Positions 1 to 64,000 of a stretch of 64,000 bases of DNA are shown here, in pieces. The stretch lies in NCBI GenBank assembly GCA_965644295.1, contig CBFFRP010000148.1, forward strand, positions 81,342-145,341, written 5' to 3'. How positions within the stretch are numbered: position 1 is the stretch's first letter; each line of letters starts with the position of its first letter. Origin of the DNA: Paraphysomonas bandaiensis. Taxonomy: Eukaryota; Protista; Chrysophyceae. The notes under the pieces were generated by a model. It had not been told where the DNA came from. It ran no database searches and saw nothing but the letters and a program-made list of their open reading frames with translations. The translations under genes and the position numbers were made by a program.

Positions 1-992
1 TGCGGATCAAACTCCGAGGGAGGCAGGCGTATCCGCAGACTATTATATGTAAACAATGAAGATTAGAAAAATAAAAATGCACCCTTAATACACACCCGTC
101 TTTGTGTTTCACGAATTGTTCGTGAGATATCTTAGACATCTGAATCTTTTCGGCCTTTTCCTCTCTCAACTTTTCGGCCTTCTTGTCTTCATCATCTTCG
201 ACCCATTGCTTAAGGCGCTTCACGCTCAGACTAGTGAGGCAACTCCTCTCGGCAGCACTAGCCACAGCATCCGGATCCGTCATCACCTGATTCTTTCCAG
301 CGGCTGTCTTTAAAGCCCGCTGCTGTGCACGGGAAACAGACTCTAATACACGCAGTCGAAGTTCTTCTTTTGCTTCTCGCCATACGCGCCCGCACTCTTT
401 CATGAATACCATGTTTTGAAGACGCTGATCGTTGGTGATTGGCTTGGCCTTTTCACCAGGTTTGGGAACTCCAGGGAAGTTGTACTTCAGGGAGAGAAGC
501 GTGTAGTTCTCTGCCCCTGGAGGTTTGTCCAACATTTCCTTGAAACCGCCGGAATATTCTGCCACCTCCGCCTCTGTGAGTTCTATATTACTGAAACTGT
601 GGTTTTCCATAGCCCATCTCTGCCACGCTGCTTTCATAGTCTTCTTTTTACCCATCTTCTTACGTTCCTCTTGCGGTACCTTTATAATAACATCATTCAC
701 CATAATACTAATAATATATATGACTAACCTGTCTTGAAGGCTCTGTCTCTCCAACCATTCGATCAACTGCAGCAGCACATATAGCTGCCTCTTTAAGTGA
801 TTCCTCATCTTCTGCTCTACATGAATCAATCTTACTAAATAACTGTATTGAAAGATCATTACAAAGAATACAAAGAGATGAATTATATACCTCTAGACCC
901 TTTTCTAATAGTTCTTTCCTTAAATGCCATTGTTTTATTCTCTCAGCTCCTCTTTCCTTTAATGACGACTCATTCTGAGACATGGAAGGCAT
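1..992 (-). CDS. Hypothetical coiled-coil protein, spliced, 3' end runs off the window
   Basis: Exon from ATG ~992 to a GTTAGT donor at ~729. The next exon (from ~680) reads open to the window edge (…KRLKQWVEDDEDKKAEKLREEKAEKIQMSK…), which is probably why the ORF track omits it. No family recognised. Confidence 0.6.
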
Positions 993-1333
993 AGGGATAG
1001 TATGATTCACTTCAGGATTATAGAGATAAGTGATTTCTTTGAGAGATCGATGTTTATATCATGAGAGTAGAGGTCAGAGTGTATTGTATGGAGAGTTATG
1101 TATGATATGGCATGTAATGTATGGAATATTCAGTACCATATCAACAACTAGAAGTACATAGAGATACATATACAGCAGTGTACTGTACATACATATAGTG
1201 GATGTACTGTATACAGTGTACTTCATACACTTTTCAAAAATATGAAAGTCAGCAGTTATGAAGTGAATTATATACGGGAAGTGGAGGCTATGTACGGGTA
1301 GGGAGAAGTTTGCACGGGGAGTTATCGTCCTTT

Positions 1334-1603
1334 CATACATACATACATACATACATACATACATACATACATACATACATACATACATACATACATACAT
1401 ACATACATACATACATACATACATACATACATACATACATACATACATACATACATACATACATACATACATACATACATACATACATACATACATACAT
1501 ACATACATACATACATACATACATACATACATACATACATACATACATACATACATACATACATACATACATACATACATACATACATACATACATACAT
1601 ACA
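1334..1603. repeat. (TACA)n microsatellite, about 67 perfect units
   Basis: Seen directly; it produces the spurious MYVC/HTYI ORFs. Confidence 0.98.
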
Positions 1604-1764
1604 GCAGTATCTGCAGGCATCCATACACCAGCATGTATATGTATCTCATATCTCATCATTTATCTCTCACTCCCCACAACATAACCCCGTAACACCATAA
1701 CCCAATCTCTCTCTACCAGCTCCATTATTCTATCACTATCTGTCTCATAACATATACCTAAACG

Positions 1765-4700
1765 ATGCAGATGCCTGATTGGTACGTATATATCCACACA
1801 CTATCATACATACATACATACCCATGTATACATACATACACACATATATATATATAATAGTATCATATAATACACATACATACATATATATACGTATATA
1901 CTAATCTATATTTTAGGATACCAGTATCTCGTAATTATGAGAACGAGAGCATCAGTGTGGCTCGGCAGGGTGTGGAGATCCATCCATTATTACCTCGCAG
2001 AGCTCCAAAACCAAAAGAAATAAAATCTATTAAGAAAAACACATCTTCTCATATGAAATCATCATCATCTAGTTCGAATCCATTGGATGGAAGTGATCCT
2101 TTAGGTGGAGGTTCATCGGATCCTCTTGCAGACCCACTCTCTGATCCACTATCTGGGATGTCTGTATCAGATGATCCTCTCTCTTCTATGCTAGGGTCAG
2201 ACGCAGGGTCCAAGCTTGAGCAAAGGAAACAGACTGCTTCAGAGGCTTCTCGCCAAGTAACCAAGGACTTACACACAACTCGCCTCAATACCCCATGGAG
2301 TATAATGAAGCAGCAGATATCTCGTGACTACACGGTTGTGGGAAACATAACCGTGGGTGCTTCCTCCATACGTGAGTTTGCGGGGTCAGGCGTAGAGGAT
2401 GGATCCTCCCATAGGAAAGTGGACAGGTATACGAAGCGGCTAGCCGGTCTTGAGCGTAAAGAAATATCCGACGATAAAATCGAACTGACACAGAAAGAGT
2501 ACGCGGCTCACATTCACAAATTAGAGGGGGACCTACACACCGCTTGGGCAAATGATGAGCGTGTACAGTCGCTGAAGATTGCCATTCAGATCGCCAAGCT
2601 GCTTGCTGACACTAATGTCCCTCTGTTCTACCCGTCTATATTCGTTATGGTAACAGATGTACTGGAGTGCTTCGGTGACATGGTGTTCCTTCGGTTAAAA
2701 AACAAAGCAGAGGAAGGACTTGTCGATCCCAATAAACCGACTCGAAAGAAGCCTAGACTTCCCGAGAACTTTACTGCTGCTGATGTCCCTACGGTTGCGA
2801 AAGAAACCTGCCGAAACTGGTTCTATAAGACAGCATGCATCCGAGAGCTGTTGCCCCGTATATATGTCGAAACTGCTCTGCTCAAATGTTTCCGGTTTCT
2901 TGCCGATGGAGAGAATGCTCAAATCCTGGCCCGACTTGGTTCCATTGTGAGGGGAGTGGGTGACCCACTTGTCAGTCTCTACGCCAGGGCATATGTCGTG
3001 GTAGTGGGTAACGAGATTGCACCTCACGCTTCACAGCACACTATGGGTATGGTACATGATGTTCTCTCCAGTTTTGATATGGTTGACTCAACACATCACC
3101 AACAAGAGATGAAACGCTGCAAAATATCCCGCTCTGAGTATCTACACGTGATGTCGCCGGGGCTGCAGTGGCTTCTGAAGTCTGTTGGAAAGAGTAGTAA
3201 TAAAGAAACTTTCCAAGGGCTACTACAGTTGTACCGTGAGAAATGTAACGATTCGATGGTGCTCAAGCACATAATAGATGCCTTCGATGCATCTCACTAT
3301 GCTCATGCTTCCATCGGTATGGCGACTCTCATTAGGTCTGCAGGGGTATCCTGCGTTCCAGCTGTGGATCTATACGCTGCGTTAGGTCGCCAGCTGGTAC
3401 TACACCCACCACCAGAAGAACAGAGACTACCGCTGCTTAATGATGTATGGAAAGCGGTCTCGAAGAGTGACGACATAGGAGGGTATATCCGCTGTTGTTC
3501 TGCTTGGTTGGAGGTCATTCATCGACACTACTCAGAAAGGGAGTGTCAGATCTTACTTACGGATTTAACATTGAAACTTGATGCACTTAACTCCGAGCTC
3601 AAGGAAGATGACATGCGACAATTGGAAGTTCTTCTTCGGGGCCTCATCCAGCAGGCCTCTATGTCGGGCAGTTCACTTCTTACATCCGATCACCTCCTAA
3701 AGATACTCGATTTTTTCAAGGGAAGTAAGAAGGTAGAGCTATGTAAGGACGTGCTGGACTCGTTTAAGTCCCACAAAACTACCAATGACGCAGTCCTCAT
3801 TCACACTATGTTTGATATTGGGCGAACTCTGCACGACTCAGTGGATTCCCTATCTGATGATGGCGAGAAACGACACATCGCAACGCTAATATGCGCCTTC
3901 ATAGACAAGATAGATTTTGGTAAAGATCTGGAGCAGCAGCTGAGTGTGTATGTTGAGTGCCGGTCTATTTTCTGCAATTTAGACCTTGTACAAGACAAAC
4001 TAATTATGTGCGTGTGTGCACTAACAGTAAAGGCTTATCGGTACATGCGTGGGCGTCACTCAAAAAAAACTGCCGCGTTCTCCAAGGCGTGTCTCGCATT
4101 TTGTCACATTACTACACCGTCCATATCTGATGTCCCCAGAAAATTGCAGCTCCTGCTATATTGCGCTCAAGTTTCGCTTCTGAACCAAAACCTACCACAA
4201 ACTGATACATTTCTAAAGGCTGCTATATCCCTTATCCCAGAGATGCCAACGCATGAGGAGATCGACAGCAAGCGCGTGCACACGGAAGAACGACTTTCTG
4301 TGTTCCTACGATCCCTGCTATCTCTCTTGGTGGTAGCTCCAGGGCATCCTGAGCATGGCCCTTTCTACATAGTGCAAGGGCTATTGAATGCCCTCCCTCG
4401 ATACTCTTGGCAGCCCACCACACAGCACCAGACTAAAGTATACATCGACATGTTGGCATTGTTATGCACTTTTGCGCAGCGCAGCTTTCCGTACAAAATT
4501 CCATATGTTGAGAGCAATGACAAATTATATGGAGGCACTGCGGATTATATGGCAGAGCTGGGTGAAACGATTACCCTAGTAATGCAGGAGATTGTGAAGC
4601 AGCTCTCGCAGTTAGGAGAGCGACCGGAGGCTGTGGCGAAAGCGAATCAAGCGAAACTTGTTTTGGACCTAGCGAGTACTATATGCTGTCGAATGGAGAT

Positions 4701-4884
4701 GACACCCGAAGTTGCCTCGTTTGTTGTGAAACTACTGGAACTTGCAAAACGCAACAAAGGAGCGTTTACGCGTAGCGACCTGAAGTACATGACCGCCGCC
4801 CTTGATGATATGAGGCGCAGGGTAGACAGCTCTGCTGGTGCCTCTGTGCTTAACCCTGCGATACGAGCCCTTCTACAGGAGTAA
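1765..4884 (+). CDS. VPS35L: VPS35 endosomal protein sorting factor-like (C16orf62 family, Retriever subunit)
   Basis: Exon 1 (1765-1781) splices to 1917, giving MQMPDWIPVSRNYENE…HPL. The protein has DPL repeats, AWANDERVQSLKIAIQIAKLL, FYPSIFVMVTD, AKETCRNWFYKTACIRELLPRIYVE, DFGKDLEQQL and ESNDKLYGG, all typical of VPS35L. Confidence 0.92.
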
Positions 4885-5548
4885 ATGGGTTGCCAATAGT
4901 GCACTGTCGTGGTTAGCTCTTGGTCCAATCCCAAGAAAGGAGTCTATATTCTGACAATGTTACGTATTGTTAGTCAGCTTGTGTTAGTAGGGCTCTTTCT
5001 TTGTGCTGTAGTAATAAAAAGTAAACCGATTAATGTGTTTTACTGGGTGTAGTTTCGTGAGATGACTTTGCTTACCTTGTATCTCACTAGAAGGAAGGCG
5101 AGGTCACCTTGCGTACGTGTAAATGAAATCCATGAAGCAAAAGTGCCTACTTCTTAATTCTGCCCTACACTATATAAAAGCTTTCGTACATCTATAAGCA
5201 TTATTGTATGAGAAACACTTTCTAAGAGACAAGGCACAATTCCATGTACTATAAATCGAAATTACATGCAGTAAATTTTATTCTGGCATGACAATCAGAA
5301 CATTTACCGTGAAGATATTTTCGTATTTTGCAGAATTAGTTATTTTCTTTTTCGACTGCACACTTACACAATTCATAATTCAAATGCCTAGCTACTTAAT
5401 TCGCGATTTTGGCGTAAAACGACACATTAGTACTGCATATATCATATATCACCACAACAATTCATACGTTAGGCCCAAGTAAACACTTTTGTTGCGCACA
5501 TATTTCCAAATATCATTACCATTATCAGTAGAATTGATATCCAATAGT

Positions 5549-7249
5549 TTAGTTGATGCGCAGTCGCCTTTGCGCATAACAAGAGCCTGGGTTGGGAGGG
5601 CTACTGCGCGCCTTATTATTGAGAACAGGGGCGGCAGCTATCCCACGTTCTGCAAGCAAGCACCTAAAAGTTTGAAGTCTGTCCTCTGCACTCTCAATGT
5701 CAGTTTGGTCTTTAGGTGACCAGAGTCTCTCTGCTACCGCAGCAGCTCGTGGCCAAATCGTCGCGTCGAGGTCGGATGGGTCCACAGTTTCTCCCCACAT
5801 GCAAGCTTCGCCACCCAGAATAAGGGTGGGATCAGAGGTTGGTGATAAGTCATCTGTAGGCTCATTGGTATACATGTCTTCCCAGGTAGTGTCCAAATGG
5901 CTAGAAAAGAGGGGTTATAAGTATGTTAGCGAACAGGTTAACGACAACTTACTCCAAGTACCAGAGAGCTTGATTTGACAAAAGGGCTTTGTAACCAGCA
6001 GTCAAAACATCATCTAGTGTACTCTTGTCTTTCCATACGTGTACCAGCGTATCATTATCAAGTGCGCTGCCAAAATGTTCGAAGACTTCCACCCACTGCA
6101 CGGGGATACGTCCCTGCTCCCGTGCAATTGAGGCTGCCCGGTCGAGGAAATACTTGTAAATGTCTTCATTACTTTCCAGGCCCTGCTTTTTGGCCCATTC
6201 CTGAATATGCTCCGAAACAGTCCAGCACGTGTAATCAACCTCATCGCCCCCAAGGTGAATCAATGAGTACGGGAACGTTCCCTCACCCGCCGCTCTTCCC
6301 GTACACTCCCCTAAAAGCCCATCAATAACATCGAATGTTAGCTCATTAGAAGGATCTAAAGGTTGTAGGCAGATGTTTGATGGACATATCTCAGGGTATC
6401 CCGCGCACCAAGAAGCAGCGTGCCCTGGAACATCGAACTCAATCATCACTCTCACCCCACGTTCCCTCCCATACTCGACAAGAGATGCGATATCATCATG
6501 TCTGTATCTCTCAACGGGTGTATAAGCACCTTTCCAGAGATCAGGGTAACTCAGTGATTGAAATGGAAAGCTCTGTGTATCCACAGCATGCCAATGAAGG
6601 ACTATATACACAAGTTATCCATATAATACACACATATCTACATCATACCATTGAATTTCGCATAAGAAAGAGCATCAATTGTTCTCTCAATCTCTGCTAT
6701 TGGCTGATAATGACGAGATGTATCAAGTAATAAGCCACGATGAGGATATCTCGGTGTATCTTGTATTGTAATTGGCACAGAGTCTATATAATACACACCC
6801 GTGTCATAGTTATACAGTATTAACTGACTGAGTGTCTCTAGACCCCTTAATGCCCCATATACAGTCTCAGCTACTAAATGAATTGTATCATTAGTTGAAA
6901 TGATTAATGAATATGATTCATTTGTATTTAATTGTGGATAGATTTCAGATTCATTATATACAGTGACCATCACCTTATTAATAAGAGGTGTCACAGTATG
7001 CTCTATATCAGAGTATGTATGTATGAATATAAGGGATGTATAGCGATCATATGCTTTTGATAGGGTCTTAATATCATCATCATCAGCAGATTGTGTAATG
7101 AAGTGAAGTTGTGAAGAGATATATATAGTAGATTGACCATATGTAATATGTGTAGGAGCAGGCCATATAGATGGGGAGATGTACTGCTGTATATCTGTAC
7201 AGGTACATACAGATAGTACGGCAGTTAATATGTAGAGGAAGTGAATCAT
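5549..7249 (-). CDS. Beta-N-acetylhexosaminidase, GH20 (3 exons, signal peptide)
   Basis: IWPAP, YGALRGLETLSQL, DTPRYPHRGLLLDTSRH, VLHWH, EFDVPGH, HLGGDEV (catalytic Asp-Glu), GGEACMWGE and WPRAAAVAERLWS. Confidence 0.95.
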
Positions 7250-7512
7250 AGGAAGAATTGTGTATGAAGTGTATCTAATTGAATGACAGGAGAGGGTGAT
7301 GTAGTGGTAGTAATGTTACACTAGATAGATATGCGGAATTATGATGGTGATCTATAGACTGTACCGCTGTATGTATCTAGATATACACTACAGCAACGAC
7401 GTAGATAGAGAACAGGAACCGGGAGTACATACAGCAGTCAGAAGATATCTAGCAGATGACAAGGTACAGTATGTAGTGTACTGTACTACACTGCTGTATG
7501 CTGTACGTATGT

Positions 7513-7576
7513 TGTATGTATGTATGTATGTATGTATGTATGTATGTATGTATGTATGTATGTATGCATGTATGTA
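7513..7576. repeat. (TGTA)n microsatellite in a divergent intergenic region
   Basis: Seen directly. Confidence 0.95.
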
Positions 7577-7688
7577 CGATAATACACACCTGTATACAGC
7601 AGTACATAATAACTTAACATCATTGACATCAACATATACATACATACATATATTAATCAACACGCACAGCACTATCCACTCCCCAAAC

Positions 7689-8978
7689 ATGAAATCTCCC
7701 AACCAAACAACAGTTTTAGATAAACTTCGTTCATTTGGTTTCCGTGTCCGTCCAGAGGGAGTGGAGGGTGAGTATGAGGAGGCTTACAACAAGCTGTTAG
7801 CTATGGACTTTAGAAAGAGCAAAATACTGGATCCATTCTTTGATTCAGATCTAAATACAGCTGATAATAGGGTGATATACGGTCCTGTAGTACTTCAGAT
7901 TGTATCTGTAGCGAATATATCTCAACCTTCTAGAAGACAACATGAGGAGAGTGGTAACAGAGTATTAGTTGTGAAGATGACAGATGGTCATATGTCTGTA
8001 TATGGAGTGGAGAAAGAACATTGTTCACAGTTATCACTGAAACTAGCACCAGGAAGTAAAATATTGCTACAGGGAGAGATTAGAGTATGTCTAGGAAAGC
8101 TCCTTCTTGTCAACTCTAATGTGAAAGTGGTGGGCGGGTGTGTGCAGCATCTGCTCGAGGCATGGCAAACAAATAGGCACACCCAGCAGCATCGTGCCAA
8201 TAAAAAGAAACAGGATGGACCAACTGCTCCTCCTTCATTTGAGCTCAATATCCAAAGAGGTACTGGCCAACAGGGTAAGACTGTTAAAAAGTCAGGAGCT
8301 TATGACCCCCAGGAACCTTCACAGATGGGACCTGGAGGAGATAGTAACCGGGGGATGTCCAAAAAGAAATCTGAAAAGGATAGTAAAGGAGCTGATAAGA
8401 AAAAATCAGAGGGCGATGGTCGGGATCCTATACAAAATGATAGCAAGGGTCCTTCGAAGAAGAAACCAGAGTTACACGACGGCTCTGGAAATCCTCAGAA
8501 TAACAAAGGTGGAAGTCATGGGACTCATAAAAAGGCCGGAAGAGGGCATGATTCTCGAGGAACTCAGCGTAAGTCAGGGGAGGACAAAGGAATGGATATT
8601 TCGCGTAAGACAACAAGTGGTGCACATGACAGTAAGGGATCTTCTCAGGAAGTGTCAGGAAGAGCAGTTGATAATCGGAAGCATTCTCAGAAGAAATCAG
8701 GGGGATACGATGAGCGGGGCGGTACCCAAAACCATTCAGAGGCAGGTAAAAGCCGGGGACAGCCCAACAAAAAATCAGGGGGTAGAGGGACACAAGGACG
8801 TGGCCATACTAGTAGTTCTGGAAGAGGCAGAGGCAGGGGTGGTCATGAGCGTCCATTTCCACCCCCTCCCAACAAAACAAAGGTTCGCGGCGACAAGACG
8901 ACAACAAGTAGTGGCCGTGCTCCGCCGACAACCTTCATGTCTTCACTTATACCACCCCTCCCTCCTAGTAGTAAGTAG
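7689..8978 (+). CDS. RMI1-N OB-fold / TDRD3-like protein with a Gly/Lys/Arg-rich disordered tail
   Basis: GPVVLQIVSVANISQP, RVLVVKMTDG and LSLKLAPGSKILL…LLLVNSNVKVVGG match the RMI1_N OB fold. The C-terminus is RG-rich. The true start is probably ATG 7689; the ORF-track extension upstream runs through a microsatellite. Confidence 0.75.
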   Translation: MKSPNQTTVLDKLRSFGFRVRPEGVEGEYEEAYNKLLAMDFRKSKILDPFFDSDLNTADNRVIYGPVVLQIVSVANISQPSRRQHEESGNRVLVVKMTDGHMSVYGVEKEHCSQLSLKLAPGSKILLQGEIRVCLGKLLLVNSNVKVVGGCVQHLLEAWQTNRHTQQHRANKKKQDGPTAPPSFELNIQRGTGQQGKTVKKSGAYDPQEPSQMGPGGDSNRGMSKKKSEKDSKGADKKKSEGDGRDPIQNDSKGPSKKKPELHDGSGNPQNNKGGSHGTHKKAGRGHDSRGTQRKSGEDKGMDISRKTTSGAHDSKGSSQEVSGRAVDNRKHSQKKSGGYDERGGTQNHSEAGKSRGQPNKKSGGRGTQGRGHTSSSGRGRGRGGHERPFPPPPNKTKVRGDKTTTSSGRAPPTTFMSSLIPPLPPSSK

Positions 8979-9585
8979 ACAGTTTAATGCGCTTCTAATA
9001 TGATTAATGCGCTGGAAAGTATTCAAATAATAATATTTTCTCCGTAGAATATATTTAGATGCGGTTTTATCATATTTCCTACCTGTTTCCTAACCCTACC
9101 TAACCATAAAAATTGGTACACACCTATTACATTATTACCTATGTAAAAAGAATTGATACACTACGTATCAAAGAAAACGGTACATTACCAACCTATACAT
9201 TAATTAATCGTGCCGAATGTCTACTACTACAGATTTAATAACGAAATAGATCACAGCAGAATAGCTGTGCCCCACTTGATCGTCAACAGCACAATAACAA
9301 CCATACAATAAGCATCACACTTCATTAGATTAAGTGAAAGAGGATGATGAAGATGAAGAGGCAACTCGTTCACTTAAGGGAATGGAAAACGCATGAAAAT
9401 ATGACTTAGAAACTGAATAGAAAATAATTTAATTCGAAAAAAACTGAGTCCTATGCATCAGGTAGTGATGCAACCTGTTCTTGTTGTGGTTGCATTTTAT
9501 GATTGATAAGATACGAGTGTTGCCTGGTACCTGGTAACGGTATGTGATACTAATAAAACCGGTGTTATCTCCAAATATGGGGGTT

Positions 9586-9945
9586 AGTACTATACGAGAA
9601 ATAAGCTGCTGTAGTTTAGAACTTTTGATTTATATATTCAAGTGACTAATACAGTAGATAAATTCTACTTTTTGTAACGCTATCGGCGAACCCGCACTTA
9701 ACTGGGGTAAGTCATCAGACATACTCACACCAGGGCTGCGTATCTGCATAATATCAATAAACTGCTAATTAATTGATGCAGATCGTAGTCAATTATGATT
9801 GCAAACTATTACTTGCTGTCCCATTCAGTTGCAATTAATTGAAAATTATTAAATTGATACATAGTCTTGATACACACTGTGTATTCGATAGAAATCGCTG
9901 CTTTTTATAAAAGTTCCTATATATGACACTAGAATTCAGAGGTCG
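9586..9945 (+). repeat. Dispersed ~350-bp repeat containing a CAGGGCTGCG hAT-like terminus; homologous to the 3' flank of the Mug135-like genes
   Basis: Aligns by eye to ~27517-27845 (same strand) and to the reverse complement of ~53310-53635, 58087-58412 and 62822-63147. Confidence 0.85.
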
Positions 9946-10400
9946 TATGGGACTTAATCAAGTATTAGTTAGGTACCCGCCCGGCCCCCACCCGGCAGTA
10001 CGCGCTCAGAATGGAAGCATATTGGAGTACTCGACCTTGGCAGACCTAGTTCTGTTGCGCAGTCTTGTTCTCCTCAATCAGATGTCGCCTCTCTTGTACC
10101 ATCACACTTCCTCTTGACCCTGTTGCTGGACACAATGGAGCACCCTCATATCCCACTGATGTCCAGCTATACACTCTCTTCCATATGCTCAAGGCAGCAA
10201 ACGAGCAAATTCCGACGCTTCTTCACAGTAGGCCATAACCTTTTGCAAGACCTTCATCCGCATACCTCCGAGCCAGTTGGCACAATGTCTAAGGGAAGGC
10301 CACCAGACTAAACCGGTATACACCAACTAACTTTGTCCGTCATTACTATTCTATCTATACTATCATTAACAACTTCTTCAAAACTGCAGGTACTGTCAAT

Positions 10401-11927
10401 TTAGCACTTGCCTTCATTGCATAGACGACTAATCAACTCTAAAATATCTGTAGGAATAGGGGCACATAAACGCACTGCACAGCCATTGACATCCACAAAC
10501 TCTAAGCGATAAGAGTGGAGCATTAATCTATTCATTGCGGTGGAATCATTACATCTAAACTTCCCACTCCTCCCATATTTCACATCGCCAACAAGTGGAT
10601 AGCCTGCATGCGCAATATGAGCTCTAATCTGATGTGTACGACCAGTCAGCGGCTTGAAAAGAACCAGACTGTAATTGCTTCTCCTGTCTGTTTGCGGATT
10701 TTCATCTCCACAAAAAACATAAATGCAAATATACTTCGTTACACTGGGCTTCCCTGTGTGGTGGGGAAATGACTTCAGAGTATCGCCCCCACATGCTTAA
10801 GCTTTACATCTATTGTACGAATGGCTCATCCTTCGACATTGCCATATACAACGCAAAAGTAATCCACGATTTTTGAATAGCGAAGTCAAATGTGTTTCAG
10901 AGGAGGGCGACAATGGGAGAACAGCGGCACCACTGGTGGGTTGGTCTAACCTGCTCACACTGCGAATTATGTACTGCCCAGAAAGTGAGTCTTCAGGGAA
11001 TAACTGTAGATTATGCTGAGCAAAAGAGACGAGCTTTTCAATTCGTAATCCCGACGGCTTATTGACCACTGAATAACTGCCTGGCTCAACCGCGAGAAAC
11101 TAAAGTTCCGTAATATCACTAAAAACGCGTCCGTTGACGTTATCCACTGCTAATATGTCATATTTTCTCTGGTCTATGAATACTACACCCTCGCTACAGC
11201 ACTGTGAGTCATCAAAAAGTTGAGAGTACGTGGGACATGTAGGTAGAGCATCAAATACACTAACGCAACGACCATGCAGTGCAGCACACGACCTAATAGA
11301 ATCATTGTTCCGGATGCGACTAAGTGACACTCTTCCACGTTTACAGAGTAAGGGTATATGAAGCATCAGACAGTCCAACAGATCAGTAGGTAGTGCCAAG
11401 CAGGAATTTGGAGTATTCGAGAGGGGTGAAGGGACAGCTGGTAGAACGACCTTTATGTTTCTAAGTGAATGTGCTGTGTACACGCCTTTCTCGGGGGCAG
11501 GGTGGACTACACTTATCGCACTGGGCCCGTGATGGAGGAGAGGACAAGTAGTTCCCGCGAAGCAGGTGCCCACCACTGCGGAGCCCCATACTTGTATCGC
11601 CGATTATACGGGAGGTGAATTGTTGGCATTTCCCTTAAAATAGCCCCGCAATGCTTTCACCACACGATTACGAGATGTAATTTGTGATAAGGGTATTGTA
11701 TCGATAGAATAATTACAGACTTTCATTCTAAAGTTGTTTAGTTCCCATACAATAGACGATACTACATCGGATACCAACTTACAGGACCACTGTGACAACA
11801 ATTTATTATCACTACTTATGCAATTTTCCTTCTTGTGCATTCGTATATGTCTAAATAGCTCCTTACAACTGCAAAAACAAGCTGAACAATAGTTGAAAAT
11901 ATACTTGTTTATTGTCGTATCCGACAC
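10401..11927 (-). pseudogene. RluA-family RNA pseudouridine synthase with N-terminal C2H2/CCCH-like zinc fingers, disrupted
   Basis: [44 protein letters not shown] and [11 protein letters not shown] are present. Lesions: in-frame TAA (11604-11606), in-frame TAG (11100-11102), in-frame TGA (~10825) and frameshifts at ~10860 and ~10790. Confidence 0.8.
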
Positions 11928-12612
11928 ATGCTGGAATGTTTGTCGTCCAATTGGAAGCTAAGCTGACTTTCGTTGCGGCACAATCATTCCCATCTGTGAC
12001 TCTATATGACACGTGCCGTCCTCTTTGAGTAGATCCACTGCAATCACCACAACCAGCCGGCTGTTGTCACACTCCTGTGAAGCATCTTTACCTGACATGG
12101 TCTATGCGTGCTTATTGAGATCAAGTGCTGTGGACATCAATCGAATCCTGTCCGTGGACAAACACCATACATCACAACAGCACTGTGAATTGATATTGTA
12201 TGCACTGCTGCCTTGTGGTTTAACGTTACAGTGCATTCTAGATACGGTGAACAGCATGCACCATATGCAGAACTGTGTGCATCACAATGACATTGTATAA
12301 AAAAACAGTTTGGGTAGAAAACACCAGATATTTTGTATAAACCTCAGTTTTTGAATATTAAAACCAATGGTTTTATACTCAAAAACTATGGAATGTATGC
12401 TTAAAATACCATAGCAGGGTACTCCTACTGCTGTCCTTAAGGCTGGTGAGAGCGCCATGTCATCACATGATATGAAGGCGTTGTCATCTCTTGACTAAAC
12501 AACACAGTTGTAGCTCCATAATGATTGTTAAGATTATAGAAATTTAGATTCTCCTATACTCTGTATGCGTTCAAAGAGTTTGATTGAGTAACTTGTAGGT
12601 ACTTTGGAAGTG

Positions 12613-12685
12613 GTCTTCACAGACAGTCTTCACAGACAGCCTTCACAGACAGTCTACACAGACAGTCTTCACAGACAGTCTTCAC
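12613..12685. repeat. 13-bp minisatellite (GTCTTCACAGACA), about 5.6 copies
   Basis: Seen directly, ~290 bp upstream of the IP3R-like start codon. Confidence 0.9.
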
Positions 12686-12973
12686 CAAACTGATAATGTA
12701 AGATAGAAAACATTTCCATCATTACAATGTCTGTATATACATCCAACAGGAAGGGGCGATGTATGTATATACAAACTATACAAACTAAAAAACTGAATAT
12801 TTTGACCTTTAAAGATTCATCAAAAGGGACTTATTTCAAAAAGTTCCAAATTAGGACAAATAGATTCGTTACTTCAAATATATGCATGATCTCATGCTAT
12901 CAATAGAATGTAGAGCGATAACCTGCATACATTCGACTTTGATAGACATTGATATCAACTACTTCTTTGAATA

Positions 12974-15900
12974 ATGGAGTCTTATTTACGTCATGGTGAT
13001 ATTATCTTACTGGAATCGGAGCGGAATTGCTTCCTATCCGTTGATCCGATATCTAAGTTGGCTATATGGGAGCTGTCTCCTGATAGGGAGAATCCTCCGG
13101 CCAATACTGAAAACTGTATCTGGCGTATCGTTCCACGACTGTCGTATGTTGACCAAGAAATGTATCATACTACCCTAGAGACAGCAAAGGCTCCTGCCGA
13201 TGTAGCGAGGGATATAGAGCATCAGGCTCTACAGGAGAAGGGAAGGAACGAACAAGACATCAAATCTATAAAAAGCGATATTCTTTATGGAAATGTGGTG
13301 CAGCTGCAACATGTTTCCTCTGGGTTGTTTCTATCGTGTATGCGAACTCCCTCAGTGCATGATCCTGATTGTTTTCGGATGTGCGTTGCCGAAGGTTCAG
13401 CCGCAGCCTACCTCAAAGTTTCTCCTATGTACAAAATTCGTACCGGTGTGTTATGCTTATGGTTGTATATATTGATACTCACACACAGTGCGCAGACGGT
13501 GGACACGTTATCCTTGAAGATGATGTGATTTTCTCCTCGCTTTCGATACTGCAGCACTTCGTGTCGAAGTCACGACGCTGTCGCCCCCTCATGTCGTCAC
13601 ATGGCCTTTTGTACGATGAGTGTAACCTCTCGCGAGACCGGAATTTTACGAAAATTTCCGTTCGACTTTATTCCCGTGTTGAACCTTACAGTTGTCAATA
13701 TCTGACTGCTACACAGGGTGTCCGTTTGTTTCATTCTGAAACGAATTCTTTCCTGCAGGCTTCCTGTGACCTCAGGGATGACGTCTTGACCTATGACGAA
13801 ACCTGCGGAGCTTATCTGGAGACTATTGACCCCGACGTGCCTTTTGCTCACCATCCTAATGCCTTAAAGGCGGCCTCGTTGTGGGCATTTGAAACTACTG
13901 ACAGACTATCACGTGATTATATAGAATGGAGAAAACAATATCGTATAAAACATATTCCAACCAACCGGTTTCTTACTGTCTTATCGTCTAGTGCAAAAGA
14001 CGGTGGAAGTAACTACATCCTTTCGCTTAGAAAGGAGGAAGCGCAAATTACGAGCAACAGCCAAATGTTCACCATTCTTCCTGTGGAGCTGTCAGACGGT
14101 TATGTGGAGAGTAGCGACGTAATGATACAGCTTGAGAATACTGCTCCCGACGGAACGAAACTTTATGTCCGCAAGCCTGATTCGAAAGAGTCGCGATCTA
14201 TTTTGTTTCTAGGTGATTATATTTTGTATTGGTCGATTGTATTTGACTTTTTGGTTATGTGGATTAATATTCGTGCAGATGAAACGAGGGATAGCTATGA
14301 CTCATTCATGCTTATGGAAGTAAAGCGCGATGTCGTCAACCTTGTGCAGCGCAACCACACGTACTGGAGCGTTGCCCAAATGTATTGCCAAAACTTTGTT
14401 ACGGATCGCCCTAAGAATGCGATTGAAATTGTCCAAGAGGCTTACGTGAAGGAGAGGAAAGGGCTACATAGAGGTATGGCTGATGATTCCACACTACTCG
14501 AACTTTAAATTATGACCTCAATCTTTGGATTGCATCTTAAAATATGATGTGTAGGAAGCTCAATGCGAATGCGGTCATCTAGCATTGGTACTGGTCGCTC
14601 CATGCCGAGTAGGTCCATGTCTATTGGTGACAACTCTGTCACGGAAGACGATGGCGGCATGGATTTCGACGGTTATTTTGCAGTGGAGATGTCGGATAAG
14701 GAGAAAAAAGAAATTTTGCTTGAGACAACGTTTATGATGTTAAAAGAAATTCTGTTCGATGTAATTGTTGGTATGTATTGCTATCTCTTACCAGAGCATA
14801 GATACCCTCATATCCTTTGATTAAGAGTTGTCGTTCTTTCTCAGGTGATCAAGATGACACTACGGATCCTTTTAGTCTGGAGGGTAACTGTGATGAGGTT
14901 CTACAAAACTGTGCTCGTGAACAGTTCATGATGGAGGCGCTGCTTACTGTTGTTGTCTGTCCAGTCGTGTCTGGTCATATATTACAGGAAGATAGCAATG
15001 GCCAAGGTATTCTATGACTCTTTCTATAAACCTTTAATGAGTTATATACAGTGGGCAGTCTTGGAACGAAAGAGCCAATTACATTTAAAAGTGTGCACAT
15101 GCTGGCGTGGAACACTCTTAAACATCTATATAAGAACAACTGCAAATCGGAGTTGTATTTTGTGGATGAAATCAATAAGGAATCACTGATAGTCAAGGAA
15201 GTCATTACAGTTCTGGATTCATATGTAAAAAAGAAGAGTGATGAAAAGAAAGAACTTAAGGGAGAGTTACTCAGACAAGTGGACATGTCTAAAGAGGAAG
15301 ATAACAGCGCTGCAATGAGTTTTGCAATGGCTCGTGTCATGAACCAAATCCCATTACGATTAGGGGCGGCTTACGCATTTACCACCCTAATCAGCAATAA
15401 CCGAAAACTGCTAATGAATTTTGTGAAACCCCAGCGCATGCGTTTTTTTAAGGAGTTGATTTCTGAGTGGGGTCCAGATAGACGCTTCCTCGAAGTTTTT
15501 CGCGCTATCTGCAGTTGCAAAGGGCAGGCCCTGCAAGTGAATCAAGAGCAGTGTTTAGACCTTATTCTCAGCAGCAAAGAAGACCCATTTGTTATCGATG
15601 TTGTGACTAAGGAAGTTTTTGACCCAAGAAACAACCCACTGTTGGTCAGCAAGCTTGTGGATAGCACCAAGGACGTAGATGAAAAAACTACTAGGAATGT
15701 CATGCAGGCCACCGCAGGCGCTGCTTCTGAAGAGTTATATCTAGGAATGGACGCTGTTGACACAGGTTTCCCGAAGTTGTATGTAAAGTGGACATCGTCG
15801 GATAATTGGAAAAGTGGCATGCCTGTGCTATACTACAGCCCTGAAGCTTTGAAACTGCAAGACGTGAAATCACAATCCGATGGGAGTATACTTGTGCCTA

Positions 15901-18900
15901 TTGAGGCCTTGTCATTCCCATTGACACTGAAAGAGCGAAACATGAAATCTCTTGAAGACGATGAAGAAAACACCGAGTTCAAGCGGAGTGTCTGCGAATT
16001 TTATCGTATCGACTACGAACACCACATAAAAGAAGCATGGGCTGCATTTAGCAGGCACAAAGTGATCAGCGAGTACTTCAGGGAGCAGATTCGCGTGTAT
16101 GCGGAGATGTGCTTGGATCGTTGCCACAGGACAACTGTCGAATTGTCCAAGCTATTTTCTTTCAATATGATTTTCAGTGGGATGGCCAACACGGCACTTT
16201 GCTACGGATATCGAGGGGCATTTACGTCTTTGCTACGAACCCTAATTGTAGACCAGTTTCCCCATCTGGAAAACTGTGGTAGCTACAGACTACCTCATAG
16301 CGTGAACATATATGACCGCATTCTTCGTAAGATTGATAGAGATGACTGCGATGATTCTCTCCCCAAGTTTTCAATTCCTCCTGCTTATGTGTGTGCTGGG
16401 AAGATGGATCGATATAACACACCCAAAAAGCTCGAGCTAATATTGGTCTACTGCAATGCATACCTGTCTAATATTCATGGGGAACAATGCTGTGCGCCCA
16501 CTTTCAAGGATAAGAACTACTGCACTCTCACTGTTCTTGATATGATTGATAGCCTCCTGTCGTTTGGGTTTTATGACTCGAGAAAGGTTTGGCGTAGAAT
16601 TATAGGCCGGCTATGTTTGATATTCTTGCACAGGAAATTAAAGCTGTGGTTGGTCCTATGATGTTACTATTAGATGGAAGATTAATGACAGAAACGCCTA
16701 ATGAAAAGCCAGGTTAAATGAGGCACTTGTGCGACGATCGTGCTTTATTATGTGTCAGGTGTGGGTTCGCTGGATTATGCTAAGATGTCCGTTAGTATCC
16801 GAGCTGAGAAGCGATATACAATTCAAGAGAGCGCTGCCGAGATTATCAGTGCTAAATTTTCTATTTTACGAATTCTTCGCTACATCAAGAACATTCGTGG
16901 TCAATATAGACTGGACAGATTTTTGAAGATATTTGCCAGAGTGTATTCTGACAGGCGAAAGCCCTTTACTTCTGCTATTGGCCCGATTTTAGCAACACTA
17001 GCGGATGACAGTTTGAGCATTTCTACGGTACACTTTTAATATTGTAACAGCTAGTTTAAGTTTTGCCTGCAGTTGGCCGATATGGATCACACTGACGCGA
17101 TATTTGTTGACCTCATGATGTATGAAGATGAAGATTTATTCGAAAAAGTTCTTACATGCTTGATTGAAGAACACGAAATCACGAAATCCCTAATTGAAAA
17201 CTGCAAGCACGTTTACATGCTTTACGATGAGAAGTTAGATGAACCGATGAACAGTTACGACGAACTAGTTGGTGATCTATGGTACCTGCGCCAACTATTC
17301 GAGAAGCCTAATGTATGGGCTGGGGGCGGTGTGTATGATTTTGACCCACTGAAGTTCAGGGATGCTTCTAATATTCTCGTTCGTCTTCGAAAATATTTGT
17401 ACAAAGGCGATAAAACTTATCAAGATCAGGACCCAACAACAAGACTTCCTGATGGGTCAAAAGCTTTACAGGAGTTTATGTTTTCTATGAATGTACATAA
17501 TATTTTGGTTGAGTGTCTAAATTGGATAGCTGATAAGAGTCATAGTGACCCCAACGACGAGCCCATATTCTCGTGGGAACAGTTGGAAAACGCAGATAAG
17601 GTCTCCCCGGATCAAATAGTTTGCGGATCTCTCATGCTACTTTGCGATTTAGTCTGTGACAAAAGCCGTCCGTACTTTTCGAAAATATTCACGATACCGT
17701 TTATTAAGAGACACTCTGAAAAAATGTATTTGCGCAAGTATATTTATGAAATTGTGGTGGAAATACACCGTGGCTCTGTGGTAAATGTTCTTTCAGTGCC
17801 GTCAGATGTGATGGAGCTCTTTGCGTCACTACTGCTTGATCCTGGAGAGCACCGGAACGTTGCCATGAGATTTTTTGAAGAGATATTATATCCCGACGAG
17901 TACGATGAGACGCCTGTATCGAAGAATCAAGCTGCTGTGTGCGAGATACTTCTTGCCAACAAAGAAACATTTGCTATTGACCAAAGTGATGTTAATAAGC
18001 CGATCAGCGAGAAAGTCGGTCTATATATATCCTATCTCAACTTATTGAGTGCTTGCTGTAAAGACAACAGCCACAACCGAGACATGACTCGATTCATGTT
18101 TCCGTGGTATACTGTTCTTGACCGTATTGAGGATGTTGTGCATGCAGTATGCAATGCCACATGCCCTACTGAGAATTTGTTTTTACACGTTGCATTGCTA
18201 GATGCCTATGTGGACATCTTTTGTGTTATTTCATTGAATCCCTTATCAAATAACGAAGAAGTAGTCAATAGCAAGCGATTGTTGCACTTTACTCAGTACT
18301 TATTGGCCCTTATCCATGACCAAATAGTCTCTGGTGGAAACTTCACACTGTTTGTGGAACCAATCATTCGCTTGACGAGAAGTTACCTTGCGGTGACTAA
18401 AACTGTCGACAAGTTCGTGGATAATGCAGTGAAGAACATATGCTACCGCATTGTCGAATCCCGTGATAACGCTATTTGGAGTACGACCAAGGTTTTATGC
18501 ATGTGTATATGCGACGAAAAGGGATTGGGTGTGAGCAAAGATAATTTCAAGACATCATGCTTGAACTCGCCAGTGGCACCTAGTCGCGTGGCCGCCTGTT
18601 CTCACGACAAGAAGTCAACCCGCAAACGTCTGGTGTGCGTTTACGATTTGAAGAAAATAGCGAAACTCGGATTTGAATGTGCGAAACCTTCTCCAAGTCA
18701 GAAGGTTTCAATATTTGTTGACAGCATGGATAAACGTGACATCATGCTTCCTTCATTAGTGGACCAACCCTCTATAGAAATCAATAAAGACAAAAAGATC
18801 AAGCAATTTCAAATTTTCATTGACAAGTACGTTATACCTGACGGGGCACAAAATGATGCGGGAAGCCGTGAACGTTTTGACGATCTAGAAAGACGCGACC

Positions 18901-21900
18901 TAGCTGGTAATTGTGTACCCACTATTGTTTTAGATCTGCTGTTGTAGCACTGACTTCTATGTTGTGATAACGTTTTATGGAAGGGCTGCGTATGGTCACA
19001 AGTGCAGTTTCTGGTGGCATTGGGGTTGTAAGTGGTGGGTTAGCTGGGGCAATGAGTGGCGGTTAGTACCAGAAGACTTATTTTCTATTGGCTAACTCAT
19101 TGTTGTTTTGTCTACAGTGTCTGCTGTTGCGGGGGCTGCAGGGGGTGTTCTCTCTCATGTCGAGATGGAGATGGGAAGTATTTTGGGGGCAAAAACTTCT
19201 CGCAGTTGTAGCGAGGCGAAGAAAGATGAGCAACTACAAAGAAGCTTCAAAGATTTCGTCAAGAATGTGACGAACAATGAACAGATTAAAAAAGAATTGG
19301 TCAAAGAGAAATTGAGTGTGATCGAGATATTGATGAATGCTCACAAACTGACGGACCCGAGGGATACTGAGTATCAGAAAACCTTCGAAGATAGAGTGCA
19401 AATAGTCGAGGAAGCAACGACAACTGATGAACTTCGCCGAAGGGGAATCAGGCGGAAGTCTATTGCAAACGCAATTGTTTCTGGTTTCGATGGCCTGGCG
19501 GGCACATTAAATTTTTCTTCTCAATCTCGAAGAGGTTAGTACTTCAGATACGTCAGCGAACAATAACGTTTGTGATATTTTGTAGTGGTTGAAGTACGAC
19601 GCAATGTGATTCATTGGAACGATATTGTTCGTCGAATGATTCGACATATTGATCACAAAAATGATCGCGGTGAAGCTAATAGTGAAAGCAGTGTGTGCAA
19701 CAATATCATTTACCTCCTGAATCTATTTTTGGAAGAGGAGAATGATGGTGAAGTGTGATATTTGGTAAAATGCTTGTCGTGATTATGTTTTAGAGAGTGA
19801 GGGGTTTTCAACATTAGAGAATCGGCAAAATAACCTCAACAGCCTGGGCATAATGAGGTTGGGATATCGATTAGTTAAGTCTACTATAAAGGGGTGCGTT
19901 GGATTTCTAACTTATCAATGATTGTCTCATTGTATATCTACAGACCCATTTATGCAAACGCATTAAAGTTGATGACTGCAATGTTTAAGAAAGGTTGAAT
20001 TTGTTAATCATATTGGAGTTGTTCTAACAATTTGTGTGAAGGCAATACCCACAGTCAGCTAGCGATTCTCGACTACATGCACAGTGCAGATTCAAATGAC
20101 AGTGATGGACAATTTTTCAAGAATATTTATAACTCTCTTGACCAGGCATCTGCGTGGTAGACAGTTTGAGCATGAGCCAATTTTATACTGATGGTATATT
20201 ATGCTATAGGGCGCGCAAGCGACAGCTTTTTCAGTCGTCTCTCACTCTTGAATCCGGGTAAATGGTGACTCAAGTAGTTACAATGGTGTAATTTTATTTT
20301 TTTAGTGAACAACGATTAAGTGCGTCTGATAAGGAGGAAATAAAGGAGATATCTGCGGTGCTGACTTTTTTGCAAGGCTTTTGTGAGGGTCATAATATTG
20401 CTGCCCAAGACTGTCTACGAAAGCAGGTATTTCCGTAGAGATAATGTAGTTTGTATCAGACTAATGTGCTGCATATAGCCGTTCAACCGACGCAATTATA
20501 ATATTATTGCTGCTGCGAATGATCTTCTTGAAGCTTTAGTCCCTCGTCGCGATATATACGAGTCGATCGGAAATCGGCAGTTCACAGTGCTAGGTTTACT
20601 TCTTGATTTTCTCATCGAGTGCATTCAAGGTAGATGTGTAGTGTTAATATTGATTACCACTTGAATTCGGCTTCTACAGGACCGTGCCGCGCAAACCAGG
20701 ACCTGTGTGCACAAAAAAAAACTCTGGAAGTGTGCAAGCAGATTTTATCAGCCAGAAATCTACCTTTCATCCCAAAGCAACAAAAACTGAGTTGTAAAAT
20801 TAAGGCTATTACTCTTCTGGCTGCTCTTTTGGAGTGTCGTTTCGACGATGCCATCGAGAAAATGATGATTGTCAAGGTTGAGCTTTACGTTTTAGATGCA
20901 TTTGGCGTAGAGCTTCGCGAAGAATTTTCCCGACTCTCAGCACTACAAGACAAGAAGCATCACATAGAGACTTCTAATTCATTCCCGCTGCTAAAAATGA
21001 TAGGACATTATCGAGATTTGGATCAAGAGATGGCCGAGCTGGAAAATGCATCTATTGCTGATCAGGCGATGGGTCCAGCAATCGAAGAAGATGAGGAAGA
21101 GGATGAAGACGATGATCTGGCAGATTACAAGTCTGTTGCTACTGCTGTGACTCACTATAGTCCTATAGAACATGTGGAGACAGAAATAGCTGATATTAAG
21201 TTTGCCATTATGAATTTGAGTAGGGTAAACTAGTGTTAATGAGTGTATTCGTACTGCAATAATCGTAAAACAGGTGACTAAAAAGCTGGAGTTGGTTACA
21301 TCGCAGCAATCTGTGACTACTTTTAAAACTTCGGACAAGTTTAAGGATGATATTGAGGAGAGCAAAAAGACTTTTAAATCTATGATGTGTGAGGTAGATA
21401 TCTCATGGAATGGAAAGGTTAGCAGCGTGTAGTGGAATCGTGTGTGTCAACTCTGTTGCACAGGTTGAACGTGTCATATTTCCTCTTCCTCGAGAAGCAA
21501 CGCATTTGTCGGAAACCACCAAGAATGAGTTCATGAATAACTGTGATTTGACTAATCGAGAAGGTCGTTTGAAAGAGCTCATGGACAAGGCTCCAGAGTT
21601 TTATGATGAGATGCGAGTGTATAACTACCTTTCTCACGGGCCGTTATACGGGTGGCTGCTTGACAATTACTTTTACTTCAAAATGTTTACGTTGGTATTG
21701 GTGTCTCTCTTGGTTTTGAGTATTTTATTTGGCCACACAAGTCAGTCTCCCAGACTAGGTGAATATCGAAATGAGGGTTCCAAAGACTTCATAATTGTAT
21801 TTGTGTTGTTGTCGTGCATATGCTATTTTATTTTGTTTCTGTACTGGTTTGTGCCACGCATTGCAATGAGTGCCTATAGGCTGCGTGTGGAAGGACCCAT

Positions 21901-23208
21901 GGAGTATGATAAAAGCAGCAACCCCAAGAATCGTAGGCGTAGAATTCTTGCAAATTATAATTGGGGAACGCTCCTGCTGCCCTTTGTCGCATTTCCGTTT
22001 CTGCTTGTAGTCTACGCTACTCACTACACGGGCTATTTGGGTAACGGTGAAATGGATTCGTCTTATCTGATTGAGAAGTATATCATAATTACCTGTGTCT
22101 TATATGGATTTTGGCTGCCGTTTGCTGTTCGAAAGGCTATATCAGCTCCAAACAATTTCATCGAGAAAATGTTTTGTATTGTTCTAGATACTCTTGTGGA
22201 CTGGTCTATAATCGAACACCTCGGTTGCTTTCTCCTGTTGATATTGGGTTACAAGTATGTATATTTTTACTGTTTGGTTCTTCTTGATTGGATATCACTC
22301 TCCGAGCACATGAAAAATGTTGTACGCAGTGTAATTCGTCCGGCGAAGTCGTTATGTAGCGTGTTCGCCCTTTTCATATTTGTGATTTTGATATTCTCGA
22401 TGATTGGCTTCTTTATTTTTAACGAGTCGTACAAGATATCGGAGGAAGAATTGGAAGCGACAGGTACTGGAGGCGTTGAAAATAATCCTGCTCAGTACTG
22501 TTCTTCGCCAATGTCTTGTGTTTGGACTGTTGCCTATGGGGCAGTGCGAGCGGGAGATGTTGCAGAAATTATGGATGCTATTTCTCCCGATCAAGGGTCT
22601 CATTATTACGCTCGACTGCTTTTCGACATGGCATTCTTTGTGATTCTTGGCGTTCTGCTATTTGACATGGTCACTGGAATTATCGTGGATACTTTTGTTT
22701 CACTAAGAGAAGAAACGTGTAAGAATGAGAATGTAATCCACAACGAAGTATTTATATCAGGTACGACTGTAAGTTGTTTTAATTTTGTAAATTCACTGCT
22801 GCAGTTTTACAATATGTTCACTTGTTTTTGCTACTATAGGCATCACCAGAGATATGTGTGCCGATAAAGGTGTCAGTTTCGAAAAACACCAAGATATTCA
22901 TCAACACACTTGGAACTACATTTACTTTTACGGTCAGTACAATATATAATTAAAATAATGTAACTGATGTACTCTTTTGTGCAGCCTACCTTCGTGAGGC
23001 GGATAGAACGGTTCTAGATGGCGCTGAGCAATATGCTTTGGATCTAATGGAAAGTGGAGATATATCATGGTTTCCCCGACGGACCAGTTCTCTGTTCCAA
23101 GGACGTGCAGATGAAGAAGTGGAAGAAGTTAAGCTCTCAGACCTATCGCAGCGTCTCTCTAATATGGAGACAACAATAGCCGAACTAGTTGCCAAATTGA
23201 ACAAGTAA
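12974..23208 (+). CDS. ITPR: Inositol 1,4,5-trisphosphate receptor-like Ca2+ release channel (multi-exon)
   Basis: Beta-trefoil/MIR motifs (LRHGDIILL, ILYGNVVQLQHVSSGLFL, YRIKHIPTNRFL), an RIH region (FLEVFRAICSCKG…NQE), RIH-associated motifs (FLQGFCEGHN…QDCLRKQ, LIECIQGPCRANQ), a multi-TM region, GIIVDTFVSLREE, HQHTWNYIYF and ISWFP; stop TAA at 23206-23208. Confidence 0.88.
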
Positions 23209-25764
23209 ATTTTGTGACGCAGTAGTTGTGACGTCAAAACTACGACTGGCATTTACATCGCAATATATGAAACAGGCAGTTGGTTTGGTCGAATTAAGTA
23301 TTAATTAGCCTTGTGCTTATCGTTTTTCACCTCACTTACTTCGTTCCAGTAAGAGGTGATAATAGTTAATAGGTAATACGTCATCATAGTTCCATATTTG
23401 AACACACATCAAATGACATGGAATCATTATGAACTGATAGCCCGACGGCGTAGTAGATTTATACATGAAACACGAAAGTTATTATTAGTATATAGCTACT
23501 ATATATGGTGGAGTGTGCTAACCATAACAAAAACTTAAGCGTGAACTAAAAAATAGGAAGTCATATGCAAGTTTATCTTCGTTTTGTTTCAAGAATGCAT
23601 TTTTTTAACCTGACTAGGGTTCAACAGAATGCTCATATGACATATTAGCACAGGGCCAATATAGACATTCAACTTCAATATTCGGTTTGAACAGAAGTTA
23701 TCTTCTATTTTAGATATGACATAGAAAGTCATTTATATCGAATTCACTATATATATTTTATAGTGGTAAACTTTCACTCAATGCTGTAAATTATCATCAC
23801 CAGTTAAATTTTTTATTTTATCTCTACAACCACTCATTCTCGTACGATCTTACAACCTCACTATCCTGCATCACCACTATATTTCCGTGTTAGTACTGCT
23901 GTATACTCATCGTGGTCATGATATTAATTCTCATAATATAGTTAACCACTACTAGAATTTTTGCTCTTTGATCGAAAATACAGTCCAACAAAAAGTTACA
24001 CCTTTTTAGCATACACCCCACCCCATGCCTCTGTTGAGGCCGTGGCTGTGTTACCTCACCTGATCCAGCCTCAAATTGGCTCCATTCCCCCGGACTCAGC
24101 TGCTGTTTGTACCACACCACCTATCAGGCAAGTCTCTAGTCAAATCCTGTTGTACACGTTACACTAACCCATTCTTGGTATTCCCAGGCCTACTAACTCT
24201 ATCTGATACAGTTTTATCACGCGTCCGCACCTCTTCAGTTCTGTTTCTCTTTTAATCTCCCACCTCGGTTGGAATCTCTTATTGTTAACTCAATTGCTCT
24301 TGCTACATACCCTCCTACCACCTCATTCGAAACAGGTATGTACTGTCCATGAACCTGGACCTCAATCTCTACCTCCTGTTCCCTACCAATCCCCACGGGT
24401 CCTAAAAGTGCTCCAGTTAAGGGTCACGGCCTTTATTCGGACTAGGAACTATGTTTACATCCACACAAGCCCTCTATCAACGGACTTATTCCATTCATAC
24501 CACTTCATACACGACTCTCCACCTACGTATCAAGCTATCAAGCTCATTAAGGTCATGAAAACAAAAATGAGTACCTGACCAATCAGCATTGAGAATAGGG
24601 AAAGCATTGGATGAGTGTTCGCTCCCAGTATTTATACAGTGTAGGGTACAGTATACTGATAGTGTATACCTACCAGTATGTGTTCTTTTCAGTTTAGTAC
24701 TTGAAGTGACTGTATAAGATATGCATAGGGATATAGAGGTGTATGGTGTTATATTATGCAGTGTGCTTTGTACGGCTGTAGACTAGAAGCATAATCTAAG
24801 ACCCAACGAGTTCTGTTCGTAGTAACTGCAAAGAGAATCTGCTTTTTGGCTACCTGAAGTGTAGACTGTGTAAAAGCAACGGGTATTCCGTCCGTTTATT
24901 GATCTGTAGCATCCGTTAACGAGTTTGTGCATACACTAGAGGAATACTGCAAATACATCACATACATTGTATACTTGCTGAGAGGAGGGACTCAACTGCC
25001 ATCTTAATGTGAGCAGCACACATACCGAACATACTTATAAGCAAGTAGATTATCGTGAAAATTGAACCATATGTCCAGAGATGCAATACCATTATACTCG
25101 CTAAAGACCACTGCTTCCTCAATTGCCGATATAGAGTACGAGGCGATATAGTATATTGACTGTGCAGCATCAGTACGAGGGTCCACACAGTGTGATGATC
25201 AAATGGAAGGTACCGTAAAATCATGTAATCAGTACGTACAGTCATGACAGGTGATATATAGGTCCTTCTTCCAGACAGAGGCGGTCTATGGCAACCCTTA
25301 GTCACCATTAATAGAATAACGGTAGAGAAGCCATAGACACATCCATCTGACTGCAGGAAAAGCACGTATACACTGTTTACGTACTATAGGTGGCTACAGT
25401 AGCTACATATGTGCATTTACAGGCCACTGGTTAAATATAGAGCCATGTACACATATATGTCATATATTAGGGTAAGGATACAACATATATATATATTATG
25501 TAGTAGGGTCACAACCTACACATATATGTGTGGGTGAAGGAAAGAAATTAGGTTAGTATACATGCATGTATACATGTATACATCCGAACTGCAATAATAA
25601 TAACTCTTCAATAGAATTATATACCACAGCCCAGTGCAAACATTGTACTCATGGTCGGTATACACATATTATAGGTAGCATGTAGTAGAGCATATAAAAT
25701 GGAAGGTAGTGTAGAGGCACTATCATACATAATCATTGCTCATATAAACCTGCTTTAAATCTGC

Positions 25765-26947
25765 ACAGGTTTACACTGGTACTTGCGATTGCATTTATTA
25801 TGCGTATGCATGTGCGCCAGTTAGATGTATCATCAGCATTCTGCTATGCTGAGCTGGAGGAGGATGTTGATATGACACCTCCACCGGATGAAGAATTGCC
25901 AGCAGGGTGGTGTTTTCAATTGAAAAAGGCATTATGGATTGAGGTCTTCACCAAGGCAGTGGAACAAACATATAGAGGCGACAACTAGTATATTTTGGGC
26001 CAATGTAAATATGAAAGGAATATTATTAAGAAATTTAGCTCAGTTATGGGAAAGAGTAGTAAGAACAAACAGGCTCCACTACCTACTAGTGTTCAGGATT
26101 TGTTGACAGACTCTCGAAGGAGCAGACGCAGTGGGTCGAATCATTCCGAATCATTGAAGCGGTGTTGCATCTGGCAATACATACTAGACCTGATCTCACC
26201 TATGCAGTGAGGTTATTAGCTCGGTTTAGTAGTTGGCCGACATATGTATGCACCTTGCAGATTAGCTATTCATCTGTTGAAATATTTTCGTGGTACAGTT
26301 GATAAGGGCATCAGATTCAATAGGAGTGAGTTCGATTTACATGTGTTCAGTGACTCAGACTGGGGTGGTGATAGGATGACTCCGCGGTCCACAACGGGAT
26401 GCATCGTGTTTTTATGTGCGGGCGCATTGGCCTGACAGTCCAATCTTCAGACCACAGTTGCGACTTCAAGCATGGAATCTGAGTATATGGCGGAATATGC
26501 GGCTATGAAAGAACAGGTGTGGCTTCGGGGATGTTCAAGGAATAGCGAAGCCGACTCCATTCTCTATGAACAACATGAGTGCAAAGGATCTCTCAGAGAA
26601 TCCTGTGTATCATAAGAGGTCGAAGCATATTGACATCGAGTATCACTGGGTGAGAGAGCATGTTAACGGAAAATTTCCTACAGCAAACTTGACTCGTGTG
26701 TCCACGGATGATATGGCAGCCGAGATTTTTACGAAGGCATCATCTCAAAGGAAACAACCCCGAAGATGTTAAAGGTGTGTTTTAGTGAGTGAAAATCCCA
26801 CATAACTGTATATCTAGTTGACTGCTAGTTATACATGTATCATTAAAAGATTTCACACTATAGTACCTATAAAACTAGGTAATCATAGCATAAATATTAC
26901 TGTGATTACTGTTGTTTCATATCACTGCATTCTACATTGAGTGGGAG
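25765..26947 (+). mobile_element. Ty1/Copia retrotransposon remnant (RT, RNase H, 3' UTR and polypurine tract), heavily deleted
   Basis: QLDVSSAF, LKKALYGL (frameshifted), TRPDLTYAV, FSDSDWGGD…RSTTG and NPVYHKRSKHIDIEYHWVRE; polypurine tract GAGTGGGAG at 26939-26947. Confidence 0.93.
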
Positions 26948-27240
26948 TATTAGAATATGGATTATATGCTAGTGTGTTCAGTGTGACACTTGAAGACAAT
27001 GTACGATAATACAGTAAAATATGGTCATGTACAAATGCCGTGATGATATTGACAAACTAAAATAGTTTGATCTTTCAAGATATGCTTAGTAACGAGAGGT
27101 TCACATACGTAGAACATTATGTGTGGAGCTAAATGAGTTTGTGTTGTTTGTCACATTTGGTGTAATTGATATTAATTGATCTATCTAGGCTAACAACAAA
27201 TTCTCTCTGAGATCTGGTTAAGAATGAGCAATTTCCAACA
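26948..27240 (+). mobile_element. Copia 3' LTR, 293 bp, TATT…AACA
   Basis: Starts right after the polypurine tract. Its end is fixed by the independent copy at 63501, whose homology begins exactly at TGTTGG. Confidence 0.85.
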
Positions 27241-27964
27241 TATAGTGTGTAACTACTCTGTGTTGTGTGGAATGTCAATTTACTAGCAATATGCATTAGA
27301 GAGCCTGAACCAGCTCAGTAGCTACATGAATACTAGTCAAGCTAGATATAATTAATTACCATAACACCACTAGTGCATACTCTAATAACTATACTTAACG
27401 CTACGAAAGTTGCTTGTGCGTCAACGCAAGCATTATAAGGTTTATAGGTGCAACTTAGGATTATAGGTAGCATTGTAATTTATTTGCAACAAGCAAGTGA
27501 TAAAAACTAGAAAAATAGTACCGTTTTATCAGAACTGCTGCGGTAGTTTAGAGTTTATTTAAGTGACTAGCACAGTAGATAAATTTTACTTTTCGTAACG
27601 CTATCGGCGAGCCCGCACTAAACTAGAATAAGTCATCAGAAATACTCACACCAGGGCTGCACATCTGCATATCAGTAAACTGCTAATTAATTACAGATCG
27701 TAATCAATTATGATTGCAAATTATTACTTGCTGTCCCATTGAGTTGCAATTAATTGAAAATTAATTAATTGATACACAGTCCTGATACACACTGTGTGTT
27801 CGATAGAAATCGCTGATTTTAATAAAAGTTCCTATGACACTAAAATTTAAAATTCAACTTACGCAGAGCCCATACTGAAGCAAAAGGCGTATTCTTGAGA
27901 TGAACGAGGCACAATATAAGAGATTTTGTACTCATGTACGACCACCACCTCAACACATACAAGA

Positions 27965-28438
27965 CTACAGATTCATTTGAGAAAAGTTTAGCTGTTGATT
28001 TGTCACTCCTAAAACCTTCGCCACGCGTAGTCGGCGATTTTGAGATCTTTGGCTCTCTTCATTATCACTTTCATCTTCTGTTTCATACTGTGGGTCGTAC
28101 GCTCGCAACAAAGCCAAGCTTTTCATATTGTTCCAGTTATTATGCTGGCCATTAGGAAGTATCTCATTTCCTGCTACAAGCAAGTGTGAAATGGTTGATG
28201 GAATTTCAACTTGTGGATTAGTTCCATCATCCAAAGGCACAACCGTTAGAGCTTGGTCTCTTCCAATCCCAGCATTTGCCATTTTAGCAGTCGTGATACG
28301 ACCCTGAACTTCCACCTTGCTAAGGCGGTCTTCGACGTTGCTAAGGCGGTCTTTGATATTGCTCAACTCTTCCACCACAGGAGTGATCGCTTTATTGAGC
28401 TCCTCTTGTATCAATCTTCTAAACAATTCAGCATCCAT
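27965..28438 (-). CDS. Small coiled-coil protein resembling Mug135/DUF1773; solo copy with 1 LSNVEDR heptad
   Basis: Intact intronless 157-aa ORF: a heptad stalk followed by AKMAN…ALTVVPLDDGTNP…P.T…LALLRAY…RRLRVAKVLG. The family was judged by eye. Confidence 0.7.
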   Translation of the reverse strand: MDAELFRRLIQEELNKAITPVVEELSNIKDRLSNVEDRLSKVEVQGRITTAKMANAGIGRDQALTVVPLDDGTNPQVEIPSTISHLLVAGNEILPNGQHNNWNNMKSLALLRAYDPQYETEDESDNEESQRSQNRRLRVAKVLGVTNQQLNFSQMNL

Positions 28439-28839
28439 CCTGTATAATCATCTAATAGAATGACATGATGGTTCATTCATTCTTATTCGGTTGCTTAACT
28501 TCTCAGTCAGTTGAGGAGTTCGTTGGCTCCAACGGTTTATTTTTCAGTCCTACAAACTCGAAGGACGCTGTGGAGCTTCCTACATACAGCAGTACGTATG
28601 ATATAGCAGGGTTTTGTCCATGGGTATACTGTACTCAGGCAAAAAAGCCGAATTTTTCTTGTTGTATATGATTTTTCTTTGCATGAAAACGAATATTTGT
28701 GTAAAATGTCTTGTTTTACGGAACTAAAAACTGAGGGGATTGTGTTGCCCCATCAATTTTTTTTGAATTTTACATACAATTTCTTTATGTTCTGCGAATC
28801 TCCGCATATGATATCTTCCATACATTACATACAGAGAAG

Positions 28840-29235
28840 TACATACCTACAGCATACGATACATTCCATATGATACATACACACATATAAGATCCATCTG
28901 CACAGTGGTGTCTATGTACAGTGTATCCATAGTATAGCAATACACGTACATATATACATAGTCCCATATAGATACATACATACATAACCAGCACACTCCA
29001 CATAAATCCATATTACACTCATACTGTAAAGAACACACTCAATACACACGAGATCACAGTTCTCATCCTCTATCATAAGACAGTGCTGGTGTCTGTCTAC
29101 TGTAAACCCCATATATATACTGCATACACACACATACATACACATACACACACAGTAACACACACACACACACACACACATACATAACTACCATATCATA
29201 TCAATCATATATATGTACCTCACATATTCCTACAC
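28840..29235. repeat. CA/TACA-rich low-complexity tract including (CA)n
   Basis: Seen directly, between divergently oriented genes. Confidence 0.8.
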
Positions 29236-29253
29236 TTAATACCATACATTATC

Positions 29254-30472
29254 ATGGGTTGCTCATCAAGTCACATCATATGGTTAGACGGAAGGTTCAC
29301 TATACAGAGCTGTCATACAACACATGAGTCAGGTCCTGCACAGCATCTCTTAACCCCTAATTGTACTTCATTCTCTAATTTTAATACTATATTTGGTGCA
29401 CCATGGTGGATAACATTCTCATTTGAAGGAAGAGTTAGTCTGATATATGGGATTGAGATTGCATCACATGATGCAGAGTGTAGCCCTATAAATATAGAGC
29501 TAGGTGTATCTCAGGATTTACATAAATGGGCGGTTGTTGCATCTATGCGTCCTATTCATCCTTGGGGTACCTGTTGGCCGGAATCAGATCACAGATCTAC
29601 TCAACATGCAATACAACGATGGAGATTTACCTCCCCTATATGTGGTAAGTTCCTTCGTGTCAAAGTTATTCAGACCTGCAATGGGAAGGGTCCAAGTCTA
29701 CATTACGTGCGATTTGCAGGATCATGTCTACCTGATACTTGTCCCTCTGTTATTACACCAAAGCAGATCGGTAATTGGAAGTACATGTTATATATTTGAA
29801 TATTGACTGTCGTATACTACAGTATTCAAGTCAGCCCCCCCCGCTTCACAAGAGGGTTGGATTGATACACCTGTGCAGATTTACCGTGCTCCTGAGGTAG
29901 AGAAGGGATATCCCCCGTTGAAGAATCTTTTGGACGGGTCAACTACCTCATACTTTAACTTCTCCGCTCAGAAAGAAGGCTCACCCTGGTGGGTTATTTT
30001 CTCTGTGAAGGAACTAGTATACGAGCTTTGTGGTGTTGAGATTGCATCCTATATGGACTGCAATAGCCCCAGACTGATCCAGGTGGAGGTTTCATGCGAT
30101 TTGTCAAGGTGGGAGCTGGTACGCATGTTAGGTACAGAGGAACCATGGGGGTCAGGGCAACTTCAAAATCCTGAGAAAGGCCGGACAAGCATGCAGGGAC
30201 ATCCAAGCACCGGGGAGCAGGGGGTAGTAAGAGGGCCTGGGAAGTCTGTGTATTGCTGGAGTCTGGACTCTGCGAACTCCATTAGATATCCGCAATATGT
30301 TCTTGTGAGTATTCCCCAGACGTATAGTGGTGCAGCACCTTCACTGCACTACATCAAATTCTTCCACAGCACTGCTAGGCCAAGAGCACGTACTGACGAT
30401 GATGTGGCGTCATCTCTCCACTCTATTGACTTCAGAAGACCTAGCCTTCTGCCAAGACGCGGGAGTATTTAG
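29254..30472 (+). CDS. Two-exon protein with tandem galactose-binding-like (discoidin/F5-8C/APC10-like) domains and an MGCSSS N-terminus
   Basis: The intron at ~29771-29822 joins both ORFs in frame. The module is internally duplicated: PWWITFS…GIEIAS…SPINIELGVSQDL…PSLHYVRF versus PWWVIFS…GVEIAS…SPRLIQVEVSCDL…PSLHYIKF. Confidence 0.7.
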
Positions 30473-30927
30473 ATCGTTTATAGTATGCGCTGCCTTAAGT
30501 GCAGAATCTAGCGTACACTTCAATACGAAATGATCATATAAGTCGTGTGCAAGAGATATTTCTGTCAATTAGATGTCGTTGGTATGTTCGTGTAGCGGTG
30601 GGTTGGGTTGACGCTATTTTGAAGGGATTATGATTCGCGTGGATTACGTGTCTTTGCGATTTTACGTTCTGACGTTTTATGAACTGTTAGTGTTTCTTGA
30701 CTACGTATACTATAATGTCGCTGGTATACACGATATCACACGAATAAGTATGTATTAGAAAGTATAGTACAGTACGAAAAAAGAACTAATTGGAACGCTG
30801 TGCTAAGAGTTACACTTTACCCATGCAGACTGTAGTTGTATTTTTCATAGCTCTTGTTTACTGCTGTAAACAGGAATCACAATTTTCTTCTTACATGCAA
30901 TACACCATGTAGCATATAGATATGTAT

Positions 30928-32140
30928 CAGGGCTGCGTAACAATTATGATTGAATTGCCGTTACTGTGAAAATATATATGTGCGGTAGTTGTGTAGTTGC
31001 CAGCCAGCTGTTCCATAGATAGCAGGGCTGCGTAACAATTAATTGCAAATGTTTTTTTGCAATTAAATTGCAATTATTCGTTATAGCTCGCGCAATTATA
31101 ATTGCACTTAATTGCAATTTAATTGTGGCAATTATTGTCTAATCAACTTAGTTACTCACTGCAAACTGCAAACACGTGTAGCATCTTCAACCATATGATG
31201 CTATAATTGACGGAGTATGATATTGGCATGGTCAAAACTCTAAATATCCAGGTTTTCGTCTGCAAAAACAGGAAAAAGCCCTGATAATCCATGTCCATAC
31301 CGCTGCACGTCCAGTTCGTAGTGAACTTCAACCCTGCAGTGTCCTGTAAGGCATCCAGGATCGGAAGAACATAATTGCCAATATATCTTCAACTAGAGGG
31401 GTATTGAGCATTACGTATACACTATGGATCGAGCTGAACTAAGTTTTGTAGCTCAAAATCAAGAGGAAAGACACACAATCGACCGTTCAAAAAAACAGTA
31501 CCTTTCTTCATGTAAAGAAAACGTAATAATGAGAGGCCAACCTTCCTACTATTGTAATAGCCATTAAGGGCAATAAATGGCCATCGTCCTTAATATTTTG
31601 CAACTTATAATTCTTCCATCATGGAAGACCGCAGTCCTGGTCCCTTTTATCAGTCATTGCATGCTCTAACTTGTTCAGATGCACAGGATGAAATGATTCA
31701 AATTGTTACTAATATATGCCGCAAGAGAATGGATATTTTAAACGAGCAGCATGTGGCAGCTAGAAACAGCCAAACTGGAAAATTCACGGAATCATGACCA
31801 GCTCACTGAAATCAATTCATTTCCGTCGGCTGATTTAACACTTTTTCCTGCATCGTTTGTTTCTACTTAGTAATATTTTTTACCATCTCTTCCTTAGTAA
31901 TTTCTTAGTTTGTTCCATTTTTTACATTAACTAGCATTCGATACTTAGTAATACTTACTTCTATTCACACTTAGTAACACATTCATTACTTCTGCGTCAA
32001 TTGAAATTTATAAAGTCATAATCTAACAGTAGTATACTTCATACTTTATAAATCAGGGCTAGGGAATAATATATATTACGTTGTCGTAATGGGTAGTTGC
32101 AATGTTGCAATGCTAATTTGGGAAGCTAGTTTGCAATTAT
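30928..32140 (+). mobile_element. Degenerate DNA transposon (hAT-like) remnant
   Basis: CAGGGCTGCGTAACAATTA occurs twice (30928, 31023), followed by a dense GCAATTA/TAATTGC subterminal cluster. There is no intact ORF and I found no matching right end. Confidence 0.45.
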
Positions 32141-32506
32141 TCTCTTGCCTTCTCATAAACTTAACGCTTGCTTATACGATACGATTGTTGAATAATTAGA
32201 TACTGCTCTGTACCAAGGAAACTGTTGTCCATATACATATTTGACTTCCTAATGTCAACTATTTGAACAGCACAAAATAAAACACTTGTAATTTTTAATT
32301 TAATCACCGCATTACCATAAAAAAATCTCAATTAATCCTGTGGTCAGTTTTGCCCACGTACTGCTAATAGTACTTCACGACAGCTTGCTAAGCACCAAAC
32401 CAATAAGATGGGATATCCCATGACAACGAAACCAATAGGAAAAGTGTTGTGCGACAACAGTAAAGCGTCATAATAATGAAGGCATAAAAATAAATATAGA
32501 ACAGTT

Positions 32507-34845
32507 TCAAAAAAGACCATTTTCTTTCCGCTTTGCTATTTGCTTCCATTTAGGCCATTTCTACATCAAGTAAATATTAGAAAACATTGCAAGCTGAATA
32601 CGCAGAGACCACCTTAAATTCATCCTTTGAACACCCGAAAGTATTAACAAAGTCCTCGTCCAACAGAGCACTCTCTTTACAGGTGACGTCTATACCATGT
32701 CGCTCAAGGAGTGATGCACTTCGTTCTCTTACCAATTCTTGTAACTCAACTAACGAAAAAAGCGACGTGTTCGGTAAATCCGGGCAAAGAGGGTTAGATT
32801 TCTCTGCAGAGAGGGCAGGTGCTGATTTTTGGGGAACAGGCGCATGGGGTGGGGTAGTTGCGGGCGATTCATCTTCGCCGCAAAGAGGAGTCGATTCCTC
32901 ATTGTCACTGTGATCCGATTCATCCCCGGCGTACAACTGGCCTGCCTCCATACTACTGGCCCTAGGCTGTAGTTGTTCAGGAGACTCAAGCGACATATCT
33001 GGACGGGCAGGCAGCGGCTCCGACGGTTTCTTTGTCGGGGGTACGAAATTCGTTGGGGCACTAGATAACCTGTTGTATGCAGGGTTCGGAAAGAATTCGC
33101 CACCTGTGGAAGGGCTTTCCGGCTTCAAAATAGGACTAGTGCTACTGGTATAAGCCTTGTTGTACATACCGTCAAAGGAGATTTCTGCTGTGGCACGTGG
33201 TTGACGGACAGTCGACTTCCCAGCGGAGAGCATTTTTCGGTTGCATGTGTCGCATACACGCTGAGGTTTTACGGCATCAACGTGGGGCAAAAGAACTTTG
33301 CTTCTGGAACACCCATCACACACAACAACACCACAGCTACGGCAGTGATGCTTTCGATTGAAAAGAGTGAAGGATGTGTTGCATACCTCACAGCAACTGT
33401 TCCACAGAAAAAAGTCAGATGTACAATAAATTCAATACGATAAATGTACATCAACATTCACAATTACAATCACATACCTTGCGGCCTTATCTGGGTTCCA
33501 GACAGGTGCTACCACGATTTCCTCCGCAGTGTCTTCCCCTGCCCGCACCGCCTCTTCGAGCATAGCCTGTCGCAGCCTAGACACTTCTTGAACCCAAGAA
33601 TCACGTTCAGAAGAATTCCTGTATAAAATCAATCCACATGATTATAGTATACATTAACACTTACGTAAACCAGACATAAAAAGATTTTGCTGGGCTTTCG
33701 ATTCTCATGGCAAACTCTCCATTCTCGTCGACAGCAGTTACTCGCAGCTGTGTGAGCAATATGTCTCTGCTAGGCCGGTATGTGCCCAGGCCCGTGGACT
33801 CGCCATACAGAAGTTTGTCGCTAAACACCCAAAACCTGAACTCTTTCCTACCACGACGGCATTGTTTCATGAGGTCCCCTTGTCTCACAAACATGCGACT
33901 AGGTTTATCCAGTAGGTTCACAGAGTAACGAGAATCAAGCTGAATCATAACCTGGGGTACATCATCAGATAAATTAACGTAAAATAGAGACTTCTACCTG
34001 GTAGACCTTGTCCATTCCCTCTTGTTGTCGAATTGCCTCATTGTTCTTCGCCGCAACGTCCCGTACCTGAAGACATTCAAATACTAGTCCATCAGCCCAT
34101 GTATGCCAATACAAAATCATATAGTACAATCACCTCTAATACTCAACATCACACACTACTAGTAAAACTAAAACGTAGAGGAACTGCGAATACATGGATA
34201 GATGGGACAGATTATACATACATTTTCCAAAGCCTCCACTATATCTTGGTGGTCCTCGTTGGTCTCCGGTGTATACTTGAGAAGTTCTTCCAGTAGAAGT
34301 CTGTATCGTGGCACTCTCTGAACGGGTTCAATTAGAAGACTATCCAGAGTTAACCCCTTGCATCGCGGGTCAGAACGGGCCTTCTCGAGGAAATCAGCAA
34401 ATTTCTTATTCGATGTAAGAAGCTTTGCACGACGTACAATAGCTCCTTCAAAACATGCCAAATATTGTTTATACATCTTCAAAAAATAACTGAAGTCTTT
34501 AAACACTTTCCCTACACGTATAGAGTTAACTCCATTACCCTCTGCTTCATTTAATTCAGATAATAGTTTCTTATGCATATCTCTGATCATTTCTAATTGA
34601 CCAAATTGTCCATCATATTCTGTATTCGATAAAATTCCTTTCTCACGGAATGGAATCATAAATACATCAACTGTAGTTTGTAGTCTATTAAAATAAGTGG
34701 TTTCACTGCTTATAATTTCTTTAATAACTAATACACGCTTCTTTTCACGTTTCTCATCTTTTGTGATAGAAGATTCATCAGGAGGGGATGGAGAGATAGT
34801 GGGAGAGGTGGGAGGGGATGAGGGTTGATTGGAGAGGTCTTCCAT
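32507..34845 (-). CDS. FGD/frabin-like RhoGEF: DH-PH-FYVE plus a C-terminal villin headpiece
   Basis: DH (EIISSETTY, LLIEPVQRVPRYRLLLEELLKYT), PH (FVRQGDLMK…FWVFSDKLLYG), FYVE (PVWNPD…RKHHCRSCGVVVCDGCS…RVCDTC) and headpiece (LLDEDFVNTFGCSKDEF…KWKQIAKRKENGLF). Confidence 0.88.
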
Positions 34846-35128
34846 GGTTATAGTTTGATTTAGTATGTGTAGGGAAGATAGTGTAGTGATTAAAGATCAT
34901 CTCAACACACACCTGCATATACAATAGCAGATACCTCCATAGATACACATACCTGCATACATACACGTATGCATCTTAGGTTTCGGGAATAAATTGAAGC
35001 AAAAATACTATATATAACTGCAATACAACTACGACTGGAATACAGACAATTATTGTCTCCATATATTAGGCATCTTTGAACAAAAATACACAAAGGATGC
35101 CGATACGCATACATACATAACACACATG

Positions 35129-35474
35129 CATACATACATACATACATACATACATACATACATACATACATACATACATACATACATACATACATACATA
35201 CATACATACATACATACATACATACATACATACATACATACATACATACATACATACATACATACATACATACATACATACATACATACATACATACATA
35301 CATACATACATACATACATACCTACATACATACATACATACATACATACATACATACATACATACATACATACATACATACATACATACATACATACATA
35401 CATACATACATACATACATACATACATACATACATACATACATACATACATACATACATACATACATACATACA

Positions 35475-35504
<30 letters not shown>
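35129..35504. repeat. (TACA)n microsatellite, about 94 units with one interruption
   Basis: Seen directly. Confidence 0.98.
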
Positions 35505-35505
<1 letters not shown>

Positions 35506-35625
35506 GGTATTCTCCGTCCAGCCCATACACGTATGGATATTTCTGATCTATGTATTAAGGTATGGATATATCATGCATATATCTCACACACACATATAGA
35601 CATCCCTCCCACTGACTTCACACTC

Positions 35626-38600
35626 ATGTATCACTTCACTTTCTTCACTTCTATTTTATATTTTTACTTCATAGTCATCCAAATTACAGCCACTATACAT
35701 ACATCCACATATCCATCTCATCATTTATATAAACCCCATACACACACCTCTCATACATTACTAACATCCCATACAAACACTAATACATACAATCACACTC
35801 ATATCTCACATATAACTTCATCAAAATTAATTGAAACAAAGATTCAATCATTTTCACAATCTATCAGATCATGGAATGATCAATGGCCAATAGGGAACGG
35901 TCGTATAGGCGCTTTAATAGGTGGATCGATATCATCTGAGGTGATCCCTTTATCACTAGAGGGATTCTTTGTACGAAGTAATACAAACACTATGAAACAA
36001 CAAGTTAAACATTCATCATTATATAAAGTGTTTCAACAAGCTCGTATGGATTATTTGAATGGTGAGATTGATTTAAGTACAGATCATATGGCTAAACTTG
36101 TATCACCTGAGCCATTAGGGATGTTTCAGTATATATGTGATCTTACTCTTGTATTCTCACCTGTACCTCTCATGAAAGATGTTCTTATATCATCCAAATC
36201 AAGTTCTAATAAAGGGGTGTCGTCATCTGTTAGTCGTCGTACTGATGCAATCAAATCATTGAATCGAATAGTGACTATGTTACAGTCGGATACTGACAAA
36301 CATTCTTCAAATAGAGTATTGCTATCGAAGGAACAGCGAGGTAGTCGTCGTCAGAAAAAATCAGAAAGTTTACCTAAAGAAAATGCAATGGCATCTTTTA
36401 GAGAAGTGCTAAGTGAGCGTCATGAATTAGATACAATAACAGGAATAGCGCGTGGTGTACATGTGGCTACAACCCCTGTTGTGAACGGACATTCGTCTCA
36501 TAAACACATACACACCAGAGAGTGGTTTGCCAGTAATATTGATGATGTCATGGTGGGGTCTTTTTCCTGCCGTCAGGATCTGGTTGATAGTATTGGTGGA
36601 GATCAAGATGATATGGTGGATTGCTTGCACGCAGGACTCCGACTTAGTCGCGAGATGTCTAGAAGTGCAAAGAAAGGAGCAATTAACTTACCAGAATCTC
36701 AGTGGCGTGCTGTTAGATGGTCTGATCGGAGAGATTATGCTATTCTTTCTACAGCCCATACCCAACGGAGGTTCACTCCACCCTCGAAGGATATCGATAA
36801 CGATGACAGTGTTATTGCGTTGAGCTTATCTCTGGAATCTAGCAGTAAGTATTACCACAGAGGGGCCGAAGTGTGCGGTGCACTTATCTGCACTAACTCC
36901 AAATCAATGCATGGTACGATTGTTATAACATTTATCATGTTACAGCATAATTCGTTTTACGCAGTGGGTTTTGCGTCAATTATCGAGGGTCAGAAGTTCG
37001 CAACGTGCTCTAAAGCTGATCGCATGGTGCTATATTTAGCAGCTGTAGGTGGTGGCTATGCATTTACTGATACTACAAATGAAACACTTACATATGATAC
37101 CAATCATGCGGCCTTAAGATCGGAATGTTGGATGAAGATAGAATCTGCACTTGATTTAGGATATGAAAATGTCAAGCAACGGCATGTTGCTGCATTTTCT
37201 AAAGCAATGACTGAATCTGCAGTGATATTTGGAAAGCCGACGGCGTCCAATGCGTCAGTGTTATGTGGCGATGACACCATTGAGTCTCAAGTTAAGTGTC
37301 TTCGAAGTGCCTCGATAGGGAAACCAAACACGAAATCTCGGGCCGTGGCGAATTTAGTATCATCCGCTTTTTGGTTTGGAAAATACTTGCTTCTGTCTTC
37401 GGCAACAGAGAGTGTTCCGAATCTTCAGGGCTTGTGGTGTGACGGACCAGAAAGCGCTTGGAATGGGGACTACCACTTAAATATAAACATGCAGATGATG
37501 TATTGGCCGTCGAATAGTGTCGGGTTAGGGCGCTATACTCTACCGCCACTGAAGAAATGGTTAACACGCATGACTCACACAGGATCTCGGACCGCTAGAG
37601 AGCTCTATAATTGTCCTGGGTGGGTAGGGCATGGGTTTACGGACGACTTGCTGGACATGGGGATTCGAGGAAGTACCGAGTGGGCCTTGTGTGTAACATG
37701 TGGTACCTGGATGGCGCAGCAATTATGGGAATACTCAACGTATAGCTTTGACGTGAATTTTCTAAACGACACTTTGCTACCTCTCTTTCGATCTTTGGCG
37801 AAGTTTTTTATCAATTATTTATTTAGGGGTCCTGATGGATACATGCATTCTGGTCCAACCACATCTCCAGAAAATTCTTACAGAGGTAATACACGAGGAC
37901 AGGAGGGGAAATATTATCACATTGCACTCAGCCCCGGACTGGACATGTCAATATTGCGCCAGGTATACTTTTATGTTATGCTTTGCACTATGCTATATTG
38001 ATTTTCTTAGGCTGCGAATTCCTTGAAAATGATTACGGATTGGAAGTATAATCGATGGCTAGAACTTGTACCAGCTTCAACAAAAATAAGCGATGTACCA
38101 CCGTCTCTAGTGGCTGACATGGAATTGTGTAAGTTCATTTCCTTGTATACTAACTCCCTTACATCTGTTTTACCTGCAGCGAATTCTTTTTTATCTGTGG
38201 TTCAGGGAATGAAATACTCTGCTAACCCTGCTGTGGCTAATGGAATTATTCTTGAATATCCAATCCGTGAAATAAATTTTCGACTTAATGATTCTTTTCA
38301 AATTGTAGAAGGTTTTGATAAGGGCCACCGCCACTTTTCCAGTCTTCATTGGCTCTATCCTGGAACGTTTTTGCCGGCGACCTATGGATCCGAGAGTACG
38401 GCTTCCTCACTTCTAGAAGCTGCAAGTCGAACATTAAGAGAAAAGGTATCTAGTGGAGGGGGACACACGGGATGGTCCGCTGTATGGGAATCGGCTCTAT
38501 GGTCTCGACTCCGACAACCGGCAGCAGCCTGGTCTGCGCTTAAAAAATATTTACTGAAATATACAAGTTCAAGGCTAATGGGATTACATCCTAATTTGAA

Positions 38601-39384
38601 ACCGTCTTTGGCTAAATGTGGCACTTGCTTTAAAGAAGCACCATCTCGTACTAAGGTTAAAAAGGGGATGGCCACTCCAGACGGATCAGTGGTGAGTAAT
38701 ATAGGCATTTTCAAAGAAAATTAATTTGCTATGGTAGTTTCAGATAGACGGTAGTGTTGGTTTTGTGGCGGCTGTTTGTGAAATGATACTTCAATCACAT
38801 GAACCCGGAATTGTATCTTTTCTTCCTGCTATTCCAGCAGAGTTGTCTAGATATGGTGAGATCTTAATTAATATTTCGTAGAGATTTGTGACATTGAAAT
38901 AGGTAAAGCTCTGGATATTAGGGCTAGAGGTGGCTACTCTGTATCGTTTCAGTGGTCTAAAAATCGCGTTACAGCTGCTGTTCTTGAGATAAAAGAATGG
39001 CACCCTTGGCTATTGGGACAAATAGAAACATCGCCTGGATACTTTCGACCCCCTTCATCTTCCACTAGACCAGACATACCAGATCCTATTCCTCGTTTAT
39101 TGTTGTCCTTTCCTAATAGAATGATTTCTCTTACTGGGCATGCCAATGTAACGGGTTTATCACATGGCAATAAGCCTTGCGCGAGACAAGTTTCGAATAC
39201 AACCGGTAATCAGTTTAGTGATTCAGTAGTTGATTTAAAGCTCGATTCGGTATTGTTTGTTGAAATAGATGTCTTTCCTTGTAATCTGTTTTTGTGCTCT
39301 GATATAATTAGCAGAGAGAAATGTGCCATGCAAATTAAGCACTTAGTACGTAGCTCAAACTTTATTGATTCGTATACAGGGTAA
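35626..39384 (+). CDS. GH95 alpha-1,2-L-fucosidase-like protein (multi-exon, signal peptide)
   Basis: PIGNGRIGA, FGKYLLLSS, PNLQGLW, WNGDYHLNINMQMMYWP, TSPEN, HRHFSSL, HTGWS, FQIDG and EMILQSH. Confidence 0.92.
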
Positions 39385-40524
39385 GCTATATTAAAGAATT
39401 GAAATACTTGTAGTACCTATGTTCGGAGACGACGCGGCAAGAGCTGTTGGGGGCATACTGTTTCTCGCAGGTGGAGGAGCATCTGCAGATGGAGGTTCAT
39501 TTTTTTCTCATTAAAATATCACAAAATTCTGCTAGATCGGATATCATTTGCTAATTCTGAGCTGCTTTCTGCTGCTGAAATTCGACGTCTCCGCCACCAT
39601 CGTTACTAACAGTACTACTAACAGATCCCAGATCTGATAATACTTGTTGGTAGAAGTGGCGATAATATATATATATATATATATATCTAGTGGAAAGCAA
39701 TGAGTATTAATTAACCTGAGTGATTATTGATCACAATTGTACTATTGATATTAGTATGTGTTACTACAAGTCAGTACTAATGTCAAATATTTTTCTTCTT
39801 GTGTTAAAATCGCAGTATAATTAAAATGGTAAACTTAGTGTCACTTCAATAATCAATAATAGTCGCATATAGCCAATCTACTCATTCAGGGGCTGCTGTA
39901 GGTAATGACTATTTATTAGGTAATGGAATCACAATACTATCGGAATCGGCAAATAACGATTAAATACCTGTGGATCTGACGTCACAGAGTGGATGAAACA
40001 ATCACACTAAAGTTATGCGTCCGCTCGGAATTTTTACGCACACATCATTTTTACCCGGTAAAAATTGTAAATAGTAAATAGCAACCATGAAGCTGCGCAG
40101 CATTCACTCACCACATATCTTTCGTGATGTACTCCTCGTGTCCCTCTCCACTAAACTCATCCATTACCTCTGTCACATATGACAGGGTGGTAATATTAAA
40201 AGATAACTTTAAATACATGCTAGCGTTCATTGCATTTCACTTTAGCGCCACTTGTCATACCGCAATAAACGGTCATAACTCAATTACCTTGAAATACAGC
40301 TTTCAATTGCTCGCAAATATGCAAAACTCAACAGAGTTAAATTATTTATGAATAAGTTTTATTTGTTTCACTGCAGTAACGAACATAAATGTCTACAAAA
40401 CACTTCAGTTCAAGTATTCGTAATTCAAATTGCGCAGCAATACGCACGAGATAGTATAAATTTCGACATCAAGTTATGTTGGCGGATTAAAAAAGCACTC
40501 TATACCCTTTTCTCCATCAGTGCC

Positions 40525-43500
40525 TTATCTTTTCCAAGTATAGCTACGTCTGGTTTCTGTCGTCCATCTTTGGCTCTTAGACTCTGGGCCGGGAGGATAA
40601 CGCGCATTCGCAAACAAAGGGTTCATGGAAGCTCTCTCTGAAAAACTCTGTTGACAAACGAAGAACGTTAGTGCATTACAGGAAACAAGATAAACATCAG
40701 TTAAGGCAGAAATAAAATCAACCGACTTACCATATCGCGCCCCCGAAAGCGAGTTGGGGCCGATTGCGGTCTACCATGGTTTCGGAGTTTGGTGCGATAA
40801 CTTACATCTTCCCTTAACCCTAAAAGTGCAAGGTATAAGATTGGAGTGAGAAGCGAATGCAGGACATACCAATACGGTTAGCATTACGGGTCGCACGTAT
40901 AGTATCGCCAACATTCCATCTGATAATAAACCACCGAAAGTTAAAACAAGTCTCAACAATGTTGCCCTTTATAGACAAGTAGCTAACATAAGCAAGTAAA
41001 CTAGCACCAGAGTATCGTGAACATATGGTCACATATTACCAGTACATAAGTGACGCATAAAAATTGATACAAAGTATTATGCTACAGCGCACACCTGTTG
41101 GAGCTTCTGCTCGAAGTAGAAACACCAATAGAGGAAGACGAATTGCGGCTATCACACACTGAGCGAGTTGAATCTGCACTGGTTGCTGCCGCTTTTTGCA
41201 ATCTTTCAGAAGGGATTTTCTCTGATTCTTTAGCTGCGACATATCCCACACTGTCCGTTTGAATCGAATGTACAGAATCTGAACTCTTCTCCTCGATATG
41301 ACCGGCCCCAATATCGTGTACATGTGAAGAGGTAGGAGAGCTTTCTGCCCGCAATGAACTTCTATCACAAATAGCGTCACTTTTACAAGTCAAGTCAGCT
41401 TGAGAAGTTGGGCTTCGAGGAGTTTGATCATGTTGATGAAGAAGATAAGAGTCCGGCCAAACGTAGCTTCTACGATGCTCTGTCTGCGCCTTTGCCGCAA
41501 TCGTTTTAGGGTCGTTACGGTCGTAGAAAGGAACATTTCCTCCAATGAACACATTCACTGGAACAGCAGCAGTAGAATGATAAGTAGATATATCAGGAGA
41601 GACAAAGTTATCTTGATATTCAGATTTTCCTTGAAACTTCATATTAGTGGGCAAGACAGCTGTTCGACATTTTCGGACAGCGGAAGTTCTATCTACACTC
41701 TTGGAACGACGGCTGATTGAGGTTGTGATATCGGTACGCCCTCTTCGTTGTGATGAAACGTCATGTGTATGTCCAATTTCATCCGTGGCCCTCATTGAGG
41801 AAAGTGGTGTGTCCACCTGAGAGTCTTTTCGTGTTGAAATTTGAGGAGGGACTTGAGGAAGCGGGGGTGTAGGAGCGTTTTCCTAGATATTATTCAATGA
41901 GTACACATAGAGCTAAAACTTATGATCGAACCTCTATATTAGAAAGTGTAGACCGTGAATCTAATTTAGAATCCACTACACACTCCTCTGCTACAGCAGC
42001 CAAATTAAAAAGACACACCTAGCTTGCAAATCCATCTCAAACCTTTTTGTTCGTCTCTCCCATGACATGCAGGCATCGTTGTTATATTCGTATCAAGTGT
42101 TCGAATTATGGCAGGTTTCTTTTTAGAAAATTAATTTAATAGAAGAGAATATTGTATAACTTACGGATGTAACAGGCCATTGCTTGTACTTATCATCATA
42201 CTCTGATTTTCCAGCTAGTTTGGCGTCATCGCCATATGCAAGTGCTGACAGCAAAAATTCAGACATTAAGAAATGCAATTAGTGGTATACCTTTCGACTT
42301 TTCATGTGGCCAAGCAAATTTCACAGATGAGTTTACTTTTCGATTCGCCAGTTGTTCAGATGTTAATCCTGCTGTAGATTCAGTCGGAATCTGCAGTTTT
42401 GCATTGATCGAAGAATAATCAGAATCTGGAGGCTATGAACATAACACGAGAGATTAGATAAAGGCCATAACACCAACACAGCAATATATTTTCCACCGAC
42501 CCCAATCTGATCATATTCACCGCTGGAGTGTGGAGGTGACGAGTCAATCTCAGAATGTGTCTTTGTCTTATTAACATCCGTGTTCACGGGAGTCAATACA
42601 CCCTGGAAGGAATATCAATCAATATACACTTTCAGTACAAGGCTACACATACCACTATCTGCTTTGCCCATGGCTGATACTGATCACGATACTCTGTTGA
42701 TGACTCTATATACAAGTGAGAACCATCACAAGTAAATAGCAATCAATTATACCTAATTTCACCGTGGGAGCTCCATTGGCCCCACTTGGAATTGCACCCA
42801 GAATGTCACCATTACTGGAGTCAATAATATCGTGATCAGAAGGTTTTGCACTTTTCGCAGCCTACAAATATGCAGCCAGGAAAATGACAAGCAATAACAA
42901 AACAGATTGAAGGGACACTTATCAAATTCCATCCATCATATCACTGCACACAGTATCCAATACACCACCATAAGAAGACGAACCTTCGCATCAGACCATG
43001 ATATGTAGCTATCTCTATATTCTGTGTGCCCCCTGTTTACGCCTCCTGGACCCCTACTGCACCCTACACTCACGTAATTCGACATCAGTGATATGAATGC
43101 TTGCAAACAGAGCCAACTACCTTTGATTTCTGGCCAGGCAAAATTCGTCGGAGCTGGTAGCGTCAACAATTCGGCAGACGTCGTTATACCAAATACAGGT
43201 TCACCTTCAGTCTCATCTTTCTTTGCTGACTGTTCCATAGCCATTTGCGCCTCAGACTTCCATTTCGAGGAATCAACTGCATCCGAGGAAGTGCAGATAG
43301 GATTGCGTGGAGCTGGGATAGACAGTGCAGATGCCTGGCCATATCATTTATGAGGGTTAAAATGGCTAGTCATACATTTTTTCGTATGTATGTACACAGT
43401 ATACGAACTCTACCTTTGCTGTATTCCACTCATGAAACTCATCCCTGTATTCAGTGTGATGATTACTCGTATTCGCCACATCATGGTGAGCGGGAGGCAC

Positions 43501-46500
43501 TGGCCATGCGAAATTGCTCGGCGCCGGAGATTCACTGGGTCTAATAGGCGAGACTCTATTTTGACTTTTATCTTCGTCATGACAATGTTGTGCTTGCTCC
43601 ATGCGATCTCTAGATTCAGATATCCAATTTGAGGCATCTAGATCATCAGCAGAAAGCCCCATCGGATTGCGAGTAGGTTTAGGCGAGACAGCAGTCTACA
43701 TGCGATGCGTATGACAAACACTTCATACAGATAGAACTAACGTATACCTGGGTGGGAAGAGGATGAGTGTGGTAACTATCGCGGTACTCGCTATGGCAAT
43801 TAGTGTACTTAAGAGGGGCACGTGTAGGTGCTAAAAAAATCACGATTAAGTTTATAAGGTAACCATCAGAAAAGGTAAACAACCATTCGCCACTGATAAA
43901 ACTTACCCTCGGGTGTTGGCCATGCAAAATTATTAGGTGAAGTCACGCACACTTGCGACGCTAATCCAGCCGTTGGACCTTCACTCGATGACAGACAGTT
44001 CTGTGTGGCTTGCTCCATTTGGTCTTTTGCTTCTGATTTCCAATTTCTAACATTGCTATGCGTTGTTGATACTTCAAACGGGTTGGTATCTTCCCGTGCA
44101 AGTGATTTTGCCTATGTATAGCTCAACTTAATACAATAACAAAACTGAATGAGGCAACCTTTGACAGCACCCATGCATGGTAGTTGTCCCTGTACTCCGT
44201 ATGACAATCTTTGAAATCAAGTTCCCGTTTATCCGTAGCTGCAGGAAAAATTAGAAATTATACAAACAAAATCACAAAAATTCACACCTTCGGGGACAGG
44301 CCATGCGAAGTTCGAAGGACGGGGACCTTCCAAGATATCCGCAGATGATGGATTCCCAGCAACTCTTCCATCATCTTCACCACAAGCCGCTGCTTGAGCA
44401 GCCTCTTCCATCGCCTCCTTTGCGAACGTCTTCCATTTCGAACTGTCCAAGGCATCTGCAGACAGGCCGAGAGGATTTGTAGAATCTTTGCGCACAATTC
44501 GAGCGGGCTGCGTCACATATTTAGCTTCAATTCTCACAAATATCCATACTAATATAACAACATCGTGGGGGGGGGACTGCTACATTTACGTACCTCAGCC
44601 AAGGGCCAAGCATGGTAGCTGTCGTGAGTTTCCGTGTGTGTCTGACTCAAATCAAGGGGACCACGCTTAACAACTATGCAACATACAAAAAATTAAAGAA
44701 TGAACATATATTGCATAAGCACCATGAAGGGGAAAAAATAAAATACAAGCAACATAAGATGGGGGTGAACCAACCACAAAAACAAAGCATGTACAGTACC
44801 GAATATACAATACGTAGCTACCAACTATAACTTACCATCTCCCACAGGCCATGCGAAGTTCGAAGGAGGAGGAACTCTCAAAATCTCCGCAGATGATGGA
44901 TTCCCAGCAACTCTTCCATCATCTTCACCACAAGCCGCTGCTTGAGCAGCCTCTTCCATCGCCTCCTTTGCGAACGACTTCCATTTCGAACTGTCCAAGG
45001 CATCTGCAGACAGGCCGAGAGGATTTGTAGAATCTTTGCGCACAATTCGAGCGGGCTGCGTCACATATTTAGCTTCAATTCTCACAAATATCCATACTAA
45101 TATAACAACATCGTGGGGGGGGGGACTGCTACATTTACGTACCTCAGCCAAGGGCCAAGCATGGTAGCTGTCGTGAGTTTCCGTGTGTGTCTGACTCAAA
45201 TCAAGGGGACCACGCTTAACAACTATGCAACATACTATAAATTAAAGAATGAACATATATTGCATAAGCACCATGAAGAGGGAAAAATATAATACAAGCA
45301 ACATAAGATGGGGGTGAACCAACCACAAAAACAAAGCATGTACAGTACCGAATATACGACACTTAGCTACAACTATAACTTACCATCTCCCACAGGCCAT
45401 GCGAAATTCGAAGGAGGAGGAACTCTCAAAATCTCCGCAGATGATGGATTCCCAGCAACTCTTCCATCATCTTCACCACAAGCCGCTGCTTGAGCAGCCT
45501 CTTCCATCGCCTCCTTTGCGAACGACTTCCATTTCGAACTGTCCAAGGCATCTGCAGACAGGCCGAGAGGATTTGTAGAATCTTTGCGCACAATTCGAGC
45601 GGGCTGCGTCACATATTTAGCTTCAATTCTCACAAATATCCATACTAATATAACAACATCGTAGGGGGGGATTGCTACATTTACGTACCTCAGCCAAGGG
45701 CCAAGCATGGTAGCTGTCGTGAGTTTCCGTGTGTGTCTGACTCAAATCAAGGGGACCACGCTTAACAACTATGCAACATACAAAAAATTAAAGAATGAAC
45801 ATATATTGCATAAGCACCATGAAGGGGAAAAAATAAAATACAAGCAACATAAGATGGGGGTGAACCAACCACAAAAACAAAGCATGTACAGTACCGAATA
45901 TACAATACGTAGCTACCAACTATAACTTACCATCTCCCACAGGCCATGCGAAGTTCGAAGGAGGAGGAACTCTCAAAATCTCCGCAGATGATGGATTCCC
46001 AGCAACTCTTCCATCATCTTCACCACAAGCCGCTGCTTGAGCAGCCTCTTCCATCGCCTCCTTTGCGAACGACTTCCATTTCGAACTGTCCAAGGCATCT
46101 GCAGACAGGCCGAGAGGATTCGAAGTGGTTCTCGGTGGACTACTTGGGGGCTGCAAGCATCGAAACAGATATTACTTATGCAGTATATATAATATGTAGA
46201 ATAGTATTGCTCTCATATAATTCACAATAACGTATTGTGAGAACTACCGTATGAATCTCCCATTCTTTGAACTTATCCTTGTATTCTGAAGTAATGTTAC
46301 TAGTTTTCCGAGATCTTACTGTGGGCGCTAAGGTGTAATTATTTGTGTTAGTACGTCATTCAACAAAATTGGTACAGTTTCCATGGAAGAGCGCAAAGAT
46401 ACCTCCGATGCGTGGAACAGAATGTTCCTTTGAGCTCTGAGACTTTTGATGTGTAGACGATCCGTTGTCTGTTGAGTTCACAGGTCGTCGATAGTTTACA

Positions 46501-47607
46501 GTAAGGTCTCTCGACGGCATCCAGTCCTTATCATGAAATTCCATGGGAGGAATTTCAACTGTCGAATGAGCATCGGACTTCATCTATATTGACATTGTGA
46601 GTGGCACAGCAGAGTAAATGCTTTACCAAAAGCTATGCCATCAAAACAAATATAATATATGTGCAAAGTAAAAATTTTAGAGGCAAGGCATACATTAGAA
46701 TCACTTGAGTCATTGGGGTGCCCGTTATCATTGCTGTTACAGGACGGTCCATTGGCATTAGAATCGCTATGGGGCTCAACGCTGTCAGTGCGTAAATCGG
46801 AGTCTCGAAATGTTCCAGATGATTGACACTTTGACTCGGCGCTAAGTTGAAATGACGAACGTTCAGGACTCTACCAAAGACATTGAATACATAAATTCAT
46901 AAATAAAATCTCATACCTGTGGTAGGGGCCATTTTCGATATTTCTCTTTGTACTCTGACGTGTATGTTCGCTTCGTGCGACTACTCGAAGTCCGTGAAAT
47001 ATCTTTAGATACAACAGCAGTTCCACCTGTAGTCGTAAGATACGGGTTTGAAGTATGAAAGATACGCACCTGTGGCACCAGGCCATGCGAAATGTTCATC
47101 TCGAGTGGAGGTTGGGGCCGTCTTTACTTTGGCCTCACCATGAGAGTGATTTACCCAACTGTTGGTTTGAGGTCGACTTGAACGCATTTTTTTCGAAGCA
47201 GTAACTAAATTAGCTCATTATGAACGTATTAAGGTAAGATCAGTCTGTACCGCTGTTGGAAGGCATTAGCGATTCACTGTGCCCACCAATCGGTATATCA
47301 CGTGCTGTTTTCAACTCAGTGGTGGAGCTTCTTAAAGGAGGAGCTTTGTACCGATGTTGGTATTCTGTTTCATACCCAACTTTTGCACGAAATACTGCAC
47401 CATAAATAGCAACTTAGGGAGAATAGTGACCTACTATGCATACATACGCTGCCCATATCGTCTGTGCAAATCACTATTGCTTTCTTGCAGTGCTTTCAAG
47501 CTTGATGCCGATGATTCTCTATACAGATATTAGAGATAGATAGTTTTGAGATATTAGTATGACCTCATACGACTGTATTCATCAGATAGAGCTGCTGAAC
47601 TGGCCAT
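40525..47607 (-). CDS. SAXO/MDM1-like microtubule-binding repeat protein (many exons)
   Basis: Spliced start MASSAALSDEYSRMRESS…; recurrent (T/S)EYxxx(Y/F)xxW motifs (ETEYQHRY, TSEYKEKYRKWP, HSEYRDSY, HTEYRDEFHEW, KSEYQDNF) and NFAWP; last exon ends …TTETRRSYTWKR*. Confidence 0.65.
44295..46120. repeat. Intragenic tandem repeat, 547-548-bp unit, about 3.3 copies, each with two exons and two introns
   Basis: Equivalent positions fall at 44825, 45373 and 45920; the introns are nearly identical between units. Confidence 0.95.
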
Positions 47608-48077
47608 TCTACCAGAGGACTTACTCACACGTAATCAACCCTTTAAACAATCTCTTAATGACTTCTTATCTTTTCCTTCTACAATCACTTGAATTCTCTA
47701 TATCACAAATCAAGAAACACACCTCAATAGAGTGTATATACTCTCTTCTAGGATGATATCTTGATCATATATTTGAATGGAGGGTTTCATACACTCATCC
47801 TGGAAGAAATTCAAATTTCTGTCTATGATTTTTGTGTATGTATGTATATGTACATACAGTATATGTATGTATGTACTGGACATGTATGTATATATGTACT
47901 GGACATGTATGTATGTACCGGACGTGTATGTATGTAGTGTATGGTGTATGTCAATGTATAGATACGAAGTCAGACACATCATATGAATATATACGTTTGA
48001 AAGTAAGGGGGGAATACATGATAATACAGAAGGGAATACAGAAGGTGGAAGAGAACAGCAACGGTCGTTTGGTGGAA

Positions 48078-48219
48078 AGGACCAGCAGCAGATAGTCACC
48101 CTCCTCTCTACGAAAGGACCAGCAGCAGATGGAATGGGTTGATAAATAGTTCGACAGGACCAGCAGCAGATGGAATGGGTTGATAAATAGTTCGACAGGA
48201 CCAGCAGCAGATGGAATGG
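48078..48219. repeat. Short tandem repeat with AGGACCAGCAGCAGAT x4 (periods 37, 41, 41 bp)
   Basis: Seen directly in the divergent intergenic region. Confidence 0.85.
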
Positions 48220-48424
48220 TATCTTGAGGGATCAAACAGTTATATATACATGCGCTGTGTATACATACATATGCATGCAGAGAGCGAACAGAATATCTTG
48301 CATCTGATTCACAGATAATTGCATAGTTTATTGCAATATATCACATTCATTGAGCATCTACTTGGTATTCATATCGATCCCATTAAATTACAAGTTATTT
48401 ATCTATACACAAGTAATTAATCCA

Positions 48425-49143
48425 ATGCTTCATCGATCTGCTATGCGTTTGGCTGCAGTGGGTACTGCTTACTCACTCTCCAATGTATACAGTTATGCAG
48501 ATATGCAATTTGATACTAAGGTACCCACCAATTTACCCCATGTACTTCTCCTTATCTTAGATTTTCATAGGGATTTTCTCAGTATCAAAGTACAGTGGGA
48601 ACACTGTCGTTCCCTCAGCCACTCATGTTATCAGGTGCCGGAATGAGACGAAAGAATTTATATGTTATGGAGGTTGATGTGTACCTTGCTGCAATACATC
48701 TCACACCTACAGCATTGTCGAATGCTCGATCATGGAAAAAAAATAATTCCTCAGGAAGTGTAGCTGATGCTATTCTAACGGGAAATGTGAAATCGGCTGC
48801 TCCCCAAGCCAAAGCTGTGGTCACACTGCGATTTGTGCGCGACGTAGGCGTCAGTAGCCTCAATGGGGCTTTTAATGAAATTCTTGCCGGCTTGCCCCAA
48901 GATGTTATCACGAATTTCACTGACCAGGTGCGGGCAATTGCAAGCGAGAATGGTGTGAAGAAAGGTGAAGATCTATTCTTTGTTTGGATGGAAGGAGGTG
49001 GTATGAAACTGGTGGGAAGTGGTATTGTCGCGTCAGTTGACAACCCCCAAGTGGAACGCAAATTACTTGATGGCTACCTCGACATTGAAAGGGGAGTGTC
49101 TCCGGAACTACGCAAAAGCTTTCACCAGTTCTTGTTGTCGTAA
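48425..49143 (+). CDS. Chalcone-isomerase-fold (fatty-acid-binding-like) protein, 2 exons, possible mitochondrial presequence
   Basis: LSGAGMRRKNLYVMEVDVY, LRFVRDV and LLDGYLD…VSPELRKS fit the CHI fold; intron at ~48521-48570. Confidence 0.75.
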
Positions 49144-50041
49144 TGTAGGATGCGGTCTCTGTCTGGAATCATTTGTCAGCATCTGAAATGTTTGTCCGTG
49201 CTTCGCACTGTCTATGGAAAATAATGGTGTACTAATGACGTTTACTTCAAAAAGATCTCTAACTTGTATTACATTTTACGGTTTATACTTAGTACACTAG
49301 GTCGTCGACAACATTTAGTATGATAATAAACAAAGTTTAATCTCATCTAAATTACACACATTGATATATGCGATATTGATTTGATTGATATGACATCAAT
49401 GTAATCAAGAATTCGTTTTCAAATTTTCTTTTTTCTTCATCTGATATCCCGGTACGCTTCATAGGATCGAATACTTCAAACTTCAAAACACAAAACAGGA
49501 ATTGTACTCCTGGTGGCGTGGTTGAAATATTCAAAAGAAGAAAGAGTATACTTATAATCCTATAACCTACCTTTTCCAACAACTACTTCATTCTTCATTG
49601 TACACTTACTTGCTCCTTCCATGGATAGGTCATTAACGGCTCCCCCAGGTCCCGGAATAGAGGCGGCTGCCACAGACTACACGCTACACTTGAGACTTGA
49701 GAATAGCTTAAGCTTGTCACATAGCTAAATCTAATACATTACATCAGCTATAATATATTTCGTTAGTTCGAATGGTGATGAGTTGAGATGGTGTTGGACT
49801 GGTGCTGTTCTAGCGCACTGCAAAAAATGGAAGAAAAATGATAATTAATTTCTAATCTTTCTAGGTGATTGCGGACAGTTTGACTGCAACCACATTAAAC
49901 ACCAACTACCAATAATACCGCTCACCATATTCATATCATCAGCGCAAGATTACCTATAAATCTAACTACGACACATGAATTTTTAATGAATAAGGACCTA
50001 GGACTAGCTGCTCTAACTACCACTGCATTTGATTCAATTTT

Positions 50042-51910
50042 TCACTGCTGTGTTGACGATGATATAGACTGTCTGCTCGTTCCTTTGCGCACAGACTCAT
50101 CGAGTGCTTGTTGAGAGGGACCGTAGGTTCCAAAGCTCTCGACACTGTGCAAACTAACAGTCGCGACGCTATTCGTACTACTGTCCATGGAGCCGATATA
50201 CGGAGTTGGAGTTCTAGACGGCTGTGGGTACAAGGGGTTGCTTGTTGCATCTCGGCCATACGCGGAACCGGGGCGCATTCCATGTGAAGTATCGAGGTTA
50301 GTCAACTGATACTCAGTGCCTTCGCGATAACTCGATAGTTTTCCAGATACGTCCAGACACATATACAAAATTGCCATACTACTCACTGCCGTAATAACCA
50401 GTATCCCAGCGGTAACCGCTATATTTATTTCGAACTCTTTCACTGACTCTTTATCGGTCTCCTCCTTGACCCCTGCCGTATAAATATACACCCCACCGTT
50501 GTGATAAAGTTCGTGGTGTTTATCTGAGTGCTCCGGGTCTTCCCAGGCCAACGACGCACCATAGGCTCCCACAGCGATTGACTGTTCAAATATTGACACC
50601 GAATACCCAAACATATCCCCTGGAATTTCGTCCTCAGGTTGCTTGTAAGTATGATACGACCAATAGTAATTTGATTCCCCCTTTACTGATTTCTCGTACT
50701 CACGATAAATATACACTGCACCTGAGCCACCCTCATTATAGGCGCCAATAGATGCTAAATTTTCATACACATCCAAAGAGTATCCAAAATGTCCTTCTTC
50801 AGAAGGATATTTGGGGTATATTTCTTCAACCAAATACCACGTATTGTAACTCTTCGCGTACGAGTAGGCAGCACCTGATTGGGAAATGACACCATATTTC
50901 TTCGATTCTGATGAGTGCTGAGGCGATCCCACTAATACTGAATCCTCCCATATGGCAACTGCTTGTCCATACAAGTCGTAATGAGCTCCATCTTCAGGTA
51001 TGAGTTTGGCTTCCTGCTTCCACGAATAGCCATCGTATTGTGTGTCATCGTAGGCAATATTGAATATATAGGCTGCTCCAATCTCCATTCCTTCATCAGA
51101 AGTAGTGCCTGGGGCACCAGCAACTACCAATCCGTCATAAATTGCAACGGATGATCCAAAGCGTTGGAAAGCAGCGCCATCGGATGGAGTGATCTTCTGC
51201 TTGTATGTCCACACCCCTGTTTTGTCGTCCACGAAAATTCGCATCCACACATACACACACCCTGCCAAAGTGCCAATTTCATCACATCCCCACGCACCCA
51301 CAACAGTTGTGTTCCCAGATGCCCCTACAGAACATCCGAAGTAGTCTTGACCGCTTCCATCCTCAGGAACCAATTTCATCACATACTCGAGTTTGGTTAG
51401 TTTAAATTCATCGTGGTGATGCTCGTGATTGTGTTCATCATGATGCTCTGCGTGGCGTTCATATAAATACGCCGCTCCAGAGTCTTGCCCCATTGCGTCA
51501 TTATTAATTGCCCCAACTACAGCAACATGACTGTGCAATGCTACAGAGTAGCCGAATTCATCATCCTCAGCTCCATCTTCGGGATGCAATACATATCCCA
51601 ATGCCCAGTCGACATAATCATCACCATGCTTATAGTATACATACGCAGCACCCGTCCTTATACCACGAGATTCATCTCCTCTGGCACCCACAATCATGAG
51701 GTCATCCCATATGGCCACACTACTACCATACATTTCATCCGTACGTTCACCCCATATAATATGCTCATATGAATACTCTTCTTCAAATGTCCATGATATC
51801 TCTTCCTCATACATATCATCATCATATTCTTCTAAAGGAATCATTTGTAACCCATTAGATGCATAAGTATGATAGATATAAGATGATAATAACCATATGA
51901 ATAATCTCAT
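50042..51910 (-). CDS. FG-GAP (integrin-alpha beta-propeller) repeat type I membrane protein
   Basis: Signal peptide, about 7 (F/Y)GxSVA…VGA…GAAY repeats, one TM helix (IAVTAGILVITAVSSMAILYMCL) and an S/T-rich tail. Confidence 0.9.
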   Translation of the reverse strand: MRLFIWLLSSYIYHTYASNGLQMIPLEEYDDDMYEEEISWTFEEEYSYEHIIWGERTDEMYGSSVAIWDDLMIVGARGDESRGIRTGAAYVYYKHGDDYVDWALGYVLHPEDGAEDDEFGYSVALHSHVAVVGAINNDAMGQDSGAAYLYERHAEHHDEHNHEHHHDEFKLTKLEYVMKLVPEDGSGQDYFGCSVGASGNTTVVGAWGCDEIGTLAGCVYVWMRIFVDDKTGVWTYKQKITPSDGAAFQRFGSSVAIYDGLVVAGAPGTTSDEGMEIGAAYIFNIAYDDTQYDGYSWKQEAKLIPEDGAHYDLYGQAVAIWEDSVLVGSPQHSSESKKYGVISQSGAAYSYAKSYNTWYLVEEIYPKYPSEEGHFGYSLDVYENLASIGAYNEGGSGAVYIYREYEKSVKGESNYYWSYHTYKQPEDEIPGDMFGYSVSIFEQSIAVGAYGASLAWEDPEHSDKHHELYHNGGVYIYTAGVKEETDKESVKEFEINIAVTAGILVITAVSSMAILYMCLDVSGKLSSYREGTEYQLTNLDTSHGMRPGSAYGRDATSNPLYPQPSRTPTPYIGSMDSSTNSVATVSLHSVESFGTYGPSQQALDESVRKGTSRQSISSSTQQ

Positions 51911-52709
51911 AGTTAATATACACTCAGATGACTGTATTATACCCTTACAACAACAACAGTAAGAAGGACCAAATAGGATATAATCAAGAACTCAATGATT
52001 AATCAAGATAATGTTAATTCATTATATCCAGAGATTAATGTGACTGTGTATATATATGGTCTGTGTTGTATATATATATGCTCGTAATCTCACATCACAA
52101 CACACTAAAAAATGAATTTTTCATTATTTCATTGCTATAAAATACGATCCCCACACTCTTATTTTTAGAGTAAGATAGTAGAAATCCCTTATTTTCCAAT
52201 TTCTAGGATAAATTGAGAATAGGAAATCTCAGTATGTTGTTAAAAATTAAGTATGAATTTCATGAGTTTTTGAATAAATTTGACCCTCATATACTGTCAG
52301 TATACCAGCAACCGTATATACAAAATACATACTCTAATAATACGTAATTTATTTACATAGTTTCGACCAGAAAACAAGAGATTTTACACAAATATTCGTT
52401 TTCATGCATCTAAAAAAGAACACTGCTATATTACATGTCGATTTATTGATTGTTTCATTGAAAAGTCATCATTTTTTCAGTGGAAAGTGAAAAAAAGTGA
52501 TTTTTCAAATAAATAAACAATGAAAAAATCAATAAAATCGATATATTGCTGCTGTTCATGTACAGACTGAAGGTCCACAGCGTCCTTCGAGTTTGTAGGA
52601 CTGAAAAATAAACCGTTGGAGCCAACGAACTCCTCAACTGACTGAGAAGTTAAGCAACCGAATAAGAATGAATGAACCATCATGTCATTCTATTAGATGA
52701 TTATACAGG

Positions 52710-53204
52710 ATGGATGCTGAATTGCTTAGAAGATTGATACAAGAGGAGCTCAATAAAGCGATCACTCCTGTGGTGGAAGAGTTGAGCAATATCAAAGACC
52801 GCCTTAGCAACGTCGAAGACCGCCTTAGCAACGTCGAAGACCGCCTTAGCAAGGTGGAAGTACAGGGTCGTATCACGACTGCTAAAATGGCAAATGCTGG
52901 GATTGGAAGAGACCAAGCTCTAACGGTTGTGCCTTTGGATGATGGAACTAATCCACAAGTTGAAATTCCAGCAACCATTTCACACTTGCTTGTAGCAGGA
53001 AATGAGATACTTCCAAATGGCCAGCATAACAACTGGAACAAGAGGAAAAGTTTGGCTTTGTTGCGAGCGTACGACCCACAGTATGAAACGGATGATGAAA
53101 GTGATAATGAAGAGAGTCAGAGGTCTAGAAATCGCCGACTACGGGTGGCGAAGGTTTTAGGAGTGACAAAGCAACAGCTAAACTTTGCTCAAATGAATCT
53201 GTAG
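52710..53204 (+). CDS. Mug135/DUF1773-like coiled-coil protein, unit 1 (2 LSNVEDR heptads)
   Basis: Intact 164-aa ORF, paralog of 27965-28438. Confidence 0.7.
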   Translation: MDAELLRRLIQEELNKAITPVVEELSNIKDRLSNVEDRLSNVEDRLSKVEVQGRITTAKMANAGIGRDQALTVVPLDDGTNPQVEIPATISHLLVAGNEILPNGQHNNWNKRKSLALLRAYDPQYETDDESDNEESQRSRNRRLRVAKVLGVTKQQLNFAQMNL

Positions 53205-53918
53205 TCTTGTATGTGTTGAAGTGGTGGTACATGAGTACAAAAATATCTTATATTGTGCCGCGTTCATCTCAAGAATACGCCTTTTGCTTCAGTATGGGCT
53301 CTGCGTAAGTCGACCTCTGAATTCTAGTGTCATAGGAACTTTTATTAACATCAGCGTTTTCTATCGAACACACAGTGCGTATCAGGACTGTGTATCAATT
53401 AATTAATTTTCAATTAATTGCAACTGAATGGGACAGCAAGTAATAGTTTGCAATCAATTGGCTATGATCTGCATCAATTAATTAGCAGTTTATTGATATG
53501 CAGATATGCAGCCCTGGTGTGAGTAAGTTAACGCTCGCCGTTAGCGTTACAATAAGTAGAATTTATCTATTAGTCACTTGAATGTATAAATCAAAAATTC
53601 TAAACTACAGCAGCAGTCCTTATAAAACAGTACTATTTTTCTAGTTTTTATCACTTGCTTGTTGCAAGTTAATTAGTGCTACCTATAATACTACGTTGCA
53701 CTTATACACCTTATAATGCTTGCGTTGACGCACAAGCAACTTTCGTAGCGTTAAGTAGTAGGTTATTATAGTATGCACTAGTATATTGAAAGTCTTTTTA
53801 TTTAGCAATAGGCGTTAAAAACTCGTTCCGATACAGTGGCTAGTTGAATGCTAGATCTACTAGTTAGACCTCTACCCATAACTAATCAGCACAAGTTCTA
53901 CTATCCTACTATTTAGCG

Positions 53919-54500
53919 CTACAGAAGCTGCTTGTGCGTCGCCGCAAGCACCAAGGTGCAACCACTTCCGTTCTTGATGTTGCGTGTGAGTTCGCCCTGC
54001 TCGTGTGTCTGAGGACTCACTGGCGCGTGTTGTCCGGGGGTCTCCCCTTGGGATAAGGTTCCGCCTGGCTCTGAGGTACAGGGTTCTGTATTAAGGTCCT
54101 GAGCGTACCGAGCACTAGATGTGTGCACTGAGAGGTTGATGGTGGTGTGGTGGAATGTGGCGGTGTCGCTTGTGCGTGGGTGTACATGCGTGATGCGGCG
54201 CGGGGATAGGGCTGTAGGCGTGTATGAGCCGTCCGTAAAGATTGCCTTATAGGTATCCGCGTTTACATCATCCAGTCCTAATGTGCGGATAATGTTGGTC
54301 AGGGTGTCGGTATCTTGAGGTTCCGGATTGTCGGGTTGGTGGAGTGTGAGGCCAACCTCCGTACCCCATTCCCGCAGGCTTAAGGCAAAGTGGTGGTAGT
54401 TTGGGTACGGTGCGGTAGTCTGTGTTAGAAGAAAGTGCGCTGCGTCACCGGCATCCCCGCCTAGGATTATGGCGCGCTGTAGGGAGCCCCATTTTTGTTC
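53919..54500 (-). mobile_element. Non-LTR retrotransposon fragment (RT connection and start of RNase H)
   Basis: A Met-less frame of 194 codons (including its stop), EQKWGSLQRAIILGG…YKAIFTDGSY; FTDGS is the RNase H first-Asp motif. GC-rich relative to its flanks. Confidence 0.6.
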
Positions 54501-54911
54501 TTATTTCCCAAGTTAATTAGTGCTACCTATAATACTACGTTGCACTTATACACCTTATAATGCTTGCGTTGACGCACAAGCAACTTTCGTAGCGTTAAGT
54601 AGTAGGTTATTATAGTATGCACTAGTTATGTTTTGGTAAATGCCTATCTAGCTTCTCTTATATGACTATCATAATATTGATTGAAATATATTGTGAGCCA
54701 CTTTAACAGAAACAATATTGATGAAAATTTTGGCCGGTCGGCCAGTCAATATATTTTACAATGTATTCCAATTTATTGTACAGTGTATTGAAATTTAATA
54801 TATTGTTTTCTAGCCCTGGTATGTATGTAGCTACTGAGCTGGTTAAGGCTCTCAAATGCATATTGCTAGTAAACTGACATTCCACACAACACATAGTAGT
54901 TACACACTACA

Positions 54912-55820
54912 TGTTGGAAATTGCTCATTCTTAACTAGATCTCAGAGAGAATTTGTCGTTAGTCTAGATAGATCAATTAATATCAATTACACTAAATGTG
55001 ACAAACAACACAAACTCATTTTGTTCTACACATAATCTCCTACATATGTGAACCTCTCGATACTAAACATATCTTCAAATATCAAACTATTCAGTTTGTC
55101 AATATCATCACGGCATTTGTACATCACCATACTTCACTGTATTCTCGTACGGTGTCTTCAAGTGCCACACTGAATATACTAGAATATAATCCATATTCAA
55201 ATACTCCCACTCAATGTAGAATGCAGCGATATGAAACAACAGTGAGCACAGTAATCTTTATGCTATGATTATCTATTTTCATCGGTAAAATAGTGTGAAA
55301 TCTTTTAAAGATACATCATGTATCACTAGCAGTCAACTAAATATACAGTTCTGTCGGATTTTTACTTACTAAAACACACCTTTGACATCTTCGGGGTTGT
55401 TTCTTCTGCTGCTCCTTCATTCTCTTAACCCCGGTAATCGTTTTCTCATGACAACTGAAAATATTCGTAGCTAATGCCTTTGTGAAAATTTTGATACACT
55501 GGATTCTCTGAGAGATCCTTTGCACTCATGCTGTTCATAAAGAATGGAGTCGGCTTCGCTACTAAGAGTCCGAGCTCCTTACCAATTTTACTCCTCTCGG
55601 AGTTCTAACAATCTTTAGAACACGTCTCTTCAGCAATGAGGTCTTCTCTACCTTCCGAGTCTACCCTCCGAGCTGGTCTCCACTTCTCGAACTGTGGAGA
55701 TCTCTCCGCCTCTACATACAAGTTCGTTACCCTAATATCCTCTGGACTCAAGTCTGGACGTGTTAATTTTGCAATGCATGCATCGGGTACATCTACCATA
55801 TTAATTTCACCCAATCAGAT
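54912..55820 (-). mobile_element. Copia remnant: LTR 54912-55203, polypurine tract, deleted RNase H end and pre-RT fragment
   Basis: Reverse complement of ~26545-27240; SAKDLSENPVY and FTKAL; YVEAERSPQFEKWR resembles the Copia pre-RT EA..S…W motif. Confidence 0.85.
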
Positions 55821-56207
55821 GCATTTGCTAACCTATGCTGCAACCGCTTCCTCTGTATACGACCATCACCGTCAAGTTCAATCGGTCGACGAGGTGTATA
55901 AGAATTCGATCCTTGCTCATCCTGAGCACACACTTCTTGCGTTATGGGAGGAGCCCCGCTCGAGGTTTACTAAGTTAAGTGCAGCTATGGCAGTACTAAG
56001 AATGATGTTGGAAGAAAATAATCCACCAATGGCTGGTTACCCCAATGAGGAGTAGGTCAGGGACACTGGACTAATAGTTGGATTAAATGATGTATCATGA
56101 ATGAAAAGACAAAGTATGTATTCAATTAAAATAATGAAGTAAAATTAACGGCAATTACTACTTAGAACCTACTAATATACATACCAAGACAAATCTGAAC
56201 CAAAGCG

Positions 56208-56645
56208 TAAATACGCCGCTCCAGAGTTTTGCCCCATTGCGTCATTATTAATTGCCCCAACTACAGCAACATGACTGTGCAATGCTACAGAGTAGCCGAA
56301 TTCATCATCCTCAGCTCCATCTTCGGGATGCAATACATATCCCAATGCCCAGTCGACATAATCATCACCATGCTTATAGTATACATACGCAGCACCCGTC
56401 CTCATACCACGAGATTCATCTCCTCTGGCACCCACAATCATGAGGTCATCCCATATGGCGACACAACTACCATCTGTACGTTCAACCTATATAATATGCT
56501 CATATGAATACTCTTCTTCAAATGTCCATGATATCTCTTCCTCATACATATCATCATCATATTCTTCTAAAGGAATCATTTGTAACCCATTAGATGCATA
56601 AGTATGATAGATATAAGATGATAATAACCATATGAATAATCTCAT
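56208..56645 (-). pseudogene. 5' fragment of the FG-GAP gene (unit 2)
   Basis: Copy of 51464-51910 with a TGG>TAG stop and a 9-bp deletion; truncated after SGAAYL. Confidence 0.9.
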
Positions 56646-57444
56646 AGTTAATATACACTCAGATGACTGTATTATACCCTTACAACAACAACAGTAAGAA
56701 GGACCAAATAGGATATAATCAAGAACTCAATGATTAATCAAGATAATGTTAATTCATTATATCCAGAGATTAATGTGACTGTGTATATATATGGTCTGTG
56801 TTGTATATATATATGCTCGTAATCTCACATCACAACACACTAAAAAATGAATTTTTCATTATTTCATTGCTATAAAATACGATCCCCACACTCTTATTTT
56901 TAGAGTAAGATAGTAGAAATCCCTTATTTTCCAATTTCTAGGATAAATTGAGAATAGGAAATCTCAGTATGTTGTTAAAAATTAAGTATGAATTTCATGA
57001 GTTTTTGAATAAATTTGACCCTCATATACTGTCAGTATACCAGCAACCGTATATACAAAATACATACTCTAATAATACGTAATTTATTTACATAGTTTCG
57101 ACCAGAAAACAAGAGATTTTACACAAATATTCGTTTTCATGCATCTAAAAAAGAACACTGCTATATTACATGTCGATTTATTGATTGTTTCATTGAAAAG
57201 TCATCATTTTTTCAGTGGAAAGTGAAAAAAAGTGATTTTTCAAATAAATAAACAATGAAAAAATCAATAAAATCGATATATTGCTGCTGTTCATGTACAG
57301 ACTGAAGGTCCACAGCGTCCTTCGAGTTTGTAGGACTGAAAAATAAACCGTTGGAGCCAACGAACTCCTCAACTGACTGAGAAGTTAAGCAACCGAATAA
57401 GAATGAATGAACCATCATGTCATTCTATTAGATGATTATACAGG

Positions 57445-57981
57445 ATGGATGCTGAATTGTTTAGAAGATTGATACAAGAGGAGCTCAATAAAGCGATCAC
57501 TCCTGTGGTGGAAGAGTTGAGCAATATCAAAGACCGCCTTAGCAACGTCGAAGACCGCCTTAGCAACGTCGAAGACCGCCTTAGCAACGTCGAAGACCGC
57601 CTTAGCAACGTCGAAGACCGCCTTAGCAAGGTGGAAGTTCAGGGTCGTATCACGACTGCTAAAATGGCAAATGCTGGGATTGGAAGAGACCAAGCTCTAA
57701 CGGTTGTGCCTTTGGATGATGGAACTAATCCACAAGTTGAAATTCCAGCAACCATTTCACACTTGCTTGTAGCAGGAAATGAGATACTTCCAAATGGCCA
57801 GCATAACAACTGGAACAAGAGGAAAAGTTTGGCTTTGTTGCGAGCGTACGACCCACAGTATGAAACGGATGATGAAAGTGATAATGAAGTGAGCCAGAGG
57901 TCTAGAAATCGCCGACTACGGGTGGCGAAGGTTTTAGGAGTGACAAAGCAACAGCTAAACTTTGCTCAAATGAATCTGTAG
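57445..57981 (+). CDS. Mug135/DUF1773-like coiled-coil protein, unit 2 (4 LSNVEDR heptads)
   Basis: Intact 178-aa ORF. Confidence 0.7.
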   Translation: MDAELFRRLIQEELNKAITPVVEELSNIKDRLSNVEDRLSNVEDRLSNVEDRLSNVEDRLSKVEVQGRITTAKMANAGIGRDQALTVVPLDDGTNPQVEIPATISHLLVAGNEILPNGQHNNWNKRKSLALLRAYDPQYETDDESDNEVSQRSRNRRLRVAKVLGVTKQQLNFAQMNL

Positions 57982-58695
57982 TCTTGTATGTGTTGAAGTG
58001 GTGGTACATGAGTACAAAAATATCTTATATTGTGCCGCGTTCATCTCAAGAATACGCCTTTTGCTTCAGTATGGGCTCTGCGTAAGTCGACCTCTGAATT
58101 CTAGTGTCATAGGAACTTTTATTAACATCAGCGTTTTCTATCGAACACACAGTGCGTATCAGGACTGTGTATCAATTAATTAATTTTCAATTAATTGCAA
58201 CTGAATGGGACAGCAAGTAATAGTTTGCAATCAATTGGCTACGATCTGCATCAATTAATTAGCAGTTTATTGATATGCAGATATGCAGCCCTGGTGTGAG
58301 TAAGTTAACGCTCGCCGTTAGCGTTACAATAAGTAGAATTTATCTATTAGTCACTTGAATGTATAAATCAAAAATTCTAAACTACAGCAGCAGTCCTTAT
58401 AAAACAGTACTATTTTTCTAGTTTTTATCACTTGCTTGTTGCAAGTTAATTAGTGCTACCTATAATACTACGTTGCACTTATACACCTTATAATGCTTGC
58501 GGTGACGCACAAACAACTTTCGTAGCGTTAAGTAGTAGGTTATTATAGTATGCACTAGTATATTGAAAGTCTTTTTATTTAGCAATAGGCGTTAAAAACT
58601 CGTTCCGATACAGTGGCTAGTTGAATGCTAGATCTACTAGTTAGACCTCTACCCATAACTAATCAGCACAAGTTCTACTATCCTACTATTTAGCG

Positions 58696-59277
58696 CTACA
58701 GAAGCTGCTTGTGCGTCGCCGCAAGCACCAAGGTGCAACCACTTCCGTTCTTGATGTTGCGTGTGAGTTCGCCCTGCTCGTGTGTCTGAGGACTCACTGG
58801 CGCGTGTTGTCCGGGGGTCTCCCCTTGGGATAAGGTTCCGCCTGGCTCTGAGGTACAGGGTTCTGTATTAAGGTCCTGAGCGTACCGAGCACTAGATGTG
58901 TGCACTGAGAGGTTGATGGTGGTGTGGTGGAATGTGGCGGTGTCGCTTGTGCGTGGGTGTACATGCGTGATGCGGCGCGGGGATAGGGCTGTAGGCGTGT
59001 ATGAGCCGTCCGTAAAGATTGCCTTATAGGTATCCGCGTTTACATCATCCAGTCCTAATGTGCGGATAATGTTGGTCAGGGTGTCGGTATCTTGAGGTTC
59101 CGGATTGTCGGGTTGGTGGAGTGTGAGGCCAACCTCCGTACCCCATTCCCGCAGGCTTAAGGCAAAGTGGTGGTAGTTTGGGTACGGTGCGGTAGTCTGT
59201 GTTAGAAGAAAGTGCGCTGCGTCACCGGCATCCCCGCCTAGGATTATGGCGCGCTGTAGGGAGCCCCATTTTTGTTC
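58696..59277 (-). mobile_element. Non-LTR retrotransposon fragment (unit 2 copy)
   Basis: Copy of 53919-54500. Confidence 0.6.
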
Positions 59278-59688
59278 TTATTTCCCAAGTTAATTAGTGC
59301 TACCTATAATACTACGTTGCACTTATACACCTTATAATGCTTGCGTTGACGCACAAGCAACTTTCGTAGCGTTAAGTAGTAGGTTATTATAGTATGCACT
59401 AGTTATGTTTTGCTAAATGCCTATCTAGCTTCTCTTATATGACTATCAAAATATTGATTGAAATATATTGTGAGCCACTTTAACAGAAACAATATTGATG
59501 AAAATTTTGGCCGGTCGGCCAGTCAATATATTTTACAATGTATTCCAATTTATTGTACAGTGTATTGAAATTTAATATATTGTTTTCTAGCCCTGGTATG
59601 TATGTAGCTACTGAGCTGGTTAAGGCTCTCAAATGCATATTGCTAGTAAACTGACATTCCACACAACACATAGTAGTTACACACTACA

Positions 59689-60597
59689 TGTTGGAAATTG
59701 CTCATTCTTAACTAGATCTCAGAGAGAATTTGTCGTTAGTCTAGATAGATCAATTAATATCAATTACACTAAATGTGACAAACAACACAAACTCATTTTG
59801 TTCTACACATAATCTCCTACATATGTGAACCTCTCGATACTAAACATATCTTCAAATATCAAACTATTCAGTTTGTCAATATCATCACGGCATTTGTACA
59901 TCACCATACTTCACTGTATTCTCGTACGGTGTCTTCAAGTGCCACACTGAATATACTAGAATATAATCCATATTCTAATACTCCCACTCAATGTATAATG
60001 CAGCGATATGAATCAACAGTGAGCACAGTAATCTTTATGCTATGATTATCTATTTTCATCGGTAAAATAGTGTGAAATCTTTTAAAGATACATCATGTAT
60101 AACTAGCAGTCAACTAAATATACAGTTCTGTCGGATTTTTACTTACTAAAACACACCTTTAACATCTTCGGGGTTGTTTCTTCTGCTGCTCCTTCATTCT
60201 CTTAACCCCGGTAATCGTTTTCTCATGACAACTGAAAATATTCGTAGCTAATGCCTTTGTGAAAATTTTGATACACTAGATTCTCTGAGAGATCCTTTGC
60301 ACTCAAGCTGTTCATAAAGAATGGAGTCGGCTTCGCTACTAAGAGTCCGAGCTCCTTACCAATTTTACTCCTCTCGGAGTTCTAACAATCTTTAGAACAC
60401 GTCTCTTCAGCAATGAGGTCTTCTCTACCTTCCGAGTCTACCCTCCGAGCTGGTCTCCACTTCTCGAACTGTGGAGATCTCTCCGCCTCTACATACAAGT
60501 TCGATACCCTAATATCCTCTGGACTCAAGTCTGGACGTGTTAATTTTGCAATGCATGCATCGGGTACATCTACCATATTAATTTCACCCAATCAGAT
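59689..60597 (-). mobile_element. Copia remnant with LTR 59689-59980 (unit 2 copy)
   Basis: Copy of 54912-55820. Confidence 0.85.
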
Positions 60598-60984
60598 GCA
60601 TTTGCTAACCTATGCTGCAACCGCTTCCTCTGTATACGACCATCACCGTCAAGTTCAATCGGTCGACGAGGTATATAAGAATTCGATCCTTGCTCATCCT
60701 GAGCACACACTTCTTGCGTTATGGGAGGAGCCCCGCTCGAGGTTTACTAAGTTAAGTGCAGCTATGGCAGTACTAAGAATGATGTTGGAAGAAAATAATC
60801 CACCAATGGCTGGTTACCCCAATGAGGAGTAGGTCAGGGACACTGGACTAATAGTTGGATTAAATGATGTATCATGAATGAAAAGACAAAGTATGTATTC
60901 AATTAAAATAATGAAGTAAAATTAACGGCAATTACTACTTAGAACCTACTAATATACATACCAAGACAAATCTGAACCAAAGCG

Positions 60985-61422
60985 TAAATACGCCGCTCCA
61001 GAGTTTTGCCCCATTGCGTCATTATTAATTGCCCCAACTACAGCAACATGACTGTGCAATGCTACAGAGTAGCCGAATTCATCATCCTCAGCTCCATCTT
61101 CGGGATGCAATACATATCCCAATGCCCAGTCGACATAATCATCACCATGCTTATAGTATACATACGCAGCACCCGTCCTCATACCACGAGATTCATCTCC
61201 TCTGGCACCCACAATCATGAGGTCATCCCATATGGCGACACAACTACCATCTGTACGTTCAACCTATATAATATGCTCATATGAATACTCTTCTTCAAAT
61301 GTCCATGATATCTCTTCCTCATACATATCATCATCATATTCTTCTAAAGGAATCATTTGTAACCCATTAGATGCATAAGTATGATAGATATAAGATGATA
61401 ATAACCATATGAATAATCTCAT
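60985..61422 (-). pseudogene. 5' fragment of the FG-GAP gene (unit 3)
   Basis: Same stop and deletion as the unit 2 fragment. Confidence 0.9.
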
Positions 61423-62221
61423 AGTTAATATACACTCAGATGACTGTATTATACCCTTACAACAACAACAGTAAGAAGGACCAAATAGGATATAATCAAG
61501 AACTCAATGATTAATCAAGATAATGTTAATTCATTATATCCAGAGATTAATGTGACTGTGTATATATATGGTCTGTGTTGTATATATATATGCTCGTAAT
61601 CTCACATCACAACACACTAAAAAATGAATTTTTCATTATTTCATTGCTATAAAATACGATCCCCACACTCTTATTTTTAGAGTAAGATAGTAGAAATCCC
61701 TTATTTTCCAATTTCTAGGATAAATTGAGAATAGGAAATCTCAGTATGTTGTTAAAAATTAAGTATGAATTTCATGAGTTTTTGAATAAATTTGACCCTC
61801 ATATACTGTCAGTATACCAGCAACCGTATATACAAAATACATACTCTAATAATACGTAATTTATTTACATAGTTTCGACCAGAAAACAAGAGATTTTACA
61901 CAAATATTCGTTTTCATGCATCTAAAAAAGAACACTGCTATATTACATGTCGATTTATTGATTGTTTCATTGAAAAGTCATCATTTTTTCAGTGGAAAGT
62001 GAAAAAAAGTGATTTTTCAAATAAATAAACAATGAAAAAATCAATAAAATCGATATATTGCTGCTGTTCATGTACAGACTGAAGGTCCACAGCGTCCTTC
62101 GAGTTTGTAGGACTGAAAAATAAACCGTTGGAGCCAACGAACTCCTCAACTGACTGAGAAGTTAAGCAACCGAATAAGAATGAATGAACCATCATGTCAT
62201 TCTATTAGATGATTATACAGG

Positions 62222-62716
62222 ATGGATGCTGAATTGTTTAGAAGATTGATACAAGAGGAGCTCAATAAAGCGATCACTCCTGTGGTGGAAGAGTTGAGCA
62301 ATATCAAAGACCGCCTTAGCAACGTCGAAGACCGCCTTAGCAACGTCGAAGACCGCCTTAGCAAGGTGGAAGTTCAGGGTCGTATCACGACTGCTAAAAT
62401 GGCAAATGCTGGGATTGGAAGAGACCAAGCTCTAACGGTTGTGCCTTTGGATGATGGAACTAATCCACAAGTTGAAATTCCAGCAACCATTTCACACTTG
62501 CTTGTAGCAGGAAATGAGATACTTCCAAATGGCCAGCATAACAACTGGAACAAGAGGAAAAGTTTGGCTTTGTTGCGAGCGTACGACCCACAGTATGAAA
62601 CGGATGATGAAAGTGATAATGAAGTGAGCCAGAGGTCTAGAAATCGCCGACTACGGGTGGCGAAGGTTTTAGGAGTGACAAAGCAACAGCTAAACTTTGC
62701 TCAAATGAATCTGTAG
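62222..62716 (+). CDS. Mug135/DUF1773-like coiled-coil protein, unit 3 (2 LSNVEDR heptads)
   Basis: Intact 164-aa ORF. Confidence 0.7.
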   Translation: MDAELFRRLIQEELNKAITPVVEELSNIKDRLSNVEDRLSNVEDRLSKVEVQGRITTAKMANAGIGRDQALTVVPLDDGTNPQVEIPATISHLLVAGNEILPNGQHNNWNKRKSLALLRAYDPQYETDDESDNEVSQRSRNRRLRVAKVLGVTKQQLNFAQMNL

Positions 62717-63500
62717 TCTTGTATGTGTTGAAGTGGTGGTACATGAGTACAAAAATATCTTATATTGTGCCGCGTTCATCTCAAGAATACGCCTTTTGCT
62801 TCAGTATGGGCTCTGCGTAAGTCGACCTCTGAATTCTAGTGTCATAGGAACTTTTATTAACATCAGCGTTTTCTATCGAACACACAGTGCGTATCAGGAC
62901 TGTGTATCAATTAATTAATTTTCAATTAATTGCAACTGAATGGGACAGCAAGTAATAGTTTGCAATCAATTGGCTACGATCTGCATCAATTAATTAGCAG
63001 TTTATTGATATGCAGATATGCAGCCCTGGTGTGAGTAAGTTAACGCTCGCCGTTAGCGTTACAATAAGTAGAATTTATCTATTAGTCACTTGAATGTATA
63101 AATCAAAAATTCTAAACTACAGCAGCAGTCCTTATAAAACAGTACTATTTTTCTAGTTTTTATCACTTGCTTGTTGCAAGTTAATTAGTGCTACCTATAA
63201 TACTACGTTGCACTTATACACCTTATAATGCTTGCGGTGACGCACAAACAACTTTCGTAGCGTTAAGTAGTAGGTTATTATAGTATGCACTAGTATATTG
63301 AAAGTCTTTTTATTTAGCAATAGGCGTTAAAAACTCGTTCCGATACAGTGGCTAGTTGAATGCTAGATCTACTAGTTAGACCTCTACCCATAACTAATCA
63401 GCACAAGTTCTACTATCCTACTATTTAGCGCTACAGAAGCTGCTTGTGCGTCGCCGCAAGCACCAAGGTGCAACCACTTCCGTTCTTGATGTTGCGTGTG

Positions 63501-64000
63501 TGTTGGGAAATGCTCATTTTACTTAGATCAAAGAGAGATTAAGTTGTTAGACTAGATAGATTTATTAATATCGTTTACACAAATTGTGTTAAACAACACA
63601 AGCTCGTTTTGTGCCATGCATAAATCACTACTTCTGTAGACCTTTCGCTACTAAACATATCTTGAAAGAGCAAACTATTTCAGTTTTCTCAATATCATAA
63701 CAGCATCTACACATCACCATACTTCACTGTATTCTCGTACATTGTCTTCAAGTACCACATTGAATATACTAGGATACAGTCCATATTCTAATACTCCCAC
63801 TCAATGTAGAATGCAGTGATACGAAACAACAATGAGTACAGTGATCTTCATGCTATAAACTAGTCTCATAGGTAAAATAGATGTGAAATCTTATCAAGAT
63901 ACATATATAACTAGCAGTCAACTAGATATATAGTTATGTGGGATTCTCACCCACTAAAACACACCTTTAACCTCTTCGGGGTCGCTTCTTCTGCTGCTCC
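63501..64000 (-). mobile_element. Independent Copia insertion: 3' LTR 63501-63793, polypurine tract and 3' UTR; continues beyond the window
   Basis: The unit sequence breaks after GTTGCGTGTG (63500) and switches to TGTTGGGAAATGCTC. This LTR has many more substitutions against the unit LTRs than those have against each other. Confidence 0.85.

What the first reader, a model, noticed from the sequence alone, without database searches (positions are those of the whole stretch)
52710..62716. Amplified, heptad-length-variable Mug135/DUF1773-like gene family: candidate selfish (meiotic-driver-like) system in a protist
Seen: four intact, intronless paralogs (27965-28438 minus; 52710, 57445, 62222 plus) with a short N-terminal helix, a heptad coiled-coil stalk and a ~100-aa C-terminal domain (AKMAN…LTVVPLDDGTNP…IP.T…LLRAY…RRLRVAKVLG). 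Every other recognisable sequence in the repeat unit is broken, yet these ORFs have no stops or frameshifts, and the solo and array copies differ by several synonymous as well as replacement changes. Knowledge, from memory: this motif order resembles the fungal Mug135-like C-terminal domain (DUF1773), and S. pombe mug135 is the single-protein toxin-antidote meiotic driver tdk1, which has a repeat stalk plus C-terminal domain. Inference: this may be a selfish or conflict-related gene family spreading beside retrotransposon LTRs, a context reminiscent of the wtf drivers, in a non-fungal lineage.
Basis: partly seen in the sequence, partly recalled or inferred. Interest (0 to 1): 0.85.

Follow-up and report, generated by a model that had tools for sequence, protein, structure and literature searches.

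The report
Tdk1-like stalk-and-cap proteins outside fungi
A marine protist carries a small, expressed gene family for coiled-coil "mushroom" proteins whose cap is predicted to have the fold of the fission-yeast meiotic-driver protein Tdk1, a domain so far reported only from fungi; whether these genes are selfish is untested.

Summary
Four intact, colinear ORFs of 157, 164, 178 and 164 aa sit at the stated coordinates, and they differ by whole heptads through a 21-bp VNTR.

- No window protein reaches the Pfam cut-off.
- PF08593 is nevertheless the commonest weak Pfam hit across the family (27 of 95 members).
- The AlphaFold model's best two matches among 48,161 PDB representatives are the two Tdk1 structures. 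Full length gives Z 9.2 over 138 residues; the cap alone gives Z 6.7 over Tdk1 265-349, with background at Z 3.2.
- A language-model search also lands on PF08593/DUF3294 clusters.
- A parallel homotrimer is predicted, as solved for Tdk1's C-terminal fragment.

The family is large (248 clusters at 50% identity). It occurs in stramenopiles, green algae, Amoebozoa and a centrohelid, although the domain is described as fungus-only.

The driver reading is not supported:
- the Tdk N-terminal domain and PP motif are absent;
- dN/dS is 0.2-0.3;
- the gene is transcribed in ordinary plankton communities;
- no transposon partner is found.

The local "amplification" is a very young 4.75-kb segmental duplication. 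Two other notes of this scan on the same window describe its VNTR and its tandem array.

The parts
27965..28438 (-). Solo paralogue, 157 aa, two DRLSxVE heptad units. It lies in an inverted dispersed duplicate of at least 1.7 kb (26835-28579) that is 90-99% identical to the array unit.
52710..53204 (+). Array copy 1, 164 aa, three heptad units.
57445..57981 (+). Array copy 2, 178 aa, five heptad units.
62222..62716 (+). Array copy 3, 164 aa, three heptad units. This is the protein that was modelled: helix 3-63, cap about 64-164.
57530..57637 (+). In-frame 21-bp VNTR, 5.1 copies at 97% matches. The equivalent arrays are at 52795-52860 and 62307-62372 (3.1 copies each). It sets the stalk length.
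   Evidence: a 150-aa allele with one unit is seen in an independent metagenome scaffold
51464..56207 (+). Tandem unit 1 of the segmental duplication. It starts inside the 5' coding part of the intact FG-GAP gene.
56208..60984 (+). Tandem unit 2 (4777 bp), about 99% identical to unit 1.
60985..63504 (+). Partial unit 3. Identity is 99% up to 63504. Beyond that there is only an 82% match to another part of the unit. The window and the contig end at 64000.
50042..51910 (-). Intact 622-aa FG-GAP-repeat gene, the host neighbour. Its 5' end was copied into units 2 and 3 as truncated fragments at 56172-56441 and 60949-61218.
57420..58197 (+). Extent covered by RNA-derived contigs: about 25 nt of 5'UTR, the ORF and about 216 nt of 3'UTR, colinear with the genome (no intron). 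Assemblies break at the VNTR.
53782..54169 (+). Truncated 5' piece of an abundant interspersed repeat, repeated at 58559-58946. It sits inside about 1 kb of extra sequence that the solo copy's equivalent flank lacks, so it is not part of the gene's own duplicated segment.

Best explanation
These are real, transcribed, selectively maintained genes. Each encodes a small protein built like the C-terminal fragment of fission-yeast Tdk1: one long alpha-helix that is predicted to form a parallel three-stranded coiled coil, capped by a globular domain of about 100 aa. That cap is a remote homologue of the Mug135_C / IPR013902 domain.

They belong to a large, previously unnamed family that is spread patchily over several eukaryotic supergroups.

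Shown or predicted here: the predicted fold match, the predicted trimer, expression, purifying selection and the taxonomic spread.

Inferred: by analogy with Tdk1(211-354), the protein works as a 'mushroom-shaped' oligomeric adaptor. The grooves of its stalk, or its cap, would dock a partner protein, and the caps may pair head to head. Stalk length is an evolutionarily labile spacer set by slippage of the 21-bp repeat.

The local cluster arose from an ordinary, very recent segmental tandem duplication that also copied a piece of the neighbouring FG-GAP gene, plus one older inverted dispersed duplicate.

The family lacks the N-terminal module that in Tdk1 makes the protein a toxin-antidote pair. 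I therefore read it as a non-driver (or not demonstrably driver) branch of the superfamily from which the fungal tdk drivers come. Its cellular role is unknown.
For: Fold, full length:
- The AF2 model was built without templates from an alignment of 14 rows, all window copies or hits of the window protein's own sequence search, none annotated with PF08593 (pLDDT 89.8).
- Foldseek's top two of 350,542 PDB chains are Tdk1 9JA5 and 9JA6 (prob 1.00, TM 0.55-0.66). The next hit has prob 0.06.
- In the exhaustive VIA-align search of 48,161 chains only those two reach Z>=8 (9.2 and 8.2; 138 and 135 residues; Tdk1 208-349). Generic coiled coils plateau at Z 6.0 with about 50 residues aligned.

Fold, cap only:
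- Model pLDDT 87.8. Tdk1 is again first and second (Z 6.7 and 6.3, rmsd 3.0 A, 81 residues, Tdk1 265-349). Background starts at Z 3.2.
- That range coincides with the Pfam domain, given as residues 268-340 in PMC11551393 and 269-340 in the 2025 preprint.

Sequence:
- PF08593 is hit by 27 of 95 family cap domains (best E 5.4e-5). The next family is hit by 5 of 95.
- The weak hits fall in matching parts of the profile: profile 5-33 on the start of the cap. A separate protein of this genome on contig C97 matches profile 39-81.

Other methods:
- The language-model search gives a PF08593/DUF3294 cluster first (0.90, 189 of 256 features).
- The ESM-Atlas shape search gives Ascomycota clusters first, one of them 46% PF08593.

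Trimer: ipSAE 0.87 against a best control of 0.57. The three runs share at least 96% of contacts and partner pLDDT is at least 86. The tool reports that this mark was reached by 21 of 30 solved homomers and 0 of 23 solved single chains (calibrated on two copies, not three). Contacts are parallel and in register (28-28, 32-32 ... 49-49). This matches the solved parallel three-helix coiled coil of Tdk1.

Real gene:
- Zero-mismatch contigs from three independent marine metatranscriptomes, one of them poly(A)-selected, cover 57600-58197. The flanks 56752-57339 and 58264-58431 are silent. A near-identical MMETSP transcript exists.
- dN/dS is 0.24-0.30 for solo versus array and 0.20 for C148 versus C5.

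Family size and taxa: 248 representatives at E<=1e-3. Named sources are Dinobryon, Volvox, Pleodorina, Chlamydomonas leiostraca, Mastigamoeba, Pterocystis and Rhodelphis.

Duplication. An independent metagenome scaffold carries the internal array junction with a 150-aa allele.
Against: - No window protein reaches Pfam's 23.8-bit cut-off. The cap alone scores 13.6 bits and the full-length proteins give no hit.
- Most members give no PF08593 hit at all: 68 of 95, and 9 of 10 named or diverse members.
- A 95-sequence family profile does not find the Tdk1 sequence in the PDB.
- Foldseek does not list Tdk1 when the stalk is removed.
- Z 6.7 is below the tool's own caution level of 8.
- A profile-profile test against a fungal PF08593 alignment could not be run, because no fungal sequences were reachable.
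- Only the trimer was modelled. Dimers and tetramers were not compared, and any coiled coil tends to score well.
- The function is inferred by analogy only.
Confidence: 0.7

Rival explanations
1. One reading: the family is a Tdk1-like single-gene killer meiotic driver, or another toxin-antidote selfish element, spreading by duplication.
For: - Remote homology to the Tdk family.
- Several copies per genome plus degraded or rearranged copies on C379, C362, C179 and C577. The tdk authors treat these traits as family signatures.
- Patchy taxonomic distribution.
- Copy-number and stalk-length polymorphism between samples.
- Several copies lie close to contig ends.
- The young C233/C259 pair has 8 replacement against 2 silent changes.
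- Tdk1 also has a dispensable repeat region in its stalk.
Against: - There is no N-terminal Z-shaped domain or PP motif; the helix starts at residue 3. In Tdk1 the N-terminal region enforces the non-toxic tetramer and creates the oligomer mismatch that builds the toxic foci. Among the Tdk1 truncations and C-terminal-fragment fusions tested, only the one fused through a linker to a tetramer-forming coil was toxic.
- The tdk authors read fungal IPR013902 proteins lacking an N-terminal domain as suggestive of pseudogenes.
- omega is 0.2-0.3 here, against piN/piS 1.2 for tdk1.
- The minimal architecture is conserved in 248 clusters across supergroups.
- The gene is transcribed in bulk plankton.
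Confidence: 0.12
2. The resemblance to Tdk1 is convergent. A long helix followed by a small helical cap is a simple arrangement, and the family is an unrelated orphan coiled-coil protein.
For: - All Pfam hits are below threshold and mostly cover only about 25 profile positions.
- Foldseek on the cap alone misses Tdk1.
- The family profile does not hit the Tdk1 sequence.
- hhalign of the profile against the single C97 protein is not significant.
- The cap-only Z is 6.7.
Against: Three methods of different kinds point to the same family out of thousands:
- HMM: PF08593 is the top family of 24,736 by number of members hit.
- Structure: Tdk1 is the only chain standing above background, both with and without the stalk, and the alignment covers the whole domain.
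- Language-model features.
The Tdk1 structures were released in 2024, and no templates or PF08593-annotated sequences were used for the model.
Confidence: 0.15
3. The ORF is an accessory gene of a transposon or virus, and is multi-copy for that reason.
For: - A truncated abundant repeat lies 578 bp downstream of each array copy.
- A reverse-transcriptase-like fragment (YADD motif) lies about 3.4 kb from the C5 copy.
- The gene is intronless, also in Volvox.
Against: - The repeat sits in extra sequence that the solo copy's flank lacks.
- There is no RT, integrase or transposase ORF in the window.
- No transposon-type Pfam family is recorded, and no partner recurs, beside paralogues or homologues in other organisms. 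Their neighbours are PP2A-B56, RGS, a copper monooxygenase and a CSL zinc ribbon.
- There is no match among predicted viral structures.
- DNA homology between copies ends 141 bp upstream of the ATG, and the first 578 bp downstream are shared only with the solo copy and the C577 remnant.
Confidence: 0.03

Closest known systems
Tdk1 (mug135, SPCC330.04c) of Schizosaccharomyces pombe, specifically its C-terminal fragment Tdk1(211-354); PDB 9JA5 and 9JA6
   Same: - One extended alpha-helix followed directly by a globular domain of about 80-100 aa.
- Predicted parallel homotrimer on the helix, like the solved 'mushroom-shaped trimer'.
- Structural superposition of 138 residues (Z 9.2), and 81 residues for the cap alone (Z 6.7).
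- A repeat-containing stalk of variable length.
- Several copies and pseudogenes per genome.
   Different: - 150-180 aa against 357 aa.
- No N-terminal domain (Z-shape, residues 12-45), no PP linker and no homology to Tdk1 12-118.
- 17-19% identity in the structural alignment.
- No evidence of Bdf1 binding, toxicity or drive.
- Purifying rather than diversifying selection.
- The host is a marine protist, not a fungus.
Pfam PF08593 Mug135_C / InterPro IPR013902 (DUF1773), with the related PF07957 DUF3294
   Same: It is the commonest weak Pfam hit of the family. The N-terminal motif of the cap (N..G.....L..VP...G..P) aligns to profile positions 5-33. The nearest ESM-Atlas clusters by shape and by language-model features carry these families.
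   Different: The window proteins, and every family member whose score I saw, stay below the 23.8-bit gathering score. InterPro lists the domain as exclusively fungal, whereas this family is in stramenopiles, green algae, Amoebozoa, a centrohelid and Rhodelphis.
wtf killer meiotic drivers of fission yeast
   Same: Multi-copy, with some copies in repeat-rich places.
   Different: From my own knowledge, wtf genes encode multi-pass membrane proteins made from alternative transcripts and are flanked by Tf LTRs. Here the protein is a soluble coiled coil, RNA contigs show one colinear transcribed stretch, and no LTR association was found.

Membership tests
Pfam PF08593 Mug135_C / IPR013902 | Score at or above the curated gathering threshold (23.8 bits) | tested here: not met
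   Full-length window proteins give no hit at E<=10. The cap alone scores 13.6 bits, E 0.082. The C5 paralogue scores 14.2 bits and P0009 17.3 bits. 27 of 95 members hit at E<=1, best E 5.4e-5; the bit score of that best member was not listed.
   The cap-only AF2 model is first and second of 48,161 chains against Tdk1 265-349 (Z 6.7 and 6.3, rmsd 3.0-3.2 A, 81 residues); the next chain has Z 3.2. Caveats: this is a predicted model, and Foldseek alone misses the match.
Pfam PF08593 Mug135_C / IPR013902 | Profile-profile homology to the curated family alignment | not testable with these tools
   No fungal PF08593 sequences or HMM could be brought into hhalign. The family profile against PDB sequences does not find Tdk1.
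Pfam PF08593 Mug135_C / IPR013902 | A long alpha-helix directly N-terminal to the domain that forms a parallel trimeric coiled coil | tested here: met
   Helix 3-63. Homotrimer prediction ipSAE 0.87 against a best control of 0.57, with in-register contacts. This is a prediction only, and other stoichiometries were not compared.
tdk killer-meiotic-driver family (Tdk1, Tdk210, Tdk203) | N-terminal Z-shaped domain | tested here: not met
   The model is a single continuous helix from residue 3, and the whole protein has only about 60 residues before the cap. The feature is defined in bioRxiv 10.64898/2025.12.28.696746.
tdk killer-meiotic-driver family (Tdk1, Tdk210, Tdk203) | [quoted passage not shown] | tested here: not met
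   There is no PP in any of the four window proteins. A single Pro at residue 20 lies inside the predicted helix.
tdk killer-meiotic-driver family (Tdk1, Tdk210, Tdk203) | Several genes per genome with frequent pseudogenisation | tested here: met
   7 intact copies (C148 x4, C5, C233, C259) and degraded or rearranged copies on C379, C362, C179 and C577.
tdk killer-meiotic-driver family (Tdk1, Tdk210, Tdk203) | Killing of non-carrier meiotic progeny (transmission distortion) | not testable with these tools
   This needs crosses. Nothing here bears on it directly.
tdk killer-meiotic-driver family (Tdk1, Tdk210, Tdk203) | Excess of replacement polymorphism (tdk1 piN/piS 1.2) | tested here: not met
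   Between-paralogue dN/dS is 0.20-0.30. This is not the same statistic as within-population piN/piS. The C233/C259 pair gives 1.1, but on only 10 changes.

The most novel reading that the evidence does not exclude
The Tdk/Mug135_C superfamily is not a fungal invention. It is an ancient, patchily retained or horizontally spreading eukaryote-wide family. The short stalk-plus-cap proteins of protists and algae would then be either single-gene killer drivers working through a different autoinhibition trick, with the length-variable stalk setting compatibility, or the long-sought non-driver ancestors from which the fungal drivers were built by adding an N-terminal module.
Probability: 0.12. Interest if true: 0.9.

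Novelty: new variant of a known kind. Interest (0 to 1): 0.62.

Why it matters
The only experimentally understood proteins with this domain are single-protein toxin-antidote meiotic drivers. The current literature states that the domain is exclusive to fungi and argues for an origin of the driver family within fungi (bioRxiv 10.64898/2025.12.28.696746; PMC11551393).

A large, conserved, expressed family with the same stalk-and-cap core in stramenopiles, green algae, Amoebozoa and a centrohelid would move that origin, or the gene's horizontal reach, outside fungi.

It would also supply natural 'Tdk1C-only' proteins under purifying selection. That makes one open question directly testable: did tdk drivers evolve from a non-driver host protein, and what did the cap and stalk do before they became a weapon? 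Volvox, which has a genomic copy, is a genetically tractable sexual organism in which to ask this.

Tried and rejected
- Pfam on full-length window proteins: only coiled-coil noise.
- PF08593 HMM against the whole genome: it picked up only a different gene on C97, below the cut-off.
- Family profiles (14 and 95 sequences) against PDB sequences: no Tdk1 hit. The top hits are a designed coiled coil and a ribosomal L3 stretch, which I take as chance.
- Word-indexed homology search with the C97 protein: nothing.
- The same search with the 95-sequence profile at E<=10: more family members but no fungal PF08593 proteins, so no profile-profile test was possible.
- hhalign of the profile against the single C97 sequence: aligned in register but not significant.
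- Foldseek with the cap-only model: Tdk1 not listed; BTB/elongin-C rows at E>2 rejected as noise.
- Viral structure library: nothing.
- HTH reading of the C-terminal 'RRLRVAKVLGVT..QL' helices: only 5 of 95 weak HTH_8 hits and no structural match to an HTH domain above Z 3. Not adopted.
- Transposon-cargo reading: rejected (see rivals).
- Literature search for the Volvox and Pleodorina accessions: no paper.
- Organism name: not obtainable. Run and organism labels are coded, and the scan's notes held nothing.

Full report

Yes. The four ORFs are at the stated coordinates and are intact:

| Copy | Window coordinates | Strand | Length | DRLSxVE units |
|---|---|---|---|---|
| Solo | 27965-28438 | minus | 157 aa | 2 |
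| Array 1 | 52710-53204 | plus | 164 aa | 3 |
| Array 2 | 57445-57981 | plus | 178 aa | 5 |
| Array 3 | 62222-62716 | plus | 164 aa | 3 |

The length differences are multiples of 7 aa. They come from an in-frame 21-bp tandem repeat with 3.1, 5.1 and 3.1 copies at 95-97% matches.

The three plus-strand copies lie in a tandem unit of 4735/4777 bp that is about 99% identical.
- The unit begins inside the 5' coding part of an intact 622-aa FG-GAP-repeat gene (50042-51910, minus strand).
- Units 2 and 3 therefore carry truncated FG-GAP fragments.
- The third unit is partial, and the window ends at the contig end.

The solo copy sits in an inverted dispersed duplicate of at least 1.7 kb that is 90-99% identical to the unit.

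An independent metagenome scaffold (L027) matches the inside of the array, window 58867-61928, at 99.8%. It carries a 150-aa allele with a single heptad unit. The duplication is therefore not an assembly artefact, and heptad number is polymorphic: 1, 2, 3 and 5 units have been seen.

**2. What the protein looks like**

AlphaFold2 was run without templates on 14 family sequences. It gives a confident model (pLDDT 89.8) with one helix over residues 3-63 and then a compact domain with helices at 90-94, 111-121, 137-149 and 154-162. The cap alone also folds confidently (pLDDT 87.8, pTM 0.80).

A three-copy prediction passes its controls.
- ipSAE is 0.87 against a best control of 0.57.
- The runs share at least 96% of contacts, and partner pLDDT is at least 86.
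- The tool's calibration: the mark was reached by 21 of 30 solved homomers and 0 of 23 solved single chains. That calibration used two copies, not three.
- The contacts are parallel and in register (28-28, 32-32, 35-35, 39-39, 42-42, 46-46, 49-49), with further contacts between the last helices.
- Only the trimer was tried.

**3. Test of the Mug135/DUF1773 claim**

Formal membership fails.
- The full-length window proteins give no PF08593 hit at E<=10.
- The cap alone scores 13.6 bits against a cut-off of 23.8.

The weak signal is nevertheless specific.
- When 95 cap domains were scanned one by one, 27 hit PF08593 (best E 5.4e-5). The next most frequent family was hit by 5.
- The hits fall on profile positions 5-33, at the start of the cap.

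Structure gives the strongest evidence.

| Model | Search | Result for Tdk1 | Background |
|---|---|---|---|
| Full length | Foldseek, 350,542 PDB chains | 9JA5 and 9JA6 first and second, prob 1.00, TM 0.55-0.66 | Next hit prob 0.06 |
| Full length | Exhaustive aligner, 48,161 representatives | The only two chains with Z>=8: 9.2 and 8.2, 138 and 135 residues, Tdk1 208-349 | Coiled coils stop at Z 6.0 with about 50 residues, the helix alone |
| Cap only | Exhaustive aligner, 48,161 representatives | First and second: Z 6.7 and 6.3, rmsd 3.0 A, 81 residues on Tdk1 265-349 | Next chain Z 3.2 |
| Cap only | Foldseek | Tdk1 not listed | - |

- The range 265-349 is the Pfam-defined domain: residues 268-340 according to PMC11551393, 269-340 according to the 2025 preprint.
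- The Tdk1 entries were released in 2024, and the models used no templates and no PF08593-annotated sequences. So the models were not copied from those structures.
- The ESM-Atlas shape search puts Ascomycota clusters first, one of them 46% PF08593.
- A language-model feature search with the cap puts a PF08593/DUF3294 cluster first (0.90, 189 of 256 features).

Against homology:
- Foldseek with the cap alone does not list Tdk1.
- The family profile does not find the Tdk1 sequence.
- I could not obtain fungal PF08593 sequences for a profile-profile test.

I put remote homology at about 0.8-0.85.

**4. Correspondence with Tdk1**

According to PMC11551393, Tdk1(211-354) is an extended helix (211-275) plus a globular domain (276-354). 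Three subunits form a mushroom-shaped trimer on a parallel three-helix coiled coil, and two trimers pair head to head. Bdf1 docks in a groove between stalk helices.

The window protein reproduces this part and nothing more.

The features shared by Tdk driver proteins are an N-terminal Z-shaped domain, a PP motif, a helix of variable length and the IPR013902 domain. The first two are absent here.

PMC11551426 shows that the N-terminal region imposes the autoinhibited tetramer. Once that is released, it creates the oligomer mismatch that builds the toxic foci. Among the Tdk1 truncations and C-terminal-fragment fusions tested, only the one joined through a linker to a tetramer-forming coil formed foci and was toxic. 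Tdk1 also has a dispensable repeat region in its stalk, which parallels the VNTR here.

**5. The family**

A profile search of 1.84 billion cluster representatives finds 248 at E<=1e-3 and 175 at E<=1e-10. All are small proteins with the domain at the C-terminus.

Named sources:

| Organism | Group |
|---|---|
| Dinobryon | chrysophyte |
| Volvox carteri (XP_002956220.1, on a 903-kb contig) | green alga |
| Pleodorina starrii (928-kb contig) | green alga |
| Chlamydomonas leiostraca | green alga |
| Mastigamoeba balamuthi | Amoebozoa |
| Pterocystis | centrohelid |
| Rhodelphis limneticus | sister lineage to the red algae (my own knowledge) |

- The transcriptome-only records of the predators (Rhodelphis, Pterocystis) could come from prey. 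The green-algal and Mastigamoeba records are genomic.
- Among 136 complete members, period 7 is the best self-repeat in 85. In 27 the stalk has at least 40% self-identity at offset 7 or 14, and the repeat sequences are unrelated between members.
- Stalks range from 26 to 150 aa.
- Members of single 90%-identity clusters often differ by whole heptads: 150/157/164, 187/194, 145/152, 184/212.
- Stalk length is therefore recurrently labile across the family.
- The literature describes the domain as exclusively fungal or as primarily found in Ascomycota and Basidiomycota. A full-text search found no report outside fungi.

**6. Is it a working gene?**

- Zero-mismatch contigs from three independent marine metatranscriptomes, one of them poly(A)-selected, cover 57600-58197.
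- A culture-derived run covers 57420-58197.
- The intergenic flanks are silent in all runs, which argues against DNA carry-over.
- Assemblies break at the VNTR.
- A near-identical MMETSP transcript exists.
- Nei-Gojobori dN/dS is 0.24-0.30 for solo versus array (7.5-9.5 synonymous, 8.5 replacement changes) and 0.20 for C148 versus C5. For the young C233/C259 pair it is 1.1, on only 2 and 8 changes, which is not informative.

**7. Genome census and context**

The 62.5-Mb genome holds:
- 7 intact copies: C148 x4, C5 (67% identical), and a divergent pair on C233 and C259 that differ by five heptads;
- degraded or rearranged copies on C379, C362, C179 and C577.

The window is ordinary gene-dense chromosome: Vps35, RMI1, an IP3/ryanodine-receptor-like channel, GH95 and the FG-GAP gene. 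It has no retroelement ORF.

Each array unit contains a truncated 5' piece of an abundant interspersed repeat.
- More than 30 near-identical copies are listed, out of 3,405 first-look candidates.
- It has a sharp common 5' end, and the other copies run on further than the window's copy does.
- It lies within about 1 kb of extra sequence that the solo copy's flank lacks.
- Its class is unresolved.

No transposon gene recurs beside paralogues or foreign homologues, and there is no viral structural match.

**8. Verdict**

The selfish-driver inference and the LTR context are not supported. The amplification in the window is a recent, ordinary segmental duplication.

The new point is that a Tdk1C-like stalk-and-cap family exists widely outside fungi. 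Its function remains inferred.

Noticed in passing
G000:C97:35863-36324 (L026:4564-5025 +; also L018): A separate 154-aa coiled-coil protein of this genome is closer to fungal Mug135_C than the window family is. PF08593 scores 22.1 bits (cut-off 23.8) on profile positions 39-81, and its language-model neighbours are the DUF3294/Mug135_C clusters (0.93, 210 of 256 features). A 38%-identical paralogue lies at C200:167208-167498. The one word-indexed database search I ran found no relatives.
   Followed up: partly
window 53782-54169 and 58559-58946: Truncated 5' piece of a very abundant young interspersed repeat. More than 30 copies are listed at 94-98% identity, out of 3,405 first-look candidates. 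It has a sharp common start (ATTGAAAGTC...), and other copies continue at least 200 bp further. Its class (LTR, SINE or other) was not determined.
   Followed up: partly
window 44274-46216: About four tandem copies of a 547-549-bp unit (78-100% identical). They carry repeated ORFs on both strands, for example a 72-aa ORF at 44612-44830 and again at 45707-45925. No function was looked for.
   Followed up: no
window 35012-35450: Long array of an 8-bp tandem repeat, just upstream of the GH95-like gene at 35533-38001.
   Followed up: no
window 28912-29181; L025:4147-4602 (C259); L023:898-1456 (C5): TGTA/TATG-type microsatellites, which read as 'MYVC' repeats in translation, lie near three of the paralogues. 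They are a few hundred bases upstream of the solo copy and the C259 copy, and about 3.5 kb from the C5 copy. This may simply be a common microsatellite of this genome.
   Followed up: no
L023:8784-9185 (end of contig C5): An ORF fragment with a reverse-transcriptase-like YADD motif lies about 3.4 kb from the C5 paralogue, on a short 17-kb contig.
   Followed up: no
L036:10001-10630 (Volvox carteri GL378379.1): The Volvox homologue is called as a single uninterrupted 630-bp ORF. From my own knowledge Volvox genes are usually intron-rich, so this is unusual.
   Followed up: no
window 13369-22867: Consecutive ORFs with MIR, RIH and Ion_trans domains, apparently the exons of one IP3/ryanodine-receptor-like channel gene.
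   Followed up: no
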